Source: Hyphomonadaceae bacterium (GTDB lineage: Bacteria; Pseudomonadota; Alphaproteobacteria; Caulobacterales; Hyphomonadaceae). Taken from it: a DNA stretch of 64,000 nt. Numbering within the stretch: position 1 is the first letter of the stretch; every line of letters starts with the position of its first letter. A program made the position numbers and the translations under genes. Positions 1 to 64,000 of this stretch are shown one piece after another. The stretch covers positions 3,177,406 to 3,241,405 of the forward strand of contig OZ253505.1 of assembly GCA_965262255.1 (NCBI GenBank), read 5' to 3'. The notes beneath the pieces are model-generated. The model made no database searches, was not told the origin of the DNA, and saw nothing but the letters and a program-made list of their open reading frames with translations.

Positions 1-80
1 GCGTTGGGTGAGTTATAGACGGTTTGTATCTCCTTAGCAGTAAAGTTTGTGATTTTCTTTATAGTTTCTCTAGAGCGCTT

Positions 81-971
81 TCACATCAAGCTGTCCGCTT
101 TTTCCTTTTTCAATTTAGCAAGATATTCTCGACGAACTTTTTTCATTTGGTTTATGCAACATCGAAAGTAAGCCTTACATTCTTCAGAAGATATACTGTC
201 AAAAATTTTTGTAATCTCGTCAATTAAATCCGGCACCGTCCGTTTTTCAGCGGCTCGTAATAGCGCTTTGAGTTTTGCAAAAGCTTTCTCGATTGGATTG
301 AAATCTGGACTGTATGGCGGTAGAAATAGTATTCTTACCCCGATTTTTTCAAGAGCCTCCCGAACACGTTTTGTTTTATGCACGGACAAGTTATCCATTA
401 CCAGTACGTCTCCCGGCTTCAGTTTCTTCGAGAGATCATCAACAATCCATTTTACGAACAGGTCGGTGTTCATTGCTCCTTTGAAAGTCCAACTTGATAA
501 TATTTTCTCGTCCGTTATAGCCGCGACGCACGTAAAGTTTAATCGATGACCGTGTGGGAATGCCATATCGAGTCTCTCGCCTCGCTTACTGCGACCATGT
601 GACCGTGTCATTTTGGTCGAAACCCCTGTTTCATCTATATAAATGCGACGAAGTGATTCGCTACACTTCCTGATGAAATTCCCTCTTTGTTGGTCTATCG
701 CAGGACTTCTTTGTTCCGCAGCGTGTCCTGTTTTTTTCTTCCGTGTGTAGTTATGTCGGTAAAAGAATTGCCATAACGTAGAGATTCCGAACCTCGCTTT
801 CTCACCAAATGTAAGGATCAGAATTGTCGCTATCTCCTTCAATGTTCTGTCCCTCTTTTCTTCCAAGATCGCTATAATGGCGTAGTAGTAGCTTTCTATC
901 TTATGTGAACGACGATCTCCGCCCATCGCTTTGGGAGCAACACTTTTTTGTTTCCTTGTACTGTTTGACAT
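81..971 (-). CDS. IS630-family (Tc1/mariner-like) DDE transposase, catalytic frame (orfB)
   Basis: The translation carries family-typical blocks: IYIDETGVSTKMTRSHGRS, VMDNLSVHKT, LFLPPYSPDFNPIEKAFAKLKALLR. Confidence 0.9.
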   Translation of the reverse strand: MSNSTRKQKSVAPKAMGGDRRSHKIESYYYAIIAILEEKRDRTLKEIATILILTFGEKARFGISTLWQFFYRHNYTRKKKTGHAAEQRSPAIDQQRGNFIRKCSESLRRIYIDETGVSTKMTRSHGRSKRGERLDMAFPHGHRLNFTCVAAITDEKILSSWTFKGAMNTDLFVKWIVDDLSKKLKPGDVLVMDNLSVHKTKRVREALEKIGVRILFLPPYSPDFNPIEKAFAKLKALLRAAEKRTVPDLIDEITKIFDSISSEECKAYFRCCINQMKKVRREYLAKLKKEKADSLM

Positions 972-1095
972 ATCGTTGGAGGCTTTTTTCTGATACTCCG
1001 TATCGCTTTGCTACGACGCGTCGCGGAACACCGGATAAAACTTCCTTAACCATTTGCAAACGAAGCTCTTCGTTAATTGGGGCAGCCATGCTCAT
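901..1095 (-). CDS. IS630-family transposase N-terminal HTH frame (orfA)
   Basis: MSMAAPINEELRLQMV..RRVVAKRYGVSEKSLQRYV is a helix-turn-helix N-terminus. It overlaps orfB in the -1 frame. Confidence 0.8.
   Translation of the reverse strand: MSMAAPINEELRLQMVKEVLSGVPRRVVAKRYGVSEKSLQRYVKQYKETKKCCSQSDGRRSSFT
943..949 (-). promoter_or_regulatory. Putative -1 programmed frameshift heptamer A_AAA_AAG joining orfA to orfB
   Basis: The minus strand reads aca aaa aag tgt. A -1 slip gives ..ETKK-SVAPKAMGGDRRS, which matches the usual IS630 PK.RGG linker. Confidence 0.55.
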
Positions 1096-1205
1096 CCCCT
1101 AAAGAGTTAATGAACGAATTCTAACCCTTTTCTCTTAGTGCATTGCTTTTTTCTAATTTCCCGATCAGCGAAAACTGGACAGATTGATGTAAAATTGCTC
1201 TAGCG

Positions 1206-2097
1206 ATGGCATTGATAGAAATGTAGAACAGGTAGCGTCTCCATTTTGCGCATGAGAAAACAGCGTGTTTAATAGCTTTCAGCTCGTAACGGTCGAAGGT
1301 GGCGATGTTTTCAGCTTTGGTAAGTCATTGTTCAACGAGGCTTGAAGTAAGTCCTTCCAACAAACAGCTACCTCGGAAAGAGACACTTCAACTCCGAGAA
1401 TACTTCTTGTTACATCTTTGCGTATACCAATATCAGTAAGAATCGCAACATCACGAACTGCCCTGCTGACGCAGACTTTCTCGTTACGGGCATCAAGGAC
1501 GAGGTAAGAACATTCACGGAGTGGTCTAGAACTCCCTGCTTCGACTTACCTCTTCAATTCGTATGCTAAGCGCGACACTGTTGTAGAGGAGAGGATTTTA
1601 CGCCCGAATTCCTATAGAACCTAAATTACATTCATCATTTGAAATACCGTTTGTTTACAGGTATAGCCCGATCAATGGTGTCGGTGCGATGTCTCTCACG
1701 TTCAAGTATCTCAGGATTGAACGGAGAATCGCCGCGACCGATTGTCTTGGGAATAGAAAGGGTAAGAGTTACTAACCCGCTGTTCAGTTACTTTGGCTTA
1801 TGTCCGTTCGCTCATGACAAACGATTACTGGTACGTTCGTAATTCCTATAACAGTGATACTCTTCTCGCTTCAGTTGCATCGCTATGTTGAAGATTCTCG
1901 TCGGAACTTCACCAAAGCCAAAGGTGCCAGTTTGCGGGAGCTGCTTCTTAACTGCCCAAACTTAAATTATTATAGTCTTGTCTCGAGTCTAGTCTCCAAA
2001 AAGTTTTCGGGCGGATTCTTGATTGCGAGAAGCGTTTTCAGGGGATTTTAAAATCCCCTGAAAACGCTTTTCCCAAAAATTTGAATTTCCAGACTTA
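1206..2097 (-). pseudogene. IS256-family (Mutator-like) transposase, heavily decayed, cut by the IS630
   Basis: The minus-strand translation, broken by stops, reads YLVLDARNEKVCVSRAVRDVAILTDIGIRKDVTRSILGVEVSLSE. This follows the IS256 pattern YL.lDA..K.R....AiG....G.R.iLG...SE. The terminal sequence taagtctggaaattc at 2097 is shared with three other IS256 fragments. Confidence 0.6.
2030..2069. repeat. Perfect 40-bp palindrome inside the IS256 terminal region
   Basis: aagcgttttcaggggatttt / aaaatcccctgaaaacgctt are exact reverse complements. Imperfect versions occur at about 47383..47422 and 54220..54259. Confidence 0.9.
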
Positions 2098-2521
2098 ACC
2101 CTACAGTACCACGGATTAGAGGAGTGTACAGATAACACTTGGATATTCGGAGAGAAATCTAACTTATGTGTGACTGACAGAAATTTGATGAGGGTGCTTG
2201 AAAAGTACAGTGAGTACTTGTATCCAAACATTCAAATAGATGAACCTGTAACCTTGGTCGACAAAAAAAAGAGGATTATTGACCTTATGCTGTCACAACA
2301 AACACATTTAGAACATAAGTTTCCAGATTGGTACAAGTAACGAATTACTCCGTTGATGGGTACTTCCTGTTACTGTGCATCAAGAATGACACAACACTAC
2401 AGTCTCAAAATGTGATATAAAGAGAACTCGCTGACAAACCTATTGTTACAGAACAGTTTCTTATAGCTATATTTGAGCATGTTCGAGAATCAGTGTTGCC
2501 ACGAGTATAGAAAATTAGTAA

Positions 2522-3160
2522 TTGATGGAGAGGGAAATGTCTCAGCGACGCGAAATCGAATTTGTTAGGCTGTATGACGTGTCGAACCAAAAGTATGTTG
2601 ACGCTGAACTGAGAAATTTTATCTCAGAAGACAGTGTTGAGGATTGGCGTAGTAATTGGGTACCCGAAATGTTTAGACTTGTTGGTCGTATATTTGATCG
2701 TGGAGGTGAAATTAGGGAACATATAGATAGTTCAAAGTGGAATTGGAGTGCAAAGGTATCAGACATGCGTTTAACCGACAGCCAAATGGGATGTTCCTTA
2801 GTTAGTCAGGGAGAAACACAAGCGATGATGATCGTCGACATTAATAAAAAATGTAAACTTCCGCAGCAACAAAATGGAGATTTAGTGTATATTGAGTACA
2901 TTCAAACTGCGCCGTGGAACAACCGCCGTTTGAACGATAATTTTGTTCGGTTCGCAGGTTGCGGTAGTATTCTGTTTCATAAGGCGATCAGATTAAGTAG
3001 AGCGATGTCAATGGGCGGACGCATAGGGCTCCACTCCTTACAAAGCTCCATAGGTTTCTACGAAAGAGCAGGAATGAGCAATTTGGGTTTTGATTTTGAT
3101 AATCCTAGACTTACATACTTCGAAATGACCCCGCAACAGGCGGACAACTTTACACTTTAA
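2522..3160 (+). CDS. GNAT-like N-acetyltransferase (putative)
   Basis: The C-terminal half reads LVYIEYIQTAPWNNRR...FAGCGSILFHKAIRLSRAMSMGGRIGLHSL..SIGFYERAGM. This resembles the GNAT acetyl-CoA binding core. Not verified by HMM. Confidence 0.55.
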   Translation: MMEREMSQRREIEFVRLYDVSNQKYVDAELRNFISEDSVEDWRSNWVPEMFRLVGRIFDRGGEIREHIDSSKWNWSAKVSDMRLTDSQMGCSLVSQGETQAMMIVDINKKCKLPQQQNGDLVYIEYIQTAPWNNRRLNDNFVRFAGCGSILFHKAIRLSRAMSMGGRIGLHSLQSSIGFYERAGMSNLGFDFDNPRLTYFEMTPQQADNFTL

Positions 3161-3170
3161 GGACGAAAAA

Positions 3171-3680
3171 ATGGCAACCTCACCCTCCCTCAGTTGGCAC
3201 GAAAGAGCGGTAGAACTCGAAATGTCATACGGCGGCCCAGTTGAAGCAGGTGTTTTAGCTCATCGATTTGAAAAATTCTTTACAAAACAACCAGATGCTG
3301 AGAAGCGCCATTTAGCTTCACTAAACTTCTACTGTTTCGTTCATTATTCGCGCAGGAAAAGCAGACTGAGCGTTAGAGACTTGGCTCAGAAATCAGGAGT
3401 TGAGTACAGTGAACTTATCTCTTTAGAACGTGACACCCAGTACAAACTCAAACGAGACTCAGTGGTTAAGCTTGCGAAATTTTTTGGTGTTGATGAAAAC
3501 GCGCTCGTAAATATGGCGCGCTTGGATGAACCGCAGTTCGATCCGACCTGGGAAGACGACCCAATTCAATTTCCTGATCATGTTGCGACAACAGTTGAAC
3601 TAGGCGAATTTGAACGGATAGCCGTCCTAGCACTTGAGGAAATTTTGGCGCAAATGGCTAGTATCGACTGTGCTGATTGA
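3171..3680 (+). CDS. XRE-family helix-turn-helix protein
   Basis: LSVRDLAQKSGVEYSELISLERDTQYKLKRDSVVKLAKFFGV is a classic HTH_3 pattern. The gene starts 10 nt after the GNAT stop, behind an aagga motif. Confidence 0.7.
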   Translation: MATSPSLSWHERAVELEMSYGGPVEAGVLAHRFEKFFTKQPDAEKRHLASLNFYCFVHYSRRKSRLSVRDLAQKSGVEYSELISLERDTQYKLKRDSVVKLAKFFGVDENALVNMARLDEPQFDPTWEDDPIQFPDHVATTVELGEFERIAVLALEEILAQMASIDCAD

Positions 3681-3759
3681 TATGTTACCTGTACCATTTG
3701 CTATTCTGGTGTCAGGCCCTTTTCGTCTAGGATCACCCACATTTATGGCGATGTTTGAG

Positions 3760-3885
3760 AAATTTAAGGTCTCATTTAGACGAGTTGAATGGGAAGATCC
3801 TCTGCGATAGGTGTTGAATGCTACTTAAATTTTGGGCGATCTTCCCCTCTCTGAGAGACCTAGTTTCCATAATTAGTGGACCAAT
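3760..3885. repeat. Hairpin repeat family, copy a
   Basis: gggaagatc (3791) and gatcttccc (3838) are inverted arms, followed by ctctctgagagacctagtttccataattagtggaccaat. The same unit recurs at the other copies listed. Confidence 0.85.
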
Positions 3886-4005
3886 GCAGCTTGTTATTTT
3901 GTCCAATGTACGTTAGGACAACAAAGATTTCCGTATGTGTTTCCCAATACTTGAATTTTTATAGACTCAACGTTATATGAAATCCATTGAGTAAGGAAAA
4001 ATATT

Positions 4006-4383
4006 ATGCCTCAAAATCTCGCAGTTGGACTTCACCAACGCACAAAGGTTCTTACGAAAGCCGTGATTCGTTCGGCTGACTTGCTGGGGATACAGGAGCA
4101 TGATCTTGCACTAATTCTAAAACTTCCAGAACAGTGTATTCATCAAATGGCTAACAATCAGTACTGGCTGGAAGAGGGTTCGAAGCCCTTCAAAAATGCC
4201 GTTAAACTAGTGCGGCTATTCCGTTCTTTAGATTCTATCACGGGTGGAGATAGCGAAATTGCAAAAAATTGGCTACTTTGTCATAACATTGTTTTAGGCG
4301 GTCGCCCAATAGATAAAATTAAAACTGATTCAGGACTTGTAAATGGCATTACCTACTTGGATTCCCGACGCGCTCCGCTCTGA
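4006..4383 (+). CDS. Xre/DUF2384-type antitoxin (ParS/MbcA-like)
   Basis: The C-terminus IAKNWLLCHNIVLGGRPIDKIKTDSGLVNGITYLD matches the Wl..pn..LgG..P.d...t..G toxin-binding domain pattern. It sits immediately upstream of a RES gene. Confidence 0.8.
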   Translation: MPQNLAVGLHQRTKVLTKAVIRSADLLGIQEHDLALILKLPEQCIHQMANNQYWLEEGSKPFKNAVKLVRLFRSLDSITGGDSEIAKNWLLCHNIVLGGRPIDKIKTDSGLVNGITYLDSRRAPL

Positions 4384-5104
4384 ACAGGGTTCGCTGGAAA
4401 AAAAATTATGGCGGTGCGTTGAGGCTCAACACATCGTCTCTACAATGAAGATTGTCAGTTCGTTGCCAGAACAGTATTTGCTTGAAGATATACTTGAGGA
4501 AGATAAGCCAGAAGTACCAAACGAGTGCAATGGTCTACATTATCTGTTTATGACACCTTTTCGATACGGGTTATACAAAAACGGATCCCGTTTCCGGCGG
4601 GCTGGGTTCACTTCGGGGGTCTTTTATTCTTCTGAGAGTCCGTCCACTGCTTTGTTTGAGACAGCATTTCATTTGTTTTTGTTTTACGCAGAATCAGAGA
4701 ACCTTTCTTTTCCATCTCAACCAAGCGAACATACGATTTTTGATGTGCCTGTTAAATCGAAACATGCGATTGACCTGACAAGAACCCCATTTAATAATGT
4801 TGCACCACTATGGACACATCGTACAAACTACGAACCGTGCCAGCAACTGGAGGAAATTGCGCGTCAACAGGGCGTTCAGCTAATTCGTTATTCATCGGTG
4901 CGTGACCCGGATAGAAAGGCGAACGTTGCGATTTTGAACTGTAGCGCCTTCGCCTCGACAGCACCAAAGGAACAACAAACTTGGCAGCTTTCAATTAACA
5001 GTAAAGGTCTAGACGCTTTCTGTAGATTCAGAAACGAAAGAATCAGTGTCTCCTCAGTCGATTTAGTTGCTGATGAACGACTTAGGAAGTTGTGGACTTC
5101 TTGA
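4343..5104 (+). CDS. RES-domain toxin (NAD+-targeting family)
   Basis: The R, E and S landmarks are present: GSRFRRAG, FYSSESPSTALFE, LIRYSSVRDPDRKANVAILN. It overlaps the antitoxin 3' end by 41 nt if the start is at 4343. Confidence 0.85.
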   Translation: MALPTWIPDALRSEQGSLEKKLWRCVEAQHIVSTMKIVSSLPEQYLLEDILEEDKPEVPNECNGLHYLFMTPFRYGLYKNGSRFRRAGFTSGVFYSSESPSTALFETAFHLFLFYAESENLSFPSQPSEHTIFDVPVKSKHAIDLTRTPFNNVAPLWTHRTNYEPCQQLEEIARQQGVQLIRYSSVRDPDRKANVAILNCSAFASTAPKEQQTWQLSINSKGLDAFCRFRNERISVSSVDLVADERLRKLWTS

Positions 5105-5114
5105 ACTATATTTG

Positions 5115-5216
5115 CCGAAGGGAAGATCCCCTTCTGTAGGTGTTAAACTGGTACCTAAAGTATGGGGCGATCTTCCCCTCTCTGAGAGACCTAGTTTCCA
5201 TAATTAGTGAACCAAT
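5115..5216. repeat. Hairpin repeat family, copy b (same orientation as copy a)
   Basis: agggaagatcccc ... gcgatcttcccctctctgagagacctagtttccataattagtgaaccaat is nearly identical to copy a. Confidence 0.85.
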
Positions 5217-5290
5217 TCATTCGCTTGCATTTATTTTAAAATAGCTATAAACTTACTCATCCTATCATCCTTCACCCCTCGGCAAATGTA

Positions 5291-6010
5291 ATGGCTGAAG
5301 ATCTTCATCAGAATCCGTCTACCCCAGATGGAACTCCCGATTTCTCTAATTTATCGCGGGGTTTCCAACACGAACATACTTCAGATACATCCAACAATCG
5401 GATTGCTGGTGAAGGGGAAGAGGCCGGGTTAGACCAAGTTGACGAATTCGAAACAGCGGCGAACAATACTCTCATTAATCGGCAAAGTCGCGTGGAGAGG
5501 GCAGAAGCGAGTTCTAAAGAGAGAATGGACAAACTAGAGAAGAGTTTGAAAGAAACTGTAAACGGACTAGTGGAGAGAATAGACAAGTCAGAGTCGGATT
5601 CTAAAGAGAGAATGAACAAACTAGAGAAGAGTTTGAAAGAAACTGTAAACGGACTAGTGGAGAGAAAAGACAAGTCGGAGTCGGATTCTAAAGAGAGAAC
5701 GAACAAACTAGAGAAGAGTTTGAAAGAAACTTTAGACGAACTAGTGGAGAAAATAGACAATTTTCAGGCAGAAAATAGAGAAAATTTTCAACTATTGGTG
5801 ACTGCCCAAAAAGAACTCAACCAAAAAATGGACACCTTAATTGAAAAAGTGATGGATAGGCTCGACGAGAATGAAAAAGCAACTGCAAAACTTCAATCTG
5901 AGGTAGCGACCTTGAAGCGAATCGATAGTTGGATTTTTAGAGTTTTGGCTATCTTGGTAACAACTGCTATCTTAGTTTATCTCTCATTTACGCTACCAAA
6001 ATTGTTCTAA
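5291..6010 (+). CDS. Coiled-coil, C-terminally membrane-anchored protein with 29-aa tandem repeats
   Basis: It contains three SKERMxKLEKSLKETVNGLVERxDKSESD units. The C-terminus is hydrophobic: RIDSWIFRVLAILVTTAILVYLSF. The paralog at 43179..43823 shares the LKRIDSWIF anchor. Confidence 0.7.
   Translation: MAEDLHQNPSTPDGTPDFSNLSRGFQHEHTSDTSNNRIAGEGEEAGLDQVDEFETAANNTLINRQSRVERAEASSKERMDKLEKSLKETVNGLVERIDKSESDSKERMNKLEKSLKETVNGLVERKDKSESDSKERTNKLEKSLKETLDELVEKIDNFQAENRENFQLLVTAQKELNQKMDTLIEKVMDRLDENEKATAKLQSEVATLKRIDSWIFRVLAILVTTAILVYLSFTLPKLF
5498..5760. repeat. 87-bp in-frame tandem repeat, about 3 copies
   Basis: tctaaagagagaa starts at 5513, 5600 and 5687, giving a period of 87. Confidence 0.9.
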
Positions 6011-6057
6011 GTGTCTGCCAATAACTCAAATTTGAGGAATGGCACATGTATTTTCAA

Positions 6058-6390
6058 TCAATCTAACTGTCGTAAATCATTGGGTGCGATTTCATGGAGA
6101 GTGCAAATCCTTAGAATAGTTTTGTCGATTAGCAATTGAATCTCGCTAAGATTTGCTCCCGTAGAGCAACGCTCAGCAACCAACAACTCCGCCAAATAAT
6201 GACAGAGCCAACGGCTTAGGACATTTCCTCGTGCGCTAATCTTCATTTTTTGAAAAATTCTTTCTCCAAGTGCCAAAGTTTCGTTCGGCGCCTTCAATCT
6301 CTCCAGATCCTCTGAGGAGCAAGATTCGCACGAATGTAACCTCATTTTCGCTTTTTGAACCAGATAAATGCCTTTGTTGCTGTCGCTCAT
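6058..6390 (-). CDS. Small conserved protein overlapping the 3' end of the giant STAND gene
   Basis: The ATGAGCGA start and the 155-nt out-of-frame overlap are both conserved in the paralogous locus (22231..22599). The non-overlapping part is conserved at protein level: RWLCHYLAELLVAER vs RWLCHYLSELLITER. Confidence 0.65.
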   Translation of the reverse strand: MSDSNKGIYLVQKAKMRLHSCESCSSEDLERLKAPNETLALGERIFQKMKISARGNVLSRWLCHYLAELLVAERCSTGANLSEIQLLIDKTILRICTLHEIAPNDLRQLD

Positions 6391-9300
6391 TTCGGGTTAC
6401 TCCTACCTCAGTTATCAAATCAAATTTTTCTATTTCTAAGAGTTTTGCAATATCTCTCCTACGAGCAAGCAGTCGATGCCCCGAAGAAACAACGCCCTCC
6501 ACAATTCTCAGATTACTGTCACTTTGTACTCGTTCGCCCCATGCCTCGTATATAAAACTTGGAAGTTTGTGTCCTTTTCTATACCATGCCAGATTTGGTG
6601 AGTAGGTGCGCGTAAGTTCCAGACTTCTCTGCGCAATTGTACCTGGCATTATGGCAATATTGCCAATGTCTTGGCAAAGTGAATCTTTAGAGTCTAAGCC
6701 TAAATTTCCGTCAGGTTGAACGAGCCAACTCTTCAATTCAAAGCCATCTTCTGTAATATCCGACCTACTCCCTTCCGGACCCAAGTAATAGTCAGACGTG
6801 TATTGAGCAGTTTGAAGAGCATTCACCAAAGAATGCGCTGTTTGCGGCGATACTAGTGATGAGAAAATCTGTACGACTTCTTGGTGATTTCGCCATTTTG
6901 TCTCAGTGCTAGCGTGAACAACTAAGTAGTCTGGGCGATCAGATGGCATCAGTTCTGCAATAAACTCCTCATCATCAATACTCGAAAACCAATTTGTAGA
7001 GAATGAGTTCGGACTGCACCAGTGTTTCAAATTGAGTGGCCTTAATCCAACCATATCGGAAAGCCAAACTGGTGGAAAACTAAGCATTCCGCAAGAAATT
7101 TGGTCGGCTAGTCCTTCGTCACCCTCATATCTTGGTTTTGACAATTTATGTGAAGAAAGCAGTTCCCCTACAGTACACCACATTGCGTGCCATTCTAGGT
7201 AGGTGCGATAGTGTTCAACTGTAGGTAAGTGACCGTGACTATTCGTTGTTCGTTCCGAATGATATTTTTTGAACCTTACCGAACGAAAATGCCTTGAGCC
7301 ATTGGACTCCTTGCCAATGTATCCCCATTTATCAATAATCCAGCGTTCTGCTATTCTTTGAAAATCGTTATTCGATAGCCCCTCAAATATTCTAGTCCAA
7401 GGTTCATACCAATAACGTAGTGTATCCAAGCCATCAAAATCAAACCTAGTTTGCTCTTTTTGTTTTTGTCCTCCGTTAAGTAATAGATCTATCGTAACTC
7501 TTACGTCTTCCTCCTCCAAGTCTACGTTATCAGCTCGTGCTAAAGGACTCTGATTTACTTTTTCTAAGTTACTAATTTCATCTTTTCCGAGCGATAAAAA
7601 TCCCGATGAATGAAGTTCTAATGCTGCGTCACGGGCATATGCCTTTATAAGAACATGAGGAAAATCATCACTTACAGCAATCTCAAATAGTTCCTGTCCC
7701 AAACTAGCGATTTCTTTCGGGGATTCTTCTGAAATCCTGCTCAGAGCGATTACTAACCAGAGGCGAGCAGAGATCCAGTAAAATGGTTCTTCAGGACTAC
7801 GAAACACAGGTTCTGACATACGACCCCACTGCCGCCATATACAGTCGATTAAATCACTCTCTCCTAATCTAGCCAAACGTCGAACTGCATGAGCCGCACG
7901 CCATCGGACACGCAAATCAATGTCACCGAGAAACGCGTAAATGAAGCGAGCGACTGTCTCGTTTGCAGAGGTGGGAATGGCATCCCTTACCTCCATTTCT
8001 CTATCATCTTTTCGGATGCTCGTTAGAAGTCTATCGACATACCATTCGAAAAGTTTTGCCGCTGAAGCGGGTTCTTGTTTAGAAGCGATTATTCCTGCTA
8101 TCGCCAACGTAACACGGGAACTCAATTTTTCGCCATTTCTTTGAATAACGTCTAGCAAAATTTCAACAGCTTGTTCGTTTGAGGCTTTCGACAGATTAAG
8201 AATTTCCGAAAGTCTCTTATCTACCCCGTGGAGAAAATTAAAATCAGTAGCGAAGTACAACGAAATTATTCTAGGCAGTTCATTTCTATACCACTCCAGC
8301 ACTGCGTCTTGCGCTTTCCATTTAGCGACTGTATCAGTGATCACGTTCATAATAGACTCGTCTGGACAATTTTCCTGCACCTCCATTAGAGCTTCAAGAT
8401 GATTTATACTGTCGCCGAAAGCAACTTTATTGGTTGCCGATTCTAGGACCATTTCCAGTGACACATTCTCTTTATTCTCACGGCAAATTCGAATGATAGC
8501 ATCGGCTCGGACTTTCAATCGCCGACCGCTTAATAGATCTTCGCGATCCCAATGATGGGAATCTAGCGATGCAAACTGCTTCTTGTGCAACTGCTGACCT
8601 ACGTCGTTATCATTTTTCGCCGCGGGAAGGCTTTTTTTGAACTCAAAGTACTGTGTTAATCGAGCATTAGAAATTCCCGTGCAGTATTTAGACACAAAGT
8701 CTTTTATGCGATCTGTACAGTCAATTCGATTAGATAGTAAGTCTAGACGAACCTCTTCAGCTATACCAACGCAAGAATCTTGCTCTTCTGTTATGTCAAT
8801 CATCTTTTCTACATCTTCTGGCTTTGTAGTCTCTGCTATAATCATAAGTGCATGGCCAGCTGAACAGGAAATTTGATTTGTTGAAGTAGCGATGTGTACA
8901 ATTCTCGCTAAGTTGTTTTCTAAACTGACAATTCCTTGGTCATGCCATTTCGCAATAGATGCTAACGCTATGTTCGCATCTAAGCGAGCAATTGATGAAA
9001 GAGCTTCTCGCCATGGGAAGTGATGAGCGTACTTGACCCGTCTATAGGCATTCTCAACGATTAGGGTCAGAGCCGTGGCAAATTTTGATCGATTTTCGCT
9101 CATGCTCGTTAAGCCGAAGCGGACGAGAATATCAAACAGTCGGATTACATCTGCGATTTCAGATGAAATATCTCCAGCAACGTCAATCGATTTGTTGAAG
9201 ATAATCTTACTCTCGTCGGAACTTATTGGTATTAATAGTTCTGCTAAAGACATCAAACATTGGCTTTTCTCATAGGCTCCTGTTCTATCTTTTTGCCAAA

Positions 9301-12300
9301 TTTGCGCTGCTTCGCGTACCTTCAGGTAGAAAGACCTATACAATTCTTTGTGAAGTAGGATCCTAGGAGCAATCCTTGTTAAGTTCAGTAACCATTGATT
9401 GCCGGACACAGTCCAAATTGCGGTCATTACGTCATTTTTTAGTCTTTGTTCTTTCAACAACACGGTTAAACTATATGCTGCTCGAGATCTTAACATCGCG
9501 AAGTCATGATCCAGATAGTTTTGCCACCACCCAGATTTAAGTTCTCGGCAACTCTCGTGAAGTAACTCAGTTACTTGATTTGACGGAACCTTACCTGCGA
9601 GTATTCGGGCTCTCGCAACATAAACCTGACCTATCACCGAAACTTGCTCTCGAAGTCTCCGATCGCGTTGCTTGACTTCATAGTTATGTTGATTCCGTCC
9701 ACCTTTTTGAGATTCAGGGCGGTCAATCAGAATTTTGGACAAATCAGTTTGTTTGTCCTCAAGACAATTCGAAAGTGTAAAACATCGGACAATTGCATCG
9801 ATTAGAGAATCATCGTGTTCCTTCACTTGGTCGATTCGGCGAATCTTTGGATCCAGAAATAGTTCCAAAACCTGATTAACAACTTTGTTTTCCTTGTCGG
9901 ATGCCGATAAAATCTCAACACCTGTTAGCAACGTGTCGAAGATATAAGACACAAGAGCATTGTTTTCAAATGTTCTGCTTAACACGGGAGATCTGATATT
10001 CAATCGTCGTAGTAGAATTTTGAGTCCGAGTGATAACCGGGCGTGGTCGATCTTACGTCCGGCCAAAGCAAGGGAAACAAGTACAAAAATTGACTTTGAA
10101 ACTGAAAGCGATTCCGCTAGCTGCTCCATTAACTCGAAACGACGCTCTTGTCCCAGTCTTTCTATAAGAAGCTTGGCCGAAAGAACTAAAGATCTAAGTG
10201 GACGAATACGGCGAAGTCTTGCAATGGTTGCCTTCGCGCCAGATTCAAGTAATTCAGTGTAGAGTAAGCAAGCCATGTCCGCAGCGGATAAAACCGGGTC
10301 GATCGAAGTATCAGTTTCATTTTCGTCTGTTTCGAGATCGTATATTCGACGACTGAGCCAAGATTCAAATCGCCTTCTAAAATCACGAACTCCTATGAAA
10401 TCTTCATTTGCAGCACACTCAGCCATCATGTGAATTAGCAGTGGGCCTTGATTTTCCGTCTGTTGAGGATCGCTCAGAATTAGTCGACTACCTGACTCTG
10501 GAGCATGTTTGGCCGTCAATTGGGGATTTTCCGTAAGAAGTGACTGTAATATTGCTTCATTCTTCATCGCCTCCGCCCCAAGGAGTACGAATCGGAGAGT
10601 TCTTTCAGATTTTCCTGCGTCGCGACAAACACCTATTGCTAACTTCAGGCGCTGTGTTCGAACCTCTTGTCTTATCACAAGTTCAGCAACGGCATGGGCA
10701 TCTGGTTCTGGATGTTTTTGGACTAACTTCAAAAGACGTTTATGTTTTTTGGCAAGCTTCAACATCGGTGCAACGTTTATTGCTGCGTATTCGTCGGTTT
10801 TGTGCCTAGTCAGGAAGCGGTCTGCAACAGATGTCAACATGTCATCTATAAGAGGATCAGCAAATTTTCTAACGTACGCTTCAATATCTTCGTCAGCAAA
10901 TGTAACAAAATCGCCTTTAGATTTTACTCCGGGGTCTAAATCTATACAAAAATCTTTAGCAGCTTCCTGATCGATTTCCAAAACCTCTGCAATCTCGCAA
11001 ATTGGAATAGGTCTCGGCAAAACCGCTATACAAGCACAGAACTTTTGCAGTTCTATCTTTATTCCCGCTTTTTTTCGTGCATCTTGGAAAATACCATCAA
11101 ATATCTGGTTCAGATCCTTACCCGAAGGTTTCAGTAGATCAATTCTCTTTTCTATCGGCAGGGTAGGGCGTTCTAGCGCATAACCTTGCATCCTTGGAAC
11201 GCCATCTGAAAGTTCGTGGAGCTCATTTATCCAACCCTGAGGAGCATCCCAGTATCCTCGGGCATTTGCCGCTGTCTCTTCTAGAACAAATTTCTCTAAT
11301 TCAATTTTCACATAATCGTCTGGTATTTTTAGTTGTTCCAATCTGCCGCTTCGCGCACTAACTATAAATCGAACATTATTGGGAAGAACTTCATAAGACA
11401 TAAAATCGTAAATAAAATTTCTTTCGACTGAGCCTCTTTCTCGCGCAGCATTCTCAGAGTTGTCAGCCGCATCTATAGCAATCAACAGTAACGCCTCGCT
11501 GCTTCTTAAAGAAATTAGTTTTGCGAATTTTTCGAGTCGATGTCGAAAAACTTTAGCGTAATCAGTATCAGCACGTGCTGATAACAACAATGGCATTCGC
11601 AAGCGAATCGCGATTTCGTTACACATCTGTACGAATGCATCCTGCGGTCGATGGCGTAGCGAACTAGCATCAAGATACGACCCTCCTCCGTAGCAATCGA
11701 AGATCACCATCTCAGATTCTTCTGGTAGACACTTCTCTAATTGCGCCAACGTTGTCGTTTTACCAATGCCGGCCGCGCCATGAAGGCAAATCTTCTGTTT
11801 TCCAGCCAGCAATTGTTTGGTAATGTTTTTGGTGGAACTTCGCTTGACACAAGAATCGCTACTCTTGATCTTCGACGGACAAGGGAGCAACGCTCGCAAA
11901 TCCGAAACTCCGAACTGAGCTAAAACCCTACCACGATCTATATAGTCGTTAGAGCTGTCCGATATCATCTGACGGCGAACCATTTCCCGAAGTCGGCGCG
12001 TTACTTCTGCGGATTCGATTTCAGTCCATTGGGCAACCTCGTCAAAAATTTTGCATTCAAACGCAAATCGTGATCCTGCCTCGCCTGATAAGTCAAGAAC
12101 CTTGGCAAATTCTTGAAACTCATCGGCGGAAAGACCGCTCGCCTCAAAAATCCTACGAAGATTATTATAGTCCTGACTTTGAGAATTACGTCTTTTAGCA
12201 TGTAGCCCTTGCCGCGCAGATTCTATCGCCGCCAACAAACCGTCACAAACAGGTTGATTCGTTATCAATGATACTCCTATGGAACTGAAATCTTTTTCTG

Positions 12301-12661
12301 GTCTTTCTGCTTTCAGTTGCAAGTACGCCGTTGCGAGTTTTGCGATCAGCGATTTCGAAGGTTTGCCGTTTTTACCTCGAGAAATTTCTGCGATCGTCCA
12401 TTTTCTAACTGTTTTTGCCCTCGAGTACTTTAATTGCTTAATTTCGACCCGGTCAGCGTCGGAATTTGTTGTCCCGCCAAAGTACAGCGCGCAATCGACT
12501 CCATGCCATTTGAATTTCTTGTTCGAGGAATTGGTTCCTTCAATCTTTATAGCATCTAGACTTGATTCGTGATCAAGAAGGCGCAAACATTCACGAGTGG
12601 CCCAAAGCTCGTGAAATTCGTGACCAGCATTTGAACTGCTTGCTCCAGTAAGCTCTATCAC
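6236..12661 (-). CDS. Giant STAND-type NTPase with N-terminal PD-(D/E)xK-like (DUF4297/Cap4-like) domain and long helical C-terminus (Avs-like)
   Basis: GTG start. The N-terminus reads GHEFHELWA...GVDCALYF...DRVEIKQLKYS. Walker A is LHGAAGIGKTT (about 11755..11790) and Walker B is LLLIAIDAADN (about 11463..11495). RFIVSAR follows. More than 1500 aa of helical repeats include the HEAT-like DLRVRWRAAHAVRRLARLGE. Confidence 0.8.
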   Translation of the reverse strand: MIELTGASSSNAGHEFHELWATRECLRLLDHESSLDAIKIEGTNSSNKKFKWHGVDCALYFGGTTNSDADRVEIKQLKYSRAKTVRKWTIAEISRGKNGKPSKSLIAKLATAYLQLKAERPEKDFSSIGVSLITNQPVCDGLLAAIESARQGLHAKRRNSQSQDYNNLRRIFEASGLSADEFQEFAKVLDLSGEAGSRFAFECKIFDEVAQWTEIESAEVTRRLREMVRRQMISDSSNDYIDRGRVLAQFGVSDLRALLPCPSKIKSSDSCVKRSSTKNITKQLLAGKQKICLHGAAGIGKTTTLAQLEKCLPEESEMVIFDCYGGGSYLDASSLRHRPQDAFVQMCNEIAIRLRMPLLLSARADTDYAKVFRHRLEKFAKLISLRSSEALLLIAIDAADNSENAARERGSVERNFIYDFMSYEVLPNNVRFIVSARSGRLEQLKIPDDYVKIELEKFVLEETAANARGYWDAPQGWINELHELSDGVPRMQGYALERPTLPIEKRIDLLKPSGKDLNQIFDGIFQDARKKAGIKIELQKFCACIAVLPRPIPICEIAEVLEIDQEAAKDFCIDLDPGVKSKGDFVTFADEDIEAYVRKFADPLIDDMLTSVADRFLTRHKTDEYAAINVAPMLKLAKKHKRLLKLVQKHPEPDAHAVAELVIRQEVRTQRLKLAIGVCRDAGKSERTLRFVLLGAEAMKNEAILQSLLTENPQLTAKHAPESGSRLILSDPQQTENQGPLLIHMMAECAANEDFIGVRDFRRRFESWLSRRIYDLETDENETDTSIDPVLSAADMACLLYTELLESGAKATIARLRRIRPLRSLVLSAKLLIERLGQERRFELMEQLAESLSVSKSIFVLVSLALAGRKIDHARLSLGLKILLRRLNIRSPVLSRTFENNALVSYIFDTLLTGVEILSASDKENKVVNQVLELFLDPKIRRIDQVKEHDDSLIDAIVRCFTLSNCLEDKQTDLSKILIDRPESQKGGRNQHNYEVKQRDRRLREQVSVIGQVYVARARILAGKVPSNQVTELLHESCRELKSGWWQNYLDHDFAMLRSRAAYSLTVLLKEQRLKNDVMTAIWTVSGNQWLLNLTRIAPRILLHKELYRSFYLKVREAAQIWQKDRTGAYEKSQCLMSLAELLIPISSDESKIIFNKSIDVAGDISSEIADVIRLFDILVRFGLTSMSENRSKFATALTLIVENAYRRVKYAHHFPWREALSSIARLDANIALASIAKWHDQGIVSLENNLARIVHIATSTNQISCSAGHALMIIAETTKPEDVEKMIDITEEQDSCVGIAEEVRLDLLSNRIDCTDRIKDFVSKYCTGISNARLTQYFEFKKSLPAAKNDNDVGQQLHKKQFASLDSHHWDREDLLSGRRLKVRADAIIRICRENKENVSLEMVLESATNKVAFGDSINHLEALMEVQENCPDESIMNVITDTVAKWKAQDAVLEWYRNELPRIISLYFATDFNFLHGVDKRLSEILNLSKASNEQAVEILLDVIQRNGEKLSSRVTLAIAGIIASKQEPASAAKLFEWYVDRLLTSIRKDDREMEVRDAIPTSANETVARFIYAFLGDIDLRVRWRAAHAVRRLARLGESDLIDCIWRQWGRMSEPVFRSPEEPFYWISARLWLVIALSRISEESPKEIASLGQELFEIAVSDDFPHVLIKAYARDAALELHSSGFLSLGKDEISNLEKVNQSPLARADNVDLEEEDVRVTIDLLLNGGQKQKEQTRFDFDGLDTLRYWYEPWTRIFEGLSNNDFQRIAERWIIDKWGYIGKESNGSRHFRSVRFKKYHSERTTNSHGHLPTVEHYRTYLEWHAMWCTVGELLSSHKLSKPRYEGDEGLADQISCGMLSFPPVWLSDMVGLRPLNLKHWCSPNSFSTNWFSSIDDEEFIAELMPSDRPDYLVVHASTETKWRNHQEVVQIFSSLVSPQTAHSLVNALQTAQYTSDYYLGPEGSRSDITEDGFELKSWLVQPDGNLGLDSKDSLCQDIGNIAIMPGTIAQRSLELTRTYSPNLAWYRKGHKLPSFIYEAWGERVQSDSNLRIVEGVVSSGHRLLARRRDIAKLLEIEKFDLITEVGVTRNERQQQRHLSGSKSENEVTFVRILLLRGSGEIEGAERNFGTWRKNFSKNED

Positions 12662-13306
12662 TTAGTTTTTACTTTCATTGCTGTTTCCGCAGGCGATCAC
12701 AAAAGAGTTGCTCGTGCGACCTTGCGTATATGTCGGTATAACTCGCATGAATTTGGTTAGTTCTTTCCGACGCCCTTTAGAAGCACGAAAATTCATCTTT
12801 TTACATTCAAACTAGAAACTACGCAACTAAGTGGGTCCAATACACATTGACTCACTTCCGTATACACCATCGGTTTTAAAGTCGAAGTCTCTAAAAGTTT
12901 AACACTGCCATATTAGACTTCCGTCAGAACATATACCTTTTCCGAACGACGAAATATAATGCTAAAACTATTTATAGAAGTGTACAACAGGCACAATTCA
13001 AACCGAGATAAGAACGGATAGTCCGCAGACGAAAGAAAAAACTTAGCACCCCATATTCTTCAAACAAACAGGCCTTCCTAGCAGAAACTGTTGCCAATCA
13101 CCAGAGGAGTATGATGATTTGCAGAAAAATCTAATCTCAAGCGGTTTTTAGCTCCAAATCAACGTATCATCTGAGAAAATCATAGACTTTCAAGAATTCT
13201 CGGGCAACTATTCTTTTCGCGTCTACCTCAGTTTGACTAAATTTACTTTTGGACAATCTCTAAAGTCAGAGAGGCTAGTTTCGGGTTTGGCTCGCTATTT
13301 ATGAGT

Positions 13307-14464
13307 TCATTTCGCAAAAAAGTCGAGAATCTTTTGAATTAAGCCTGTCCGTATGTCAACTTTCTTCGTTCTGAATAACTCAGCACATTCTCTATTGCCA
13401 TGGCTAAGTTGCCATTCCCATTCATCTTGGTCTTCATTATAGCCAATCTCGTAAGCAATTTCATATGCAGTTTTACCGTCGACGTTTCTAAGGTTAAGAT
13501 TAACATTACTGTCTAAATCGACCAATTCTCTACATGTGTCAGTCACTTCTCTAATTCGTTGTGCGGCAGACAACTCAATTTTACCATTTGAATCAAATTT
13601 TTCAGACGAGTCAAAAGAAGGATGGAGAGCATAATTTCCGGCTGCAATGTGAAGTGGAGAGACGTTGCTATATTCATCTGGCATATCTATCAAATCTGGC
13701 ATTTGTCCGTGTCCGAAATATTCAGATTCGACGAGCATAGGCAACGAAACTGAAAGATTTGGATACATAAAGCGTTCTGAAAGTTTTTTACCGGTTCGGA
13801 CATTCACAGTAGCCCCGTAATAGCCGAGAATTCTGATCGCATGCGGGTTGGCTGTTTCTGCTGCGAGGTGCATTGGCGTGACATTTCCTCTGTTCTTGAC
13901 ATTAACTTTAGCTCCATAGTCAATCAGAAGCCTCATCAAACCTGTCTCTTCTAGTTCAGTCGCAAGATGAAGTGGAGTATTTCCTACTGAGTCACGGGCA
14001 TTTGGATTCGCGCCATTCGCGAGTAAAAACTTGACGTTACTTATGACTACTTCTCTGTGTTGATACAAATTTGCAGTCAGCATTGCCTCAAATAATGGGG
14101 TAGCTCCAAAAATGTTCTTTGCGTCGACCAAGCTTCCTTCATTGAGCAGATATTCCATTATAGGTATTGCTCCATGGTATTGCGATACCTGGTGTAACGC
14201 AGTTCTCCCAAATTTTTCGTCTTTCTCATTCGGTTCTCTGTTTTCGTACCCGACGCACTTCGTAACCCAATCTAATGGCCGAGAGTCTAGAAATGACCAC
14301 CCATTCGATCCCCAATCTATAAAGTTTTGAAACTTTAGCATCCATTTGTCAGAACATTCGTAGTCACTGTATTCGTCAATCCAAGAGTCTCCCTTAGCTT
14401 GGAGAACGCTCAGAGTAAGTACCGTTAGAAGCGTATAGATTGCAAAAGTTACCGTAATTCTCAT
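13307..14464 (-). CDS. Secreted ankyrin-repeat protein
   Basis: The N-terminal signal-like segment is MRITVTFAIYTLLTVLTLSVLQAKG. Ankyrin units: GRTALH, GATPLFEA, GNTPLHLA, NVTPMHLAA. Confidence 0.8.
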   Translation of the reverse strand: MRITVTFAIYTLLTVLTLSVLQAKGDSWIDEYSDYECSDKWMLKFQNFIDWGSNGWSFLDSRPLDWVTKCVGYENREPNEKDEKFGRTALHQVSQYHGAIPIMEYLLNEGSLVDAKNIFGATPLFEAMLTANLYQHREVVISNVKFLLANGANPNARDSVGNTPLHLATELEETGLMRLLIDYGAKVNVKNRGNVTPMHLAAETANPHAIRILGYYGATVNVRTGKKLSERFMYPNLSVSLPMLVESEYFGHGQMPDLIDMPDEYSNVSPLHIAAGNYALHPSFDSSEKFDSNGKIELSAAQRIREVTDTCRELVDLDSNVNLNLRNVDGKTAYEIAYEIGYNEDQDEWEWQLSHGNRECAELFRTKKVDIRTGLIQKILDFFAK

Positions 14465-15409
14465 TTGTCTCTAACTCGCCGAACTAAACTGATTGCAGAC
14501 TAATGTCTGTGGCTCTCAGATGTTCAAAATGAAGGTGACTATTTCACTTATTCCTCAATGACATTGCACTCTTTGCTTTACAGCCGAAGGAAACTAAGTG
14601 TTTACCAACGTCTGTGTGCGGCCCTGTACAAACGTTCCTTAGTTCAGAATAATTATTGCGCGAGTTCAATACATACAGATTCTTCAGGAAACTCCCACAG
14701 TTTCGGAGCGCTATACAAGCATTAGAATATTATGCCACAGAAAGTTTAGAAATTGCGAAAGTAATAAATTTTTGTACATTTTCCCCGGACCGAATATTTA
14801 CCCTCGGTCATTGCTAGCGGTAAAGCGTAATCCCCACTTCTCATATGTTGGTGAATAAACATTAGTTTCCCTTGTATACGCAGACGCGATCGGAGGGTCA
14901 AAGTGACCTGGACGGATGTATGTCCTCCACTTGGCCCAGCTTACAGGATACACTTTCACGAATATCGCAAGCAAAAGCATAGCGGTGTGTCAGAAACGCT
15001 CGTTAACCGCATAACAGCACTTTGTCGCGCCGCGATTCGAACCCTTGGTCGGGTAAAGTCCAATCGTCTAAATTGACAGGAATCACTAAGGGTTCCGAGG
15101 TTTTCTTAATCTTATGTGCTGTAACCAACTTACTAAGCATTCCGCCCACACAATAACTTCGCTACCTAAATTCTGGGCTTGAACAGTATCTCTGAATACT
15201 CCCGATCGAATTCTAGTTGCCGCGGATACGATAACCTTTTGGTCGCAGTAAGTTTCAAGTGAAGTGTCGAGAGTTGCTTCTCCCAGATGAAACTCGCCGC
15301 TCCGAGCCACTTGTTATGGGCGCATAACACTTTTCCTCTATTTGTTGCTGTGCAGTCCTTGTCCACCATGGATTTATGTCAATTCCAATACATTCGCTGT
15401 ATCGGCTCG

Positions 15410-16560
15410 AAGACATATGGAATCTAGGTCTTTTTGAAAAAAGGGAAGATTGCCCTATATGTAGGTAAACATTAACCACCTAACAAAGGGTATCTTCCCA
15501 TGCGACTAATTTACATGAGACCACTAATTTTTCAAGCCTCAGCGTCAACGCGGGCGAGGTTAGCGGAAAAGGGTATGACTCCAGCCAAGAAGATGGAGCT
15601 GGAACGGGTTCGTAAGGTTAATCTCTGGTTAACATTGAGGAACGAAAAAGACATGGGCGCGAAAGAGGCAGCAGAAGCGGTAGGTGAGACTGTTGCCAAT
15701 CTGTATCGCTGGCAGAAAGACCCAGCAGTTCATTCGACGCGCCCGAAGACACTGCGCGAGTCGAAACGAACTCCTGAACTCGTCGAAGCTGTGAGACAAC
15801 TCCGTCTTGAGCAGAAAACTTGGGGAAAGGAGAAGATCGCCAGAAGATTGCAAGAAGAAGGCTTTGATACCAGCATTGCGACAGTCGGGCGCATCCTTAC
15901 TGATCTGATTGCAAGAGGCAAAGTCCAAGCCTATGATCATTTTATTTCCGGGAGCCGAAAACGTCGAAAGAACAAGTCTTCCCGTCCGCATGCCATCCGA
16001 TTACCGAAAGGGTTAAAGCCGACGATACCAAGAGAAATTATTCAAGTGGACACAGTTCATGTCGAGCTCCCTGACGGAACAAAAATCTATCATATCAACG
16101 TCATCTGCCCGGTTACTCGTGTTTGCTATGGGAGACCTTCACGAGTGCGAGCGCAAAAAATGCCAGCCTCTTCCTCAAAAACATGATCGACTATATGCCC
16201 TTCAACGTTCAGGCGATCCAAACAGACCAAGGCTCTGAGTTTAGAGGGGAGTTCGAAACAACCTGCAAAGACTTAGGCTTGACACTCTACATTCTTCCTC
16301 GGAAATCTCCTAAACTAAACGCTCACGTTGAACGCCTTAACAGAACTTGGCAAGAAGATTTTTATAACTGTTGGGAGTTCAGCAATCATACTCTCGAAAT
16401 GATCAATCGTAACATTGAGTCCTATACCAATCACTATAACTCTGAACGGTATCACAAAAGCCTAGATTTACTCACTCCATTCGCCTATCTGGAGAAATAT
16501 TGGCCGTCTCTCCTCGCGTCCGGTGACTAAGTCACCCCTTCTCCCTCGAATGTAGGGAAA
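15410..16560 (+). mobile_element. rve (integrase-core) IS, IS481/IS3-superfamily-like; its left end is the hairpin repeat (copy c)
   Basis: The hairpin repeat at 15410..15535 runs directly into the transposase reading frame. A related motif, cgaatgtagggaaaccttaataac, follows the stop at about 16540. Confidence 0.55.
15575..16530 (+). pseudogene. rve-domain transposase, interrupted by one frameshift near 16125..16150
   Basis: Frame 1 reads ...IIQVDTVHVELPDGTKIYHINVICPVTR. Frame 2 reads SASAKNASLFLKNMIDYMPFNVQAIQTDQGSEFRGEF...PKLNAHVERLNRT. The two frames (15500..16186 and 16123..16530) together make one integrase core. Confidence 0.75.
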
Positions 16561-16898
16561 CCTTAATAACGACTCTCCTGAGGTATTATCAGTCAACGCG
16601 AGCATAACGTCATCCAATGGGGCACTAGGTTTGTTATCTGCGACCTAGTCGACACAGACCGTTGCCAATGGCCATAGGGACTTTAACCGCACACGATTAG
16701 GCAATTACTTTGCGGCGAGGGGGCGGAACTATGCGACTATGGAAGGGAGATACCTAAGGACTCTCGAATCCCTTATAATCGCTCGTTAACTCCTGCTACC
16801 GTCTGCAAAAATCGGTCAAAAAATTATTGGGAACAGTACAGTGACTAGAGAATAATACCAGACTTTACTTAATAACTAAGCAACAATCTGCTTAAAGT

Positions 16899-17399
16899 AT
16901 GAACATATTTGCGGGGGCGTTCCTAACTCTTTTCCATTCCCCCTATAACAATCTTGTTGCAAAAATATTATTTTCCGTATATCAACGCTCAAATCTACGA
17001 TGGGTTCACAAAAATCCCACACGTGTTGAGCGTATACATATGCCAGATTTACTTGTAGAATGGGCGAAGGATATTCGTCATGCGAATTGGCACCGATTAC
17101 TTGAGCTAAACGTTTCAAGTGTAACAGGAGCCGGTGTCTATCTTATATGGCATAGCGGGACTGCGCCGAACGTTGTTTACGCTGGAAAAGGCAATCTTGC
17201 GGAACGTTTAAGGAAACACCAGTCGGATTCTGACATCCTCAGATTTGGGGAAAGAGGGACGCTTCTAGTATCTTGGGGGATTGTTCCTTCACATCGATTC
17301 GCTGGGGTCGAACGTTACTTAATTGAATATTACCGCCCAGCCCTGAACAAGCAGGTTCCTGAAACGCCTCCGGTTGCTGTCAACCCTTTGGTTTGGTAG
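16899..17399 (+). CDS. GIY-YIG domain protein (small, stand-alone)
   Basis: GAGVYLIWHSG..VVYAGKGNLAERLRKH ... ERYLIEYYRPALN follows the GIY-YIG pattern. The start is more likely the ATG at 17040. Confidence 0.6.
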   Translation: MNIFAGAFLTLFHSPYNNLVAKILFSVYQRSNLRWVHKNPTRVERIHMPDLLVEWAKDIRHANWHRLLELNVSSVTGAGVYLIWHSGTAPNVVYAGKGNLAERLRKHQSDSDILRFGERGTLLVSWGIVPSHRFAGVERYLIEYYRPALNKQVPETPPVAVNPLVW

Positions 17400-17729
17400 C
17401 TTTTGCACAATTATATAAGCCCTAGTAATCCAGTTCTTGCCATTGGTTTTAACAGACTGCTAAGACTGATTATCAACAGGATCGTTTGAAAAATTGATAG
17501 GGAAATGAGGAAAAGTTAATCACTTCAGATTGTCACAGTTGGGGCATCCTCCGAATTAGCAAATGCACTTTTTCTTAGAAAGAACCTATAGTGAAGGTAA
17601 ATGTTCCAAGGAATCAAGCCAACTTAGTCTTTAATTGCTACAAGTCCCATGATCCTATCGTATCCAAAGCCATTTGCCGAAGTTTAACATTCTTGGGTAT
17701 TAGTTTACTTTTTAACAGTCTACAGTTCC

Positions 17730-19230
17730 AAAATTAGGGAATTACTTACTTGTTGACACATAATGATGGAAATTAGTCCTTGTTAAAGTGTTGGTGACGG
17801 GGTAAACTCTCGTACAAAAATGGAGTTGCACCGTGACCACCCAAAAACTTTCGGTCATACAAATCGCCCGTAAATTCCCGGACAACGAAGTTGCGGAGAA
17901 TTGGTTTATCAAACATCGCTGGAAGAACGGCGTGGAATGCACTCATTGCAATAGCAAGCGAGTGACTGAGCGTCGGAAGGCAGGCAAGCGAGCGTTTCGA
18001 TGTAAGGATTGTCGCAAGGATTTCAGTTCTAAGACGGGTTCGTTAATGCACGATTCGAAGATTGGTTTTCGTGAATGGGCTATCGCGATCTTCCTGATGG
18101 CGATTAATATCAAGGGAACATCTAGCACCAAGTTAGCCCACGATCTAGGTATATCTCAGAAGTCGGCTTGGTTTATGGCTATGCGTATTCGTGAGGCTTA
18201 CCAAGGTGATGATCCGATATTGCTAGAGACTGCTGTAGAAGTTGATGAAGCCTACTTTGGCGGAGTTGAAAAGAATAAACACGAAGACAAGAAGCTGAAT
18301 AAAGGCCGCGGTGCAGTTGGCAAGATGGCGGTTGTAGGTATCAAGGAACGTGAAACAGGCCGTTTAGTTGCGAAACCCGTCTCTGATACGTCCAAAGAGA
18401 CACTGCAAGGCTTCATTCAAGATAATGTCAAAGAAGGTACTCATGTCTATACAGACGAGTCCAAGTCCTACGACGGACTAGAAGATAACGGCTACGAACA
18501 CAGCACGGTCAAGCATTCGGCAGGAGAATGGGTGAAAAAGCAAGCGCACACGAATGGCATTGAATCGTTCTGGGCGTTACTCCGAAGATCGTATCATGGG
18601 ACTCACCACTGGTTGTCGGCTAAGCACCTAGCCTCTTACGTCAATGAGTTCGCTACCCGCTCTAATCTGAGGGGTGAAAACACAATGAACTTCATGGGTC
18701 ATATAGTTCGTGAGATGTCGGGGAAGCGGTTGTCGTGGAAGGAGTTGGTAGCACGAGGACCTGTTCCAGCAGGGTAAGATCACTTATAGGTATTGACGAC
18801 ACACTGGAAAATGTTGCGAACACACTATGCCAGTCGGTGAAGGTAATCGGCAGGTATACGAGACAAAAATCTAGAAAACAACCTACTTGTCGACATCAAC
18901 GGAGAGTAACTCCCTTATGCAAGTAGTAATCGTTGAATAAAGTATTTTGTAGAATTCTAGGGAGTTACGATTTTGCTACAGCAGAATCAGCGGATTAGTT
19001 TGACACTAATCACTTACTAGCAACTAAGCACACTGACAAAATCTCATCGCAGAACCGAATTCGTTTGCGACGAAGCGTTGAATTGGCTGTTTTATTGAAT
19101 GCCGCGTACGTTCTCGAGAACTCTTCCATTTCCGAATTCTTCATAGACTCTTATCTCTTGGTCCAAAATCAAGTATCCAGCTCGTGGAAGCTACCACTAT
19201 GTGTCAACAAGTAAGTAATTCCCCAAAATT
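17730..19230 (+). mobile_element. IS1595-family IS (ISXO2-like) with a roughly 450-bp non-coding tail
   Basis: The terminal inverted repeats are aaaattagggaattacttacttgttgacac (17730) and gtgtcaacaagtaagtaattccccaaaatt (19201..19230). Confidence 0.8.
17833..18777 (+). CDS. IS1595-family transposase
   Basis: The N-terminal zinc-ribbon is CTHCNS...FRCKDCRKDFS. EVDEAYFGG and HTNGIESFW blocks are present. Confidence 0.85.
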   Translation: MTTQKLSVIQIARKFPDNEVAENWFIKHRWKNGVECTHCNSKRVTERRKAGKRAFRCKDCRKDFSSKTGSLMHDSKIGFREWAIAIFLMAINIKGTSSTKLAHDLGISQKSAWFMAMRIREAYQGDDPILLETAVEVDEAYFGGVEKNKHEDKKLNKGRGAVGKMAVVGIKERETGRLVAKPVSDTSKETLQGFIQDNVKEGTHVYTDESKSYDGLEDNGYEHSTVKHSAGEWVKKQAHTNGIESFWALLRRSYHGTHHWLSAKHLASYVNEFATRSNLRGENTMNFMGHIVREMSGKRLSWKELVARGPVPAG

Positions 19231-19449
19231 AAGTGAAAGTTTCTTTCTCTAGCCTATCCACTTGATGTTAGTCAGTCGGCTTCCCAAATTGCAAACTCAG
19301 ATTATTGCCGAAAATTTGAGTTTATAAAAACTGGCATTCGACGATATTCTATGCAATTTCTGCTTTGTCTATGGTATAACTTGTTATACTTTATCGGTGT
19401 AAGCTGACGGTTTTGCCTTATTTGAGTTTTATAGCCCCGGAGTATTTAG

Positions 19450-20835
19450 ATGAATGCGCGCTTTGATACAGCGAATATGACTTCTAACAGGAAGTACAGG
19501 TACGAGGGCCTGCGCCTTCGTTGGTCAAGAAAGTATCTTGGATATAGCCGCGCACAGGTTTCGTCGGCACTCAGCATTGAACAGTCACAGCTCGCTGCGA
19601 TAGAAATTGGGATTCGTAAGGCAAACAATGAATTTCTTGCAAAATTCTCACGCCTTTATGGTCGACCAGTAGATTGGCTCGCGAGCAACGCGAAGCTTGA
19701 CAGCGTTGAAACAGAGAATCCAAGTAGCTATAATCCTTGGCAGTTTTCCGAGGAAGACCGCTTAGAATTTCGCAGTTTCAGGCAAGTTATTGAAAGCACC
19801 TCTTGGAAGGTAAAATTCAAAGAAAAGGTAGAGGCGTTAAGTAGCTTATTTGATCGCAGTGCCTGCGTAGAAGAAGTACATGAATCACTTAACACCTTTG
19901 AAACAGCTTTAAGATCGGGGTACGTCGATATTTTCGAGGCAATATCTGGTGTAGGCGTAGCGACAATTTTTCGACCATTAGGATTCTTGGGTGCTTTGTT
20001 TGGAACGGATAAGTGTTCCGGCTTAATGTTGTCAGTTTCGAAGTCTTTAAACGAATTGCGCCTAGCTGCTGCTAGCGCCCTTGCTAGGCTTACGGCTAAT
20101 AACCTGCACGAAGAGCTGACTCTTACCAAACTCTGGTATTCGCTGTCTCCAGAAAATGAGTTACGAGAAACAGACGAGAAAAACTTCAGAATATCGTTAA
20201 ACTTATTGCTACCGAACTTCCTTCTTGTCGAAACTCAGAAAAGATTCAATTGGTCTAATCGTGATATGGCTTCTCCTATCAATATGTATCAAGCGTCGTT
20301 GCGACTTGGTGCTAGTTATAGCGCAACGACAATCGCATATTGCCAATTAGGGGTGATATCAGAATTGGAGGCGAAAAAACTGTTGAACGAAAGCTTAGTC
20401 AATATCAAGCAAGCTATTTTGCAGAATTATTTGCCGGATAACATAAAAGATATTAACGTATGGCTGCTTACTCGGAGTGAAGAAGGATCGGTTATTCGGG
20501 CGAATCCTAATGATGTTTTTGTTATAAAACTTAAAGAAAATCGTGCAGCGGGCTATCGTTGGGATTTTTCTAAACTTGAAAAAGAAGGGTTTTCGATAAT
20601 TAATGATGAAAGCTTGAATTTAGACGCGCATCGAGTGGGAGCGCTGAGCCTTCGTTCTGTTCTGGCGAATCCTGCAACACTTCGAGAAGGCGACTTAGTT
20701 TTGGAGGAGTCATGTCCCTGGGAGAGAGTCCCCACGGAACCCAATGAGATTCTAGTCCCATATCGAAGATTACCTCAGTTTAAGATTGGTCTTTACGGTT
20801 CTGAATCACTTCATAACCAAAGTTTGGCCGACTAG
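19450..20835 (+). CDS. XRE-HTH / degenerate ImmA-IrrE-like middle region / C-terminal chagasin-type (I42) cysteine-peptidase inhibitor fusion
   Basis: HTH: LGYSRAQVSSALSIEQSQLAAIEIG. Middle region: QASLRLGASYSATTIAYCQLGVISE, with no HExxH seen. The C-terminus carries the three chagasin loops: LKENRAAGYRW (NPxTGYxW-like), HRVGALS (GxGG-like) and SCPWE (RPW-like). Confidence 0.65.
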   Translation: MNARFDTANMTSNRKYRYEGLRLRWSRKYLGYSRAQVSSALSIEQSQLAAIEIGIRKANNEFLAKFSRLYGRPVDWLASNAKLDSVETENPSSYNPWQFSEEDRLEFRSFRQVIESTSWKVKFKEKVEALSSLFDRSACVEEVHESLNTFETALRSGYVDIFEAISGVGVATIFRPLGFLGALFGTDKCSGLMLSVSKSLNELRLAAASALARLTANNLHEELTLTKLWYSLSPENELRETDEKNFRISLNLLLPNFLLVETQKRFNWSNRDMASPINMYQASLRLGASYSATTIAYCQLGVISELEAKKLLNESLVNIKQAILQNYLPDNIKDINVWLLTRSEEGSVIRANPNDVFVIKLKENRAAGYRWDFSKLEKEGFSIINDESLNLDAHRVGALSLRSVLANPATLREGDLVLEESCPWERVPTEPNEILVPYRRLPQFKIGLYGSESLHNQSLAD

Positions 20836-20836
20836 A

Positions 20837-21484
20837 ATGGACGTAGTTGTAGATTTCAGTGACCGATTCGGTGAAATAGGCGATCAGGGGAGGCGCTTGA
20901 CGTGCCTTGTATTTGCTTCAACAGCAGCACATGAGTATTGTCAGAATTCTGATCAACCTCTTTGCCTAGAATGGTTGTATTTTCACGCTATAAAGATCGG
21001 TGGAAGTATGCTTGGAGATGGCACACGGGTCGAGGATATTTCAGTCGCACTGCAGCACCATGGTCAGCCATATGAAAGGGTTTGGCCATACGACAAAGCT
21101 ACAAAATTTCTGAATTGGATGCCGCCCTTTTATCCAGGACACCGCTACTTTGCTGAAGGGGCATACAATGATTTCGATCTCAAGCACATCCTGACTACAC
21201 TGGATCGTAGAGTTCCTATAGTAATTTCGTTTTGGAACGACAGAGAATTTGAAGATCCAAAAACTGTTGGTGAGTATTCTTTAATCGAGCAGCGGCGCGA
21301 AAAGTCTTCGTCTAGTTTGCATGCGGTTTTGGCGGTTGGATATGGTTATAAGAACCAAACTTTATACGTAAAGGTGCGAAATTCCTGGAGTAGGAATTGG
21401 GGAGTAGAAGGTTATGGTTGGGTAAGCGAGCATTTTCTGGAGCTTAGTGGTGTTAAAACTTTTCAGTTATGCGCGGTGAACTAG
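20837..21484 (+). CDS. Papain-like (family C1) cysteine peptidase without signal peptide or prodomain
   Basis: GDQGRRLTCLVFAS supplies the Gln and the catalytic Cys (codon 20903). LHAVLAVGYGY supplies the His (codon 20320+1000, i.e. 21320). RNSWSRNWGVEGYGW supplies the Asn/Trp block. The ATG lies 1 nt after the upstream stop. The track ORF starts at 20786. Confidence 0.75.
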   Translation: MDVVVDFSDRFGEIGDQGRRLTCLVFASTAAHEYCQNSDQPLCLEWLYFHAIKIGGSMLGDGTRVEDISVALQHHGQPYERVWPYDKATKFLNWMPPFYPGHRYFAEGAYNDFDLKHILTTLDRRVPIVISFWNDREFEDPKTVGEYSLIEQRREKSSSSLHAVLAVGYGYKNQTLYVKVRNSWSRNWGVEGYGWVSEHFLELSGVKTFQLCAVN

Positions 21485-21499
21485 ATAGGTTTAGGTGTG

Positions 21500-22385
21500 T
21501 TTAGATGTTTTGCCCGAAAATCTTGTTAGTTATCTTCTTTCACATCTGCCGGTCTGGCTTTCTGATTTCGTTGGTGTCAGGCCACTATAGGTTGCACGTT
21601 GGTATCAACCGAATCACGTGCCATCGGACTAGTTCTCACGAATATCCGATGAGGAATTTTTAAAAGAGTTGCTACCTAATGACCGGACAGATTATATCGT
21701 TGTCGATGCTCGTTTCGAGACTAGTTGGATTCGTTACAAAGAAACTATCGAGATTTCTTCAGCATTGGTATCTCCTGATACAGCCCACACGCTAGTGAAC
21801 GCCATACAAACTGTAGAGTTTTCTAGCGACTATTACCTTTGTCCGGAAGCAAGCCCAAGCGAGATATCGGAAGTTGGTTTTGAGTTAAAAGGTTGGCTAA
21901 AGTCTCCGGCAGATTGTTCAGGCTTTGACGATAAAGATCCGTTTTGTAACGAAGTACGGCCGATTGTTATGAGGCCCGGTGAATTCGTTACTAATAGTCT
22001 CGGTCTTACAGTAGATTGCATCTGAAGCCTGTTTTGGTATAGAAACGAACGGGCAGACCCAAGCTTCATATATGAAACTTGGGGAATGAAGAAGCTCGAT
22101 TACTCTAGAGTCAATAATGGTAATGGAGTTGTTTCATGAAGTCATCGATTGCTCGTGCGTAAGGAAGATTTGGAATTTTTTCTAGCGGCAGAGGTTTTTG
22201 ACTTGATCACCAGGGTAGGAGTAAAGCGTTATGAGCGAAAAAATCGACAAAGTTTACATGGTTCGGAAGGCGAACTTCGAGTTACTTTCGACAGAGTCAT
22301 GCTACTCAGAGGAAACAGTGAAATTGAAGGCACCAAACGAAAGTTTGGCTCTTGGCGAGAGAATCATTCGACTGCTAAAGATTAG
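21500..22385 (+). pseudogene. 3' remnant of a second giant STAND gene (paralog of 6236..12661)
   Basis: LPVWLSDFVGVRPL*..SRISDEEFLKELLPNDRTDYIVVDA...LVSPDTAHTLVNAIQT... aligns to the last 290 or so aa of the giant protein. It has in-frame stops at about 21584, 21632 and 22023, plus a frame change. Confidence 0.8.
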
Positions 22386-22599
22386 TTCATATAACGATAC
22401 TTTCGGTCGCTGGCTTTGTCATTATCTTTCCGAACTGTTGATCACTGAACGAAACTCAAGCGGATCGGAACGTGTAGAGATATGTTCTAAGATTGACGAA
22501 ATCGTTTCAAGAATCAAGGGAGAATGCGATAATCGTCAGAATACTGCAGAGATAACAGAAAGTTTGCAGAGGGTTATAAGATCTGCTATATCTCGTTAG
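22231..22599 (+). CDS. Paralog of the small STAND-overlapping protein (intact)
   Basis: MSEKIDKVYMVRKANFELLSTESC..LKAPNESLALGERI..RWLCHYLSELLITER aligns to 6058..6390. Confidence 0.6.
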   Translation: MSEKIDKVYMVRKANFELLSTESCYSEETVKLKAPNESLALGERIIRLLKISSYNDTFGRWLCHYLSELLITERNSSGSERVEICSKIDEIVSRIKGECDNRQNTAEITESLQRVIRSAISR

Positions 22600-22758
22600 T
22601 GTAAACTGCTGCGAAACGACGTCACAATCCAATGTCTTCCAGCATAAATTTCCGGACTATTGGTTGTAAAATCATAAGTTAACACGTAAATTCCAGATTT
22701 CCCCCACAATCCTACAGAATCGCCAAATTGTGACAGATTATCGTTCTGGAGGAGTATT

Positions 22759-23568
22759 ATGCAACAGTCCCAGTTTAAAATAATCCTTCGTTACTTGTTA
22801 TTAATACTTTGGCTTCAATTTCTTATTGTCGAAGTTACTGCGCAGCATTTGCATAAGGAGTACGAAGATTTCATTTGTGACTACGATTGGATGTACACTC
22901 AGCCTGACGTTTATAATTCGGGACGTTCCCATTATGACTGGTTCAAGAGATGCATTGAATTCGAGAACCAAGATGTTAACGATCAAAGTGCAGCTCATGG
23001 TTCAACAGCTCTGCACACGGCAGCTGGTCTAGGTGATGTGGCGGCTATTGGATATTTGATCGAGCTGGGAGCAGACATAGAAGTATTAGACTTCGTTGGG
23101 GGATACACACCTTTACACGAGGCAGTATCTTCGGGTAAATCTGGCGCGGTAAGGATGCTTCTTGATCAGGGTGCGAATGTTAATGCAAAGACATATTCAA
23201 AAAGGTATAAATTTGCCAATGGAAAAAGTGTCTTGCATATTTCTGTGTTTAAATTAGATGTTATAGTCACACGGATTCTGCTTAGGAGTGGGGCTCGGGT
23301 GAACTCATTAGATCAAAATAAATACACGCCGCTAAATTATCTTTTGGAATCCGCTAGTTGGAGTCTCGCGGAAAGAGACAAACTGGGCCAACTGGAAAAG
23401 GAGGCACGCTTTTCAGAGATTTGTAAGTTGTTGGTCAACGCAGGAGCGAGTACTGTAAAGCCGAATGAACAGGGTAGGTCTCCAGAAGATATTGCTATGG
23501 AACTCCTCGAAGACGAGGAAGCTTCCAGTGAGGTGGAGGTTTGCGCAAGAATTGTTTTGTCCAGGTAA
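22759..23568 (+). CDS. Secreted ankyrin-repeat protein (paralog of 13307..14464)
   Basis: A signal-like N-terminus is present. Ankyrin units: GSTALHTAAGLGD, YTPLHEAVSSG, KYTPLNYLL. The pre-repeat segment DYDWMY...WFKRCIEFENQD aligns to the other ankyrin protein. Confidence 0.8.
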   Translation: MQQSQFKIILRYLLLILWLQFLIVEVTAQHLHKEYEDFICDYDWMYTQPDVYNSGRSHYDWFKRCIEFENQDVNDQSAAHGSTALHTAAGLGDVAAIGYLIELGADIEVLDFVGGYTPLHEAVSSGKSGAVRMLLDQGANVNAKTYSKRYKFANGKSVLHISVFKLDVIVTRILLRSGARVNSLDQNKYTPLNYLLESASWSLAERDKLGQLEKEARFSEICKLLVNAGASTVKPNEQGRSPEDIAMELLEDEEASSEVEVCARIVLSR

Positions 23569-23794
23569 ATGCAATCATGCCGTAAACGAGAAAACATCTA
23601 CAGGAAGAAGGCCAAAAACCGATCGACACTCTAGAACTAACCTGTTGCATAGTCTTAGGTAGTTCAGCAGAAATTTGGTGCAGAGACCTTGCCTTCGTGT
23701 TAATAGAGGGAAGTCAGTAGATTCTAATGAAGGACAGGTTAACAAATTTTCCGCTTGTCAATTGTATAAGTTTAAAGTAAAAATTCTTAGTGAT

Positions 23795-26644
23795 ATGAAT
23801 ATTTCATTCTTTGAAGAACCGATCCTAAATTCTCCTTACGAAGAGCCATCAAGACATCATGCGCTTGATGAAGAAGGTCAACCGACCAATCAGCCTCCTA
23901 TACTGGGGCAACGACCGTCAGCTCTATTATCACCGGTTCCAAAGCCAAAGAGACGACGGTCCGGTAATTCAGTCGACGACCAAAGAAATTTGAAACTTTA
24001 TGCCGATGACGGAATTTCATCCGAAGACCAAGAGTACAATCCGACACCAGTTATAAATGATATCCGTTCACAAGTTAAACAGTGGCGATCTATTCCGAAC
24101 CCCAAAGATTGGCATGTAACACCTGCTACAGAGCGATTGCTACAACATTGGCGACACTATGAGTTCCAAGGTTTAAGGCCCTTTTTCTGTCAGGTCGAAG
24201 CAATTGAAACTATCATTTGGTTGACAGAAGTCGCTCGTAGAAACAAAATACACAAGCGGGTTTGGAGTCATATTGAAAGTGCGAACGCGAGTGCAAACCC
24301 TGAGCTTTTACGTCTGGCGATGAAAATGGCGACAGGTGCTGGGAAGACCACCGTAATGGCGATGATTATCGCATGGCAGACGATCAATGCTGTCCGTTCT
24401 CCAAAAAGTAAACTGTTTACACGAGGATTTCTTGTAATAGCGCCCGGTATAACCATTAAAGATAGGCTTCGCGTTCTGCAACCGAGTGATCCAGACAGTT
24501 ATTATAAGAATCGTGAACTTGTGCCTTCAGGAATGCTAAATGACCTTTCCAAAGCAAAGATTGTTATAACAAATTATCATGCATTTCAATTGCGTGAATT
24601 GATGGAGACGAATAAGACTGCCCGTTCCTTGCTTCAAGGACGATCTAAACCGATTCAAAGTACTGAGACAGAAGGTCAAATGATCCGCCGAGTTGCGGAC
24701 AGTCTTATGGGGATCAAGAATATAGCTGTGATTAACGACGAAGCGCATCACTGTTATCGTGAAAAGCCAGATGGCGAACAGGAGAAGCTCAAAGGTGACG
24801 AACGAACAGAAGCCATGGAAAATAGCAAGGCGGCTCGTCTATGGATAAATGGGATCGAGGCTTTTAAACGAAAGTTGGGAGTGCGGGCAGTTTATGACAT
24901 GTCGGCTACTCCATTCTTCTTGAGTGGTTCTGGTTGGGCAGAGGGAACGCTGTTTCCATGGACTGTTAGCGATTTTTCATTGATGGATGCTATCGAATGC
25001 GGAATAGTCAAGCTACCTAGGATTCCGGTGGATGATGATATCCCTGAAGAAGATATGCCCATCTTCCGAAACCTATGGGATCACATCGGAAAAGACATGC
25101 CCAAAAAGGGTGGGCTCACGTCTGACCCTAACGATATTCCCGATAAGCTAAAGACTGCCTTAAATTCACTCTACTCTCACTATAGAAAAGTATCGAAAGA
25201 CTGGGAACAAGAAGGGATCGATGTTCCTCCTGTATTTATTGTAGTATGTAATAATACGACTACATCCAAGTTGGTTTACGAATGGATTTCGGGCTGGCAA
25301 CGAGAAAATAATGATAGTGGCAGCATTATTTGTAACCGAGGCCATTTACCTCTTTTCAGAAATTTTGATGAAAATGGACAGACGTTAGCACGACCGAATA
25401 CCCTGCTGATCGATAGTCGGCAGATTGAAAAGGGCGAGATTGATAAAAAATTCCGTGACATAGCTGCTCCCGAAATCGAGAAGTTTAGGCAGGATAGGAA
25501 ACTTCGCGGGGAGCATGGCGAAATTTCGGATTCAGAACTTCTGCGAGAAGTTATGAATACTATTGGTAAGAAAGGTCGACTGGGCGAGCAAATTCGTTGT
25601 GTCGTTTCAGTTTCAATGCTGACAGAAGGTTGGGATGCTAACACAGTAACTCATATACTGGGAGTGCGAGCTTTTGGCACTCAGCTTCTTTGTGAGCAAG
25701 TGGTCGGGCGAGGGCTAAGACGTTTAAACTACGAACTCAATGAACAACGTCAATTTAACGTTGAGTACGCCGATATTATGGGAATCCCCTTTAGTTTTAT
25801 TAGCAGACCAGTTGTCGCTCCGCCAAAGGCTCCCAAAAGGCCCAATCATGTTCATGCGGTGAAAGAAAGAGCTTCGCTAGAAATTCAGTTCCCGCGAGTG
25901 GTTGGGTATCGCATAGACTTACCAAGAGAACGTTTAAGGGCTAAGTTTACCGAAGACTCTTCTTACGTAATTGAACAAGAGAAAATCGGTGCAAGCGAAA
26001 CAGATATGTCTGGTATAGTTGGTGAGGGGCATACGCTTAGACTAAGTGAAGCTCAAGAAACTCGACGAAATAATGTTATAATGAATTTTTCAGTATTTGT
26101 GATGAATCGACATTTTGTCGATAAAGACAATAACCCAGAAATTAACCTCTTGCCCCAAATCCATAAAATATGTCGTCGCTGGATTGATGAAGGATATTTA
26201 GAATGTCCGGGAGAGACAGGGCTATGGATGTTGACAGCCTATCCTGAAATTTCTGCGCAGGCTGCCGAACGAATTTATAATTCGATACTACGGGCTGACG
26301 ATGGCGATGGACAAATTAAAGCAGTTCTGGACCCTTTTAACCCATTAGGTTCAACTCGCAACGTAAATTTCTCGACAACTAAAAATGTATGGAGAACCGA
26401 TGCACGTAAAAGTCATGTCAACTACGTAGTGTATGACAGCGACTGGGAAGCAAAGTTTGCCCGCGTTGCCGAAAGCCACCCGAATGTTATGGCATATGTG
26501 AAAAACCAAGGACTCGGGTTTACTGTACCATATCGAGATGGCAACGTAGCCCGGGAATACCTTCCAGACTTCATTTTGCGGATTCATGATGGGGGGGGGG
26601 GTAGAGGATCCCTTAAACCTAATCGTCGAGATCAAAGGTTATAA
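23795..26644 (+). CDS. res: Type III-like restriction enzyme Res subunit (helicase body), reading frame lost at a G11 tract
   Basis: MNISFFEEPILNSPYEEP is a typical N-terminus, and the track ORF starts upstream at 23675. Walker A is MATGAGKTTVMA. The DEAH box is VINDEAHHC. Helicase motif VI is QVVGRGLRR. The frame ends 43 nt after the G tract. Confidence 0.85.
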   Translation: MNISFFEEPILNSPYEEPSRHHALDEEGQPTNQPPILGQRPSALLSPVPKPKRRRSGNSVDDQRNLKLYADDGISSEDQEYNPTPVINDIRSQVKQWRSIPNPKDWHVTPATERLLQHWRHYEFQGLRPFFCQVEAIETIIWLTEVARRNKIHKRVWSHIESANASANPELLRLAMKMATGAGKTTVMAMIIAWQTINAVRSPKSKLFTRGFLVIAPGITIKDRLRVLQPSDPDSYYKNRELVPSGMLNDLSKAKIVITNYHAFQLRELMETNKTARSLLQGRSKPIQSTETEGQMIRRVADSLMGIKNIAVINDEAHHCYREKPDGEQEKLKGDERTEAMENSKAARLWINGIEAFKRKLGVRAVYDMSATPFFLSGSGWAEGTLFPWTVSDFSLMDAIECGIVKLPRIPVDDDIPEEDMPIFRNLWDHIGKDMPKKGGLTSDPNDIPDKLKTALNSLYSHYRKVSKDWEQEGIDVPPVFIVVCNNTTTSKLVYEWISGWQRENNDSGSIICNRGHLPLFRNFDENGQTLARPNTLLIDSRQIEKGEIDKKFRDIAAPEIEKFRQDRKLRGEHGEISDSELLREVMNTIGKKGRLGEQIRCVVSVSMLTEGWDANTVTHILGVRAFGTQLLCEQVVGRGLRRLNYELNEQRQFNVEYADIMGIPFSFISRPVVAPPKAPKRPNHVHAVKERASLEIQFPRVVGYRIDLPRERLRAKFTEDSSYVIEQEKIGASETDMSGIVGEGHTLRLSEAQETRRNNVIMNFSVFVMNRHFVDKDNNPEINLLPQIHKICRRWIDEGYLECPGETGLWMLTAYPEISAQAAERIYNSILRADDGDGQIKAVLDPFNPLGSTRNVNFSTTKNVWRTDARKSHVNYVVYDSDWEAKFARVAESHPNVMAYVKNQGLGFTVPYRDGNVAREYLPDFILRIHDGGGGRGSLKPNRRDQRL

Positions 26645-26837
26645 AAGAGAGCAAGTTAAACTCAAGAAGGATACCACGATCGAGAAATGGGTTCCCGGAG
26701 TGAATTCATTGGGTATTTATGGTCGCTGGAAATTTGTTCAGTTTGAAGACATACTCGAAATAAAAGAAAATTTCTTTGCGTTCGTTGAACGTTTAAAAGA
26801 AAACTATAGTTCAAAGAAGGAGGCTAAGAATGGCTAG
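26586..26837 (+). other. res: Displaced C-terminal segment of Res (PD-ExK nuclease motif) in the +1 frame
   Basis: DPLNLIVEIKGYKRE...GRWKFVQF is the usual Res C-terminal ExK nuclease block. It is reached in frame only if the tract is G10. Confidence 0.8.
26591..26601. repeat. G11 homopolymer inside res
   Basis: Counted directly: gat + 11 g + tag. Confidence 0.95.
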
Positions 26838-29736
26838 CAATAGCAGTTCCAATCCTAAGAAGGTAGAATCACTACAACACAAAGGTGCGAAACGCAGGAT
26901 AATACCTACTGCCGAGTTGCAATCTACCGCTGAAGATATAGAAAAACAGGATCCGTTTGAACCTGTAGTTTATAGACGAAATAGCCGATTACCTAAGGGA
27001 GAAAAGTATCAACGCGATGAGGATATTGATCCACAGATCATTTGGAAAGGAGCCAGCGTTCGCCTAAACAAGGATCAAGCCGAAGACTTGAAGCTAGGTA
27101 AAGAGATAGAGTTGGGTGAAGCTCAGCTGACGTGGCGCGGTAAGGACGCTCAGGACTGGTCGGACCTCGTTGTTCAAGCTCCACCTCTTTACATACAGGA
27201 GAAAATTCATCCTAAGCAAATCATAAAAGATCTTGAAGTGCAGACAAAGGCTCGCCGGCAGGAGGAAGGGGAGATGTTTGACTTCTTTGGTGACTTTAAC
27301 GGAATTGACCCTGGCACAAAGACAGAGTTTTATAAACACGATCAGAATTGGCAAAACCGGTTGATTCTTGGTGATAGTCTGCAAGTTATGGCAAGCCTTG
27401 CCGAACGGGAGAATCTAAAAGACAAAGTCCAATGCGTATTTATTGACCCGCCTTACGGAATTAGTTTTGGTTCGAATTGGCAGGTTTCCACTCGTTCTCG
27501 ATCAGTAAAAGATGGCAATCTCGAGGAAATCACGCGAGACCCTGAGCAAGTAAAAGCTTTTCGTGATACTTGGAGAGACGGAATCCACAGTTATCTCACT
27601 TATTTGCGAGATCGACTAACAGTCATCAAAGATTTGCTCAATGATTCGGGTTCAATTTTCGTCCAAATTGGCGACAAGAACGTACATAGGGTTCGTTGTC
27701 TTCTAGATGAGGTTTTCGGAGAAGAGAATTTTGTGTCGTCCATCAATTTTCGCACAATGAGTCCTTTGAGCGCGACCAACATAACCAATGTCTATGATCA
27801 TATTCTTTGGTACGCAAAGTCGTTGCCTGTAATGAAGTATCGAAACATTTACCAAAGCCGAGAAATTTCTGATGAACCGGAGTTTAGATTTGTTTCAGAT
27901 GAAGCTGGTTACGCGCATGAGATTAAGAAATCTCAAGATGTACTTGAGGCTAACAAAGATAAAGTATTTAAACGGTCGGTTTTGATGTCATCTGGCTTTG
28001 GGCCAACCTGTTTTTATCCGTTTGAGTTTGAAGGTAAAACTGTGCCAGTAGCCCAAAAGAGTTGGAGAACACACCGTACTGGTATGCAACGCTTAATCAA
28101 GGCAAATCGCCTGATCAGGTTAGGGAAAAGTGTCTATTTTCGACATTACCATAACGATTTTGGTTTAACCCACTTGGAAAACACTTGGACTGATACTGCG
28201 GCCGGATTCTCAGAAACGAAAATTTATGTAGTCCAAACACATCCTAAAGTTGTCCAGAGGTGCTTATTGATGACGACAGACCCTGGTGATCTTGTTTTAG
28301 ATCCAACTTGTGGATCTGGAACAACCGCTACATCAGCGGAACATTGGGGACGGCGTTGGATTACGATTGATTCTTCTCGAGTTTCGTTAGCATTGACTCG
28401 GACAAGGCTAATGGCATCGAAGTATCCCTATTATTATTTGGCGGACTCTAAGGACGGCGCAGTCTACCAGCAAAAAGTAAGTGGTGTGGCGACGGCAAAC
28501 GAGCATTTTGGAGAAGACATTAGACAGGGATTCGTGTTGCAACAAAAACCTAGGGTATACCTAAAAGATTTTGCCAATAACACCGAGATTGATGTCATTT
28601 GGGATAAATGGCAACGGCAATTAGAGGATATCCTTGAGGAATTGAATAACTCGTTAGGAGAAAAATGGAGAGACTGGGAGATTCCTCGCGAACCGAGAGT
28701 AGATTGGTCGCAAGAGGTTAAGAATCTACACGGAGATTACTGGGATGTTCGGACTAAACGTCAGCAAGAAATCGAAAAGTCAACGGCAGAGAAAGCAGAG
28801 ATAAAACATCTTTATGATAGACCCTATGAGGACAAGTCGAAAGTTCGTGTAGCCGGACCATTCACTGTCGAAAGTTTATCACCCCACAGAGTTATTCCCT
28901 CTGACGAAGACGGTTCTGTTGATATTAACGACGGTTTGAGTAGCACTCATTCGTCAATCAAAACTCCTAGTCAAGATTTCGCATCTATTGTGCTGGAGAA
29001 CTTGAAATCCTCTGGTGTACATCAATCTAAAAAGCGGGATCGAATTGCGTTTACAGATATTGAGGGCTGGCCGGGTGAGAATATTGCTGCTCAAGCTACG
29101 TTCGAGCAGGACGGAACGCCAAAGACAGCTGCAATTTTTATAGGCCCCGAATTCGGTACAGTTACTAAGCGAAATCTGGAGGTGGCTGCAATAGAGGCTA
29201 TAGAAATCCAGTGCGATGTTTTGATTGCTTGCGGATTCAACTTTGACGCTCACGCGTCGGACTTGAACAACTCGGGAACTTTACCAATTCTGAGAGCTAA
29301 AATGAACCCTGATCTTCACATGTCGGATGATTTGAAGAATACGGGGAAAGGAAACCTTTTTGTAGTTTTTGGTGAGCCTGATATTGAGTGGAGGTTTGAC
29401 GGTGACGGAAATATGGTTGTAGAAGTTCTGGGTATCGATGTGTATGACCCAAAAACGGGAGGAGTTCGGGCATCCGGAAAAGACGATATCGTGGCTTGGT
29501 TTATCGACACAGATTACAACGAAGAAAGTTTCTTTGTGCGTCATGCTTATTTTTGGGGTGCCAATGACCCGTACGGCGCGCTCAAAACCACCCTTAAAGC
29601 TGAGATTGACGAACAGGCATGGTCTACAGTTTATTCAGATGTCTCTCGTCCATTTAAGCGTCCATCAAATGGTTGCTTTGCAGTTAAGGTTATAAATCAC
29701 TTTGGGGATGAAGTGATGAAAGTCTTTAGAGTGTGA
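26830..29736 (+). CDS. mod: Type III-like DNA methyltransferase Mod subunit (N6/N4 beta-class motifs)
   Basis: Motif IV is VFIDPPYGISF and motif I is VLDPTCGSGTTA. The start overlaps the res tail by 8 nt (ATGGCTAG). Confidence 0.9.
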   Translation: MASNSSSNPKKVESLQHKGAKRRIIPTAELQSTAEDIEKQDPFEPVVYRRNSRLPKGEKYQRDEDIDPQIIWKGASVRLNKDQAEDLKLGKEIELGEAQLTWRGKDAQDWSDLVVQAPPLYIQEKIHPKQIIKDLEVQTKARRQEEGEMFDFFGDFNGIDPGTKTEFYKHDQNWQNRLILGDSLQVMASLAERENLKDKVQCVFIDPPYGISFGSNWQVSTRSRSVKDGNLEEITRDPEQVKAFRDTWRDGIHSYLTYLRDRLTVIKDLLNDSGSIFVQIGDKNVHRVRCLLDEVFGEENFVSSINFRTMSPLSATNITNVYDHILWYAKSLPVMKYRNIYQSREISDEPEFRFVSDEAGYAHEIKKSQDVLEANKDKVFKRSVLMSSGFGPTCFYPFEFEGKTVPVAQKSWRTHRTGMQRLIKANRLIRLGKSVYFRHYHNDFGLTHLENTWTDTAAGFSETKIYVVQTHPKVVQRCLLMTTDPGDLVLDPTCGSGTTATSAEHWGRRWITIDSSRVSLALTRTRLMASKYPYYYLADSKDGAVYQQKVSGVATANEHFGEDIRQGFVLQQKPRVYLKDFANNTEIDVIWDKWQRQLEDILEELNNSLGEKWRDWEIPREPRVDWSQEVKNLHGDYWDVRTKRQQEIEKSTAEKAEIKHLYDRPYEDKSKVRVAGPFTVESLSPHRVIPSDEDGSVDINDGLSSTHSSIKTPSQDFASIVLENLKSSGVHQSKKRDRIAFTDIEGWPGENIAAQATFEQDGTPKTAAIFIGPEFGTVTKRNLEVAAIEAIEIQCDVLIACGFNFDAHASDLNNSGTLPILRAKMNPDLHMSDDLKNTGKGNLFVVFGEPDIEWRFDGDGNMVVEVLGIDVYDPKTGGVRASGKDDIVAWFIDTDYNEESFFVRHAYFWGANDPYGALKTTLKAEIDEQAWSTVYSDVSRPFKRPSNGCFAVKVINHFGDEVMKVFRV

Positions 29737-29904
29737 TTAGTGAAAAGGTTTCGAGAGTTAAACGCTTTGTGACCATGTTTTTTGCGATACCAGTCTCAAC
29801 CTGACGGTCTGGCAAAGCATGGGTTCGATTTTACTTTCGTGTTGTTCAACCGAGTTAAACGGGCAGTGGAGTATTGGCATTTCCCTTGAAAGTGAATTTT
29901 CCGA

Positions 29905-30021
29905 ACATCCTATTTCCAGACTTATCATTGCATTACCGAGGAAGCTATTGAGGATATGGCGAAGGAGTTTGAGGTCAGTACGATGGCGATGGCAATTCGC
30001 ATTGGGAACATTTGGAATTGA
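29905..30021 (+). pseudogene. C-terminal remnant of an ImmA/IrrE-type peptidase (weak)
   Basis: ..ITEEAIEDMAKEFEVSTMAMAIRIGNIWN* resembles the la..f.VS......Rl tail of COG2856 proteins. No upstream catalytic part is present. Confidence 0.3.
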
Positions 30022-30204
30022 GGTAGTTTTAGGTACCCTAGAGCAATGCATAATCAAACAGCACTTGCTTGAGAACGACTGTGAGAACTGTTTGCCTGCG
30101 CCGGCGGATAATTTTGAATAATCTTAATGCCGTCTTGTTCCGGTCATATCTCAGAAGGAAGTTGGAACTTCGCCAAAAGAGGCAGTTCCTCCAGACTCTA
30201 TCGT

Positions 30205-31344
30205 TCATTGGTTGTTCTCGGTGTCGTTATCATTTTGTGAAACTGTTTCGTCGATAAACAAATGATTTGCAATTTTCAGTTTCAAAGATTCCTTTTTTTC
30301 ATTGTCGTCTAGCAATGCAAAATAAGGTCCTGCAGAAACGAGAGTCAGCTCTCGTCTTCGATGTCTTTGTTCATTTATCCGGTGTTTGGTTGATTCGCGA
30401 GCACAGTAAAAGGCTGTAATAAAGAATGCGCTTGAAACTGTTGCTCGGGTTAGCAACTCCTTCCAACTAAAATCATAAAAATGGGAAGGAAATAAGCTGA
30501 CAGCCAGTGGTGCTGCGAGCAAGACGCTGGCAATTACCATTAGGGAAATGCTGACGATCCTCAGACGGTCAGCGGAATCTTTATCCTCATTCGCTTGTTT
30601 TTTGTATGATCCTGCTTGAGTTGCATCAATGATTACGCCAAGAATCTTTTGAGCGTCATCCTTGGCAGAGTCCATTTCGTCAAGAGACTGCTTGGCTTGC
30701 TCACCGTATTCTTCTAGCTCAACATTGAACCTTTCTGTTCTCTTCGCCTCTGTGTCCGCGAACTTATTGTCGAACCCTTGCACGAATTCGTCAAGTTTGT
30801 TGTTTGCTTCGGCATACCTGGTTTCATAGGCATTCTGCTTGCTTTTTTGATCTTTCTGTTGGTCGGAAATTTTAGTTTGCAACTCTAGCAACTCCTGTCG
30901 TAACTTTTCATACAAAAGATTGTGCTGATCAGTTTGTTCGTTTATGGCTTCGGCATAGGCTTTCGCTGCAGAGGTTAAACTGCGTTCAACGTTACTACTG
31001 GATGTTATGACTAGTTGTCCGATGAAGTGCATGATGCAACTAAGTTCGTGATTCGCATTCTGCAATTCCGCTATGTCCGTATTTAGAATAAAGTTTGAGA
31101 TGCTGTTAATGAAATTATCCAAGTGAGGGCTTGCATCAGATAGTACTTGTAAATTTGACAACTCAGGATCGATTCCTTGCAAAATTAGATCAATGAACCG
31201 TTTGACCTTCTTTAGTCGAGCGTACTCTAACGCGACTGGCTTATGTGACAACACTGATTTATCAATATTTTGCAGCATATCTTCTATGAGAGACCACTGC
31301 TTGACAAAATGTAGCTGTTCAAATTCTTCGTTCCATCGTGACAT
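30205..31344 (-). CDS. Hypothetical coiled-coil protein with two C-terminal transmembrane helices
   Basis: A long heptad-rich region precedes LRIVSISLMVIASVLLAAPLAVSLF and ATVSSAFFITAFYCA. I recognised no family. Confidence 0.5.
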   Translation of the reverse strand: MSRWNEEFEQLHFVKQWSLIEDMLQNIDKSVLSHKPVALEYARLKKVKRFIDLILQGIDPELSNLQVLSDASPHLDNFINSISNFILNTDIAELQNANHELSCIMHFIGQLVITSSSNVERSLTSAAKAYAEAINEQTDQHNLLYEKLRQELLELQTKISDQQKDQKSKQNAYETRYAEANNKLDEFVQGFDNKFADTEAKRTERFNVELEEYGEQAKQSLDEMDSAKDDAQKILGVIIDATQAGSYKKQANEDKDSADRLRIVSISLMVIASVLLAAPLAVSLFPSHFYDFSWKELLTRATVSSAFFITAFYCARESTKHRINEQRHRRRELTLVSAGPYFALLDDNEKKESLKLKIANHLFIDETVSQNDNDTENNQ

Positions 31345-32493
31345 AATTTTATTCCTTTTTTGGGGATAGACTTGGTAAGGAGCGGTCGGTGTTTTTTTGC
31401 TTTATTCTCGAGTATTCTATCAGTGGTCACTGGGAATGTGCAAATTTCTTTATGCTGGTTGTTCTTAGTATAGCGGATTTGATTCAGTATCTTTGTTTCG
31501 AAATATCGAAGGAAACTAGAAAAAATCACCTCCTTGAGTATCTAGTGCGCTCAATCGGATTTGCGATATTGAAGGTTAGAACCATACTCAAAGCTAGCCG
31601 GCTTGAAGGGGAGCGAATCGCAAATCGATTTGGGAAGACCGTTGCAAAACGCGATACTAGCCTTGCTTGTCATTGATTATAGTCCATCCAAAATGCCATT
31701 CACACTATGCAAGTTGCGGGAGGGGTCTAGGTTGCGATATCAAGACAACCAGTGTGAATCGAATCAAATTACCAACTACGTCAAACGAAAGTACGTCATT
31801 TAACTACAGCTATGGCCGGCAAAAGATCATTTACCGAAATATATGCAACTAATTTAGCATTCGTTTGGGGATGCTCTGATACCAGTTGATTCGCGTATAC
31901 TTGGTGACACGATGGGAGGCTGTTACGTAAGGCTATCCTCGAGTGTGCTTCGCTAGCATCTCACCGCCTCGACCAGTAACGACTTTTATTCTAACGTTAG
32001 GTTCCACTTGAATTACGAAAATTCAACAATACCATGTACTCTCCGCTCGTTTCGCGACAGTCGCTTCTCATACACATAGCACCAGTTTGATTTTCCATAA
32101 TCGAAGTAAGCATAATGGGGATTACAAAGATGTGACTACAATTACGAAAAATCGCTACGTCTGTCGAAGGCTATGTGGATGGTACTCGAAGTCGGTCTAA
32201 GACCTTGGCGACAGTTCGCGATTAGACGTTTTTCCAGCGAAGAATTTTTCTCAATCGAACAACGCTAAGTGATTTGATGCAGAATAATGGTCGGAAGTTA
32301 AACGAGAAAGTTACGAGGAAAAGGGTCAGTGTGTAGACTCTCAAGAAATGTGGTATCATAGCTTCGGATTATCCCAATCTTCTCGTCCGGCAACTATAGA
32401 ATTTCCTCGAATCGGCTTATAGAGAGGATATCGTGAGACAATGTTTGTAAGAGACGATTTCAAAATACAACCTCAACCCAAACGAAGGATGCT

Positions 32494-33006
32494 ATGAGTG
32501 AGCCATTTGATACGATTTTGAATCGAGTTTCGTCGTACAATCTCTTTAACTACTTGCTTCCGGGAACAATTTTCTGTGTACTGATGGAAAAAATGTTCGG
32601 GCTGCCCCTCCTAATAGAGAATCTTTTTGCGGCATTTTTCTTCTATTACTTCGTCGGCTTGGTGATAAGTCGCATAGGCTCTCTGACCATCGAACCAGCA
32701 CTCTTGAAGTTCAATTTTGTAAAATTTCGACCTTACGATGAATTTGAGCAAGCCTCCAAACTCAATAACAAAATCAGCATTTTGTCTGAACAAAATAACA
32801 CTTATCGTTCGTTGATTTCGCTACCTCTTTGCATTGGTTTGTATTACGCGGGAAGCATGATCGCTTTGCATTTTGAAATCGCGCCTTATGTCTATCACGT
32901 TGTGTTTTTGGTTGCAGTTTTCGTATTGTTTCTTTTCTCGTATCGCAAACAAACTCAGTACGTAGTCAAAAACATCAAATCAACATTGAAAAATCGTAAA
33001 ATATAG
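32494..33006 (+). CDS. Hypothetical polytopic membrane protein
   Basis: Four hydrophobic segments are visible, e.g. LFAAFFFYYFVGLVISRIG and VVFLVAVFVLFLF. Confidence 0.45.
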   Translation: MSEPFDTILNRVSSYNLFNYLLPGTIFCVLMEKMFGLPLLIENLFAAFFFYYFVGLVISRIGSLTIEPALLKFNFVKFRPYDEFEQASKLNNKISILSEQNNTYRSLISLPLCIGLYYAGSMIALHFEIAPYVYHVVFLVAVFVLFLFSYRKQTQYVVKNIKSTLKNRKI

Positions 33007-33109
33007 TTATTTGCATACTTGCTGCTTGGCTGAAACGCCTTGGAACAGATTCAACTTTTGCGATACTAGGCGCTAGTCACATCCTAGTGTTGCTTCAAAC
33101 AAGAACACT

Positions 33110-33985
33110 ATGTCCCCGACCAAAGTTCACTTTATAAACGTAGGCCAAGGCAATATGGTCTTAATCCAGTCAGAAACTGGTCACAACTTCCTAATGGACT
33201 GCAACGTTACAGAAGTTAATCAACACAGGGTTCTCGCCTATGTTGGGGAACAAATTGGCTGGAGATCGCCAATTACGGCTTTCATATGCTCCCATAGAGA
33301 TGCAGATCACATAAGGGGGATAGAGAAGGTTCACGAAATTTTTCCGATTCAGGAAGTTTGGGACTCAGATTATCCGGGCACAGCAACCGACTCGCCAGAG
33401 TATCGTAACTATATGTATGTCCGTAGCCACCTGCCGAATAGGCGTGTCATTAGTTGCCGCGACCCCTTTATTTATGGTTCTACTAAACTGCTATGTCTTT
33501 CAGCGCAAGACAAGAGACTCGAAAAGAGTGCCAATGCCCAAGGGATTGTATTGAAAGTGGAACACCGCCTTAGTTATTCGAACTTATGTGTTGGAAGCGT
33601 CATGTTGACGGGCGACAGCGACGCAAGTACATGGAAGGACGGGATACTAAAAGATTTTCATCCAAGTGTACTGAAGTCTGATATCCTGATGGCTGGGCAT
33701 CATGGATCTGACACTTTTTTCGAGAGTTCAGCTGGATATGCATTCGATACACGTTATACTTCTCACATAGAGGCAATTTCTCCGGATATGTGTGTTATAT
33801 CTGTCGGTTCTAACGGATACGGGCACCCGGACAGAAGAGCATTAGATATTTATGAACGTTATAGCCGAGGATCTAAGAATGGGATGAAGATCGCGAGAAC
33901 TGATCTCCAAGGTACAATAAGGCTCGAGATAGGATTATCGTCGACGCAAAACGGAGGGAACTGGGAAATGAAGTTCTTTTGCTGA
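33110..33985 (+). CDS. Metallo-beta-lactamase-fold protein (ComEC/Rec2-type MBL domain)
   Basis: VHFINVGQGNMVLIQ, CSHRDADHIRG, LTGDSDAS and LMAGHHGSD follow the ComEC-type MBL motif order. Confidence 0.7.
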   Translation: MSPTKVHFINVGQGNMVLIQSETGHNFLMDCNVTEVNQHRVLAYVGEQIGWRSPITAFICSHRDADHIRGIEKVHEIFPIQEVWDSDYPGTATDSPEYRNYMYVRSHLPNRRVISCRDPFIYGSTKLLCLSAQDKRLEKSANAQGIVLKVEHRLSYSNLCVGSVMLTGDSDASTWKDGILKDFHPSVLKSDILMAGHHGSDTFFESSAGYAFDTRYTSHIEAISPDMCVISVGSNGYGHPDRRALDIYERYSRGSKNGMKIARTDLQGTIRLEIGLSSTQNGGNWEMKFFC

Positions 33986-34158
33986 TCAAATGGGGGCTAC
34001 CGGGTAACGATTCTCTTGAATCGATTTGTGATCGAAATTTATAGTCTTCCCACCACTACTACAATTATTCTTGGCATTGTTTTGCATTGAAAAATGTTCT
34101 TGCGACTGATGATCTGTTCAGTGAATGCATTGTATCTTTCAGCCATGTGTTGAATGAG

Positions 34159-34899
34159 TTAAACAGGTAGTTCGTCCCAAGTTTTTCCATCAAGGATTCG
34201 TCCTGTTTTCTTTTTGTTTGGGCCACCCCACTGCTTGAAGTGAAAAGCTACATTTTGTGAGACACACTGGTCTCTTATCCTCCGAACCCAGTCTGGACTC
34301 AATGGTCTTGCATTTGGTCCACTCTCACCTCCTACTATTACCCATCCGATTCCGCTCAAATTGATTTGACCTAAAGGCCCTAGCAATGGTTCGAGGCTCA
34401 GAAAACGTACGTGAGAAGGGACTCTTCGTAGACTAGCAATTCGCGGGTAATAGTCTTGGTTTTCAACACTGACTCCCATCCATATATTTGACGACCAAGT
34501 TAGTTTTCTTGCTAGTTCTTCGAGGCGATCTGCTCTTTTCGTGAGAATCTGGTAGGTATGTTGAGGAGTATCATTCATTACATCAAACACATCTTGGATA
34601 AAATCTATGGGAACATTCTCGTGAAACAAATCTGACATGCTGTTTACGAAAATTGTACGACCATTCTTCCAGTTTCTAGGATACTCTAGAGTCTTATAGT
34701 CACAGTGGATTTTACCATTCCATTTGGCACGACCGCCTGTTTGTCGCGTTAAGCCGACATACTTCTTCTGTCCCATTAGTGACAGTCGTGCTGCCATGCG
34801 CATGGCATAACAATTGGTACATCCGGGGGACACGACGGTACATCCAGCCACAGGGTTCCAGGTGGTTTCAGTCCACTCAATCGAAGACTTACTGACCAT
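34159..34899 (-). CDS. Phage Gp37/Gp68 family protein (DUF5131)
   Basis: [32 protein letters not shown] is the characteristic N-terminus of the family. Confidence 0.8.
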
Positions 34900-34926
34900 T
34901 TGTTCAACTCGCAGGAAAAGTAATTT

Positions 34927-35124
34927 TCACCTATCGACTATTGTAGGGTTCCGGTTTAGTCTCGGACGCTCCGTCGCGGGCGGATTTACCTTGATTCTAT
35001 TGTCCTTCTCAAGTTCAATCAGCTTGGCCATATAATGCTCTTCTATAAATGGTTTACCTACATAATGTTCTCGGTATGTATCATACACTGTCAATGTTCG
35101 AACTAGAAAGTTTTGTTCGTGCAA
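34927..35124 (-). CDS. Short ORF, possibly the 3' remnant of a gp37 partner gene cut by an IS481 end
   Basis: It ends 27 nt before the gp37 start. Its 5' side abuts the solo IS481 terminus at 35139. Function not recognised. Confidence 0.25.
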   Translation of the reverse strand: MHEQNFLVRTLTVYDTYREHYVGKPFIEEHYMAKLIELEKDNRIKVNPPATERPRLNRNPTIVDR

Positions 35125-35138
35125 GGTCTTGCAAGCCC

Positions 35139-35185
35139 AATCCCTGACATGTGTTTGCGGGACTATACACTATATCAGTCCCTAA
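35139..35185. repeat. Solo IS481 right-end remnant
   Basis: caatccctgacatgtgtttgcgggactatacactatatcagtccc matches the ends of the IS481 copies at about 42800..42846 and 50470..50510. Confidence 0.7.
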
Positions 35186-35204
35186 ATTTTGTGTTACAAT
35201 AGAC

Positions 35205-35295
35205 GTGGAAGATCTCCTACTGGTGATGCTAATTCCAACTTACAGTATAGACGATCTTCCTTTTTTTGTGAAGAACCTATTTTGGTTCCATATCT
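35205..35295. repeat. Hairpin repeat family, divergent copy d
   Basis: ggaagatctcc ... cgatcttcc tttttttgtgaagaaccta is closest to copy e. Confidence 0.6.
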
Positions 35296-35520
35296 CCCGA
35301 GTCAGGTCACATATCAAGAATTTCGTCACATTCTCAAAGACAATACAACTATGTCATTTTGGTTGAAACCCTCGGCGCATCAACGAAAAAACGTGTGCAC
35401 TGATTCGCTGTATATTTGAACAGTTCCGTATACAATTGTGGTTTCGCAGGTTATACTGATTTTCAAACCTCTCACTGGATGAATAAGCTCCGTAGGATTC
35501 ATATTTAGAAGACTTCTTTT

Positions 35521-37800
35521 TCACCATTCTTTTGCAACTTCAATTCGAGCTTTAAGTTCAACAGCTTGTTCTTGTAACTTACCTGGTTCCATTTTAATCG
35601 TATCTAATCTTTCGATGGCCTTTTCTAAGTCGATGAACATTCTCAGATCACTTAGAGAAATAGACCAACGATCACCAAACTCGCTCGATGATTGCATCGT
35701 AGAAAATATTTCAATAAATTTAAGTAAGTAGGAATCATCCTTAATGGTATCTTCTATCCACAATCGCATCTCAGATTGCTCGACATCATCGGCTAGATCG
35801 TGCCATGCGTAGAACACCCACTTAGATTCGAAAACACTAAATATGAAATTCTTATCTCGGATCAAGCGTCTAATTATGCGCAATGCTGTTTCTTTTAGAG
35901 TAGCTAGTTCACGTTCATTCATCCAATTTGGTTCGTCAAAACTTTGATCGAAAGGAAGCGTTCCATGTATCTTTAATATATTACGAATGAAAAACAGAAT
36001 CCAAGATTTAGACTGACCGTTCTCAAGTGTATCGAACATCTCTGTCATTCTAATTTGACTTGCAATTGGCTTTAGCAAAGTAATTGTAAGCGACTGTGCC
36101 TTCCAAAACATGATATATTCTTTGTTATATGCATCTGACTTAGTGTCTGCTATCGGATCGATAGAATTTACCAAAACCTTAAACACACTCAATCGATCGG
36201 CGTCAGACATTTCGTCGTTCTCAGCCATTGACTCGATTAATTCGATTATTCTTTCAGCTTCAGTTCCTCCAGAGGATAGTTCATTCTTAGATGCTCTTAA
36301 AAGTTCCTCAGCTAAATTGTCTGGCTGTTCTGTCGAATGCTTAATGAGATCGCTTATCTTTTCTAAACTCCATCCTAATGATACGTCTGCATAACTAAAA
36401 TAATTCCGCCAGTGAAGGTCGCTTGCTAGCCGTTTTGTCTTACGATTGTTGAAGACTTTCCTGTCGTCCACGGGGGTAAAAAGTTTAAACATATATCGAC
36501 TCTCGTTTTCATCCGCTTCTTCGTCTTTAGCAATAAGACGTTCAATCCCTGGTATAGCCCCGGCTAGCAACGGTTCAATACTTTCAAGTGTAGTGCCGTC
36601 TTCCTTACATGCTAGTATAAGGTTAGAGAGGTACCTACCCCTTTCTATTTTGAGTCGCTCTGGGTCTTCAAACAGATAAGAGTTCATACGTGCACTATAC
36701 ATACGTGCACTATACATACGTGAGTAGTCTCGAATCCAATTGTACAAACGTGGATATTTCATTTCCAGAGTCCATACAAATGTAGCGTCTGCTGGATCGA
36801 TTTTGTTCTCTGATAGACGTAAACGAAACGCCATTAGATTGAGTAGGCGAGAAATATCTCTAGGGTAACCAGCACTACCGACTTGAAACAAGTTTTGAAT
36901 TGTAAGATCGAGTCGTTTCTTACATTCAGAACTTAGTTCATCTATGGCAATTAGACGATATAGTTTTTTCTGTAGGTGTTGAGACAATATTGATGACGAA
37001 ACTTCAGGTACCTTTATAGGAAGTTGTATGATTTTCTCTAAGTAATGATGCCCATCGATACGCAAATGATCAGTTAGCATTTGTGCCACCTTGTCATGAT
37101 CGTAAGATAAAAGATATACAATGTATGGAAGGTTAGCCGTAGAGCGAACCAAGCGCAGTATATTCTGAATTTCTATTGGTTCCAGTCGATCAATGTCGTC
37201 AAGAACTACAAGAACTGGAGTTTTATGTTGGTTAAGTTGTTTGATGACATCTTCTTTGATATCCTCTAAGCTTCTATTGGATTTATTGGGACATAACCAT
37301 GATACGATAAGGTTAAAAACTTTTATCATAAAGCCTATAAGATTCAAGTTCGCCCAATCCAGGTTACTTAACTCTAGGTTTAAGCCGTGTATTGTCTTTG
37401 AGACGTACTTTGCATAAGTGCGAAGTGTATCGATTTGTTTTTTGCTCGAGCTCTTCGATCTGATTTTTTCCTCCAAAGCAGGCAGAAATTTCGCCAGAAT
37501 AGATTCATGGTTTCCAATAATCCATGGAGAATATTTTAGGACTATATGATTCTCTGTTCTGTTTGGTCTCTCAAGATTTCGAAGTACTAAGTTTATCAAT
37601 GATGTTTTTCCTGATCCCCATGGACCAGTTACCCCAAGGACGAGGCTGTCAGGTTGCTTAAAAGATCCAACGATTAAATCGGAGACAACTTTAGCTTGGA
37701 TCGAAAACCTGAAACTATCATCTTCCTTTTTGTTTATCGGAACATCCGCGCTGAGCGATACGTCGGTGGTATTATCTGTCATAGAATAATCCTTCATCAA
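35521..37800 (-). CDS. KAP-family P-loop NTPase
   Basis: VLGVTGPWGSGKTSLINLV is the Walker A in the KAP-typical G.WGsGKT context. VLVVLDDIDRLEP is the Walker B. A hydrophobic insert, LNLIGFMIKVFNLIVSWLC, lies between them. Confidence 0.8.
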   Translation of the reverse strand: MMKDYSMTDNTTDVSLSADVPINKKEDDSFRFSIQAKVVSDLIVGSFKQPDSLVLGVTGPWGSGKTSLINLVLRNLERPNRTENHIVLKYSPWIIGNHESILAKFLPALEEKIRSKSSSKKQIDTLRTYAKYVSKTIHGLNLELSNLDWANLNLIGFMIKVFNLIVSWLCPNKSNRSLEDIKEDVIKQLNQHKTPVLVVLDDIDRLEPIEIQNILRLVRSTANLPYIVYLLSYDHDKVAQMLTDHLRIDGHHYLEKIIQLPIKVPEVSSSILSQHLQKKLYRLIAIDELSSECKKRLDLTIQNLFQVGSAGYPRDISRLLNLMAFRLRLSENKIDPADATFVWTLEMKYPRLYNWIRDYSRMYSARMYSARMNSYLFEDPERLKIERGRYLSNLILACKEDGTTLESIEPLLAGAIPGIERLIAKDEEADENESRYMFKLFTPVDDRKVFNNRKTKRLASDLHWRNYFSYADVSLGWSLEKISDLIKHSTEQPDNLAEELLRASKNELSSGGTEAERIIELIESMAENDEMSDADRLSVFKVLVNSIDPIADTKSDAYNKEYIMFWKAQSLTITLLKPIASQIRMTEMFDTLENGQSKSWILFFIRNILKIHGTLPFDQSFDEPNWMNERELATLKETALRIIRRLIRDKNFIFSVFESKWVFYAWHDLADDVEQSEMRLWIEDTIKDDSYLLKFIEIFSTMQSSSEFGDRWSISLSDLRMFIDLEKAIERLDTIKMEPGKLQEQAVELKARIEVAKEW
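36685..36722. repeat. 15-bp in-frame tandem duplication inside the KAP gene
   Basis: catacgtgcactata occurs twice, followed by a partial copy. It encodes YSRMYSARMYSARM. Confidence 0.9.
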
Positions 37801-38139
37801 TGAGAATTGCTTTAGCGGTATTTGGTATACCCGTTACATAGCCAATTTTATTACCAACTAATGTATTTACGGGAGTTTGAATGTAAGTACTGAGAATTTA
37901 CCGAAAAGTGATGGGGCGTAACGAGAACTATACTTTTTGTTTGCTCGGAGTATGGTTTCGAGAATTGTCTCATTCAAGGTCAATAGTTATAGCACGGACA
38001 CTGGTTATAGATATTTAGTCCTTAAAAGCTTACAATCAAGTGCTAAGTGTTATTAGAGTAATGTCCTATCTAGCAGACACTCGTAGAATGTGAGGGAATT
38101 CCACAGAAAAATTAAAGAAATTGTTCGTAGTGTAATGAT

Positions 38140-38448
38140 AGGTCTAGAAATTGAAATTTGGGGAAAAAGCCTCTCGCGATCAAGCGATCTGCAAAAATTC
38201 TCTTAATCCCTATTAGGAGCCTATCAATGAGTATAAAAGATTATAAGCGTCAACGATCAGCGATGGAAGTTCCGTCTCAAGGTAATTTCTCTCTGTTCAA
38301 GGAGCTGTTAGAGCAGTTGTTTGATATGGTCGTTCGTCTAGGGCGCGAAGCCAGTCTCGGAGGGAGTTACGGCCATCGGGTCGGCGAGATTGGTGGTTAT
38401 AGGAATGGTTACAAACCTGAAGGTCTACCTAAGAGGCTGAACGAATAA
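38140..38448 (+). pseudogene. IS256-family left end and N-terminal transposase fragment
   Basis: The terminus is taggtctagaaattgaaatttgggg. FKELLEQLFDMVVRLGREASLGG...YRNGYKP aligns to the fragments at 47003..47242 and 53944..54189. The palindrome interior is missing in this copy. Confidence 0.7.
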
Positions 38449-38660
38449 TCATTGTTCTCGATACTCTTGCATTGATTCCGTCAACAATTGCTAAGATTCG
38501 TTACCCACAATTAGGAGTAACTGCCTGAAAACTTCAAAAATCGGGTAGAAAATCTCAAATTCCGTTCTAAACCACGAGATTTTGCTCTGAAAAAAGAAGT
38601 TCATTCCCCATACTTACCATAAATATAACATTCTGGATCTTTTTCGTTTAGCCTCTTAGG
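38428..38660. repeat. About 233-bp segment bounded by 18-bp inverted repeats (MITE-like)
   Basis: cctaagaggctgaacgaa (38428) matches the reverse complement of ttcgtttagcctcttagg (38643) at 17 of 18 positions. Confidence 0.6.
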
Positions 38661-38681
38661 GACTTGCCTGTAAATATCATG

Positions 38682-39590
38682 TCAATCTACCTCTTGCGTT
38701 TCCGGATACGATTCAGGGATCGCATTAACTGAATTCATTCTTTGTAGAGCGTTCGCAGACCTTGTTCGGAGCCATCCGCAATTCTCAGTTGTAAACACCT
38801 TTGCACCGCGATGCATGAACCCACGTATGACGGCTTTCTTCGGGTGTTCATCGTCATCTCTCGAAGCACATACGTATGCTTTTTTGTTCATATCATCAGG
38901 TGAAACTCTACTCGGACTCTTTGCTCCGAGCAAACAGTCCAATAAGAATTCATCAACGTTCCGTCTAGAACCATGGTGAGGAACCTGAATTTTCGAACCG
39001 TGTTTCAAGGGAAGTCTCAATCCAGCTTGATGGGAACTGTTGATAACATTCCTAAGTGCACTCCTTCCCGCGTCTCCAGTTAACAATATATCGACACCAT
39101 CGAAATTTGCCCACTGAACTACACTCATTTCGTTCTCACAGCTTGTTTCCTCTTTCTGGAAATATTCAATACCCCATTTATCCCTTAGCCAAGGATTAGC
39201 CGTTCGTAACCCTCTATTAGGGCTCTCATCAAATTTGTTTATAACTTGGTCTGGAGTTTTTTCAGACTCCAAGAGCATACTGCAAAAGTGTTCTGCGGTA
39301 GGCGAAACAACCTTGAATTTGCCGATTTTTTGCCTAAGGAACGGTTCACGAACTTCAATCCCTCTATCCAACGCAAATTTTTCTAGTTCCGCCAGATTTG
39401 AGTAAGTTTTTCTCAGTCTTTCTGCCAGATTCCTCGGGTTTTGAAATCTTTTGAAATAGGGTAGCAGTTTGTCCTGACTCGGGACATATTGCAGAGAGAT
39501 GAGAGTTACTGTAGTGGGGATTATGCTACTTGGAAAGGCTACGAATGGATACCGTATCGTAAGTTCGACCAACAATCTGGTTAGCGTCAT
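38682..39590 (-). pseudogene. MBL-fold (ComEC-type) protein, 5'-truncated by a hairpin repeat copy
   Basis: VDILLTGDAGRSAL...KIQVPHHGSRRN is the C-terminal MBL block. The N-terminal metal motif is absent. The first codons run into repeat copy e. Confidence 0.55.
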
Positions 39591-39614
39591 TCGATTTTTG
39601 TCTTAAACTGCCCA

Positions 39615-39700
39615 TTGGAAGCTCTCCTACTGTTGATGTTGAAACGAACCTACAGTATGGACGATCTTCCTCTTTTTGTGAAAACCTAAATTTCTGCAAT
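39615..39700. repeat. Hairpin repeat family, divergent copy e
   Basis: ggaagctctcc ... cgatcttcc tctttttgtgaaaaccta. Confidence 0.6.
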
Positions 39701-40073
39701 ATGTGTCCGAGTCTGAGCATCATTGGAGGGAGTTTCTAGATTGCCTAGTTCACTGTGGAATACCGGGGAGGGAGAGAGTATATCGCCTCCGACGACCATC
39801 CTAGACTTAAAGCCGTTCGCCGGAAGGTATTCACGGGTTCCAAATAGCAACGGTGTCAGCACAACCTTATCGAAGATACCCTGAAACAAGCGACGAGATT
39901 AGAAAGTGTCTCTTTGCAGAACTCGGAACAGTTTACAGCGCAGAGACCGTTAAAGTTGCCGAGGTCGCTTTTGAAAATCTTGTCACAAAGTATTCTTCCC
40001 AAATCCCTATACTCGCTAAATGGCTCGAAACAAACGGTCTTGACACTCTGTCGTAGTGCAGATCACACGAGAT

Positions 40074-41810
40074 TCAGTTATCTTCTAAACGAGATTTTCC
40101 TGTTAGATAATGAGTTTTACTTCGATAGATTTTCAGATCACTGTCGTTTTTGGCATTGGTAACCGGAGCAAACCGGTTCGTTTTGTCACCAATTATCATG
40201 TTTGAATTGGTTTGTAGCGCTTTCTGTCGTTGTTCTATGGAATCGGTGTTTTGCTGGACAGTTTTGCGATGATTCTTCGTAATGTCGCCAATAGAGGAAC
40301 CATTATCACTGATCGGATCATTTAGATATTGATCTTTACGGTTATTCAAATTGGAGATTTTTGACGTATTGAAGCTAGCGATCTGTTCGATGTCTTCCTG
40401 ACTTTTGACTATGGTTGTTGGAAGATTAGAAGGTTTTTGCCAGTTGTCCAAGGTCGGTTGTCCTAAAAGTTGGTTTGCTTGTTCGCGAATAAAGTTTTGT
40501 GCTTGGTGTTCTACCCACAATCGATCAGCTTTATCTCCAGATGTCCATCTTCGGCTAGCTTCGGTATAGCCGACCGTACCGCCATGGTCATTTTCTTGGT
40601 TGGACATGTAATCCAAAAACGCATTATCCCAGTTTGCCACAAACTGACTTCCACTATGTTCAACTCTTGACGAAAGATCTCGTGCCGCGTTTGCTCGAGC
40701 GTGGTATTTTTCAATGTCCTCGCTAGCGTTTTGGGCTTCAGAATAGTTTGCCATAAATGATTCTTTCCATTCAGTTTCGCTACCAGCAGAATTTGTTTTG
40801 GAATTCCTCAAGAGTGTTCCAATAACATTGCTATTCCCCTCATTGCTCGAATCACTGATTACGGCATCGCGAGCCGCTTCTATGATTTCGGACTCTCTGG
40901 TTTCATTGCCAGCGGAACCGCGAATCCCAATTTCTGCCCTTCCTACACCAGCTAAAGGAAGTCCAAGTTCTTTCCTTGCACTTAATCCTGCATAGGCTTC
41001 AACCGCTAATTTTCGATCACGAGAATCCGTAAAACGTTCCGCAAATCGGTTTGCCGACGTAACTATTCGGTTGACACTCTCGGAGGCTTCCGTTGATGAG
41101 TGTATTCCTGTGAGCTCCTGAACTCCTCGACCTTGACTGACTTCCCAAGTTAAATCTGCAACATTCTGAGAAATTGCGGAATAAGCCATACTTGACCTGT
41201 TTGCGGCAGCCTCGCGTTCTTCCTGAGACCGACTGGCCTCTGATTGAAGGCTGGCTGATAATCCACTTTGATAATCGATATGCGTTGCTCCGCGAGACAC
41301 TGCTCCAGTGCCATCGTATACGCGTTGCCCAGCAGTGGTTGATTTAGTTCTTCCACCTTCCACTGTATTCCAAGAGCCTTCTCCAACATCTAAGAATCCA
41401 CTTGTCACTTGCCGATTTCCCTCCAAGGATGAAAATCGGTGAGTGTTAAATCCCGTGTTACCCAGCGAAATGTTTCCGGTAGCCATTTCTCTCGCCGTGG
41501 ACTGGGCAGCAGACTGCGCCGGGTGGAGAAAGCTCTGACTTAGACTTGCAAAAGCTGTCGCACCTTGGCCAAGTTTTGCTGCCATGAATGGAATCATCAA
41601 AGTCAGATATCCCGCGATCATCGAAATATCAGCGTGAACTGCTTCAATGCTTCTTTGAGTCACTAGTGTTATCGCTTCTTCCGAAGCGGGCGTGTAACTT
41701 GCTCCTAGGCTTCTCAGCTCGGCAGCCCCGAGCATTATTCTATGGAGTATCTGTAAAGTCCCACACTCTTGGGCGCGAAATGATATACTACCATTATACA
41801 GCAATTCCAT
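40074..41810 (-). pseudogene. TraG-like conjugative mating-pair protein fragment (tentative), 5'-truncated by IS481
   Basis: The sequence is rich in S, G, N, A and Q, with ATGNISLGNTGFN-type motifs reminiscent of the region after the F-type TraG N-terminal domain. The first 11 or so codons (MELLYNGSISF) are encoded by the IS481 left end. Confidence 0.4.
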
Positions 41811-42848
41811 CTGGAGGAAACAGTTATGGGACAGGTATTACACACTAACGCAGTCACTACACATGCGATCAGAAAAGAGATCCAAGAGGCCCCCTCGTCG
41901 ATCTCAAATCGCGCATTAGCGAGGTGCTACGGATTAAATTACCGCACGGTGAAGAGATGGCGCGAGCGTGATTCGGTCGAAGACCGACGGTCGGGTCCGC
42001 AAGACCCGCGGCCAAAGAGTTTGAGTAAAGCAGAGGAAGCCGCCTGTGTTTATTTCCGGACGACAACGAGGTTGTCGTTGGATGACTGTTTGTATTCTCT
42101 GCAAGATTCAATTCCCCATTTAAAGCGATCGAACCTCCATCGTGTATTTCAGAATCACGGGATATCAACACTTCCAAAAGAAGAAAATAAAACTCCCGAG
42201 ACGAAGAAGTTCAAAGAGTATCCGATCGGTTACTTCCATGTCGACATAGCCCAAGTCAACACCGAAGAAGGTCGGCTCTATATGTTCGTAGCCATCGACC
42301 GCACATCGAAATATGCCTACGTCGAACTGCACGACAAATCGACGCGAAAAGTCGCAGTTCAGTTTATCGAAACGTTGGTTGAAAAAGTGCCTTACACTAT
42401 CCATACGATCTTGACTGACAATGGCAGTCAGTTCACTAATTCGAGAAACCCTAAAGTCTCGGTGAAAGAAAACGAATCATCCGATCATAAAATCAATAAG
42501 GATGTCAAATGCAACGCATTTGACGCTGTTTGCTCAGAGAATAATATCGAACATAAGTTGACACTTCCCTATCATTCCTGGACGAACGGACAAGTGGAAC
42601 GAATGAATAGAACCATCAAAGAAGCTACTGTGAAAAAGTATCACTATGAGACACATGACAAACTGAAGGAACACATCCAGAGTTTTATTGATGCCTATAA
42701 TTTTGCTAAAAGGTTAAAGGCTCACAAAGGTTTAACTATCTTCGACTTTATCAACAAATGTTGGAAAGAGGAACCAGAAAGATTTATTAAAAATCCCGCG
42801 TCCATGTTTGCGGGACTATACACTTTACATCATTCCTCTCCAACTTAG
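41779..42848 (+). mobile_element. IS481-family IS, copy 1
   Basis: The left end is aatgatatactaccattatac. The right end is gggactatacactttacatcatt. The same ends are seen at copy 2. Confidence 0.75.
41826..42848 (+). CDS. IS481-family transposase (rve integrase core)
   Basis: An N-terminal HTH is present. YFHVDIAQV...LYMFVAIDRTSKY...ILTDNGSQFT...TNGQVERMNRTIKE gives the DDE spacing. Confidence 0.9.
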   Translation: MGQVLHTNAVTTHAIRKEIQEAPSSISNRALARCYGLNYRTVKRWRERDSVEDRRSGPQDPRPKSLSKAEEAACVYFRTTTRLSLDDCLYSLQDSIPHLKRSNLHRVFQNHGISTLPKEENKTPETKKFKEYPIGYFHVDIAQVNTEEGRLYMFVAIDRTSKYAYVELHDKSTRKVAVQFIETLVEKVPYTIHTILTDNGSQFTNSRNPKVSVKENESSDHKINKDVKCNAFDAVCSENNIEHKLTLPYHSWTNGQVERMNRTIKEATVKKYHYETHDKLKEHIQSFIDAYNFAKRLKAHKGLTIFDFINKCWKEEPERFIKNPASMFAGLYTLHHSSPT

Positions 42849-42929
42849 CGCGTTTAGGTCCTAACGATTCTCTAAATTTTCTGCACTCTAACCTCCTATC
42901 GGTTCAGATACTATATGGAAACTGTTTGA

Positions 42930-43100
42930 TTTGGTTCATTGACTATAGAATCTAAGTCTTTCAAAAAAGGAAAGATCGTCCTATTCTATAGATTAGTATC
43001 AGCACCTAATAGAAGGGATCTTTCCATGCTACTAGTTCTGCATGAGACAGTTAATTTTGCAAGCAGCCGCTTTGATGCGGGGCGATGTTAGCCGATTAGA
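42930..43100. repeat. Hairpin repeat family, copy f (opposite orientation, extended)
   Basis: ttggttcattgactatagaatctaagtc...ggaaagatcg...gggatctttcc atgctactagttctgcatgagacagttaatttt. It also aligns to the leader of the rve IS at 15410..15560. Confidence 0.8.
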
Positions 43101-43178
43101 AATCTCTTCTTCCATCTTAAATTGTCATACGGTTCGCTTGCAATTTTTCAGAGAGCAGTATACACTGAAAGATAGAAA

Positions 43179-43823
43179 TTGATGAACTCAAAGGAGATTC
43201 CGATGGATAGAGAACTACAAACACTTCAACATACCCCTAACACAGAATCTGACGACCTTTTGGTGTCTAGCGCAACTCGTGAAATGCCTGACACCGCTAG
43301 AATGCTTGGTCGTCCCGAAACATTGGACAAAACTAGCTCCAACTTAATGGAGAATACAGAAACAGACTCCAACGATATCTTAGCGACCTATTTAGATCGC
43401 CTTGTACGTACCGAGTCGAGACTTGATAAGGTGGAAACCAACCAACTAGACTTCTTTAAACTTATGGAATCTAGAATCGACACGTCGGAGGTTGAACTGA
43501 AAGATTGCATGAAACAAACAGAGTCAAGACTTTTGGAACGCATCTCTAGTTTGGAGGATATTCAAAAAACACAAAATGCCAAAACAGACTCTAACTACAA
43601 AGAACTTTACAGCAAGATAGACGCAGTCCACAAAGATCTAAGTGAGAAAATGGAAAAAATGTTTGAAAAAATGATGGAAAGCTTCAATGAGACACAGATA
43701 CAGTTTAGTGAGGTGAACGAAGAACTTGGGAAACTCCACACTGAAATTTTACATCTGAAACGCATAGATAGTTGGATTTTTGGGTTTTTGGCTTTGCTGG
43801 TATCAGGCGCAGTTATTGCATAG
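43179..43823 (+). CDS. Coiled-coil, C-terminally anchored protein (paralog of 5291..6010)
   Basis: It shares HLKRIDSWIFGFLALLVSGAVIA with the paralog and has a coiled-coil body. Confidence 0.65.
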   Translation: MMNSKEIPMDRELQTLQHTPNTESDDLLVSSATREMPDTARMLGRPETLDKTSSNLMENTETDSNDILATYLDRLVRTESRLDKVETNQLDFFKLMESRIDTSEVELKDCMKQTESRLLERISSLEDIQKTQNAKTDSNYKELYSKIDAVHKDLSEKMEKMFEKMMESFNETQIQFSEVNEELGKLHTEILHLKRIDSWIFGFLALLVSGAVIA

Positions 43824-44032
43824 TTTGCGAACTTGTTACCGTGATCACTCGGAGCAATACTTTTGACTATTGTACAACTAAAGAGGGGGATTTGGAAGAT
43901 AAAACGTCAAAGTTACCAAATCCCGTAGACCTAGTGTTCAACTTAAACCACAATTGATTGCAATTTCGGTTCCATATGTGTTTGCATCTCAACAACAACC
44001 CACAGTCAACTCATATTTAGGAAGCAATCATT

Positions 44033-46813
44033 ATGAACTTTAAACAATACACGTCCGGAGGGAAACATAAGTACAAACGATTAGCAAAAGTAGTGAGAAA
44101 ACTGCTTAGAAAGGAAATTCGAAAGCATAGTTGCTTACGACTGGTGGCAATCCAAAGTAGAGCAAAAGATACGAAATCCTTACGAGACCATTTCTCGGAG
44201 GAGCAATTGCAATCCGATTTAGATATCGCAAGAGACCGCAAAGATCTTGCCGGATGTCGTGCGATATTCTATACAAATCGAGATATCCGTGCTTTTACAA
44301 GCAAAGCAGTCCTGCAAGGCCTGTTTGATATAGATTGGCAACGAACGAAAGTTCACCATCCCAATCTAGACGATAATGCGGAAGACTTGTTTCGGTCAGA
44401 CAACTATGTAGTAAAACTTAAAGCGAACCAAACAAGCAGGCCGAAGTACAAAGAGCTAACTGGTCTATGGTGCGAAGTGCAGGTTCAGACTGTTCTGAAT
44501 CACGCTATTTCGGAGCTGTCTCACGACATCATATATAAACCTAAGATAGAAGGTGAGTTTGGACTTCAAGTGCTTAACGAAATTCGAGAAGCAGTGAAGG
44601 AAGTTGATGGTAGGCATATTGTTCCTGCTGGCCACATGTTGAGTAAGATTGATAGCGATTTCAGGCGCCTCCGAGAAGATAAGGCAGTCTATGATACAAA
44701 TATAATTACTCAAATCTCTAAAACTGCTAACCAAAAAGACCGACTATCGTCTCTAGAATCGTTGCGGGAACATATTCTGCCAAATTTCATTGATCCTTTA
44801 CAAGAAATTCCGGAATTACTTAAATACCTGCAAGATGCATGGATTTCTGCAGATCGGTCTTATACAGAAATTTGTGATGATAAAGCGCCGCCAAACGGAG
44901 ATGACATACTTACTGACGAATTGCAAGAAATTTCGTCTATTTACGGAGAGTACCTTATTTTCTATCCTGAACAGGGCTACAGCATACTTAAACACCTCTA
45001 TACCAATACAAGGACAGATGAAAGTCATGCAGAACTTAGTGATTTGGCGGAACAACTGGTTAGGCACGACAGGTGGATTTGGGAAAGATATGGTCCACGT
45101 ATGCAGGTTGTATATGCCAACAAAATTTATGAAGATGAACACAAACTTGGCATCTCCTCGATTGTCATTCGGATTGCCAGCAAGATACTTGGTACAGAGG
45201 TGGACGAAGCACAGCAAAAGATAAATTGCATTCAAAGGGGTAAAGCGAGCATATTGTACCGAGGAGAACTTGCAAAAGCGCGAAGAAAGGCTATTCAATG
45301 TTTGTTCAACCTCCACAAAGGAAGTACAGAAATTAGCACGAAGAAAGAAACCATAAGTGTCCTTTCGCAAGGTTTGGTGGTTCCTTCAGTTCCAGGGTTT
45401 GATGGCGCAATAATCCGAATGTTGATTAACGATTTTTGCTTTGTTTTGAAGAATTTAGCTAATCATTTCGATTTTGATGACTTTTACGCTTTGTTAAAGT
45501 TGGAAAAAAGAATTTTCTTTTGCTGGAAGAGCTACTGTGAAACAGTAGGTAAACTAATAGCCAACGATAAACTAGAAGAAGCAACAAATCGGCTATCAAG
45601 GAAAATTAAGAATTTTAGTACCTTATTGAATCAAGATTCAGGATTTGTTACTTACAAACTCCTGATAGGTTTTCGTCCGATTTTTGCATTCAATTGGAGC
45701 ACCGGCAAGTTAAAATTGGCGGAAAACGAAAAGTATCGTCAGGACGAACGGGTTCGTCTTGCGGACGAAATTAGCTCCAACTTTAGCGATGAATGGAAGA
45801 TACGTTTACAGACGCTCATTTCACAAAATTCATCGGATCTTGCTAGATTTCAACCGTTGTATGAATTTTTTAGCGTCCTTGGGGAAAAGAACCCCCAAAT
45901 TTTATGGGAGTTTCTCTGTAAAAGCGACATATTGCCTGAACGGGCAGTTTCAAAATTTACTGTTCCTCTGTTGCGAACTGACTATGAGGAACGGGTGTTA
46001 GAACTGATGTCTCAATGGGCAAATGATTCAAAGTATTGTCATGAAATTGCATTCACACTGTGTGAATATGAAGGTACGGACAAATGTCTGGTGTTGAGTC
46101 TGTTAGAATCTGTATTTGAACAGCGAGATTTTGAGACATTGAATACATTATCCAGCCTCTCGTTTCGAAGATATAGCGAAGACAAAAAATTTTGGAAGGA
46201 CGAGTTGTTCGTCCCAGCGCTTTCATTCTATATCTGTAATGGAGACTTCGGTTGGCTTGACGCGACATCATACCTAGCAGATGGAGCGTCTATGTATGAT
46301 GAATTTGAGGATACAGAGAAAGATTTAGCGCTTTCTGCACTTACAAGAAAATCTATTCTGTGTGACGATTCTATGATAATTTTGTATGCTCTAACATCAA
46401 AAGAACCAGAGCGGTTACTTTCATTCTTCAGAAGTCGGATTCAACTCAGTCAGGAGTCGAAAGGCGAAGGCTATAAAATTGTCCCAGATAATATTTGGCG
46501 AGTGCAGAAGGTTTTGCAACCTCATCCAAAGCTACTTGTATCAACAATTTTAGAATGGTGCAAAATTTATCCTCATGTGCAAGACGACGTAGTCAATGGG
46601 GTACTTAGAAAGATTTATACTATTCCCACCGATAGCGTTGTCGTGGTGCTGAAAGATACAGTCGCAACGGCAAGTAAAGACACTCTATTGGTTATAGTAA
46701 ATATGCTAGGTGGGTATCTTGGTGATCATCGGTTACTCCCTGTGTTAAGAGACATCATAGCTTCTTCTAATTGCGACGCAGAGATTGAAAACGAGGTCTC
46801 GCAAGTTTTGTAA
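44033..46813 (+). CDS. RelA/SpoT-homolog (small alarmone synthetase / toxSAS-like) nucleotidyltransferase fused to a long helical C-terminal region
   Basis: QSRAKDTKSLRDH, DLAGCRAIFY, FRSDNYVVKL and WCEVQVQTVLNHAISELSHDIIYKP follow the RSH synthetase motif order. About 750 further residues are helical. Confidence 0.7.
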   Translation: MNFKQYTSGGKHKYKRLAKVVRKLLRKEIRKHSCLRLVAIQSRAKDTKSLRDHFSEEQLQSDLDIARDRKDLAGCRAIFYTNRDIRAFTSKAVLQGLFDIDWQRTKVHHPNLDDNAEDLFRSDNYVVKLKANQTSRPKYKELTGLWCEVQVQTVLNHAISELSHDIIYKPKIEGEFGLQVLNEIREAVKEVDGRHIVPAGHMLSKIDSDFRRLREDKAVYDTNIITQISKTANQKDRLSSLESLREHILPNFIDPLQEIPELLKYLQDAWISADRSYTEICDDKAPPNGDDILTDELQEISSIYGEYLIFYPEQGYSILKHLYTNTRTDESHAELSDLAEQLVRHDRWIWERYGPRMQVVYANKIYEDEHKLGISSIVIRIASKILGTEVDEAQQKINCIQRGKASILYRGELAKARRKAIQCLFNLHKGSTEISTKKETISVLSQGLVVPSVPGFDGAIIRMLINDFCFVLKNLANHFDFDDFYALLKLEKRIFFCWKSYCETVGKLIANDKLEEATNRLSRKIKNFSTLLNQDSGFVTYKLLIGFRPIFAFNWSTGKLKLAENEKYRQDERVRLADEISSNFSDEWKIRLQTLISQNSSDLARFQPLYEFFSVLGEKNPQILWEFLCKSDILPERAVSKFTVPLLRTDYEERVLELMSQWANDSKYCHEIAFTLCEYEGTDKCLVLSLLESVFEQRDFETLNTLSSLSFRRYSEDKKFWKDELFVPALSFYICNGDFGWLDATSYLADGASMYDEFEDTEKDLALSALTRKSILCDDSMIILYALTSKEPERLLSFFRSRIQLSQESKGEGYKIVPDNIWRVQKVLQPHPKLLVSTILEWCKIYPHVQDDVVNGVLRKIYTIPTDSVVVVLKDTVATASKDTLLVIVNMLGGYLGDHRLLPVLRDIIASSNCDAEIENEVSQVL

Positions 46814-47065
46814 GAGTTTGACGGGGCATTTGGACCGATTGGAGTTGCTGAGAGATTCGAAGACAAGATAGAGTTGCTTCAAGAATGGGGTGAAGACGAG
46901 AGCAAAAAGGTTCGATATTTTGCCCTTCGATTGTCAAAGGAATTGAAGAACAAAGCACAACTTGACCGACGCCGTGGAGAAGAAAAGATTGCTGAAACCA
47001 AATTAGAATTTGGAGAATCCTTGAATTCTCCCAAGATTCCTGAACACAAAGAAAACGAAGATTAA
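46814..47065 (+). other. In-frame continuation of the RSH-fusion ORF beyond a single TAA
   Basis: The frame has no stop from 46814 to 47062. EFDGAFGPIGVAERFEDKIELLQEWGEDESKKVRYFALRLSKEL... includes a HEAT-like VRYFALRL. Confidence 0.6.
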
Positions 47066-47171
47066 ATTTTGAGAAGCCAGCAAGTTCGACAAACCTGACG
47101 GGTTAGGTAGATATCCAAGTTTGTAACCATCTGTTCCTATACACTCTGATCTCGCCAACCAGATGACTATA

Positions 47172-47188
47172 CCCCCCCCCCCCCCCCC
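47172..47188. repeat. C17 homopolymer
   Basis: Counted directly. The paralogous copy at about 54040 reads ccccctcc. Confidence 0.95.
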
Positions 47189-47360
47189 GAGAGATGCTTC
47201 GCGATCTAGACAAACCAGTGTATCTAAAAACTGCTCTAACAATTACGTGAGCGGAGAGAGTTTTTCTTGAGACGGAACTTCCATCGCATCTCGTTGACGC
47301 TTATAATCTTTGATGCTCATTGATAGGTTCCTAATAGAAATTAAGACGGTTGTGTGTGTT

Positions 47361-47369
47361 GGGGGGGGG
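47361..47369. repeat. G9 homopolymer preceded by (tg)4
   Basis: Counted directly. The paralogous copy at about 54198 reads ttggagg. Confidence 0.95.
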
Positions 47370-47641
47370 AGCTTGATTGCGATAAGTGTTTTGAGGGTAT
47401 TATAAAATCCCCTGAAAACACTTTTTCCCCAAATTTGAATTTCCAGACTTAGGCGAAAAGTTGAGTCTAGGCGTAGAATCCTGTTGAACAGTCGAATTTT
47501 CTATGGTTTTTCGCTTGGTATTGTTACTCCGCAACAGTTTGATTTTTTTATTTTCGCATGGTTTTTGCCTTGAAATATCCTTGCTCAATGTCCATGTAAA
47601 CTGGGATTATGTTATGTATCTAATTTCTGGGAGTATTAATC

Positions 47642-48622
47642 TTGATAAATGTTGTCTGCTCGTATTCGCACGAGGATGAGATCTACTGCGCAGAATTGGT
47701 AAAACACCTAAAGCTAATGGAATCTAAAGGCCTCATCAACACTTGGCATGACAGGAAGATAAAACCTGGCCAGGTACTTGACGAGGAAATAGACGAGGCA
47801 TTTTCTTCGGCTGATATTATTCTATTGCTGATTAGCTCTGACTTTTTTAATTCTGACTACTGCCGCGAAACAGAGATGCCAAATGCGCTCAAGCGACACG
47901 ATGAAGGCAAATCTATAGTAATTCCAGTTATTCTTCGCTCGTGCGACTGGGCAGACTCCCCAGTCGGAAAGTTACTTGCAGTCCCGACGGACGGTGAGCC
48001 GCTGAGTCAGTTTTCAAACATTGACGATGGGCTTGTTCAGGTAGTGGATGCTGTAAAGAAAGCTCGAAAAGTTCTTTTGCAGAGGAAAGAGGAGTCTGGA
48101 AACCGAATAACTTCTTCTTCCAACAAAACAAACTCAAATGAAGAGAGTTCGCTCAATTCTCGGAACACGTTCATCACTAGATCAAAGAATCTCGAAATCA
48201 GGAAAAATTTTACTGATCGTGATTACGAACTTGCGTTAAAAGAGTGTATTCGCTTTCTTGGAGAGTTTTTTACGAATTCATTAGCGGAATTGTCTAACTC
48301 GAACGGCGAGATTGATTATGACATTGATTGGCATGGCAATGATAGGTTTGAGTGTAAAATCTATGAGAATGGACGAAGTGTAAGCCATTGTCACATTTGG
48401 CGTGTACGAGATGAATTCAGTCAGAACGAAATTCGATACTATAGCGGAGAGTGGTCTATGGGCACTCATAACTATAGCATGTCTGCAGGTTCAGACGGGA
48501 GATCAATCGGATTCGAAGTCGTCGTAGGGAGGACTTTCGATGCCGAGCCAGAGAAATTGTTGAGTCAAGTAGAGGTGGCAGAATATTTTTGGGCGAATTT
48601 TATTGAACCGTTACAAATTTAG
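47642..48622 (+). CDS. TIR-domain protein with an unassigned 170-aa C-terminal domain
   Basis: VVCSYSHEDE...ADIILLLISSDFFNSDYCRETEMPNAL...VIPVILRSCDW is a bacterial TIR pattern that includes the conserved Glu. TTG start. Confidence 0.8.
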   Translation: MINVVCSYSHEDEIYCAELVKHLKLMESKGLINTWHDRKIKPGQVLDEEIDEAFSSADIILLLISSDFFNSDYCRETEMPNALKRHDEGKSIVIPVILRSCDWADSPVGKLLAVPTDGEPLSQFSNIDDGLVQVVDAVKKARKVLLQRKEESGNRITSSSNKTNSNEESSLNSRNTFITRSKNLEIRKNFTDRDYELALKECIRFLGEFFTNSLAELSNSNGEIDYDIDWHGNDRFECKIYENGRSVSHCHIWRVRDEFSQNEIRYYSGEWSMGTHNYSMSAGSDGRSIGFEVVVGRTFDAEPEKLLSQVEVAEYFWANFIEPLQI

Positions 48623-48949
48623 TATGAACTATTTGGACTGAACATTTAGCCTCTATGGTATTCAACATTACAGATTCGGGTAGACTTGCATGATTTTTCA
48701 TTGCTTTGGTGTTAACTTCAAGTTTTGTACGATTTCATACACAATCCCGAACACTTACTCCGCGGTTTCCGCAATAAGAAACGGTTGCTAAACGAGTAGT
48801 ATGGAAAAAGACCAACATAAGTTTTGAAGTTTCGGCGACTACCGAGTCCTTTTGTGTTTTGTGTTGGAATGGACACTCAAGTTTGACTAACTGTCTGAGA
48901 AATTCGAACGGGAAGCTAGTTTGTAACAGTCGCAATTAGGAAAGAGACG

Positions 48950-49618
48950 ATGAAATTTATCTACGTTGATGAAAGCGGAGACCGCAGCCAAGGAGAGGTC
49001 TTCGTGATGGGCGGGCTAATGGTGGATGCTTACAAACTTCGCAAGAAGACTGCCGATGTATATGAACGACTTAAAAGGTTATCAAAACAGCATGAGGGAG
49101 AAAAGTTCGAATTAAAGACCAAGAGATTTATAGAGGGTAGGGGAGGTTGGAAAAGCATAAGTAGATTGGAGCGTCAAAATATACTTTCTGGCTTGATTCG
49201 TGATGCTTTGCATGGGGGATCAGAAGTATTCGCTATTGGGCTAACATTTAAGGCGTTTGACAATGCAAACAGTAGTAATCTCGGTCAACCGTTCGGGAAA
49301 AATTACTGGGTTGGGTCAGCAATGTTCATAAGCGCGCTCGTTCAAAGACAAAATCAAAAGCTATCTGGCAACAAAGGAAATACCGTATTTATAGTCGATG
49401 AAAACATGCACGAAACTTCAAAACTTTCCGATTGTTTAGTCCCGCAAACAGGTTGTCAGGATGATATACTTCCATTATACAGCAATTCTATCTTTAGGAA
49501 ACAGTTATGGGACAGGTATTACACCCCAACGCAGTCACTACCCATGCGATTAGAAAAGAGATCCAAGAAGCGCCCTCATCGGTCTCAGATCGCGCATTAT
49601 CAAGGCGCTACGGATTAG
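48950..49618 (+). pseudogene. DUF3800-family protein, 3'-truncated by IS481 insertion at about 49461
   Basis: MKFIYVDESGD is the DUF3800 signature start. From about 49461 the frame is IS481 left-end sequence. Confidence 0.6.
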
Positions 49619-50512
49619 GCTTGCCAACAGTTCAGAAATGGCGTAGGCGGGGTTCTGTTGAAGATCGCCGTTCTGGCCCTCAAGAGCCTCGGCCAAAGAG
49701 TTTGAGTAAAGCAGAGGAAGCCGCCTGTGTTTATTTCCGGACGACAACACAGTTGTCGTTGGATGACTGTTTGTATTCTCTGCAAGACTCAATTCCCCAT
49801 TTAAAGCGATCGAATCTCCATCGTGTATTTCAGAATCACGGGATATCAACACTTCCAAAAGAAGAAAACAAAACTCGCGAGACGAAGAAGTTCAAAGAGT
49901 ATCCGATCGGTTACTTCCACGTCGACATAGCCCAAGTCAACACCGAAGAAGGTCGGCTCTATATGTTCGTAGCCATCGACCGCACATCGAAATACGCCTA
50001 CGTTGAACTGCACGACAAATCGACGCGAGAAGTCGCAGTTCAGTTTATCGAAACCTTGGTTGAAAAAGTGCCTTACACTATCCATACGATCTTGACTGAC
50101 AATGGCAGTCAGTTCACTAATTCGAGAAACCCTAAGGTCTCGGTGCAAGAAAACGAATCACCCGATCATAAAATCAATAAGGATGTCAAATGCAACGCAT
50201 TTGACGCTGTTTGCTCAGAGAATAATATCAAACATAAGTTGACACTTCCCTATCATCCCTGGACGAACGGACAAGTGGAACGAATGAATAGAACCATTAA
50301 AGAAGCTACTGTAAAAAAGTATCACTATGAGACACATGACAAACTGAAAGAACACATCCAGTGCTTTATCGATGCCTATAATTTTGCTAAAAGGTTAAAG
50401 GCTCACAAAGGTTTAACTATCTTCGACTTTATTAACAAATGTTGGAAAGAGGAACCAGAAAGATTCATCAAAAATCCTGACAACCTGTTTGCGGGACTAA
50501 ACAGCTACCTAA
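49461..50512 (+). mobile_element. IS481-family IS, copy 2 (right end degenerate)
   Basis: The left end atgatatacttccattatac and the whole body are near-identical to copy 1. The right end reads tgtttgcgggactaaacagctacc. Confidence 0.7.
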
Positions 50513-50610
50513 ACTTTTCCTGTTCGATTGGACATTCAGTTCCCAGCAGTTCGAGAATACGTAATTTTATATTTTTTCGTTTAGGCTCTAAACTTTCACT
50601 CTTACGATAA
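49507..50610 (+). CDS. IS481-family transposase, copy 2 (native stop lost, reads through)
   Basis: It aligns to 41826..42848 along its full length and then continues ...LNSYLNFSCSIGHS into flanking DNA. Confidence 0.8.
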   Translation: MGQVLHPNAVTTHAIRKEIQEAPSSVSDRALSRRYGLGLPTVQKWRRRGSVEDRRSGPQEPRPKSLSKAEEAACVYFRTTTQLSLDDCLYSLQDSIPHLKRSNLHRVFQNHGISTLPKEENKTRETKKFKEYPIGYFHVDIAQVNTEEGRLYMFVAIDRTSKYAYVELHDKSTREVAVQFIETLVEKVPYTIHTILTDNGSQFTNSRNPKVSVQENESPDHKINKDVKCNAFDAVCSENNIKHKLTLPYHPWTNGQVERMNRTIKEATVKKYHYETHDKLKEHIQCFIDAYNFAKRLKAHKGLTIFDFINKCWKEEPERFIKNPDNLFAGLNSYLNFSCSIGHSVPSSSRIRNFIFFRLGSKLSLLR

Positions 50611-52019
50611 GCACGAAAATTCCCGGACAAAAACAATACCGCGGAACTTTGGTTTATCAAACACCGTTGGAAAAGCGGCGCTGAATGCACTCAATTCAGT
50701 AGCAAGCGAGTAACAGAACGGAAAAAAGTTGATAAGCGAGCGTTTAGTTGTAGGGACTGCCGTAAAGACATCAGTTCGAAGTGTGGTTTCCTTATGCATA
50801 AGTCCAATATCGGATACTGCGAGTGGGCTGTCGCACTATTGATAATGACGACCAATATCGATGGACCGTCCAGCACGAAGTTAGCTTAAGATCTTGGGCT
50901 TATTCAAAAGTCGGCATGGTTAATAGCTATGCATATTCGTGAAGCCTACCTAGGTCATGATCCTATATTGCCAGAGACTGCTGTAGAAGCTGATGAAGAG
51001 TACTTTGGCAGAGTTGAAAAGCACAAACACGAAGACAAGAAGCAGAATAAAGGTCGCGGTGCATTTAGCAAGATCGTGGTTGTAGGTATGAAGGAACGAG
51101 AAGCACGCCATTTTAGCAGCGAAACCCGTCTCAGATTTGCCCGAAGATAGACTGCAAGTCTTCATTCAAGATAATGTCAAAGAATGTAGTCGTGTCTATA
51201 CAGACGAGCTCAAGTCGTACAACGGACTGAAAGATTACGGCTACTAACACCGCGCGATCAAGCATTCGGCAGGATAATGGGGGAAGCAATCGTACACGAA
51301 TGGCATAGAATCTTTCTCGGTGTTACAGCGTCTTTCATATCAAGGAATGCACCACTGGTTGTCGGCTAAGCACCTCGCCTCATACGTCAATGAGTTTGCT
51401 ATACACTCTAATCTGAGGGGTGAAAACACAACGAACTTCGTGGGTCATATAGTCCGTGAGATGTCGAGGAAGCGATTGTCGTGGAAGGAGTTGGTAGCAC
51501 GGGGGCCTCTTCCCGCAGGGTAAGATCATTATGGATATTGAAGACACGCTGGAAAATGTTTTGATAGCAATGTCTGGTGGGCCTGTCGGAAATCTTCAGT
51601 GAAAAGTTGCGAACACAACAGTCCAGTCTGTATGGGTAATGGGTATGCACACGAGACAAAAATAAAGTAAACAGCCTATTTGTAGACGTTCATGGATGGT
51701 AACTCCCTAATGTAAGGGGTAATCGTTGAGTAAAGTATTTTGTAGAATTCAAGGGAGCTCTGATTTTGCTACTGCAGAATCGGAGAATTTGTTTGACATT
51801 CATCATTTGCTAGCAACTCGGTACAATGACAAAATCTCATCGTAGAACCGAATTCGTTTTCGACGAAGTGTTGAATCGGCTGTTTTATTGGAGCCGTGTA
51901 CGTTCCCGGAGGACTCATTCGTTCCAAATTTTTCATAGACTCAAATCTCTTTGTCCAAATCAAGTATCGAGCTCGTGGATGCTAGCACTAAATGTCAGAA
52001 AGTAAGTAATTCCCAAAAT
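50590..52019 (+). pseudogene. IS1595-family element, decayed copy lacking its left end
   Basis: Broken frames read WFIKHRWKSGAECTQFSSKRVTE..., EADEEYFGRVEKHKHEDKK and HHWLSAKHLASYVNEF. The right IR agtaagtaattcccaaaatt ends at 52019. Confidence 0.8.
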
Positions 52020-52072
52020 TTAAAGTGTTTCTCGTCATTCCCACTAAAGTCTGCATCGTTAATGGGCAACAC

Positions 52073-52855
52073 TCACAGCCGATTCAGTAAATACTGTCTT
52101 ACAGTTTCTGCAAAAGCATCGATTTCAACTGATGAAACTAGCATCAATTCGTATAACGGTTTTAGTTTAGGAAAAACTATCGGCAATATCTCTCCGTCGG
52201 GTGTGTTACTTGGAATAACTACGGACATTTCGAATTTGTCTTCGCAAATTTTCTTGTGAGATTCAAACAACCATCTTTCATTACCACGTATCCAAGAATT
52301 CGCTACCCGTCCATCGAGTCCAGACCATTTGAAAGCCAAGGTTATTCTACCAACTTCTTGATTGAGGTTCATCGCCTGACCGTATCGAATCGCGATGATT
52401 GACGAAGCAAGAACATCAATCACTGGAAGATCAACATCGATACCAATGAACGGCTTTCTTTTCTTTCTTCCATGACTTCGGTCGTCGTCGTCCGCTAAAG
52501 TTCTTAGGTGATAGAACTCTCCCTTTGTCGAAAATCGATTGAATCTTATAGAATCAATAGAACCTTGTTCATCTTCGGAATAACAATGAGTCTCAAATCC
52601 GTCACTTAACTTATTGGTCTGATAGTATTTCCCACCAACTTCGTCGTGAAATGACCATGAATGATAATCGCCAACGTATGGTGTCGCTTCTTGAATCGTT
52701 TGGATGAACTTTGCCTTGTCAATGGAACTTGGCTGGAATTCCTCAAACCTAGCTGCAACCTCAAAAAGACCGTGCGAGGGAAAATTCTTTCCTTCAGTTT
52801 CAAGTCTCTTTTCTGCAAACCGACGACCGGTATTTAGAAGGGTGCTGGGATTCAT
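52073..52855 (-). CDS. Hypothetical protein, translationally coupled partner of the TIR gene
   Basis: Its ATG overlaps the TIR TGA as ATGA (52852..52855). I recognised no family motif. Confidence 0.6.
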   Translation of the reverse strand: MNPSTLLNTGRRFAEKRLETEGKNFPSHGLFEVAARFEEFQPSSIDKAKFIQTIQEATPYVGDYHSWSFHDEVGGKYYQTNKLSDGFETHCYSEDEQGSIDSIRFNRFSTKGEFYHLRTLADDDDRSHGRKKRKPFIGIDVDLPVIDVLASSIIAIRYGQAMNLNQEVGRITLAFKWSGLDGRVANSWIRGNERWLFESHKKICEDKFEMSVVIPSNTPDGEILPIVFPKLKPLYELMLVSSVEIDAFAETVRQYLLNRL

Positions 52856-53511
52856 GTTCTTTCCTTACATTTTTTGATCAATGTTTTTTGTACCGTCGCT
52901 ACGCTATCAGTATTCCTTGCCAAGATTCCATTATGGTTTTCCGCAGTTCTTGATGTAACAGGAATCGAAACTTCAGGCTCGGTAGTTCCGGCTAAATTGG
53001 GACTAATGAGCGGAGTAGTCTTCTGTTCCGTGTTTTTGGTCGCATTATATTTCTGGAGTAGTTTATTTGCCGCATCCTTTACGGCTAGTACTACCTCGAG
53101 ATATGCTTCATCGCTATTTTCAAACGTACTGATTGCTATACCATCTTTTGGAACAGCCATAAGTTTACCAAATGGCAGTTCTTCCCAGTTGCAGGGGCGT
53201 AGGATTACTGGTATCACGATTGCGTCCCCTTTCTCTGATCGACCCAACGCATTCTCCATCTCAATTTCATAGCAAAAATCCGAGTGTATAAAGTCAGAAC
53301 TGATCATGAGAAGGACTATATCGGCAGAATTAAAATTTTTGCCGATCTCACTCTTGAAATCCGACCCGGCATCAATATATCTGTCGTACCACAGATCAAT
53401 CAATCCTTGGCGACGAAAGGAGCTTAGATGCTTTTTCAGGCAGTCTACACGTTGTTCGTCTTCATGAGCATAAGAAATAGCGAGTGACAACAATGCACGT
53501 TCTCCATTCAT
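52852..53511 (-). CDS. TIR-domain protein
   Basis: LAISYAHEDE...ADIVLLMISSDFIHSDFCYEIEMENAL...VIPVILRPCNW is paralogous to the TIR domain of 47642..48622. Confidence 0.8.
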   Translation of the reverse strand: MNGERALLSLAISYAHEDEQRVDCLKKHLSSFRRQGLIDLWYDRYIDAGSDFKSEIGKNFNSADIVLLMISSDFIHSDFCYEIEMENALGRSEKGDAIVIPVILRPCNWEELPFGKLMAVPKDGIAISTFENSDEAYLEVVLAVKDAANKLLQKYNATKNTEQKTTPLISPNLAGTTEPEVSIPVTSRTAENHNGILARNTDSVATVQKTLIKKCKERT

Positions 53512-53710
53512 CTAGCGTAACGGAACAGTCTGAATATAAGTTGAATTTAGGAGTTTTCAAGTAAACTATAACGACTATCTAAAGTAGAATCGGATTGAAC
53601 AGTATCCCATAGGGCGAAGGAGCGGCGATGAGAACTAGTTGGTTGGGAACTACATCGGCGGCCATTAATTTTCCTAATCAGAATTTCAGAGAGATGTTTT
53701 CTTAAAAATT

Positions 53711-54290
53711 CTACTTGTACCATTCCTCAAACTTGTGTAATGAGTGTCCCATAACTTGTTCCTCCAGATGGAATTGCTGTAGAGTACTATAACACGAGTT
53801 TGCAGAATGGTACATATATACACCCTTGATATAGCATTCTGCAGCAACATTCAGTAATGCCCCACTACTCCGCTGACCGCAGTTCATTGTGTACGGGTAT
53901 AGCGGTGTGTCGACAGAACCCGATAATTTGGAAGCCAGAAAGTTCAACGAGCTTGATGCGTTAGGATCACCGTCAGGTTTGTAACCATTCCTATAGCCAC
54001 TGATCTCCCCAACCCGATGACCATACCCCCTCCGAGAGATGGATCTCGATCCAGACGAACGACAGAATCTAACAGCTGCTCGAAAAGCTCCTTAAACGGA
54101 GAGAGATTTCCATGAGACGGAACTTCCATCGCATCTCGTTGACGCATATAATCTTCTATGCTCTTTGATAGGCTCACGATAGGGATCAATACGATTCTTG
54201 GAGGTTACTTGATTGCGAGAAGCGTTTTCGGGGGATCTTAAAATCCCCTGAAAACGCTTTTCCCCAAATCGGAATTTCCAGACTTATCAG
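53711..54290 (-). pseudogene. IS256-family left end and decayed N-terminal third of the transposase
   Basis: The terminus taagtctggaaattc is at 54290. FKELFEQLLDSVVRLDRDPSLGG then ...ECYIKGVYMY... is a degenerate eMYv.GVS block. Confidence 0.65.
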
Positions 54291-54430
54291 TACGCTACCA
54301 AAGTAGTATGCTCGAGCGTTAGCAAATCAAGTTGATTGTCTCAATTTCTTCCGCTTCTTAATAGATGAAGTTTCCACCTTCGGTAGTTCCGTCAAGATAA
54401 TTTGTTCATTTGTTAAGCTGGAGCCTCAAT

Positions 54431-56248
54431 CCCTAATTATGCACGACTTGCACTATTTTTGGAGGATTGTCAAGAAATTTCACGAAAAATCGGCAAAAAA
54501 TATCGAATTTTCGAGATGAGTCTAAAAATTTCAGATTCGATCGGACGATTTCAAACGTTTTTGGTGAGGTTGCTCAGATTTTGTGTTGAAAACGGCCAAA
54601 ATCCACCAGATTCCACCAGATTCCACCAAATTCACCTATTTTTGGCCGCAGGAATGCTGTCTTCGATCAGGAACGGCAGGGATTTCTAAGTTTTTGACGA
54701 GTGTCAGATAGACTGACGTTTTAGAGGTTCTGTTTTACGTATGTTTTCAAGGATTTTCTGTAATAGTAAGTACTCAGGGAACGAACTGCTAAAGGCAAAG
54801 TGTAATCTGTTCTCGGTTTCATAAGACAGGGTTGCAACTTTTAGTAGATTTAGCTGCAGACAAGGTATCGCACTTGTTTTCAAGTATGATTTGCCAGGGA
54901 TATGATCGCGAAGGAGAACAAAATACCAATGAGCGGCTGTGTGAAACACTTGGCGCACCTGATTTGCCTTAAATGATGTGCAGGACATACGATCACTTTT
55001 GAGGTAATTCTTATGTTCTTTGATTAAATTTTCCGCTTGACCTCTTTTGCAATAGACTTTTGAGTATAGATATTTAGCAGTGCGTTTCTTAATGGATGTA
55101 ACTATGAATCGCATTCTGGTGCGAATTTTACCATTTTCTTTTGTCGACCGAATAACTGCGATGACTCGTCTTTCTTTGCCGTTCCAACTCTGGGCGGCGT
55201 ACATGAATTCGCAGTATGTCGATCTTGTTACCTTCTTATAGCGACTCTCCGCGCACTGTTGTTCACACTCAGCAACGGCCTTCTTGACACACGGTTCAGA
55301 CTTTAAGCGGGAATTTGAAGACAATCCGGTAATATAATCTATCCCCTTCTGGGCTTCACACCAACTAAAGAAGTTTGGACGGGCATAATGGCTGTCACCC
55401 CGTATATAGATCCTGGTTTTCGGCCAGAACTGACGGATTTTCTTTAGCACAGGACAAACAAGCTGTTGAACCTCTTTATCACTTAACGTTCTTGCCGGTC
55501 TCATTTTTACGACTATAACACAGCCGCGATCAATATCATTCAGGTGTATTGGTCTAAAACCTTTTGCTTTGTCGTAGCCACTAAAAACCGAACCTTGTTG
55601 ATCGCCATACGTTTTGCAGATCGTTTCATCAACATCTATGAAAATCTTTTTCGGCGGTGAACTATATCCGTGGGTGCAGTATATTTCAACGTTGTAGTCT
55701 AAAAGACTTTCGACATCCTCTTCCTGCAATGAGTTTTCCATCCTTGACAGAGTCGCCTGACAGGCTAACTCTTTTAAACTCGATGGAAGTATCCGTAAAG
55801 CGGCTCTGAAAATACTATCCTTCCGTAACGTGTTTAAATCATTACAGTCTTCATAACCCGCTACAATCGCTAGTATCCTGAAAAACAGAATATCGAATAA
55901 ACTATGTATGACCTTCACCGGATCTCGAGTATCCTTCCATTTTTTAACCAACCCTTTGACAATCCCAAACCTTTTCTCAATCGCCACAGGTATTGCTAAT
56001 CCACCATTCGAACTAATAGGATTTGCACTATTGTCCGCTGTAACCTCTACACCGTCGATATCGTCGAATAGTTTAAACGTTGAATTTTTTGAACTCATGG
56101 GAGGGGGTATCCCTTACATTGAGGAGAAGAACACATAGCTTCTCATATAATCACTAAATCCGTAAGTACAATATGTTAAACTTGATGCGAACGGTGAAAT
56201 AATGTCGCAGGCTCCCCCGGGAATGTGAACTCTCGTGCATAATCCGGG
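54431..56248 (-). mobile_element. IS1380-family IS
   Basis: The inverted ends are ccctaattatgcacga (54431) and tcgtgcataatccggg (ending at 56248). Confidence 0.75.
54704..56098 (-). CDS. IS1380-family transposase
   Basis: SNGGLAIPVAIEKRFGI...ILAIVAGYEDCNDLNTLR...IFIDVDET...IRGDSHYA are typical IS1380 N-terminal and DDE blocks. Confidence 0.8.
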   Translation of the reverse strand: MSSKNSTFKLFDDIDGVEVTADNSANPISSNGGLAIPVAIEKRFGIVKGLVKKWKDTRDPVKVIHSLFDILFFRILAIVAGYEDCNDLNTLRKDSIFRAALRILPSSLKELACQATLSRMENSLQEEDVESLLDYNVEIYCTHGYSSPPKKIFIDVDETICKTYGDQQGSVFSGYDKAKGFRPIHLNDIDRGCVIVVKMRPARTLSDKEVQQLVCPVLKKIRQFWPKTRIYIRGDSHYARPNFFSWCEAQKGIDYITGLSSNSRLKSEPCVKKAVAECEQQCAESRYKKVTRSTYCEFMYAAQSWNGKERRVIAVIRSTKENGKIRTRMRFIVTSIKKRTAKYLYSKVYCKRGQAENLIKEHKNYLKSDRMSCTSFKANQVRQVFHTAAHWYFVLLRDHIPGKSYLKTSAIPCLQLNLLKVATLSYETENRLHFAFSSSFPEYLLLQKILENIRKTEPLKRQSI

Positions 56249-56488
56249 TCAATATACATCAACTTGAGCTCCAAACGCTCTAAGCGGCGTTGTTCATGTC
56301 GCTGTTTTGCATATTCGCGTGGTGCTAGACTGTTTTATTTATGAACTCAAAAACACTTCCATCTATTCGAGTTTGGCAGTTGCACATGTTTTAACGGGAC
56401 TGTCCACCAATTGGAGGCAACAGCTGAAAACGTGCTTTATTAAATGGTCTTCCACCCAATCACTTCGAAAATGGTAAATAGTCTGGAT

Positions 56489-57976
56489 TTAACTTTCAAG
56501 TGGCAGGAGTAATGAAAATACCTCACGATGACTAGTGATCTTGTTCCGACCTCGGATAAATTCTGTCCACGACTTTGTACCTTTAGTTCTATTGCAAGGC
56601 CCACATAGCAAATGGACGTTATCCCAAGTATTTGTACCACCGTTCGCTTTTGCTACAATATGATCTACTTCAAAATACTCCTTTGTAAGATGTTTCTCAC
56701 AGGCAGGACATTGCAGCTTGGAGTGCTTACCAAATACGTTTCTTTCAATTTGCTGTTCTACAGCTCGTTTGAACAAGATATCACGAACTTCCTTGTTGTC
56801 AGGGAGCTTTTCGTGACTTTCAATATCTCGGCATTTTGGAATGATTTTAGAAATTTTTACCATCTCGCCAAGTTTTAGCAGTGGTAACTCTTTCCTAAAA
56901 CGGTTCTCCATTATAGATTTAAGCCTGTGGTCTGTGTCACAACCGATATACTTAACGTTATACTGTTTTTCATTACTGTGCTTCTCCAGATGAGTTTGCA
57001 TTTTCACAGCAGCAATGATCGTTGTTCCGCATCCGCAAAATGGATCAAACACTATATCGCCTTCATTTGCGCTTGTCCGTATAATCCGGTTGAGTAGCGC
57101 TACTGGTTTTTGCGTTGCCCAGCCAGTGTTTTCCTTTGACTGCTTTTGTATACACGGGATATCTGTCCAAAGATTACCAAGCAGCTTACCAGCGTTGTCC
57201 CTCAGAAACTTCTTTTTTCTGAGGCGACCACCACTCTTCTTAGGAGAAACCATTAGATTTTCGCGAATGTTTTGTAACATTTTTGCTTTTGGTGCCCGCC
57301 AACCTTTTGCCGGCGGTTCGTAAGTTACGCCGTCAAGCTCTACGTCGTACTTATAACTTTCGTTCTGTTGAGGTGAAGAATAATCATCGGCAACCCAAGG
57401 GCCTCTTGGATCGTTGTCCGGATTCTTATATTGCTTCACACGATTTTCATCAAGGTCTACTCGTGGAGCATTATGTGTCTTGTCTGTTCCTTTTGTGTAT
57501 TTGAAAATTGTGTCACAAATTCTACCGAAGTTTGTATCTGCATTGTTCTTTGTTGAAGTCCTCTGCCAAGTAATTTCGGAACCTCGATTATCTACTCCTG
57601 GCCCGTTTTGGTGTCCGAAGATTGCATCTAAAAGTAGTCGTAGGTATGTGTTGGAGGTGTCATCACAGTGGAGATAAAGTGTTCCGTTTCCTTTAAGGAT
57701 TCGATACATTTCGATAATTCGCATACCCATAAAAATCAGGTACGAATACATTGACGGGCTATGAACTGTTTTGGCTGTTGCAACTATACTGTAGACCTTC
57801 GGGTGCTTAATTTCTAGTATACGTTCCGAATCAATTTCTGTATCTTCAATTCTCCAAGTGTCAAAGAACATTTGTCCTGCAGACTCACTGTTTTCATCGC
57901 CTTTCCAGTTTTTCTTACTGTTAAACGGAGGATCTAGGTATATGAGGTCAACTGTTTCCGAATTCATTCCTCGCAT
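56489..57976 (-). CDS. Beta-class N6/N4 DNA methyltransferase fused to a C-terminal HNH endonuclease domain
   Basis: Motif IV is DLIYLDPPF and motif I is VFDPFCGCGTT. The C-terminus CPACEKH...VDHIVAKANGGTNTWDNVHLLCGPCNRTKG is an HNH. Conserved N-terminal MTase sequence continues upstream of this ATG. Confidence 0.8.
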   Translation of the reverse strand: MRGMNSETVDLIYLDPPFNSKKNWKGDENSESAGQMFFDTWRIEDTEIDSERILEIKHPKVYSIVATAKTVHSPSMYSYLIFMGMRIIEMYRILKGNGTLYLHCDDTSNTYLRLLLDAIFGHQNGPGVDNRGSEITWQRTSTKNNADTNFGRICDTIFKYTKGTDKTHNAPRVDLDENRVKQYKNPDNDPRGPWVADDYSSPQQNESYKYDVELDGVTYEPPAKGWRAPKAKMLQNIRENLMVSPKKSGGRLRKKKFLRDNAGKLLGNLWTDIPCIQKQSKENTGWATQKPVALLNRIIRTSANEGDIVFDPFCGCGTTIIAAVKMQTHLEKHSNEKQYNVKYIGCDTDHRLKSIMENRFRKELPLLKLGEMVKISKIIPKCRDIESHEKLPDNKEVRDILFKRAVEQQIERNVFGKHSKLQCPACEKHLTKEYFEVDHIVAKANGGTNTWDNVHLLCGPCNRTKGTKSWTEFIRGRNKITSHREVFSLLLPLES

Positions 57977-58038
57977 GACTTCTAAATTGTCGGCGTTCCA
58001 TATGGTGCAAAGTTCAAAATTGACGTTAGGCCGGAATA

Positions 58039-58047
58039 CCCCCCCCC
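58039..58047. repeat. C9 homopolymer (G9 on the coding strand) in the 5' end of the MTase-HNH gene
   Basis: Counted directly, in the context ccccccccc at ggggg. Confidence 0.95.
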
Positions 58048-58213
58048 ATGGGGGTTTCAGTGTTCGTTCTCATTTTACTTACTCCATTGCGGGTTCAACC
58101 GGTGCAATCTATGTTGTCAAGATTTTAGCCAAAAGTCCATTTTCTCAAACGTGTTTGCGGCATTAAGCGGTGTTTTGCGAGCCGTTCACCGTTGACTTGG
58201 TTAAATTCTGCAC

Positions 58214-59182
58214 TCAAGATAAATCGAAAGGCGTGAAATTGCAACTGTTAAGAAGTTTAGTCATTCGGCTCAATTTTGGTTCTTGGGAAGATTCTTTGAG
58301 TCTACGAATGCACTCTTTCAACAATGTGTCAAGCGGTTGCCTGCAATCTATCGATGTCTGGTTTAAAGGGCTAGCGTTCCTCTTAATCCGTGTATGCAAC
58401 GCTATATGGCCAACTTGTTTTGTGACATTCTCTAGATGTTCCAGTTGCTTCTTTACTGCATTGTTCGGCCAATGCGCAGCAACAGATTTGAAATCAATCT
58501 CATCAAACAGAGGGGGAACGTGATCAATAATAGCGCGAGTCAACATCGCACAGGAGTAGTAGTTTCCTGACGCAAATGCGAAATTGAGCTCTTCGCAACA
58601 TCGGACAAGTTTGTTAGTATCGCAGTCATCGGTACTTTGAGCCATAAGAGAAGCAATTACTTGCTTGTTCACGAACTCGGTAGAATGAAGCACGTGCGGT
58701 TGGGCAGAAATCGGAAACCGTAATGCCGAGGCAGTATTTCTTATAAGCTCCGTCATTTCGAAAATATAATCTTCGGAATAGCCGATTAGCGGAAAGGATA
58801 TCAACGAAAAGACTCTTCTTTTCAAGTGAGATAAGGTCGGATTACTAATTCGAAGCCTTAGTGAAGCCAATTCGTCGGCTTCAGCAAAAAGCGCTTTTGC
58901 TTTGGCAGCAATTTCTGCGGGAAGTATCCGATGTCTTCCCCTTTGTTCGAACTTTGTCTTGATGACTTCCAGTTGATCAACGATGTAGCGAAGTTCTTCT
59001 TCGATAGTCTGCCCATTAGCGCTATCTGCAATCCATTGCTTTGCCAACTTTGCTTGAACAGGCGTAAAACTGTTCGTTTTGAGCTTATACTCGACTTCTT
59101 TGACCCCTATCTCTTTCAGGCGATGCAAAAATTTCCTGCGTTTCTCCGGAGTTTCACATTCAAAGGGAAACTGACCATTCAT
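58214..59182 (-). CDS. Hypothetical protein between the two methyltransferase genes
   Basis: A long ORF with no competing frame. I recognised no family motif. Confidence 0.5.
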   Translation of the reverse strand: MNGQFPFECETPEKRRKFLHRLKEIGVKEVEYKLKTNSFTPVQAKLAKQWIADSANGQTIEEELRYIVDQLEVIKTKFEQRGRHRILPAEIAAKAKALFAEADELASLRLRISNPTLSHLKRRVFSLISFPLIGYSEDYIFEMTELIRNTASALRFPISAQPHVLHSTEFVNKQVIASLMAQSTDDCDTNKLVRCCEELNFAFASGNYYSCAMLTRAIIDHVPPLFDEIDFKSVAAHWPNNAVKKQLEHLENVTKQVGHIALHTRIKRNASPLNQTSIDCRQPLDTLLKECIRRLKESSQEPKLSRMTKLLNSCNFTPFDLS

Positions 59183-59410
59183 CTGAAAAAATTCCTATGA
59201 CTGAGTTGTGCTGTCGAATTCAATATGTGAATTCTAGGTCAATAGTCAAGGTTGTCGACGATATTTAGAAGCCAAAATTTTGAGTGAACGTCTAGATTAA
59301 GAGACCTTCGGGGAAGATTGTAGAGAGTCCGGCCTGATATCGGTAGATCATTACACTACCCCGATAAACTCAAAAGGATATAGTCAAACATAGATTTGAG
59401 GAAGATTATG

Positions 59411-59512
59411 TATTGGTTCATTGACTATGCAATCTAGGTCTTTTTGAACAAAAGGGGAAGATCGACCAATGCCGTACGAAACATTAATCACCTATAGAGG
59501 GGTTCTTCCCAA
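59411..59512. repeat. Hairpin repeat family, copy g
   Basis: tattggttcattgactatgcaatctaggtc...ggggaagatcg...ggggttcttccc. Confidence 0.8.
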
Positions 59513-59858
59513 GTGTCAATCTACGGTATTCTCACAGACTGTCGCCAAGCGATAGTTGAATGGCATACAAATAAACTTTCTAATTTTCTCTTTCGTCTCA
59601 AACCTTTCCGTACTGAATGTCTGAAGGCGAAGCAAAGGGATTCGGAAAAGATCGGCAAGTTTACGAGCAAGTATCGCGGATTGGTGTCGATTTGTCGTTG
59701 AAAGATACAAGATTGGGCAATGTGATAGTTGTACAGTCCAGCAACCTGTGCGAGGGATCTTGATTGATTCGGAGGTGGAGCATTTCTCCAATACTTATTG
59801 AAGAAGTAGAAGCCAGCACACCAAATTTCATGAGAGTTGATTCCCTGAATTGTAGAAG

Positions 59859-61283
59859 TTAGATATACTTTGACACGGTTAAGTCAAAGTCGTTCCTCGC
59901 AATTTTCTCGTTGGGTACCAAGGATGAATATTTCGCTCTTGTCTCTTGGTTGAGGTATGTTGAGACTATCTGGTTGACGTGTTTATACTCACCATCAATC
60001 GATGTATCTAAATTTTCGAAACTTTTGTTGCCATCAATAAACATGACGCCAAATTTGTTGGCATTCTTACAGTCCCTTTCCCGGGATCGATCTATTACAA
60101 GAATCTTCGCGGGCTGTCGGTTAAACATCTTCTGTGCTGGGATACTGATGACTGCATCAACCAAATTACTTGAAAGAAGGTCTTTTCGCCACAATCGTTC
60201 CGGCTCACCTAGTGATAGCATTTTGGTTGGAATGACAACAACCAATTTACCTTCTTTCGGTTTTGTAAGCTTGAACAGAGTATCTACGCACAAAAGGTGT
60301 CCTGTCGAACTGCGCTGTAGTTGCTTCCATTGTTGTTCGTAATCCTTCGGGGGAGAAGCTACGTTTATATTGGCGACAGATCCTATATCCAGTTTACTCG
60401 TTGGAGGATCAGCTATTACACGGTCGTACTGCCGCATGAGTATATCTTGGCTGAAAAAGGATGTTGCTAAACTGTCGTTATCAGCGATTAGCGAGTCTTC
60501 AATTTCATTTATCATCAGATTCATCCGTGCGATTGCCTGAACAGCGCTATCTTTTTCTTGACCGAAAAGCCGACATTGATCTTTACCCACCTCTTGAGAT
60601 ATTCGGACGAGCATAGACCCAGTTCCGCAGAAAGGATCGCAAATAGTATCTCCTTTATTTGGAGTTGCTAGTTTCGCCATAAGAGTCGCGATATCGTCGT
60701 GAGTATAGTATCGATTCGGAATCTTGCCTAGGCTAGAATAGTATCGAGAGATTAAGTGAAGGAAAGTTTCTCCTAAATCAAAATCAGAGGATTGCGACGG
60801 ACGCATATCCAAAGCTGCGACATTGAATTCACTGAGTAGCCCATTAAGATCATCAGAATAAGCTGAGTGTGGGGTGAAATACTCTTTTCTTGATGAAACG
60901 ATTTGTTCAAACGTTCCAGCCAATCTGCGGCTGTTCGTTTCGGACAGACTTTTAAAGGTTTTACGCACTAGAGTGGTCAAGCCGGGGTATCTAAGTCTGG
61001 AAACGACATCATAGAATGACGTTTTCTCGGGTAGTACGAAACGTGACTGCGCGAGTTTTAGATTCCTCTTAGCAACGCTATCGAGGTTTTTGGCACGTTC
61101 AACGTCCTCTCGCCAGATATCCGATATGTATTTCCAGAATAGGACCACAAGAGACATCTCGTAGGGGCGTTCGTAGCAGCCGAAACCTTTGCTCTTAGCG
61201 TTAGCACGGTTAGCGGCTTTGACAAAGCGTTGGAATTTTTCGTTCTGTATCATAGGTTGTTTCGTCATGTTTTCTTCCGACAA
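59859..61283 (-). CDS. HsdM-like (gamma-class N6-adenine) DNA methyltransferase with an atypical motif IV
   Basis: YYTHDDIATLMAKLATP..ICDPFCGTGSMLV is motif I. FGQEKDSAVQAIARMNLMINEI is present. Motif IV reads VIADPPTS instead of NPPF/Y. Confidence 0.7.
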   Translation of the reverse strand: MSEENMTKQPMIQNEKFQRFVKAANRANAKSKGFGCYERPYEMSLVVLFWKYISDIWREDVERAKNLDSVAKRNLKLAQSRFVLPEKTSFYDVVSRLRYPGLTTLVRKTFKSLSETNSRRLAGTFEQIVSSRKEYFTPHSAYSDDLNGLLSEFNVAALDMRPSQSSDFDLGETFLHLISRYYSSLGKIPNRYYTHDDIATLMAKLATPNKGDTICDPFCGTGSMLVRISQEVGKDQCRLFGQEKDSAVQAIARMNLMINEIEDSLIADNDSLATSFFSQDILMRQYDRVIADPPTSKLDIGSVANINVASPPKDYEQQWKQLQRSSTGHLLCVDTLFKLTKPKEGKLVVVIPTKMLSLGEPERLWRKDLLSSNLVDAVISIPAQKMFNRQPAKILVIDRSRERDCKNANKFGVMFIDGNKSFENLDTSIDGEYKHVNQIVSTYLNQETRAKYSSLVPNEKIARNDFDLTVSKYI

Positions 61284-61642
61284 TTGGAGTGAAGCCGTAT
61301 AGTATCACTGAGAAAGCAGGAGGATCAGTCATAGCATAACAGTTATCGTAACATTCTCGGTAAATAATTCGAGACTGTTGCATAATATCGTCACCGGGAG
61401 AGAATCTATAAAAATGTGTAGATTCTTGACCCTGTTGGAGCCGAGTTTGTATGTTTTGGAATGTGAATCTGGAACAAATTTACGACATATATGTTGATCG
61501 TCGTCATTATTCAACAGTCTCAATTCAGATTTATCTTAGGCGTATAGAGCAAATCACGGGCAAGTTGATTCTATAGAAGTACACGGGAATTCCCTAGAAG
61601 AAATTGAGAATTGTTAGACTTGTTTCATTTACTGTATAGGAG

Positions 61643-62617
61643 ATGAGCATGCCTGCACCTCTGAGTTTAGATATCCGCCTACGAGTGCTCCTGAAGCGCG
61701 CAGGGGGAAACTAACGTCAAGATTTCCGAAGAGTTGTCTATATCGGTTGCCAGTGTCAATCGAATACTGAAATTACAAAAAGACACAGGAAGTGTCGAAC
61801 CGAAGCCAAGGGGGAGAGAGAGCGGCGTTCGCCAGAGATTGAAGTCTATAACAAGGACAGCATAGGAATCCTAAAGGCGAAGAAAGATGCAACTATAGTG
61901 GAGATTGACAGAAAGCTGGCAAGGAGATGTGGTCGAAAAGCAAGAGTTAGTTATTCAGCAATTTAATGCTTTTTCAAGCAGACACGGTTATACTAGGAAG
62001 AAGAAAACGGAGCATGCCTTAGAACAATAACGTCAGGAACTAGCGAAGGAAAGAGCGAATTTCATTGACAAATATACCGAATCAGTGCGCACTTTTTTCA
62101 TTCATGAGACGGGGGTTTCTACCAATATGACGCGTTCGCAGGGTCGTTATACAGGTTGGCGAGAGATTTACAAAGGCTGTCCCACACGGTCATCGGGTTA
62201 ACTTATTTTGTGTCGCCGCAATCTCTAACGAGAAGATAGTATCGAGTTGGACATTAAAAGGAGCAATGAATACAAAGAAATTTGTGCGTTGGATCAAATA
62301 CGGACTTGCCAAATATTTGAAACCAGCGGTATAAATTAGTTATGGATAACCTGTCCGTTCACAACACTAAACCAGTGCGAGAAGATATCGAACAAACAGG
62401 AGCAAGATTAGTCTTCTTACCACCTTATAGTACGGACTTCTATCCAATCGAATAAGCTTTTGCCAAACTAAAGGCATTGCTTCGAAAGGTTGAAAAACGA
62501 ACGATACCAACCTTAAAACAACAGATAAGGCGTATCTTTATTAAAATTTTGCCTGAAAAGTGCGAAGGTTACTTTCGACACCGTTATAACGAAATGATTA
62601 AATGCCGAGACGAATAG
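61643..62617 (+). pseudogene. IS630-family transposase, multiply disrupted
   Basis: MSMPAPLSLDIRLRV...*...; later VMDNLSVHNTKPVREDIEQTGARLVFLPPYSTDFYPIE*AFAKLKALLRK. There are many stops and frame changes. Confidence 0.85.
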
Positions 62618-62689
62618 TATAAAGCTTTGCAAGAAAAACAAATTGTATCGACTTGAGAGTTTTTTGCTCTAATGATGCAGGATAAGTGA

Positions 62690-62790
62690 AATTGCGCGTA
62701 TCAGGCATTGGTCGCGATGCTGCCGTTCTTACCGCCGTCGGAATTGACCGAGAAGGTCGTCGCAGTATTCACGGGGTATCTGTCTAGTTG
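62690..62790 (+). pseudogene. Short IS256-family transposase fragment
   Basis: GIGRDAAVLTAVGIDREGRRSIHGVSV* matches the avl.AiGv..eGrR.iLG block. Confidence 0.4.
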
Positions 62791-63130
62791 ACGGACGTAT
62801 CTTTATACTGATCAAATGACATCAATTGTCGTTTTTTTTGATTAGAGCAATAGTCTTTCAAATAGACACTCTCTTTGTTTTTTGCCTTTCATAGTGATCT
62901 TCCGTACAAGCGGTGCAGGCATAGTGTTCTCCTGTATAGAAAGCCAAACGAGTTTAACAATTCTTTACTTATTCTGTGAAATTCCCCGACAGTTTGTGAG
63001 TGTCTACTTGATCGGTTTTTGCTCTAATTCCGAGTGTGTTATGTATCCAGAAACCAGACCGCAGTTTTTGGCAGTTATGGTTTCATATTTGTCTGCGCTT
63101 GAACAGCATCCCGCATTTGAAACTGGTGGG

Positions 63131-63988
63131 TCAACCAATAGTTTTTCGCCAGATTACCTCTGCGAATCCTGTGATTAATTGATTATGATCAACATGTTCA
63201 TGCACACTATTCGTAAGGTTGTGTCCTTCGAGTACTAATTCAATTTGCTTACATAGCCAAACTAGAGCTTTGTTGTTTACTCTTTCGACGGTTGGTCGAA
63301 ACTCCGAATAACTTTTCCTAAGAGCAATCACCGCTTCGTCGTGTACTTCAAATTCTTTCTCTAAACTACGAGATCCATCAAAGTTACCGAAAATGAAAGA
63401 ATTTACACCGCATAGATTTACAAAATCCTCGTAAACTGTGAGATTCTGAATATCTGGCAAGTAATTCACGTCGTTGAAAAGGACTTTGTTGGGAAATAGG
63501 AATCGGTTTAGTTCCAGAGATGTCTCACCTGTTTCTTGAATACGCGCTGTTCGAAGAGTTTCCAATCGATGTTCCCACCTGTACCCTACTCCGAACTGGC
63601 CCTTGATTACGGGGATGATACTGAAATCTTCCTTGGAACGAAAAATTTCAGATAACTCCTTTACGATTGAACTAGCATTAGTGAACCACTTCGTCCATTC
63701 AGAAAATTCAGTGAAGGGAAGCTGAATAACATGCCTCGTATGGAATTCGATGTTTGGTTCATATTCTGATCTTATTACTTTGGCATGTGGAACCAACCTA
63801 TTCAAAGCTTTTTCGATATTTTGTTGTCGGTCATCTAGATAGGAATTAAAATCGTTGACAGCTTTCTGGAACCGTATCGAAAATGCTCGATCGTGTGAAT
63901 CGTCGGAAATTTCAATAAGTTGCCTTAGAGGGTTCGATCCGATACGATTGGCTTCCAGTGCGACTTTCCTAATTGTATCGAGAAACAT
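63131..63988 (-). CDS. Hypothetical protein
   Basis: A long uninterrupted ORF. I recognised no family motif. Confidence 0.45.
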   Translation of the reverse strand: MFLDTIRKVALEANRIGSNPLRQLIEISDDSHDRAFSIRFQKAVNDFNSYLDDRQQNIEKALNRLVPHAKVIRSEYEPNIEFHTRHVIQLPFTEFSEWTKWFTNASSIVKELSEIFRSKEDFSIIPVIKGQFGVGYRWEHRLETLRTARIQETGETSLELNRFLFPNKVLFNDVNYLPDIQNLTVYEDFVNLCGVNSFIFGNFDGSRSLEKEFEVHDEAVIALRKSYSEFRPTVERVNNKALVWLCKQIELVLEGHNLTNSVHEHVDHNQLITGFAEVIWRKTIG

Positions 63989-64000
63989 ATTAATGTTGAC

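Follow-up and report, generated by a model that had tools for sequence, protein, structure and literature searches.

A divergent Avs3 anti-phage locus in a Hyphomonadaceae genome, with a short avs3b that most likely starts inside avs3a

What is encoded by a 2141-amino-acid (aa) open reading frame (ORF) whose 3' end also holds the beginning of a small ORF in another frame, and is that overlap a real gene start? Both ORFs lie in a 64,000-nt stretch of DNA from a Hyphomonadaceae bacterium (the window). Our answer, to which we assign a probability of roughly 85%, is that they form a complete but divergent Avs3 system, made up of Avs3a and a short Avs3b whose gene starts 155 nt inside avs3a. The large ORF and its parts, in which the nuclease, NTPase and sensor are assigned by homology, are as follows:

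6236..12661, minus strand: avs3a, 2141-aa ORF (Cap4-type nuclease, STAND NTPase, helical sensor)
11864..12637, minus strand: N-terminal Cap4/DUF4297-type PD-(D/E)xK nuclease domain, aa 9-266
11270..11791, minus strand: STAND P-loop NTPase core, aa 291-464
11756-11779, minus strand: Walker A GAAGIGKT, aligned with ADAGVGKS of SeAvs3
11459-11491, minus strand: Walker B LLLIAIDAADN, aligned with LCIIIDAADN of SeAvs3
6239..11269, minus strand: C-terminal helical region, aa ~465-2141, assigned as the sensor by homology to that of SeAvs3

Judged by sequence homology, the 2141-aa protein is the Avs3a of the known AVAST type 3 (Avs3) anti-phage system, divergent but ordinary. It was matched end to end by the PADLOC Avs3a profile (PDLC02167; E = 1.1e-211; aa 9-2122 on profile positions 9-2087 of 2090), by NCBIfam NF041816 (Avs3a; E = 8.5e-220, 733 bits; positions 4-2080 of 2083) and by Salmonella SeAvs3 (PDB 8DGC; E = 2.1e-137; aa 9-2129 on residues 9-2085), which bears out the effector-STAND-sensor architecture of the original prediction. 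The term "Avs-like" used there captured the kinship with Avs proteins but was too vague, as the pair already bears the names AVAST type 3 Avs3a and Avs3b, and the size, described as very large, is typical for the family (2092 aa in SeAvs3; 2083-2090 positions in the family profiles). The score of 733 bits lies below the curated NCBIfam equivalog cutoff of 2800 bits; because that cutoff was made for close equivalogs, the protein is best regarded as a distant member and not as a different architecture. SeAvs3 and the window Avs3a are collinear and similar in size, with the same Cap4-type nuclease motifs, Walker A and B, and helical sensor, but they are distant in sequence (462 bits over ~2100 residues). 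The nearest relative found was a 2146-aa metagenomic protein, 62% identical over its full length. The start codon of avs3a is a GTG right behind an in-frame stop, with no evident Shine-Dalgarno (SD) sequence upstream of it.

All motifs quoted in the original prediction are present in the translation (GHEFHELW at aa 13-20, DRVEIKQLK at 70-78, GAAGIGKT at 295-302, LLLIAIDAADN at 391-401, and RFIVSAR). The Cap4-type character of the N-terminal domain held, with the N-terminal 267 aa alone matching SeAvs3 aa 9-257 (E = 1.6e-12), but the proposed active-site motif, E73-I-K75, did not. The motifs that align between the window and SeAvs3 are GHEFHELWA/GDQFHYLWA, VDCALY/IDIAEY, KQLKYS/MQLKHS and ITNQPV/VTNRPV, making D56 and Q76-L-K78, which align with the SeAvs3 D and QxK, the candidate catalytic residues. 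Cap4_nuclease (PF14130) was the sole Pfam nuclease family matched (E = 0.0076; 16.9 bits, below the cutoff of 26.2), and a PADLOC SAVED_PDDEXK match was marginal (E = 3e-4). CBASS Cap4, SeAvs7 and DUF4297-HerA share this effector fold family, PD-(D/E)xK nucleases that oligomerization switches on, but differ in the activating module (cyclic-nucleotide SAVED, another sensor, or HerA). The NTPase can be placed within STAND, as predicted, by its alignment with the SeAvs3 STAND module including Walker A and B; Pfam matches to this region (NACHT, AAA_16, nSTAND_NTPase5 and NPHP3_N) were weak and sub-threshold. The sensor alignment extends to SeAvs3 residue 2085, and homologs of the final 600 aa of Avs3a were found at 110 genome loci.

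The small ORF, the overlap and the candidate start codons are as follows:

6058..6390, minus strand: avs3b, short form, 110 aa if the start is ATG 6390
6236..6390, minus strand: putative dual-coding segment (final 51 codons and stop of avs3a; first ~52 codons of avs3b, +1 frame)
6400..6409, minus strand: SD-like GAGGTAGGAG, with AGGAG 9 nt ahead of ATG 6390
6295..6297, minus strand: alternative avs3b start TTG (Leu32), 62-nt overlap
6244..6246, minus strand: alternative avs3b start ATG (Met49), 11-nt overlap

The profile matches identify the 110-aa ORF as the N-terminal portion of Avs3b, already known as the partner of Avs3a. It matched PADLOC Avs3b (PDLC02168; E = 5.1e-07; aa 38-106 on profile positions 9-77 of 238) and NCBIfam Avs3b (NF041817; E = 5.2e-05; positions 1-59; 23 bits, under the equivalog cutoff of 200), and a jackhmmer search linked it to the Avs3b family at E = 4e-24. 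It lies directly downstream of avs3a on the same strand, the two-gene arrangement of AVAST type 3. The 110-aa ORF is not a full-length Avs3b (211-238 profile positions), the C-terminal half being absent. An AlphaFold model (pLDDT 71.5) predicts a disordered basic, Ser-rich N-terminus followed by a three-helix module (helices 35-48, 57-75 and 79-98), without the long C-terminal helices of the model of a 250-aa family member (P0165). Avs3b is a large family (1923 representative clusters at E <= 1e-3) that lacks both a Pfam domain and a significant structural neighbor, and no mention of it was found in the literature searched. The Avs3b of Klebsiella variicola pKPN692_2 (WP_136027732.1) occupies the same place downstream of avs3a in the same +1 frame, shares an LxLG...RW(M/L)xH(H/Y)LAEL core with the window protein, and overlaps avs3a in the public annotation too (107 nt by PGAP).

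A second locus in the window shows the same overlap:

21510..22385, plus strand: avs3a pseudogene fragment, final ~290 codons, 49% identical, four in-frame stops (tblastn, translation)
22231..22599, plus strand: second short avs3b, 122 aa, intact ORF, 155-nt overlap, AGGAG 9 nt upstream

The two small ORFs are 52% identical, both start with ATGAGCGA (at 6390, minus strand, and 22231, plus strand), and the 122-aa ORF likewise overlaps an Avs3a-like frame. What had been called a paralogous locus thus does share the start and the 155-nt overlap, but its avs3a is a decayed 3' fragment and not an intact paralog. The closest relative found outside the window (L001/L002; ENA ERZ23497109 scaffold_245) pairs the 2146-aa Avs3a with a short Avs3b whose ATG again lies 155 nt inside avs3a with an SD 9 nt upstream; unlike in the window, this Avs3b is 141 aa long and still has the W/R motif, and the neighbors are RVT_1-like and HTH genes.

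The predicted overlap of the two window ORFs, 155 nt (6236-6390) in different frames if the small one starts at its ATG, was confirmed, as was the conservation of the frame in other genomes: Avs3b lies in the same +1 frame at ~78 of 83 homologous loci. The SD upstream of ATG 6390 is formed by avs3a codons for E-V-G-V, and 48 of 82 loci have an equivalent SD (GGAGG, AGGA or GGAG, mostly spaced by 9-10 nt) ahead of the far-upstream start. We compared 54 deduplicated loci (<70% identical) with a null model that resamples avs3a synonymous codons. The +1 frame was stop-free over the final 110 nt in 54/54 loci (null 28.5±3.1), 53/54 had an ATG or GTG at 110-165 nt from the avs3a end (null 40.7±2.9), and a start together with an SD 4-mer was present in 34/54 (null 12.0±2.8); such an ATG or GTG with an open frame was found at 75 of 76 loci (null 30.5±3.9). 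Synonymous-codon identity of avs3a rose from ~0.25-0.43 to 0.49-0.70 in the final 50 codons. Conservation in the +1 frame exceeded the null from the -50 codon window on (z = 3.6 to 32.7; upstream |z| <= 2.1), so that the excess sets in at the codon window that contains the proposed avs3b start. Depletion of stops over codon windows -50 to -31 was uninformative (5 observed versus ~8 expected). Conservation of the +2 frame was raised as well, meaning that part of the signal is at the nucleotide level and not frame-specific. Given the excess of starts, SDs and open frames over the null and the onset of conservation, the long overlap seems genuine and a feature of the whole family: avs3b appears to start ~130-160 nt inside avs3a throughout and not only in the window, a modestly new point.

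Sequence comparison favors ATG 6390, which lies in the +1 frame 155 nt inside avs3a, as the most likely translation start of avs3b in the window. We consider it unlikely that the start is internal (TTG 6297 or ATG 6246), with the 155 nt a longest-ORF artifact and the upstream conservation serving initiation (SD, standby site, unstructured mRNA) and not coding. Such a start would agree with the calls for the closest homologs (P0001 and P0002), which begin at MKAPNETLALG, the equivalent of TTG 6297, with TTG as the start codon in the DNA of both L001 and L003. Gene callers, which usually annotate a shorter overlap, mostly place the Avs3b start 4-14 aa before the LxLG motif, and the long ORF is covered by the PADLOC and NCBIfam profiles from about residues 30-41 on, already upstream of Met49, which has no SD upstream. 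Disorder is predicted for the first ~25 residues of the long form (only 26-58% identity among close relatives), and the +2-frame excess also fits an internal start. The short calls, however, agree with the limit of ~60 nt that Prodigal sets on same-strand overlaps. The internal start is further opposed by the enrichment of far-upstream starts, alone and with an SD, by the excess of +1-frame amino acid conservation beginning exactly at the far-upstream codon, and by a basic [ML][TI][RK]K motif that is conserved in that frame at a place where Avs3a itself varies. Programmed ribosomal frameshifting near the avs3a end, giving an Avs3a-Avs3b fusion instead of or besides a separate protein, seems highly improbable. 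It would account for the long, conserved, stop-free +1 frame over the avs3a 3' end and for a 369-aa database protein (P0189) with 124 extra residues ahead of its Avs3b match, but it needs neither a start codon nor an SD, both strongly enriched at one position, and the +1 frame opens only a few codons before the proposed start.

It is possible, if doubtful, that the window avs3b is a decaying remnant and that the system works, if at all, as a single-gene Avs3a, which would be compatible with the family assignment. Decay is suggested by the shortness of the protein (110 aa vs. a family median of ~253 aa) and by the loss of the nearly invariant W96 and R99 of the family ILKxW..R motif in both window copies (replaced by C and H in the 110-aa protein). 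Nothing of the C-terminal half could be traced downstream of the 110-aa ORF, whose stop lies 47 nt from the end of a convergent gene, and the second copy adjoins an avs3a pseudogene. Yet the ORF has stayed intact (110-141 aa, same start) in the two window copies, L001 and L003, four loci of one clade, and the N-terminal module folds confidently in the AlphaFold model. Moreover, the non-overlapping residues 53-95 are 47%-60% identical among these four loci, similar to the Avs3a C-terminus (49%-60%), a level that speaks for purifying selection acting on this module.

Published work on Avs3 describes its recognition of terminase, the characterized ligand being the phage large terminase subunit, as well as a cryo-EM complex and a non-specific DNA endonuclease activity that phage triggers (doi:10.1101/2024.01.31.578182), and SeAvs3 has a Cap4 tetramer (doi:10.64898/2026.01.04.697583). 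If it works like its homolog SeAvs3, the window Avs3a would bind a conserved phage protein with its C-terminal helical sensor; binding would trigger ATP-dependent oligomerization via the STAND NTPase, and the N-terminal Cap4-type nuclease domains, brought together, would degrade DNA indiscriminately and abort the infection. Since the window protein is a distant member, with bit scores far under the cutoffs, its ligand specificity is extrapolated. The window avs3b would be the conserved family partner, shortened to the N-terminal helical module and starting at ATG 6390 behind an SD made from conserved E-V-x-V codons of avs3a, in a 130-160-nt dual-coding arrangement that appears to be conserved across the Avs3 family. 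The overlap may tie Avs3b synthesis to avs3a translation, and Avs3b may be an accessory or regulatory partner of Avs3a. Taken jointly, we lean somewhat toward a reading in which the first ~45-50 residues of Avs3b lie inside avs3a family-wide, the ribosome-binding site is drawn from conserved E-V-E-(I/V)-T-R-R codons, public calls and profiles are systematically truncated at the N-terminus, Avs3b synthesis is mechanically linked to translation of avs3a, and one clade, to which the window belongs, manages with the N-terminal three-helix module alone. If so, that module would be the functional core of the Avs3 accessory or regulatory subunit. A dual-coded avs3b 5' end and a ~100-aa module able to stand alone would offer concrete constructs for addressing the role of Avs3b. 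The dual coding would also explain the inconsistent annotation of the overlap (41, 47, 62 and 107 nt in different records).

The locus is not a new class of system; it is a new, divergent member of the known Avs3. The gain for annotation is a remote Avs3 lineage, far from SeAvs3 and sharing 62% identity with the nearest metagenomic relative. The window is a dense defense island, with a RES toxin, type III restriction-modification, a PifA-like KAP NTPase, a TIR protein, methyltransferases and IS elements in the neighborhood. The G+C content of the source genome is about 42%.

Two overlapping open reading frames (ORFs), identified by an ORF scan, make up the locus:

6236..12661 (-), avs3a, 2141 aa, GTG start
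6058..6390 (-), avs3b, 110 aa, ATG start

Homology searches place this pair in the already named AVAST type 3 system, as a new and distant member. Avs3a profiles covered the giant protein end to end (PADLOC E 1.1e-211; NCBIfam E 8.5e-220, 733 bits), and its aa 9–2129 matched aa 9–2085 of the characterised Salmonella enterica Avs3 (SeAvs3; PDB 8DGC) with E 2.1e-137. The nuclease–STAND–sensor architecture put forward in the original prediction is therefore supported, for a system that already has a name. Because 733 bits is far below the NCBIfam equivalog cut-off of 2800 bits, we regard Avs3a as a distant family member. The closest relative found was a 2146-aa metagenomic protein (62% identical), and exact-sequence look-ups of the giant protein, the small ORF and the type III methyltransferase of the window returned no identical record. 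The idea of an unusually large, novel Avs did not survive comparison: 2141 aa is an ordinary length next to SeAvs3 (2092 aa) and the family profiles (2083–2090 positions).

All the motifs quoted from the sequence are present in the translated protein. Walker A GAAGIGKT (aa 295–302) and Walker B LLLIAIDAADN (aa 391–401) align with their SeAvs3 counterparts. With aa 1–267 as the sole query, SeAvs3 was the sole match (E 1.6e-12), and the aligned nuclease motifs (Avs3a/SeAvs3) were GHEFHELWA/GDQFHYLWA, VD56CALY/IDIAEY, KQ76LK78YS/MQLKHS and ITNQPV/VTNRPV. Cap4_nuclease was the single Pfam nuclease family to match Avs3a, at a sub-threshold score. The GTG start of avs3a is the sole one available, immediately 3' of an in-frame TAA, and no Shine–Dalgarno (SD)-like sequence lies upstream (12661–12680 (-)). 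Just before it is an ATG mini-ORF of six codons (MKVKTK), whose TGA overlaps the candidate GTG.

The small ORF aligned with N-terminal positions of the Avs3b models (PADLOC, aa 38–106 vs. profile positions 9–77 of 238, E 5.1e-07; NCBIfam, aa 41–99 vs. positions 1–59 of 211), so this is the partner already known from AVAST type 3 systems, not a previously undescribed gene. The Avs3b family is large, numbering 1923 representative clusters at E <= 1e-3. A Pfam search found no domain in it, and we found no mention of "Avs3b" in the searchable literature. AlphaFold models were all-helical (pLDDT 71.5 for the window Avs3b and 83 for a full-length Marinomonas Avs3b). Foldseek searches of the PDB with both models gave no significant neighbour (best E 0.9), and consequently no function can be assigned to Avs3b by fold.

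The two genes share 155 nt (6236–6390), as first noted from the sequence and confirmed by our ORF scan, with avs3b in the +1 frame relative to avs3a. Two later avs3b starts are available, TTG 6297 (62-nt overlap) and ATG 6246 (11 nt). We compared 80 genome loci with Avs3a C-terminal homologs, together with three metagenomic and two plasmid loci. An Avs3b homolog was present in the +1 frame, open 134–233 nt upstream of the avs3a stop, in ∼78 of 83 loci; the +2 frame was open for just ∼4–120 nt in most loci. An ATG or GTG lay 110–165 nt inside avs3a in 77 of 82, and an SD 4-mer or longer preceded it in 48 loci, typically GGAGG, AGGA or GGAG at 9–10 nt. At the window locus this element is AGGAG, 9 nt before ATG 6390, formed by the avs3a codons for E-V-G-V.

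We then asked how often these features would arise under a null model in which the Avs3a protein was held fixed and synonymous codons were redrawn from each locus's own codon usage. Of 76 usable loci, 75 combined a start of this kind with an open frame (30.5 ± 3.9 expected), and in all 76 the +1 frame stayed open over 110 nt or more (41.0 ± 3.7 expected). Results were similar in a deduplicated set of loci below 70% identity (n = 54), for which the observed and null counts were 53 vs. 40.7 ± 2.9 for the start, 34 vs. 12.0 ± 2.8 for start plus SD, and 54 vs. 28.5 ± 3.1 for a stop-free last 110 nt. This excess over the null, together with the conserved +1-frame pairing with Avs3b, led us to reject a chance ORF. 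A frameshift that fuses Avs3a and Avs3b, in place of or alongside internal initiation at these starts, is improbable.

Among pairs with the same Avs3a residue, synonymous-codon identity was ∼0.25–0.43 upstream; the final five 10-codon windows gave 0.49, 0.59, 0.44, 0.70 and 0.70. Amino acid conservation of the +1 frame in the ten 5-codon windows starting 50 codons before the avs3a 3' end exceeded the null (z = 3.6, 3.2, 5.5, 9.7, 21.3, 5.1, 12.9, 32.7, 26.2 and 19.1), with z between -1.5 and 2.1 in windows farther upstream, and its onset coincides with the proposed avs3b start codon. Part of this signal acts at the nucleotide level, since the +2 frame likewise gains some conservation in the overlap. 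Stop depletion at codons -50 to -31 carries no information on the overlap, and residues 1–25 of long-form Avs3b are predicted to be disordered (AlphaFold model).

Existing annotations disagree with one another and favor shorter overlaps. The closest relatives' avs3b genes are called from the equivalent of TTG 6297. In Klebsiella variicola pKPN692_2, whose PGAP annotation uses the names avs3a and avs3b, the overlap is 107 nt; a Rhizobium plasmid has 41 nt annotated, and the metagenomic relatives have 62 and 47 nt. Most database Avs3b proteins (P0065–P0182) begin a mere 4–14 residues before the conserved LxLG motif. Prodigal limits same-strand overlaps to ∼60 nt, which would explain the late calls, and the first ∼30–40 residues are probably missing from the Avs3b profiles of both PADLOC and NCBIfam. 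Weighing these comparative data, we put the probability that ATG 6390 is the real avs3b start at roughly 65%–70%, and we are much more confident that the overlap spans at least 60 nt. What is modestly new here is the family-wide extent of the dual-coding segment, along with the short Avs3b clade. When an enterobacterial avs3a/avs3b junction was used as a blastn query against E. coli genomes, nothing matched. Two homologs were atypical: in locus L054 (4001–9545), Avs3a homology stops early and is followed by a 988-aa ORF in the +2 frame, and the Avs3b match P0189 carries 124 additional N-terminal residues. Fusion, frameshifting or an assembly error could account for them.

If the far-upstream start is assumed, the family median length of Avs3b is 253 aa; the short forms measure 110 aa and 122 aa for the two window copies, and 141 and 134 aa for the two nearest relatives. 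The C-terminal half that is missing has left no detectable trace downstream, and in both window copies the W and R that are nearly invariant in the ILKxW..R motif have been lost. The N-terminal helical module nevertheless seems to be under selection, as residues 53–95, outside the overlap, stay 47–60% identical across the clade, similar to the Avs3a C-terminus. A convergent 239-aa ORF (5291–6010 (+)) ends 47 nt past the avs3b stop. It holds an 87-nt tandem repeat (5512–5760; 2.9 copies, 94% matching) and had no Pfam family and a weak match to a ZorA coiled-coil region (E 2e-7).

A second Avs3-like site in the window had been described as a paralogous locus:

21510–22385 (+), avs3a pseudogene fragment, last ∼290 codons with four in-frame stops, 49% identical to Avs3a
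22231–22599 (+), second short avs3b, intact 122-aa ORF, 52% identical to the window avs3b

The shared small-ORF start held up: the octamer ATGAGCGA that opens the small ORF at 6390 (-) recurs at 22231 (+), in the same context as in the intact locus (AGGAG, 9 nt, ATGAGCGA). An intact paralogous system is rejected, as avs3a there is a pseudogene fragment. Given so little sequence, the intactness of the 122-aa ORF is not significant evidence of selection. The avs3a fragment begins abruptly past a papain-like peptidase ORF. Directly upstream of the relic, 19450–21484 (+) holds two overlapping ORFs. The first encodes a 461-aa HTH protein that also has an I42 (chagasin-type) peptidase inhibitor domain; the second, this peptidase ORF, is 232 aa long and carries just the C-terminal portion of a papain-family C1 peptidase. 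The two are possibly a protease/inhibitor pair.

Our analysis established homology, conserved catalytic and NTP-binding motifs, a conserved partner gene and a dual-coding signal. The Avs3 sensor is described as recognising the phage large terminase, with non-specific DNA endonuclease activity (10.1101/2024.01.31.578182), and the SeAvs3 Cap4 domains are reported to form a tetramer (10.64898/2026.01.04.697583). By homology, the sensor would bind a conserved phage protein (for Avs3 the large terminase), the STAND NTPase would next drive tetramer formation, and activated Cap4 nuclease domains would degrade DNA non-specifically, leading to abortive infection. More speculatively, initiation inside avs3a could couple Avs3b synthesis to avs3a translation, and Avs3b might be an accessory or regulatory subunit.

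The window is a dense defence and mobile island. No tRNA genes were found within it, and a megablast of window positions 1–25000 against plasmids gave no match. A tblastn search with a transposase was taxonomically uninformative. Its other features are:

81–971, transposase, DDE_3
3171–3680, HTH gene
4343–5104, RES toxin
13307–14464 (-), ankyrin-repeat protein upstream of the intact Avs3 locus (PADLOC candidate-defence model PDC-M72A, E 4e-17)
17833–18777, transposase, IS1595
22759–23568 (+), ankyrin-repeat protein downstream of the Avs3 relic (PADLOC PDC-M72A, E 6e-13)
23675–29736, type III restriction-modification pair
35521–37800, PifA-like KAP NTPase (E 9e-114)
40074–41810, TraG_N protein
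47642–48622, TIR protein
54704–56098, transposase, IS1380-like
56489–57976, N6/N4 methylase–HNH fusion
59859–61283, type I methyltransferase

The nearest Avs3 relative, a metagenomic locus, has no ankyrin-repeat neighbour. The two ankyrin-repeat proteins of the window share homology that extends past the repeats themselves (27% identity, E 3e-18).

Follow-up and report, generated by a model that had tools for sequence, protein, structure and literature searches.

Two co-oriented genes of the 64-kb stretch of DNA analysed here (the window) raise the question of why a protein with a putative DNA-binding domain and an inhibitor-like domain should be encoded next to the very type of peptidase that such inhibitors block. 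A first reading of this stretch, made from the nucleotides and the open reading frames alone (the sequence-only reading), had proposed that the gene A product, combining an XRE helix-turn-helix (HTH) with a chagasin-like domain, and the gene B product, a leaderless papain-like peptidase, form a protease-based toxin–antitoxin (TA) or abortive-infection module. The features on which our analysis bears are given in Table 1.

Table 1. Coordinates of the features discussed, numbered from the first nucleotide of the window.
Feature	Position	Strand	Basis or remark
Small GIY-YIG-like gene, ~119 aa from the conserved Met (ORF opens at 16899)	17040..17399	+	Pfam
IS1595-family transposase gene, between the GIY-YIG-like gene and gene A	17833..18777	+	DDE_Tnp_IS1595, 147 bits
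Candidate operator, perfect 7-2-7 palindrome GTATAACTTGTTATAC	19374..19389	.	76 nt upstream of the gene A ATG
Gene A, 461 aa: XRE HTH + pseudo-ImmA/IrrE (M78) + chagasin-family (I42)	19450..20835	+	ORF list
HTH domain of A, residues 20-77	19507..19680	+	Pfam HTH_31, HTH_3
M78/ImmA-like domain of A, predicted to be dead, ~residues 101-330	19750..20439	+	Alignment to relatives
Chagasin-family (I42) domain of A, ~residues 335-445	20452..20784	+	Pfam, profile, Foldseek
Gene B, 215 aa, short C1 (papain-family) cysteine peptidase	20837..21484	+	Pfam, profile, model
3' remnant of a second Avs3 (STAND) gene	21510..22382	+	tblastn

Domain architecture of the two proteins

Gene A has 22 full-length relatives (38-58% identity), and the AlphaFold model of its product has a pLDDT of 83.6 and a pTM of 0.84. 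The XRE helix-turn-helix that had been recognised at its start exceeds the Pfam cut-offs, with 28.9 bits for HTH_31 (cut-off 27) and 26.6 bits for HTH_3 (cut-off 23). In a profile search, its nearest solved relative is ImmR, the repressor of ICEBs1 (E = 1.3e-8), and structure comparison of the model shows a fold resembling those of SinR, C.AhdI and ImmR. Judged from its sequence, A appears to be a cytoplasmic DNA-binding protein. Its middle region had been said to show the tail pattern of ImmA/IrrE proteins and to lack their HExxH; a Pfam M78 search of the window protein returned zero matches, and A aligns end to end with relatives that match PF06114. In this alignment, AASAL (A residues 207-211) occupies the position of HELGH in the relatives, and the HExxH zinc-binding motif is absent. 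The middle domain is homologous to M78 and is predicted to be a catalytically dead pseudo-enzyme, many residues of which are invariant (e.g., the NxYQASLRLGASY block), suggesting that a non-catalytic role has been retained.

The C-terminal domain of A belongs to the chagasin family, whose known members insert three loops into the active-site cleft of C1 peptidases and thereby block it. With the Inhibitor_I42 profile (PF09394), the window protein scores 25.9 bits (E = 1.2e-5), 1.3 bits under the 27.2-bit cut-off, and a Haloarcula relative scores 43.5 bits. The profile of the A family matches EhICP2, a solved chagasin-family inhibitor, over residues 338-436 (E = 8.8e-11), and the top ten PDB structures retrieved by Foldseek with the A model are all of the chagasin family (EhICP2, amebosin and chagasin, the latter free or with cathepsin L or falcipain; TM 0.69-0.78, probability 1.0). 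The three loops singled out in the sequence-only reading, NRAAGYRW, VGALS and CPW, align with L2, L4 and L6 of chagasin, and the G-Y (L2), G (L4) and W (L6), which are four among the few invariant residues of the domain, are the same in 29 family members. The corresponding loops of chagasin itself are NPTTGFAW (L2, NPTTG type), LGAGG (L4, Gly-rich) and RPW (L6, RPW type), and the EhICP2 alignment is independent of this comparison. An Ig-like fold with loops L2, L4 and L6 is common to this domain and to the known chagasin/ICP proteins (MEROPS I42), such as EhICP2, Pseudomonas aeruginosa ICP and Pseudomonas Cip1/Cpi1.

Peptidase_C1 (PF00112) matches B with 43 bits (cut-off 20.7) in a single-sequence alignment that spans residues 151-199 alone, and the profile of the B family aligns residues 13-207 with xylellain, its best PDB sequence match (E = 8.7e-17). 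The B model (pLDDT 95.3) has the two-lobe papain fold and matches Der p 1, xylellain and cathepsins K, S, L and H over its full length in Foldseek (TM 0.70-0.77). The papain catalytic layout attributed to this protein was recovered: all of 35 relatives have Gln17, Cys23, His162, Asn182 and Ser183 unchanged, the first four of these being invariant also in a set of 7 relatives, Trp184 is present in at least 90% of the 35, and the spacing is papain-like, with the Gln six residues before the Cys and the HAV and NSW motifs.

The zymogen layout of C1A peptidases, with a signal peptide, an I29-type propeptide and disulfides, is typical of these enzymes and is not required for C1 membership. B has no signal peptide, I29-type propeptide or conserved disulfide cysteines, as had been noticed for the first two; it shares with its 35 relatives a common aligned start 16 residues before the catalytic Gln, like mature papain, and its N-terminus is acidic (MDVVVDFSDRFGE). 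The only longer form of the ORF, of 232 aa from a TTG at 20786, has 17 extra codons, which overlap gene A; public gene calls record the 215-aa form, and the 232-aa form is absent from them. The sole conserved Cys of the family is the catalytic one, which is consistent with the reducing cytoplasm. From these sequence features, B appears to be a full papain-family peptidase with its entire catalytic apparatus, and to remain in the cytoplasm.

These features weigh against the idea that B is exported by a non-classical route and that A merely shields the producer, as in the staphopain/staphostatin and SpeB/Spi pairs. Co-transcribed pairs of a cysteine protease and its inhibitor are established in Staphylococcus and Streptococcus and resemble A and B in that the inhibitor is cytoplasmic and specific; staphopain and SpeB, however, are secreted zymogens of families C47 and C10, and their inhibitors, unlike A, are not known to be DNA-binding proteins. 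Export would also agree with the characterised bacterial chagasin homologues, which are periplasmic, surface-bound or secreted and thus work outside the cytoplasm (bioRxiv 10.64898/2026.06.02.729523). We nevertheless regard it as very improbable, given the start shared by B and its relatives, the lack of secretion features, the fusion of the inhibitor to a DNA-binding domain, and the distant C1 peptidases of Bacillus and Clostridium plasmids, which are longer (267-284 aa), occur in unrelated contexts and have no A-like partner.

Operon layout and genomic setting

The stop codon of A (TAG, 20833-20835) is followed by a single 'a' and then by the ATG of B at 20837, which is the one-nucleotide gap reported initially and suggests translational coupling. 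The palindrome upstream of A is of a kind expected about 0.1 times per 220 nt by chance, according to our estimate. It was sought in the relatives and is not conserved, as they bear other repeats or none, so that it is weak evidence for an operator. Scans for sigma-70 promoters and terminators gave background level only.

The neighbours of the pair in the window include Avs3, type III restriction–modification (R-M), PifA-like, TIR and RES genes, in agreement with the defence island proposed in the sequence-only reading. The intact Avs3 gene, at 6236..12661, is an Avs3a (704 bits). It had also been proposed that the pair stands exactly where the main part of a STAND gene, now decayed, used to be, which we can follow only in part. 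The remnant of the second Avs3 gene begins 25 nt past the stop of B, shares 49% identity with residues 1851-2141 of the intact Avs3, and is interrupted by stop codons, with two ORFs, 21669..22025 and 22149..22385, that share a frame. In contrast, tblastn found no 5' (N-terminal) remnant of this gene; therefore, we do not endorse a replacement beyond the 3' stub. No rRNA, tRNA or Rfam match was obtained within the window.

Linkage of the two genes and their wider family

In loci of the fused type, in which the XRE domain belongs to the same protein as the M78-like and I42 domains, the partners are generally kept adjacent. An intact B adjoins A in seven of nine distinct loci, either 1-10 nt downstream or overlapping; A and B are both decaying in one of the others (L008), and A occurs without B in a single locus (L041). 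When the search was seeded with B, HTH, M78, I42 and C1 followed one another in this order at every one of the 20 genome loci, as they did on an archaeal plasmid and the sole viral contig, and none of these loci, plasmid and contig had B without A. A is seen without B, at this single locus, and B is not seen without A, an asymmetry that a toxin/antitoxin dependency predicts. The arrangement is also that of type II TA systems, with tightly spaced co-oriented genes, a predicted DNA-binding A and a patchy, mobile distribution. The flanks of the fused type vary from locus to locus and often contain TA, defence or integrase genes (zeta toxin, RES, AbiJ, VapB, AAA_13, R-M and integrase, among others). 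We rejected the possibility of a non-functional relic, because both ORFs are intact and the catalytic and loop residues are kept down to relatives of 28-30% identity.

The B profile retrieved 1428 protein clusters at 90% identity and the A search 204 representatives at E ≤ 1e-10; the window pair is a rare, fused and metalloprotease-dead offshoot of a large family and not an isolated oddity. This family occurs mainly as a split five-gene cassette, with a separate XRE gene and an intact HELGH, which is carried by conjugative plasmids and ICE-like regions; its hosts are Alphaproteobacteria, other bacteria and a haloarchaeon. In rhizobia and sphingomonads it is common on conjugative plasmids, and a haloarchaeal plasmid has it as well. 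The module descends from this split cassette of XRE repressor, active ImmA–I42 protein, C1 peptidase and a 259-aa protein. HELGH is kept by all split-type relatives and HExxH is missing from all fused-type relatives of the window clade, and there are also fused forms in which HExxH is still intact or has been lost by half, so that the forms make up a series from HELGH split through HELGH/HEFGH fused and HVLGH fused to AASAL fused. The 259-aa protein, encoded downstream in the split cassette, gave a sub-threshold thymidylate-synthase match only and no PDB sequence match, and its gene is absent from the window. The JGI metagenomes scanned with the A profile returned no match. The origin of the pair as phage genes was dropped, since A was absent from the viral contigs scanned and B was present on one contig only, which bears the split cassette.

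The genes surrounding the split cassette are typical of conjugative elements, including ParB_N, DUF736, Toprim, MobC, UDG-like, MazG_C, YAcAr and WGR genes, and 11 of the 24 plasmids with a B relative were typed conjugative, or 11 of 16 where an adjacent A relative is also present. This setting, together with a weak TraG_N-like ORF at 40074..41810 in the window, would suit a cargo of conjugative elements, in which the C1 peptidase acts as an establishment or anti-defence effector degrading proteins of the recipient host, the I42 domain and the XRE/ImmA switch silence it in the donor, and the window copy is the chromosomal leftover of such an element. However, the fused type occupies variable islands of chromosomes, where it lies beside TA and defence genes and not beside transfer genes, and a secretion or transfer signal is not evident. 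Moreover, this scenario leaves the inhibitor–repressor fusion in a strict 1:1 operon order unexplained, and we consider it improbable.

Comparison with known systems and possible function

In agreement with the sequence-only reading, which knew of no described defence system with this composition, the PADLOC system-level search of the pair matched no defence model and our literature search found no paper describing the pair; PHROGs yielded only generic regulator and peptidase matches, and NCBIfam nothing meaningful. The novelty must nevertheless be qualified, as the Xre–COG2856/RosmerTA framework fits. Three-component TA systems have been predicted from Xre–COG2856 fusions that are followed by a toxin (PMC2701414), and RosmerTA combines an antitoxin made of an HTH and a Zn-peptidase with varied toxins in phage defence (PMC10440598; bioRxiv 10.1101/2022.05.11.491447). 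A and B resemble RosmerTA (RmrT/RmrA) and Xre–COG2856 systems (Makarova 2009; Millman 2022; Ernits 2023) in the antitoxin-like protein, whose N-terminal XRE HTH precedes an ImmA/IrrE-type domain, in the effector gene, which varies and is closely packed into the same operon, and in their mobility and presence in defence islands. They differ from RosmerTA in that the Zn-binding HExxH is lost in A, the effector gene of the window encodes a C1 peptidase, and its partner bears an active-site inhibitor domain. The lack of the active Zn site, which RmrA and ImmA use, counts against a Rosmer-like reading. At the level of individual models, the matches of the PADLOC RmrA models are confined to the HTH of A (residues 19-81; E = 1.7e-4 to 0.023), and B matches no PADLOC model, the RmrT families included.

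Our preferred reading, to which we assign a probability of roughly one half, is that A and B constitute a mobile protease/inhibitor module that regulates its own expression and belongs to the Xre–COG2856 (Rosmer-like) TA/defence kind. The HTH of A would repress the operon, perhaps by binding the palindrome that lies 76 nt before the gene A ATG, the I42 loops would keep B inactive one-to-one via its active site, and the dead ImmA-like domain could serve as a sensor or scaffold. Phage infection, DNA damage, or the loss or degradation of A might then free B, which would cleave cellular or invader proteins, resulting in growth arrest, abortive infection or addiction. Nevertheless, the five-gene cassette lies among conjugation and establishment genes, so that an element-regulatory or anti-defence role fits equally with TA.

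The split cassette contains the same pair, an XRE repressor and an M78 metalloprotease, as the signal-responsive systems ImmR/ImmA (ICEBs1), DdrO/IrrE and CapH/CapP, whereas the window A fuses both parts and the catalytic site is absent; in addition, none of the known switches has an I42 domain or an obligatory C1 peptidase gene. A regulatory protease switch of the ImmR/ImmA or CapH/CapP type, governing genes of the mobile element or island and not acting as a toxin, is an alternative. The C1 peptidase of the fused clade would here have replaced the dead M78 site as the repressor-cleaving protease, probably cutting the disordered linker at A residues 85-95, and the I42 domain would both restrain it and give it a place to dock. 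The closeness of the A HTH to ImmR and the low-confidence linker between this HTH and the remainder of the AlphaFold model are in line with this idea, as is the ancestral form, in which XRE and ImmA make up a classic pair carried by ICEs and conjugative plasmids. The loss of HExxH, moreover, coincides with the fusion in the window clade, so that any cleavage would need another protease. However, the fused type conserves A, B and often the GIY-YIG-like gene alone, and its flanks differ at every locus, leaving no obvious regulated cargo outside the module. In addition, a tight-binding active-site inhibitor domain would be odd in a substrate, and the split type has an active M78 for the job, yet C1 and I42 are always present. 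Altogether, we judge a regulatory switch to be unlikely.

Returning to the protease/inhibitor module, its two halves are known separately. The characterised bacterial I42 inhibitors are thought to be aimed at host proteases, as their producers have no C1 peptidase of their own (bioRxiv 10.64898/2026.06.02.729523). In contrast to the known members, which are free-standing proteins of ~110 aa, the I42 domain of the window is the C-terminus of a predicted cytoplasmic repressor encoded beside its presumed target, and, like chagasin towards cruzipain, it would inhibit a C1 peptidase that is itself endogenous. Similarly, a review notes that prokaryotes have intracellular C1A peptidases that are short and lack a signal peptide, and assigns them no function or partner (Kordiš & Turk 2023, PMC10380794). 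B has the papain fold and catalytic residues in common with these enzymes (xylellain, PDB 3OIS), and differs from them by its start at the mature N-terminus and its strict link to an I42-bearing regulator. Chagasin-like inhibitors and short C1 peptidases that lack a signal peptide were both known from prokaryotes, neither with a known endogenous partner or role, and this locus and its family join them in one operon under an XRE/ImmA switch.

More tentatively, and with less confidence than in the general TA/defence assignment, the family could represent an undescribed bacterial and archaeal conflict module, with a cytoplasmic papain-family protease as the effector, lethal or defensive, silenced by an I42–XRE/ImmA sensor-repressor. 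If so, prokaryotes would have their first endogenous I42–C1 pair, a C1 protease would for the first time be a 'toxin', Rosmer-like systems would gain a concrete mechanism of neutralisation, and the window clade would show a sensor protease becoming a pseudo-enzyme. The locus and its family offer a directly testable model of the action of these proteins, of the way in which an HTH–ImmA-type antitoxin could neutralise its toxin (by active-site occlusion) and of the conversion of an active two-protease circuit into a pseudo-protease fusion. Should the protease be a defence or addiction effector, this would be a new effector chemistry for TA and anti-phage systems.

The GIY-YIG-like gene, overlooked in the sequence-only reading, is a conserved neighbour of the fused type and a possible third component of the proposed module. 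Its Pfam match is weak (19.4 bits vs a 22.6-bit cut-off). A homologue is located immediately upstream of gene A in seven of the nine fused-type loci, with 42-49% identity in L002, L004, L006 (where it is frameshifted), L008, L040 and L042. The distance between the two genes is merely 170-650 nt elsewhere; in the window, they are separated by the IS1595-family transposase gene, which is outside the module.

Composition of the A/B pair

The sequence-only reading had described the open reading frames, domains, loops and catalytic layout of gene A (an XRE, ImmA/IrrE-like and I42 fusion) and of its neighbour gene B (a C1 peptidase), the latter without signal peptide or prodomain; the ORF list, Pfam, profiles, models and alignments of the two proteins confirmed all of these observations. 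An XRE helix-turn-helix (HTH) occupies residues 20-77 of A, over the curated Pfam cut-offs, and a profile of 19 A-family members places the ICEBs1 repressor ImmR among its closest solved relatives (E 1.3e-8). The I42 domain is supported by profile and fold, whereas its Pfam match (Inhibitor_I42, residues 353-428, E 1.2e-5) reaches 25.9 bits, below the curated cut-off of 27.2. Indeed, the profile of 19 family members matched EhICP2, a solved chagasin-family inhibitor, at E 8.8e-11 over residues 338-436, and the ten best PDB matches of the AlphaFold model of A (pLDDT 83.6, pTM 0.84) are all chagasin-family proteins (TM 0.69-0.78 on the target), with XRE repressors next. Distinct I42 domains from 29 family members were aligned with chagasin, a comparison of which the EhICP2 alignment is independent: chagasin loops L2, L4 and L6 correspond to NRAAGYRW, VGALS and CPW in A. 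Very few positions of the domain are invariant (n=29), and these include the L2 G-Y, the L4 G and the L6 W. Chagasin-family proteins insert three loops into the active-site cleft of C1 peptidases and thereby block them. By its domains, A is a cytoplasmic protein that binds DNA and has a chagasin-family domain at its C-terminus; the conserved positions of that domain are those of the inhibitory loops.

The middle domain of A gave no match in the Pfam search of the window protein. It aligns over its full length with relatives matching Peptidase_M78 and retains many invariant residues, with AASAL in the place of their HELGH; it is thus an ImmA/IrrE homologue that is catalytically dead, in line with the initial description.

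A single 'a' separates the TAG stop of A from the ATG of B. The Peptidase_C1 match of B scores 43 bits (Pfam cut-off 20.7); the family profile aligned xylellain to residues 13-207 (E 8.7e-17) and also matched mite and mammalian C1A enzymes, and the model (pLDDT 95.3) superposes over its full length on Der p 1, xylellain and cathepsins K, S, L and H (TM 0.70-0.77). Across 35 relatives, Gln17, Cys23, His162, Asn182 and Ser183 never vary, Trp184 is present in at least 90%, and no conserved cysteine besides Cys23 was seen among the relatives aligned (n=35). All B relatives share one aligned start, which lies 16 residues ahead of the catalytic Gln and corresponds to the N-terminus of mature papain. 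No cryptic signal peptide or prodomain was found from another start: the alternative TTG at 20786 adds 17 codons, all within gene A, and public gene calls contain the 215-aa form of B and lack the 232-aa form. B is thus a complete cytoplasmic C1 peptidase, which leaves no room for a propeptide and whose acidic N-terminus is no signal peptide. It is very improbable, and the least weighty of the alternatives retained here, that A is a staphostatin-like safety inhibitor of an exported protease. A non-functional relic was rejected, given two intact ORFs and the conservation of all key residues in relatives with as little as ~30% identity.

Linkage of the two genes and the split cassette

A word-indexed search retrieved 22 full-length relatives of A (38-58% identity). 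Nine distinct fused-type loci, with HTH, M78-like and I42 domains in one protein, were compared, the window included. In seven (the window and loci L001, L002, L004, L006, L040 and L042) an intact B-like gene lies 1-10 nt past A or overlaps it; in L008 both genes are decaying, and L041 holds an intact fused-type A (6001-7350, 449 aa), an 'orphan' inhibitor-repressor near which no trace of a C1 peptidase gene was detected. The B family comprises 1428 clusters (profile search), chiefly 'C1 family peptidases' of 226-228 aa from Alphaproteobacteria. Domain HMMs recovered HTH, M78-like, I42 and C1 in that order in all 20 genome loci seeded with B only, whose taxa include Litorimonas, Devosia, Aminobacter, Sphingomonas, Rhodobacteraceae, Woeseiaceae, Solimonas and Acidobacteriota. 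No B-family member without an I42-bearing partner was seen in these or in the fused-type loci; distant C1 peptidases on Bacillus/Clostridium plasmids are longer and have unrelated contexts. The proposed pairing therefore recurs across genomes, and the operon linkage is near-obligatory. That A occurs once without B, and B never without A, fits a toxin/antitoxin dependency in this small sample. Upstream, a GIY-YIG-like gene neighbours A in 7/9 fused-type loci, window included, and is absent from split loci; its ~118-aa product has the GIY, YIG, Arg, Glu and Asn positions in an alignment of homologues.

In the split type, the HTH is a 124-aa gene of its own and the M78–I42 protein (~336 aa) retains HELGH in all B-seeded genomes; HExxH is absent from all fused proteins in the clade that includes the window protein. 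The cassette runs from a ~110-aa protein through XRE, ImmA–I42 and C1 to a 259-aa protein, and a divergent UDG-like and MazG_C pair usually adjoins it. The 259-aa protein gene overlaps the C1 stop, is present in all 20 split-type loci and is missing from the fused type and the window. Its product bears the invariant motif QCLSFLSF ... YRNHYY; a sub-threshold thymidylate-synthase hit was its sole match, and a PDB sequence search returned none. In P0277, a 674-aa protein, M78(HELGH)–I42 is joined directly to a 259-aa protein homologue plus an additional C-terminal region, a hint that the 259-aa protein works with the ImmA–I42 protein.

Split cassettes are found on plasmids or in ICE-like surroundings, accompanied by ParB_N, DUF736, MobC, Toprim and a large helicase. 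In PLSDB, B relatives occur on 24 plasmids. On 16 of these an A relative lies alongside, under the name 'ImmA/IrrE family metallo-endopeptidase' or else 'protease inhibitor I42 family protein'; 11 plasmids are typed conjugative. A complete five-gene split cassette is found on the Haloarcula marina plasmid NZ_CP100410 (70258-73341; L037), and the cassette has thus passed from one domain of life to another. That the pair serves as an establishment or anti-defence effector of conjugative elements, the second alternative by weight, is distinctly unlikely. The cassette decays in some genomes, since a ~2.8-kb insertion splits its C1 gene in Sphingobium olei (L034; 5992-6351, 9131-9424) and the M78 and C1 genes of L035 are fragmented. 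Just upstream of one split cassette (L009), a gene at 4018-5172 (-) with an adjacent integrase matches Peptidase_U49 (Lit-like) weakly.

An exhaustive HMMER search with A counted 204 representatives at E<=1e-10, only ~10 of them full-length fusions. Intermediates are found among them: P0162, P0178 and P0241 are fused with an intact HELGH or HEFGH, and P0165 is fused with HVLGH. These sequences form a series from split/active through fused/active to fused/dead, with the split cassette as the ancestral form and the window protein at the end.

Proposed mode of action and known systems

XRE/ImmA pairs are signal-responsive repressor/protease switches. We give a probability of about one half to the pair being a module of toxin-antitoxin (TA) type: A would bind and repress its own operon, its I42 domain would keep B inactive, and the pseudo-ImmA domain could be a trigger sensor or scaffold; once A is released or lost, free B would cleave proteins of the cell or of an invader. 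The weightiest alternative, a purely regulatory switch with A as the substrate of B, is rather unlikely.

The proposed TA-type working resembles that of predicted three-component TA systems with Xre–COG2856 fusions beside toxins (PMC2701414) and of RosmerTA, in which an HTH and Zn-peptidase antitoxin (RmrA) with varied toxins acts in phage defence (PMC10440598; bioRxiv 10.1101/2022.05.11.491447). Nevertheless, the pair does not belong to RosmerTA: PADLOC RmrA models match the HTH of A only, and the zinc site and a known RmrT are absent. Short signal-less prokaryotic C1A peptidases were noted in a 2023 papain-family survey, without partner or role (PMC10380794). According to a 2026 preprint (bioRxiv 10.64898/2026.06.02.729523), the chagasin-like inhibitor of Pseudomonas studied there probably targets plant proteases, given that C1 enzymes are missing from its producer. 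In agreement with the sequence-only reading, no described defence system of this composition was found: PADLOC has no model for B, and full-text searches found no paper linking chagasin/I42 to HTH, ImmA or COG2856, nor one tying ImmA to papain-like peptidases on conjugative elements. By comparison with these systems, the C1 peptidase effector, the I42 neutralising domain and the putative pseudo-enzyme sensor would be new. Public genomes annotate the genes of the broader cassette individually, and no description of it as a system was found.

Surroundings of the pair

As expected, the pair lies in a defence and mobile-element island (see table). At other loci, fused modules are also flanked by TA, defence or integrase genes, which differ from locus to locus.

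Features of the window and of comparison loci (window positions unless a locus is named)
Feature	Position	Strand	Remark
Gene A	19450..20835	+	461 aa
Gene B	20837..21484	+	215 aa
RES-domain protein	4343..5104	+	defence/TA-type
Intact Avs3a (antiviral STAND)	6236..12661	-	2141 aa; full-length PADLOC Avs3a match, 704 bits
GIY-YIG-like gene	17040..17399	+	weak Pfam match, 19.4 bits
IS1595 transposase gene	17833..18777	+	between GIY-YIG-like gene and A
Type III restriction and modification pair	23675..29736	+	Res-like helicase 989 aa; Mod 968 aa, 1064 bits PADLOC MTase_III
PifA-like protein	35521..37800	-	380 bits
TIR-domain protein	47642..48622	+	defence/TA-type
DNA methyltransferase–HNH fusion	56489..57976	-	defence/TA-type
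N6 DNA methyltransferase	59859..61283	-	defence/TA-type
Transposases	81-971; 17833-18777 (the IS1595 gene); 54704-56098		
259-aa protein of split cassette	L010 6653-7432; L014 6656-7432; L037 4621-5427		directly after C1 peptidase

The N-terminus of the intact Avs3a has a weak Cap4-nuclease-like Pfam match. A 3' stub of a second Avs3 gene (21510..22382, +), interrupted by stop codons, begins 25 nt past the stop of B and shares 49% identity with the C-terminal 291 residues of the intact protein. The diverged copy spans 21510-22600 (+) at ~50% amino acid identity and includes sequence just beyond the gene's 3' end; a second frame (22231-22599) also matches 6390-6106. This region is a pseudogene stub and follows B directly. 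That the pair takes the place of a decayed STAND gene's body, as stated earlier, is only half documented: the 3' stub is in place, but no 5' remnant was found in the window.

Ankyrin-repeat proteins are encoded at 13307-14464 (-) and 22759-23568 (+), the latter with a hydrophobic N-terminus. Homologues of the latter lie within a few kb of the pair in L006 (50%, 10416-11213) and L008 (45%, 16504-17242), which suggests related host genomes, possibly with a host-associated lifestyle.

Follow-up and report, generated by a model that had tools for sequence, protein, structure and literature searches.

A putative RelP/RelQ-like RSH synthetase fused to a giant HEAT-like solenoid and interrupted by a premature stop codon in a Hyphomonadaceae defence island

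A 64,000-nucleotide stretch of Hyphomonadaceae DNA, referred to here as the window, carries a gene with the motifs of an RSH (RelA_SpoT) synthetase, a very long C-terminal extension and an in-frame stop codon close to its 3′ end. The locus raises two questions: what kind of protein the gene encodes, and whether the stop codon belongs to its design or is a lesion. The truncated gene is located at 44033..46813 on the forward strand and encodes a protein of 926 aa, as read from the list of open reading frames and their translations. This protein is identical to the database protein P0001, and the profile of its family covers residues 1-926 with a score of 983.7 bits. The reading frame is terminated by a TAA codon (46811..46813, forward strand). 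The open frame that the earlier note had seen beyond this codon is real and consists of 83 sense codons followed by the original TAA at 47063-47065. Scans for promoters and terminators returned fewer matches than in shuffled sequence.

The orphaned 3′ end of the gene (46814..47065, forward strand) aligns to the C-termini of the relatives. A stop-free run of 83 codons would occur by chance in about 0.5% of cases at 41% GC (approximately 6.1% stops per random codon, by our own arithmetic); whatever these odds, homology settles that the tail belongs to the gene. The tail codes for the motif GxFG...W...VR.FA...RR.EE.I and still encodes the conserved residues G934, G937, W952 and F963. Few parts of the protein are as well conserved as the 83 residues that were lost. 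Compared with the nearest relative, the 87% identical protein of locus L001, the tail shows a dN/dS of 0.28, which is not elevated and is calculated from only 27 differences; the values upstream of the stop are 0.31-0.33. A codon comparison shows that L001 has TAC (Tyr927) at the position of the TAA. The earlier note had asked whether orthologs carry a sense codon there, and they do: the column is occupied by a sense residue in all 46 aligned relatives. Furthermore, 78 homologues span 97-100% of the read-through product, and nearly all of them are 990-1,035 aa long. As the relatives read through this position and the nearest of them has a tyrosine codon, the comparison supports a recent single-base nonsense mutation, TAC to TAA at codon 927, which removes the last 83 residues. 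This was one of the options considered in the note. Since the change takes away the segment with the strongest conservation between two families of solenoid proteins, the copy in the window is probably a newly formed pseudogene or an allele with impaired function.

Two other readings of the stop codon have to be weighed. The TAA might be functional, either as a site of programmed read-through or as the boundary between a 926-aa toxin-sensor and a small, separately translated partner starting, for example, at the TTG at 46874. The open downstream frame with its conserved residues and the presence of a TTG-initiated ORF of 63 aa at 46874..47065 would agree with this. An intact tail is expected anyway if the lesion is very recent, however, and the sense residue in every aligned relative, with TAC in the nearest, speaks against a functional stop. 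None of the 87 related loci carries the gene as two ORFs, and among the best 150 of 1,280 family representatives almost every one is a single chain of about 1,000 aa that the profile matches over its whole length. TAA is also the least leaky of the bacterial stop codons. Both variants, which the note had left open, are largely refuted by these comparisons, and we regard a functional TAA as extremely improbable. Alternatively, the stop could be an error of sequencing or assembly, and the gene would then be intact in the organism. This would be consistent with the difference of one base from a close relative and with a tail that is perfectly preserved, without extra divergence. The TAA codon is not located in a homopolymer, though, and in finished assemblies substitution errors are uncommon, the usual errors being homopolymer indels. 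Real gene decay is also found nearby, where IS insertions truncate a traG-like and a DUF3800 gene. An error is thus quite unlikely, and the nonsense mutation is retained as the preferred reading.

The RSH synthetase core comprises residues 42-171 (44156..44545, forward strand), an assignment supported by PF04607, the family profile and a domain model. The motif series recognised in the note (R.K...S, DLAGCR and EVQVQT...H.....H...YK) is present as R43-A-K45...S49, D71-L-A-G-C-R76, E148-V-Q-V-Q-T153 and H157...H164...Y168-K169, and it coincides with the invariant columns of an alignment of 68 sequences. The residues R43, K45, D71, G74, R76, E148, Q150, H157, H164 and Y168 are invariant in 68/68 of these sequences, and all of them are found in the window protein. 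The search with the RelA_SpoT profile proposed in the note was borne out at the level of the family and fell short for the single protein: the family profile matches the RelP/YwaC structure 6fgk with E=5e-12, and against PF04607 the protein from the window reaches 24.5 bits on its own (E=3.5e-5), below the gathering score of 27. Almost all relatives have a precomputed PF04607 match, and L173 reaches 36.7 bits. In Foldseek searches, the full AF2 model of the 87% identical relative matched RelQ (5dec_B) with a target TM of 0.72 and RelP (6ewz_A) with 0.71; with the model of the window's own domain, RelQ and RelP structures occupied ranks 1-31 (TM 0.5-0.64). Profile, catalytic motifs and the SAS-type alpha/beta fold place the protein in the RSH superfamily. 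The N-terminal segment of about 175 aa is predicted to adopt the RSH synthetase fold with intact catalytic motifs and is closest, in sequence and structure, to the small alarmone synthetases RelP and RelQ. Its G-loop reads F-x-S-x-N, whereas the canonical sequence is Y-x-S-x-H. The aromatic column is Phe in the window protein and in 49/68 (72%) of the family members and Tyr in the other 19/68, so its aromatic character is kept; the His column contains Asn in 48/68 and His in 20/68.

The catalytic domain is followed by a helical linker (residues ~178-292; 44564..44908, forward strand) which, according to the AF2 secondary structure, contains one helix some 44 residues long. The linker measures about 115 aa and is a feature of the RSH-fused family alone. 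Downstream of it lies the HEAT-like alpha-solenoid recognised with Foldseek and hhalign (44909..46810, forward strand), of which residues ~293-926 are retained; the full module extends to residue ~1005. The AF2 model, made on the intact 87% identical relative (pLDDT 88, pTM 0.70), is all-helical from residue 178 to 992. The best PDB matches of the C-terminus are SF3B1, karyopherins (transportins and importin-13) and CAND1, with a Foldseek probability of 1.0 and a TM of just 0.2-0.3. Faint matches to the HEAT profile PF02985 are found in some relatives that consist of the solenoid only; the window protein itself has no Pfam HEAT match. The model thus predicts a HEAT-like alpha-solenoid of about 700 aa with HEAT/ARM-type repeats. 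The earlier observation of some 750 aa of helical sequence behind the catalytic domain is confirmed by this almost wholly helical model, and the proposed fusion of an RSH synthetase to a very large helical C-terminus is supported by the family profile, the superposition on RelQ and RelP and the AF2 prediction. A role of the C-terminus as a sensor or pseudo-antitoxin, which had also been suggested, is plausible and is indirectly supported by the pairing of this solenoid with a PIN_12 nuclease in another family.

Among characterised proteins, RelP and RelQ (SAS1/SAS2; 5DEC, 6EWZ, 6FGK) are the best match of the N-terminal domain in both sequence and structure, and they share with it the motif set R.K...S, D.xG.R, E.Q..T and H...H...YK. 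They are, however, stand-alone enzymes of about 210-230 aa that form tetramers, while in the window protein over 800 aa of helical sequence lie behind the domain. They carry Y-x-S-x-H and EIQIRT in place of F-x-S-x-N and EVQVQT, and unlike them the RSH-solenoid family has a patchy distribution, partly on mobile elements.

The earlier classification of the protein as toxSAS/CapRel-type is not supported. The N-terminal profile detects no CapRel, FaRel2 or Tas1 chain at E≤10, and in the structural comparison of the window domain model CapRel (7ztb/9erv) appears only at ranks 48-50, after RelQ/RelP and the long Rel enzymes. No cognate antitoxin was found, as no neighbour gene is conserved in 87 loci and the C-terminus contains an alpha-solenoid instead of a pseudo-ZFD. 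The protein does resemble fused CapRel, such as CapRel-SJ46 (PMC9712102), in being a single chain with an N-terminal RSH-fold enzyme and a non-catalytic C-terminus that may combine autoinhibition with sensing, in having no separate antitoxin gene and in its defence and mobile-element context. CapRel ends in a pseudo-zinc-finger domain that has a YXXY hinge and a length of about 100 aa, whereas the RSH-solenoid protein has a HEAT-like solenoid of about 700 aa and a linker. The G-loop Tyr, which CapRel requires (PMC9712102), is Phe in the window protein. Because the C-terminus, the rank in sequence and structure comparisons and the G-loop differ, the RSH-solenoid protein is not regarded as a member of the CapRel subfamily; the resemblance may lie in the way it works.

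The toxSAS Pag1B/GRel of the PANGU type I system likewise combines an RSH synthetase with a helical linker and a regulatory domain at the C-terminus; it becomes toxic only on activation, when it makes (pp)pGpp and thereby aborts infection (bioRxiv 10.64898/2026.04.06.716658). Pag1B depends on a sensor encoded by a separate gene, a nucleoid-associated protein, and carries a DNA-mimic domain that is small and acidic, in contrast to the RSH-solenoid protein with its giant solenoid and without a conserved partner. It also requires the G-loop Tyr (10.64898/2026.04.06.716658). Finally, the RSH domain gives a weak match to positions 46-173 of the PADLOC profile PDC-S33 (E=2e-7 for the window protein and 1.7e-8 for P0002). 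The profile has 349 positions, and since the match is confined to the catalytic core, with nothing in the solenoid, PDC-S33 is not considered the same system.

The solenoid is not restricted to RSH fusions. It also occurs as a stand-alone protein of about 795 aa, encoded directly downstream of a gene for a PIN_12 (DUF4935, PF16289) nuclease. Such a gene directly precedes that of the solenoid-only protein in all four genome contexts and all 58 metagenome loci, and the gap between the two is shorter than 30 bp in 54 of the latter. An hhalign comparison of the two solenoid families gave a probability of 100% and E=2e-140 over 699 columns, a region that leaves out the linker of the RSH-fused proteins. 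Within the homologous module of about 700 aa, the best-conserved segment common to the RSH-fused and PIN_12-associated solenoids is the C-terminal tail, TGVVSGEFG...W...VR.FA...RRAEEEI. The two architectures differ in the enzyme, which in the PIN_12 operons is a VapC-like PIN nuclease encoded by a separate upstream gene instead of a fused RSH domain. A profile of the C-terminus alone retrieved four hits from a word-indexed database, whose word filter limits the yield, and P0077 was the key lead obtained in this way. A third type of effector upstream of solenoid-only proteins was considered and rejected; the apparent exceptions, L151 and L168, have divergent PIN_12-like partners. The PIN_12 operons are also found near integrase, T4SS or Mrr genes. 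They are uncharacterised (PMC5499597) and have no PADLOC model.

RSH-solenoid proteins form a widespread, unstudied family of single chains of about 1,000 aa, each a single-gene unit. The family comprises 322 loci in 185,579 species genomes, scattered patchily over several phyla, and 1,280 representatives at E≤1e-30; it amounts to more than 1,000 clusters at 50% identity, and the relatives are typically about 1,000-1,010 aa long. It has no model in PADLOC v2, and our literature searches, which covered this architecture, PF04607 in connection with defence and PIN_12/DUF4935, found no description. All-against-all clustering of neighbouring genes at 87 loci revealed no conserved neighbour, partner or antitoxin gene, no neighbour family being present in more than five loci. 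The 142 immediate neighbours at 84 loci belong to 93 Pfam families, of which the commonest, integrase, occurs four times. Some relatives are located at the end of an ICE beside Xre-RES genes, and others beside HipA, AbiEii, VapB, AbiJ or integrase genes; in a Hyphomonadaceae ICE, the start of a family member overlaps the stop of a RES gene. Because genes of mobile elements or toxin-antitoxin systems are only slightly overrepresented among the immediate neighbours at the 84 loci, the association with defence is anecdotal and not statistical.

The copy in the window lies in a dense defence island, which contains genes for PifA, two ThsB, PDC-M48B, PDC-M41B, a type III R-M system, RES and a STAND NTPase. 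The segment is bracketed by two IS481-like insertion sequences of the rve type in direct orientation, 93% identical to each other: the left copy at 41780..42822 (forward strand; Pfam rve/rve_3) and the right copy at 49461..50503 (forward strand; Pfam rve), which overlaps the 3′ end of a DUF3800 ORF. The IS256 fragment that had been assumed at about 47060 is not supported, since the intergenic ORFs give no Pfam match at E≤1 and the flanking elements are of the IS481-like type. The intergenic region is instead occupied by a non-coding dispersed repeat (47068..47451), identified by blastn against the window. Partial copies are present at 53927-54286 (75%), 38201-38364 (81%) and 2018-2097 (89%). 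The repeat includes a hairpin with 18-nt arms (47384-47423) as well as homopolymer tracts of 17 C (47172-47188) and 9 G (47361-47369). Comparison of its ORFs with Pfam (E≤1) and of the repeat with a plasmid database gave no match.

We propose, with moderate confidence in the explanation as a whole, that the RSH-solenoid family is a sensor-effector conflict system of which the window holds a copy recently truncated by a nonsense mutation. The solenoid is likely to be the regulatory or sensor module, because the same module also pairs with a separate PIN_12 nuclease. It would restrain an enzyme that otherwise arrests growth, and the binding of a trigger would end this restraint; a protein of a phage or mobile element is the most plausible trigger. 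Once released, the RSH domain would pyrophosphorylate a nucleotide, or possibly a tRNA, with ATP as the donor, and the cell would be arrested. Such a one-protein abortive-infection or conflict system would follow a logic like that of fused CapRel and be built from different parts. Several findings weigh against this explanation: the catalytic domain is nearest to housekeeping RelP/RelQ and not to the known toxic RSHs, its G-loop has Phe where CapRel and Pag1B depend on Tyr, the link to defence is anecdotal, and 2.9 million viral contigs yielded just three relatives.

The protein could instead be a physiological, non-toxic alarmone synthetase, a large regulated SAS whose solenoid scaffold makes the production of (p)ppGpp or (p)ppApp responsive to a cellular cue unrelated to conflict. 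The closeness of the catalytic domain to RelP/RelQ and the many neighbourhoods with ordinary metabolic or regulatory genes are in line with such a role. The patchy spread (322 of roughly 186,000 species genomes in several phyla), the variable flanks, the members in ICEs or beside integrase and toxin-antitoxin genes and the defence island around the window copy are not. The solenoid, moreover, has only one other known partner, a PIN-family nuclease encoded with it in a tight operon, and this is the picture typically seen where conflict systems swap effectors rather than in housekeeping regulation. A physiological role is therefore unlikely, while keeping an appreciable chance of being right. 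A different system is suggested by the ThsB-like TIR gene located 576 bp downstream on the same strand (47642..48622; PADLOC ThsB1 1.7e-89, Pfam TIR_2 3.3e-15). The two genes might form a Thoeris-like pair, with the TIR protein producing an NAD-derived signal and the RSH-solenoid protein taking the place of ThsA as the effector. Both genes and the intergenic region are kept in L001 with about 91% nucleotide identity, RES, which overlaps a family member in the Hyphomonadaceae ICE, is another NAD-consuming enzyme, and no ThsA is present among the scanned ORFs: none of 36 has a SIR2, Macro or SLOG match, the other ORFs of the window being short (≤169 aa) or antisense within larger genes. The RSH-solenoid protein is itself not a ThsA homologue. 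Against this pairing, the window and L001 are the only two of 89 loci in which a TIR gene adjoins the RSH-solenoid gene, and it is absent beside the 53% relative P0003; no neighbour is conserved family-wide, and the dispersed repeat sits in the spacer. The identity of 87-91% reflects only the recent common ancestry of one island, and a second ThsB-like gene has its own overlapping partner ORF at 52073-53511. The TIR gene is thus a lineage-specific neighbour, RSH and TIR as a conserved pair were rejected, and a Thoeris-like system is highly unlikely.

The conflict-system explanation can be extended, tentatively, beyond the single protein. It is possible, though we would not call it probable, that the solenoid is a previously unrecognised bacterial immune sensor which directly recognises a phage or mobile-element component and releases one of two or more interchangeable effectors: the RelP/RelQ-like pyrophosphokinase fused to it, or the PIN_12 nuclease from its operon. 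The two architectures would then constitute a new abortive-infection family across Proteobacteria, Nitrospirota and other phyla, and with its F-x-S-x-N G-loop the RSH version might make an alarmone or modified nucleotide unlike those of the known toxSAS.

To our knowledge, three forms of RSH weapon have been described: small toxins paired with antitoxins, fused CapRel with its sensor of about 100 aa, and GRel with a separate sensor protein. If the proposed explanation is true, a giant HEAT-like solenoid fused to a RelP/RelQ-like synthetase would be the fourth. A solenoid common to RSH and PIN nuclease partners would represent a natural experiment in effector swapping and offers a module that can be tested for trigger recognition. 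As the family is abundant and PADLOC v2 does not model it, it is a tractable candidate for the experimental discovery of defence systems. The window copy, apparently freshly truncated in an IS-ridden defence island, would illustrate the fast turnover of such genes.

The RSH-solenoid gene (44033..46813, forward strand) encodes a protein of 926 aa and ends at a TAA codon (46811-46813). The frame stays open beyond this codon, as had been noticed earlier, and runs through 83 sense codons to a second TAA at 47063-47065. By our own arithmetic, such an 83-codon run has a chance of about 0.5% (at ~41% GC, stops make up ~6% of random codons); this estimate is moot, since homology decides the matter. 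The motif series of RelA/SpoT homologues (RSH) is present in the N-terminal part as the earlier note had read it (R43-A-K45...S49, D71-LAGC-R76, E148-VQVQ-T153 and H157...H164...Y168-K169) and coincides with invariant columns of the 68-sequence family alignment. Residues 42-171 match the Pfam RelA_SpoT profile at 24.5 bits, under its gathering score of 27, and an assignment from the Pfam score alone would be marginal. The profile of the family matches RelP/YwaC (6fgk) at E=5e-12, RelP of S. aureus at 7e-10 and RelQ at 2e-4, and a precomputed PF04607 match is on record for nearly every relative. The AlphaFold2 model of the intact nearest relative P0002 (87% identical) is confident (pLDDT 88, pTM 0.70) and superposes on RelQ and RelP with a target TM of 0.71-0.72. 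When window residues 1-190 were modelled (pLDDT 81), RelQ and RelP structures took ranks 1-31, the long Rel enzymes 32-47 and CapRel 48-50; by sequence, no CapRel, FaRel2 or Tas1 chain was matched even at E<=10. From these profile, PF04607, model and rank results it follows that the N-terminal domain is a genuine RSH synthetase fold, and that, among solved structures, it is closest to ordinary small alarmone synthetases rather than to the known toxic RSHs. The affiliation with toxSAS and CapRel proposed in the earlier note is thus not supported.

The canonical G-loop Y-x-S-x-H reads F-x-S-x-N in the window protein, and the canonical EIQIRT reads EVQVQT. Both columns vary across the family: at the first G-loop position 49 sequences have F and 19 have Y, and at the last position 48 have N and 20 have H. 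CapRel and the PANGU type I toxSAS Pag1B need the G-loop tyrosine (PMC9712102; 10.64898/2026.04.06.716658). The aromatic character of the position is preserved in the window protein by phenylalanine.

The fusion to a very large helical C-terminus is borne out by the model of P0002. The alpha/beta domain is followed by a long helix (residues 178-221), and the chain is near-pure helix onward to residue 992, with a small β-hairpin at 389-406 as the sole exception. PDB fold matches of this region include SF3B1, transportins, importin-13 and CAND1 (probability 1.0, TM only 0.2-0.3), and these HEAT/ARM solenoid matches are taken to indicate the fold class of the modelled region, not a specific relative. 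Searching with a profile of the C-terminal region led to P0077, a protein of 794 aa without an RSH domain, whose gene lies 4 bp downstream of a PIN_12 gene (PF16289, formerly DUF4935). The family headed by P0077 has at least 187 members; nearly all are ~795-820 aa long, the rest being a few shorter fragments. In a profile-profile comparison the RSH-solenoid and solenoid-only families matched with a probability of 100% (E=2e-140, 699 aligned columns), residues ~293-1005 of the former aligning to ~98-794 of the latter. The stretch best conserved between both families is their C-terminal tail (TGVVSGEFG..AY..KK.E...WL.D....VR.FA......L......RRAEEEI), and it is this shared tail that the stop codon in the window deletes.

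The PIN_12-solenoid operon was studied at loci outside the window (L089-L092 and L093-L172). In all four genome contexts the solenoid-only gene is preceded by a PIN_12 gene at a distance of 1-4 bp. Upstream sequence was sufficient at 58 metagenomic loci. At 56 of these a PIN_12-like ORF can be recognised immediately before the solenoid gene, and the remaining two have a divergent partner, which matches the partner profile at 1e-15 and 1e-12, so that the operon is found at 58/58 evaluable loci; the gap to the solenoid gene is under 30 bp in 54 of them. PIN_12/DUF4935 is a VapC-like PIN domain of uncharacterised function (PMC5499597). Neither the PIN_12 protein nor the ~795-aa solenoid has a PADLOC model, and no description of the operon was found in the literature searched.

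Three explanations had been offered for the in-frame TAA, namely a recent nonsense mutation, a read-through site and a split into a toxin-sensor and a small C-terminal partner. With the read-through product as the query, 78 homologues were obtained, nearly all of 990-1,035 aa with a query coverage of 97-100%; the relatives thus run through the stop column and do not end at the same TAA. This column holds a sense residue in 46/46 aligned relatives, and the 83 positions after it are conserved (GEFG, W, VR.FA, AAEQRRSEE). P0002, a protein of 1,010 aa, reads TAC where the window reads TAA, which makes the lesion a single C→A change. The gene is in two ORFs at none of 87 related loci. Both the read-through site and the evolved split were rejected on the sense codon in the relatives and the lack of split loci. 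G934, G937, W952 and F963, all near-invariant, are retained in the orphaned tail, whose dN/dS between the window and the P0002 contig L001 is 0.28, a value based on only 27 differences, next to 0.31 for codons 1-190 and 0.33 for codons 191-926. Upstream of residue 926 there are six departures from highly conserved columns, all of them common to the window protein and P0002; judged from the alignment, these are lineage traits and not decay. The TAA is therefore a very recent nonsense mutation, as the first explanation had it, or, with lower probability, an assembly error. We infer, rather than observe, that the truncated window allele is probably non-functional, since the truncation deletes the most conserved shared element; counter-selection would be expected against a constitutively active product.

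A scan of 185,579 genomes, one per species, yielded 322 RSH-solenoid relatives, mainly from Alpha-, Beta- and Gammaproteobacteria and also from Nitrospirota, Poribacteria and Desulfobacterota. Among 1.84 billion representatives, searched exhaustively with an HMM, 1,280 proteins reached E<=1e-30; nearly all of the best 150 of these are ~1,000 aa long and match end to end. Only three relatives were found on 2.9 million viral contigs. Members are labelled by NCBI/JGI as 'RelA/SpoT domain-containing protein' or 'ppGpp synthetase/RelA/SpoT-type nucleotidyltransferase'. The architecture is not modelled in PADLOC v2, where only the RSH core gave a match, a weak one to the candidate PDC-S33; nor was a description of it found in the literature searched.

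The surroundings of four distant members were examined in detail, and all four settings differ. One gene lies at the end of an ICE in a Hyphomonadaceae locus (L002), where its start overlaps the stop of the RES gene of an Xre-RES pair and an integrase is next; the second adjoins metabolic genes, the third has HipA, AbiEii and an integrase nearby, and the fourth VapB, AbiJ and a KAP NTPase. When up to four ORFs per side were clustered all against all at 87 loci, no neighbour family occurred at more than five loci, and those five were copies of one ICE. The 142 immediate neighbours fall into 93 Pfam families, led by phage integrase (4) and followed by DUF6538, Xre-like antitoxin HTH, HTH_3 and HTH_31 (3 each). 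The RSH-solenoid gene is a stand-alone unit without a cognate antitoxin or partner, and its surroundings outside the window have only a mild mobile-element or toxin-antitoxin flavour. On the contig L006 of a distant relative, the gene overlaps a series of three ORFs that follows it (13030-15385; 243, 444 and 90 aa). Pfam gave no match for the first two and has none on record for the third; the series may be a lineage-specific accessory operon.

Downstream of the RSH-solenoid gene lies a ThsB-type TIR gene (47642..48622, forward strand; PADLOC 1.7e-89). L001 has the same arrangement, spacer included, at ~91% nucleotide identity. A conserved RSH-solenoid and TIR pair was considered and rejected: tblastn of the window TIR proteins against 89 loci gave a match in L001 only, and the TIR gene is absent from the contig of the 53% relative. 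We therefore regard the two genes as neighbours within a shared island of recent origin. A second ThsB-like gene (52852-53511, reverse strand; PADLOC 1.1e-56) encodes a protein 46% identical to the first in the TIR domain. It is overlapped downstream by a 260-aa ORF (52073-52855, reverse strand) without a Pfam or PADLOC match, a possible unrecognised effector; the window yielded no recognisable ThsA. The window also contains a RES toxin gene (4343-5104, forward strand) with a putative Xre-type antitoxin ORF at 4006-4383. In L002, the RES gene whose stop is overlapped by the RSH-solenoid start is at 9228-10004. TIR and RES proteins alike are NAD-consuming enzymes. This recurrence may well be a coincidence.

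The 64-kb window is a defence and mobile-element island with a flat GC content of 41-44%. Defence genes are dense at 23675-29736, 34159-39590 and 56489-61283; the first stretch is a type III R-M system (Res-like, 989 aa, and Mod, 968 aa), and the second includes DUF5131/PDC-M41B (34159-34899), a PifA-like KAP NTPase (35521-37800, 8.7e-114) and PDC-M48B (38682-39590). A MTase-HNH fusion gene, a HsdM-like methylase gene, ankyrin proteins and at least five transposase genes are also present. The STAND-like NTPase of 2,141 aa (6236-12661, reverse strand) shows weak P-loop/NACHT/STAND NTPase matches at ~aa 270-460 and a weak Cap4-nuclease-like N-terminus, and may be an Avs-like giant defence protein. 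The neighbours of P0016, a 28% identical relative on contig L007, match the set at 19450-37800 of the window (KAP NTPase, ankyrin protein, papain-like peptidase fragment, 465-aa HTH protein and DUF5131), which suggests that the hosts or the islands are related. This likeness, the ankyrin genes and the relatives in sponge MAGs together hint at a host-associated bacterium.

Two IS481-like (rve) copies in direct orientation (41780-42822 and 49461-50503; 93% identical) bracket a segment of ~6.6 kb in the manner of a composite transposon. In this segment lie a coiled-coil protein, the RSH-solenoid gene, ThsB and a truncated DUF3800 gene. The left copy abuts a 5′-truncated traG-like gene (40074-41810), and the end of the DUF3800 gene is overlapped by an IS481-like copy. 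The coiled-coil protein (43179-43823, forward strand, 209 bp upstream of the RSH gene) has 214 aa, a hydrophobic C-terminal segment and only weak coiled-coil-type matches (ZorA, LeoA, HlyD-like). L001 begins ~200 bp upstream of its RSH-solenoid gene, with bases unlike the window. A dispersed non-coding repeat has one copy in the spacer between the RSH-solenoid gene and ThsB (47068-47451) and further copies at 53927-54286, 38201-38364 and 2018-2097 (75-89% identity). The spacer copy contains a hairpin with 18-nt arms (47384-47423), a C17 tract (47172-47188) and a G9 tract (47361-47369), and looks MITE-like. L001 has the repeat as well, with a break in the alignment around the G tract. The searches gave no similarity to IS256, and the repeat is presumably what the earlier note took for an IS256 fragment.

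We propose a regulator or sensor role for the solenoid, by which a harmful enzyme would be kept silent, since an intact RSH active site is covalently attached to a very large solenoid, which elsewhere is obligatorily paired with an unrelated nuclease-type enzyme. Binding of a trigger to the solenoid would then release the enzyme. In fused CapRel a comparable silencing and release role is played by a much smaller C-terminal domain (PMC9712102). The output would be pyrophosphorylation either of a nucleotide, with alarmone synthesis and consumption of ATP as in Pag1B/GRel, or of tRNA as in CapRel; the similarity to RelP and RelQ, which is weak evidence, favours a nucleotide as the acceptor. We hold the structural and evolutionary statements with high confidence, and give a role in conflict or defence an even chance. 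The link to the PIN_12 operon is the most useful new lead, and the family represents an uncharacterised variation on the theme of an RSH enzyme plus a regulatory domain.

Follow-up and report, generated by a model that had tools for sequence, protein, structure and literature searches.

A ThsB-like TIR gene and its uncatalogued partner: a probable anti-phage protein split into two genes

Results

A TIR gene overlaps the gene of its partner in an IS-ridden defence island

Within the window (the whole stretch of 64,000 nucleotides that was analysed), two genes on the minus strand encode a TIR protein and, directly downstream of it, a partner that we call X (Table 1). The first-pass annotation had described a TIR stop codon overlapping the start codon of the partner, and direct reading of the junction (minus strand, ...AAGGAAAGAACATGAATCCC) bears this out: an ATGA at 52855-52852 combines the X start (ATG, 52855-52853) with the TIR stop (TGA, 52854-52852), and a Shine-Dalgarno-like AAGGA, part of the motif AAGGAAAG at 52866-52859, lies 6 nt upstream of the X start. 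The overlap and the ribosome-binding-like motif suggest that translation of the two genes is coupled. Neither open reading frame is a chance one: each has clear homologues, and the pairing is seen again at other loci. The promoter-like site upstream of the TIR gene, with 10 of 12 consensus positions matched, is a pattern match from a consensus scan, and such sites are no commoner in this region than in shuffled sequence.

Table 1. Features of the TIR/X locus and its surroundings, in window coordinates.
Feature	Position	Strand	Details
Paralogous TIR protein	47642..48622	+	326 aa; PADLOC PDLC00420, 1.7e-89 over the whole model
IS481-like element	49433-50503		Repeat search
Left cassette boundary: IS1595 (ISXO2-like) transposase remnants, frameshifted	50929..51523	+	Pfam DDE_Tnp_IS1595 on both pieces
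X gene (partner)	52073..52855	-	260 aa; ORF as earlier described
TIR/X junction	52852..52866	-	Ribosome-binding-like motif and ATGA stop/start overlap; read directly from the sequence
TIR gene	52852..53511	-	219 aa; ORF as earlier described
Promoter-like site	53533..53560	-	TTGAAA, 16 nt, TATATT; ends 22 nt before the start codon of TIR
Right cassette boundary	53735..54268	.	IS481-like 5' end remnant and repeated IS fragment; repeat search
IS481-like 5' end remnant	53735-53781		Repeat search
Repeated IS fragment	53931-54268		74-84% identical to 47073-47432
Intact DDE_Tnp_1_4 transposase	54704-56098		Pfam

The pair had also been described as boxed in by IS remnants, and we found IS1595 pieces on one side and an IS481-like remnant with a repeated IS fragment on the other. 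Among the neighbouring genes, one for a DUF3800 protein is cut by the IS481 element and a RelA/SpoT gene is truncated; the window also holds PifA (8.7e-114), PDC-M48B and methyltransferases, and other toxin-like modules lie near the pair. None of 40 related genomes, drawn from the same genus, family and order, yielded X, which is therefore accessory. From these surroundings we infer that the TIR/X cassette is accessory and mobile, and that it sits within an IS-ridden defence island.

The TIR protein is essentially a stand-alone, ThsB-like domain, apparently competent for catalysis

The TIR domain occupies residues ~9-160 of the 219-aa protein (Pfam TIR_2, 3.7e-15) and matches the PADLOC ThsB1 model PDLC00420 at 1.1e-56, over model positions 4-154 of 319 only. 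In an alignment with AbTIR (PDB 7UWG/8G83), the second Glu of the FCYEIEM motif, E84, falls on the Glu of the AbTIR NYELD motif, and E84 is invariant among the TIR orthologues of two further loci, L001 and L002 (47% and 61% identical to the window TIR, respectively). Residues ~160-219 form a low-complexity tail that, unlike E84, varies among the orthologues and is the counterpart of the linker in fused TIR-X proteins. The matches and the alignment, including the match of E84 to the catalytic Glu of AbTIR, agree with the earlier description of a stand-alone TIR domain with a conserved Glu in FCYEIEM, and the protein is essentially a stand-alone, ThsB-like domain that is apparently competent for catalysis.

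The 326-aa paralogue on the opposite strand carries a TIR domain 49% identical to that of the window TIR protein (BLASTP 3e-49), fused to a different C-terminal domain of ~170 aa. A relationship between X and this C-terminal domain was considered and rejected (BLASTP E = 0.79; hhalign probability with the X profile 0.5%).

X has a confidently modelled fold and no match in Pfam, PADLOC or NCBIfam

X had been described as free of known Thoeris effector motifs, and this holds: it has no match in Pfam, PADLOC or NCBIfam, no ThsA model matches it, and neither a membrane segment nor a recognisable killing domain was found in it by Pfam, PADLOC and a membrane-helix check. The sensitive profile and structure search that had been proposed for the 260-aa partner returned no family from these three collections and no significant structural match. 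X does match the profile phrog_38563 (6.4e-14), to the C-terminal half of which it aligns; matches in a PDB sequence search with the X profile were compositional ones to designed helical repeats only, and were rejected.

An AlphaFold2 model of X built from 61 sequences is confident (pLDDT 88.8; with 4 sequences the pLDDT was 55.6 and the model unusable) and predicts an alpha+beta domain made of two tandem beta-alpha-beta4(-alpha) units. Foldseek searches of this model against solved structures (PDB) and predicted viral ones (BFVD) gave nothing at E <= 1e-3, with TM scores <= 0.25; the best of the weak matches was to the spermine synthase N-terminal domain (E = 6e-3, TM 0.21), followed by PYL2, PGM and a viral TBP (all E > 0.01), and it is matches of this strength that bear on an assignment of X to a TBP-like or AdoMetDC-like alpha+beta fold.

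Conserved across the family are G29, E32, W67, E88, F105, G112, F114, Y115, R118, D122, D123, P135, D140, W177, L180, R183 and W188, and the window X keeps every invariant and near-invariant column of alignment A3. The strong conservation of polar residues (E32, E88, R118, D122, D123, D140 and R183), the invariant ones of which sit on the beta-sheet in the model, means that X could act as an enzyme or bind a small molecule as a receptor, instead of sensing phage proteins.

X is a widespread module joined to interchangeable heads

A profile search of 1.84 billion proteins returned 162 relatives of X (clusters at 50% identity), 34 of them at E<=1e-10, from at least 104 species genomes in many phyla and from Burkholderia prophages. 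X is a discrete domain family of ~250 residues, and in most of the 162 it makes up the second half of a protein of ~465 aa, at about residues 215-445. By Pfam, 66 of the 101 long relatives have a SLFN_AlbA_2 head, and the other heads are TIR_2 (n=5), PNP_UDP_1 (n=2), SEFIR (n=1) and CAP12/Pycsar TIR (n=1), the SEFIR and Pycsar-type TIR heads belonging to P0094 and P0098; three relatives have membrane-like hydrophobic heads. The PADLOC models that match X-linked heads are effector models (CBASS PN effector, TIR effectors, bSEFIR, ThsB), and the Schlafen heads keep E17-x4-E22-x-K24, that is, the Schlafen catalytic motif E-x4-E-x-K (PMC13056530). In neither of the two window proteins did Pfam match SLFN_AlbA_2, and what they have in common with the Schlafen-X proteins is the C-terminal module alone.

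In a quick tree search of X, the TIR, PNP and Pycsar-TIR heads were scattered among Schlafen-headed rows, which points to repeated exchange of heads. Because X is fused to unrelated killers (Schlafen RNase, TIR, SEFIR, PNP) and to membrane heads, it behaves as a sensor or regulatory domain and not as an effector. Of the two roles that the first-pass annotation had offered for the partner, sensor or effector, the former thus stands, and a new effector is disfavoured by the presence of a constant module on unrelated killer enzymes.

The same distribution bears on whether the pair might instead be a toxin-antitoxin-like module, in which the TIR protein would be a constitutive NADase toxin and X its dedicated inhibitor, released or degraded under stress without specific phage sensing. 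In favour of such a module are the tight coupling of the two genes in one operon, their location on mobile DNA and the other toxin-like modules among their neighbours; however, a single fold would have to inhibit enzymes of at least four unrelated folds, the dominance of covalent fusions is at odds with a labile-antitoxin mechanism, and the gene order is the domain order of the fusion. We consider this reading unlikely.

The surroundings of X genes elsewhere are mixed. Of 10 neighbours of Schlafen-X genes that were sampled, only one matches a known defence family (a dGTPase), and some X genes are surrounded by metabolic genes, as would be expected if the pair had a role outside defence, for example in NAD or nucleotide metabolism or in regulation tied to a mobile element. 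On the contrary, the head repertoire is one of known immune effectors, X is present in prophage accessory regions, its distribution is patchy and accessory, and the window itself is a defence island, all of which make such a role very improbable. X-bearing genes occur in temperate Burkholderia phages, adjoining a RelE-like toxin gene, and on 11 viral contigs; a metagenome scan with the close-family X alignment found nothing.

The closest relatives point to a TIR-X protein cut in its linker

The clade of the window X is well supported on the tree, and its head is always a ThsB-like TIR, which is part of the same chain in P0007 and the product of the next gene upstream in the window, L001 and L002. 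P0007 is a single-chain TIR-X fusion of 439 aa (E = 3e-95 to X) whose head matches PDLC00420 at 1e-52 (window TIR, 1e-56) and shows 38% identity to it; on the tree, the split and stand-alone forms are the sister group of P0007. At L001 and L002 a TIR orthologue is encoded immediately upstream of X, so that head and X are on separate polypeptides in these two loci and in the window, unlike in the single-chain relatives. With a TIR-X fusion and two TIR-upstream loci as its closest relatives, we read the window pair as a two-gene form of TIR-X, cut in the linker. The expectation that homologues of the partner would be TIR-linked is accordingly upheld in part, for two of the three closest loci and one TIR-X fusion, and fails for L004, where an X 61% identical to that of the window has no TIR neighbour. 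Outside the window clade split operons do not appear to be general, since the stand-alone X genes P0177, P0183 and P0089 have no effector gene adjoining.

The sequence that the window has in common with L001, L002 and L004 ends at the two genes. L001 and L002 do have IS fragments or a RelA/SpoT giant gene in common with the window; their source may be related organisms, and they are not fully independent.

A gene pair flanked by IS remnants, with visibly damaged DUF3800 and RelA/SpoT neighbours, could also be a decaying relic, namely a former TIR-X gene broken by a mutation in its linker amid IS debris and without function, and a truncated, frame-disturbed X copy (P0004) is known elsewhere. 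Three loci, however, have kept both open reading frames intact although their proteins are only 47-68% identical, and at each locus the start codon, the ribosome-binding-like motif and the junction are its own (-4 nt in the window, +2 nt in L001 and +5 nt in L002), and all of the family-wide conserved X residues are kept together with the TIR Glu. Decay is thus quite improbable.

Discussion

A probable split anti-phage protein

The comparisons above, made on sequences and a predicted structure, lead us to regard TIR and X as a probable anti-phage protein split into two genes. On balance we favour, with some confidence, a reading in which X has the sensing or regulatory role and the TIR protein acts as a NADase effector, in the manner of abortive-infection systems that consist of one protein. 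The TIR protein would cleave NAD+ in an E84-dependent manner, and X, as the sensor or regulatory part, would hold it inactive until an infection cue is met; X would then license TIR self-association, leading to NAD+ depletion and to growth arrest or abortive infection. The cue may be a phage protein; it could instead be a small ligand, given the invariant polar residues on the beta-sheet of X. The two chains would be expected to associate non-covalently, with ATGA coupling keeping their amounts matched.

A broader version of this proposal, which we put forward tentatively and think rather less probable, is that X is an unrecognised receptor domain with a fold absent from the PDB, driving at least five kinds of killer head (Schlafen RNase, TIR, SEFIR/Pycsar-TIR, PNP nucleosidase and membrane helices), and that the window operon places receptor and effector on separate chains. 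X might then sense a conserved signal (a small molecule or nucleotide) or else some conserved factor of the host or phage, as a functional equivalent of SAVED, SLOG, STING or cNMP-binding domains, and the window operon would display receptor control of an effector in trans.

Comparison with Thoeris

Type I Thoeris, as Ofir and colleagues reportedly described it in 2021, consists of a ThsB TIR protein and a ThsA SIR2-SLOG protein. The window pair resembles it in being a small operon in a defence island, and in a TIR protein whose best profile match is a PADLOC ThsB family and whose catalytic Glu is present; it differs in a partner that lacks an effector domain and is elsewhere fused to TIR and other effector heads. 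A Thoeris-like pair, in which TIR would make an NAD-derived signal on infection and X would be a new receptor-effector that binds this signal and kills or arrests the cell, had been the original proposal. The invariant polar and aromatic residues of X could make a ligand pocket, and some of its heads (TIR, membrane helices, PNP) are also used by cyclic-nucleotide signalling effectors; yet X has no recognisable killing domain or membrane segment with which to act, most of its fusions are to enzymes that produce no signal (Schlafen RNase, PNP), and the X of phages is a single gene with no synthase adjoining. Moreover, SIR2_2 (PF13289) and LSDAT_prok/SLOG (PF18171) have no match in the 98%-complete genome, nor do the PADLOC ThsA1 models PDLC00413-416, the latter being weaker evidence as control genomes gave no match either. 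With X on many killer heads and ThsA missing from the genome, a signal maker with a new effector that responds to the signal fits less well than the reading above, and we regard it as improbable.

Comparison with other head-sensor proteins

Many bacterial immune proteins combine a killer enzyme with a sensor, and most of the sensor domains are unnamed. X represents a sizeable uncatalogued family that is combined with no fewer than five different effector heads, and the two-gene form in the window would be a convenient test bed because head and sensor are naturally separate. If X binds a small molecule, it would constitute a new receptor class for bacterial immune signalling.

The split TIR-X pair shares with bSEFIR, TIR-SAVED/Cap, TIR-STING and PycTIR effectors a TIR-type NADase head (predicted here) and a controlling C-terminal domain. 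Unlike in these effectors, X is not a SAVED, STING, cNMP-binding or bSEFIR C-terminal region (no PADLOC or Pfam match), head and sensor are separate polypeptides, and no signal synthase lies alongside.

Prokaryotic Schlafens (pSlfn) have been argued to be effectors whose fused domains are sensors (Perez Taboada et al., Nat Microbiol 2026, PMC13056530). As in pSlfn proteins such as RorSlfn5 (Schlafen and an Ig-like sensor), a killer head is joined to an exchangeable C-terminal sensor, and most X relatives are themselves Schlafen/AlbA_2 heads followed by X, with E-x4-E-x-K intact. The window pair differs in being TIR-headed and split into two genes, and X differs from the domains tested in that study in being neither Ig-like nor HisKinase, HTH or DUF262. 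It may nevertheless be among the pSlfn fusion domains listed there as unannotated (17%) or 'TBP-like' (1.5%) (PMC13056530).

The X domain is also carried by gp78 of Burkholderia phage phi1026b and gp67 of phiE125 ('ATP-binding protein', PHROG 38563; tblastn 1e-11, 24-26% identity over 83% of X). Unlike the window pair, each of these is a single 464-aa, Schlafen/AlbA_2-headed gene in a prophage accessory region beside the RelE-like toxin gene, and on the X tree both fall in the main branch that does not hold the window X.

The X domain is a module common to several effector heads

The 260-aa protein X encoded beside the TIR gene gave zero matches in Pfam, PADLOC and NCBIfam, in agreement with the first-pass annotation, which had recognised no known Thoeris effector motif in it. 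Close relatives were scarce (n=5 among 5.8 billion clustered proteins), and searching 1.84 billion representatives with a profile gave 162 relatives (34 at E ≤ 1e-10), the majority ~465 aa long with X at roughly residues 215–445. For the 101 relatives that are 300 aa or longer, Pfam scans revealed that the N-terminal head differs while X stays constant: the head was SLFN_AlbA_2 in 66 relatives, TIR_2 in five (one also with SEFIR, two also with a ParA-like ATPase), PNP_UDP_1 in two and a CAP12/Pycsar-type TIR in one. Three more (P0053, P0095 and P0121) have hydrophobic, membrane-like heads in a simple hydropathy scan, extending the repertoire to putative membrane effectors; P0121 carries an additional zinc-ribbon-like CxxC...CxxC segment. 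PADLOC effector models matched the heads (CBASS PN-superfamily effector, TIR effectors, the N-terminal part of bSEFIR, and ThsB), and the X part of these head+X proteins was never covered by a PADLOC model, nor by any Pfam or NCBIfam model. These proteins show X to be a module common to several effector heads. All our tree statements rest on a quick maximum-likelihood phylogeny of X domains; in it, the TIR, PNP and Pycsar-TIR heads were dispersed within a Schlafen-dominated main branch, and heads have therefore been swapped repeatedly. PHROGs was the sole library containing the family (phrog_38563, function unknown; 6.4e-14 to the C-terminal half of the profile); the domain is uncatalogued, and may be among the fusion partners counted as 'unannotated' or 'TBP-like' in PMC13056530.

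The Schlafen heads of X proteins share an invariant E17-x4-E22-x-K24, and an E-x4-E-x-K-type motif is the catalytic motif of Schlafen tRNases according to PMC13056530. Schlafen-X genes occur in genomes of at least 104 species (Proteobacteria, Cyanobacteria, Planctomycetota, Firmicutes and others) and on 11 viral contigs, and are found in the temperate Burkholderia phages phi1026b (gp78; locus L008, 51973–53367) and phiE125 (gp67), where they are annotated 'ATP-binding protein' and lie near the genome end, adjoining genes for an HTH regulator and a RelE-like toxin. The phage copies are likely prophage-encoded superinfection defence genes. A role outside defence, to which the presence of a known defence gene at only one of ten sampled neighbours of Schlafen-X genes, and several stand-alone X genes with no adjoining effector gene, lend minor weight, strikes us as extremely unlikely.

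The TIR and X genes encode a head+X protein in split form

The 219-aa protein comprises a TIR domain (Pfam TIR_2, 3.7e-15; PADLOC ThsB1 PDLC00420, 1.1e-56 over model positions 4–154 of 319) and a low-complexity tail (residues ~160–219). In a PDB search it aligned with the NAD+ hydrolase AbTIR, placing E84, the second Glu in FCYEIEM, on the Glu of the NYELD motif, which we take to be the AbTIR catalytic residue; judged from this alignment, the catalytic Glu is retained, and the original description of a TIR with a conserved Glu stands. Both ORFs and their ATGA overlap were likewise borne out by direct sequence reading: the minus-strand junction is AAGGAAAGAACATGAATCCC, the TGA that ends the TIR gene overlaps the X start codon ATG, with a Shine-Dalgarno-like AAGGA 6 nt 5' of that start. 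The IS remnants reported on both sides are also present (see table).

P0007, a 439-aa single-chain TIR-X homologue (E = 3e-95 to X), has a head matching the same PADLOC TIR family as the window TIR, and the start of X coincides with the end of its linker. The proposed link between X and TIR held only in part among homologues: it is a fusion in P0007, and in two metagenome contigs, L001 and L002, an orthologous TIR gene (47% and 61% identity, respectively; E84 invariant in both) lies directly 5' of an X homologue (P0002, 68%, and P0003, 67% identical to X), but P0005 in locus L004 (61% identical) has no TIR neighbour. The window's clade received an SH-aLRT of 100 in the X tree, and within it P0007 branches as sister of the forms that are split or stand alone. 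Together these relatives show the window pair to be a head+X protein divided over two genes. The three split junctions all differ (−4 nt in the window, +2 in L001, +5 in L002), each with its own start codon and purine-rich motif, which marks the split as a two-gene arrangement that has been maintained rather than a fresh frameshift. That the pair is a decaying relic is very unlikely, given that all three pairs are intact, diverged and differently joined. L001 and L002 are not wholly independent witnesses, as their organisms may be related to the window's; IS fragments are common to L002 and the window, and L001 has a similar giant RelA/SpoT gene. By tblastx, the sequence common to the window and these loci is limited to the two genes, and thus no conserved third gene exists among them.

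The L001 contig also carries a caspase-like Peptidase_C14 gene (10283–11278) and a 989-aa RelA/SpoT gene resembling the window's (13997–16783), pointing to either a related organism or an island held in common. In L004, X (6070–6849, plus) stands head-to-head with a 1387-aa protein (1784–5947, minus) in which an N-terminal HTH_3 domain is all that can be recognised, and which could be an alternative partner of X.

Predicted structure of X and a model for the pair

AlphaFold2 modelled X with a pLDDT of 55.6 from 4 sequences and 88.8 (pTM 0.89) from a 61-row alignment, predicting an N-terminal helix, two tandem beta-alpha-beta4(-alpha) units and a C-terminal helix, a layout that resembles TBP-like or AdoMetDC-like alpha+beta duplications. 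Profile searches assigned X to no Pfam or NCBIfam family, and Foldseek found no match to the model at E ≤ 1e-3 in PDB or BFVD, leaving intact the earlier view of an unfamiliar partner; the top match was weak (spermine synthase N-terminal domain, E = 6e-3, TM 0.21), as were those to PYL2, lipocalins and a viral TBP. PDB sequence matches of the X profile were compositional only. The residues conserved family-wide in the alignment (G29, E32, W67, E88, F105, G112, F114, Y115, R118, D122, D123, P135, D140, W177, L180, R183 and W188) fall mostly on beta-strands of the model. Constancy of this kind in polar and aromatic positions typifies ligand or catalytic sites more than surfaces for protein recognition, which evolve fast.

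The first-pass annotation had proposed a Thoeris-like pair whose partner might be a new effector or a sensor; the sensor part agrees with our reading, but the Thoeris-like signalling pair is the less likely fit. Two Pfam and four PADLOC models detected no ThsA-type gene in the 98%-complete genome (the PADLOC controls also gave no match), and the pair is therefore not a Thoeris system. A Thoeris-like pair in which a TIR-made signal activates X would suit the ThsB-like TIR and the pocket-like conservation of X, yet X has no recognisable killing domain and is fused elsewhere to enzymes that make no signal, and we regard it as unlikely. It is also improbable that the TIR is a toxin and X its inhibitor: a single fold would have to inhibit four unrelated enzymes, and the dominant form is a covalent fusion.

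We consider it probable that X is the sensing or regulatory half of the pair and the TIR its NADase effector half. Once a cue, which could be a phage protein or a small ligand, is met, X would allow the TIR to self-associate, a step that, to our knowledge, all characterised TIR NADases require, and activation would deplete NAD+ and abort the infection. As separate chains, X and the TIR would have to associate in trans, in amounts that the ATGA coupling would keep matched. The pair would work like pSlfn, bSEFIR, TIR-SAVED and others, as a sensor-effector, although those are single proteins. We infer that it follows the logic of Schlafen + Ig-like sensor proteins, for which experiments in PMC13056530 show that the fused domain serves to recognise a phage protein.

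Genomic context

The window is a defence island that encodes PifA, the abortive-infection protein of the F plasmid, several methyltransferases, a RelA/SpoT fusion and two PDC-M48B/LmuA-like proteins (PADLOC, 9.7e-72 and 2.9e-11) that may be pieces of a further defence module. A second TIR protein, TIR-326, has a TIR domain 49% identical to the window TIR and a C-terminal domain (~170 aa) unrelated to X (hhalign probability 0.5%). A distant X paralogue is located 80 bp outside the window, before its start. It stands alone, with an IS fragment on one side and an IS630-like transposase on the other, and in the X tree it clusters with homologues P0009 and P0010 in a group that is sister to the window clade. 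A search of 40 related genomes did not find X. A third TIR_2 match lies ~13 kb before the window start, ~12 kb 5' of the paralogue, and these ~77 kb as a whole have the look of a single, large TIR-rich island.

Features of the TIR/X region and its surroundings (window positions unless a locus or contig is named)
Feature	Position	Strand	Remarks
Third TIR_2 match	G000:C1:3164134-3164409 (L024)		2.3e-6; 166-aa open frame
IS-fragment copy	L007:10712-10933		5' of X paralogue
X paralogue, 265 aa	L006:1399-2196 = G000:C1:3176539-3177327		28% identity, E = 4e-18
PDC-M48B candidate-system match, weaker LmuA	33110-33985	plus	PADLOC
PifA	35521-37800	minus	KAP P-loop NTPase; end-to-end PADLOC PifA match, 8.7e-114
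PDC-M48B candidate-system match, weaker LmuA	38682-39590	minus	PADLOC
IS-fragment copy	47073-47432		5' of TIR-326
TIR-326, 326 aa	47642-48622	plus	whole PDLC00420 model, 1.7e-89
IS481-like element	49433-50503		left flank of pair; perfect 30-nt inverted ends
IS1595 pieces	50929-51523		left flank of pair; frameshifted
X gene, 260 aa	52073-52855	minus	ORF confirmed
TIR gene, 219 aa	52852-53511	minus	ORF confirmed
Promoter-like TTGAAA-16-TATATT	ends 22 nt 5' of TIR start		pattern match only
IS481 5'-end remnant	53735-53781		right flank of pair
Repeated IS fragment	53931-54268		right flank, 5' of TIR/X pair
DDE_Tnp_1_4 transposase			right flank of pair; intact

One IS fragment, in copies 74–84% identical, lies 5' of all three TIR/X-related loci, and related copies occur in metagenome contig L002 (1131–1579 and 9043–9477).
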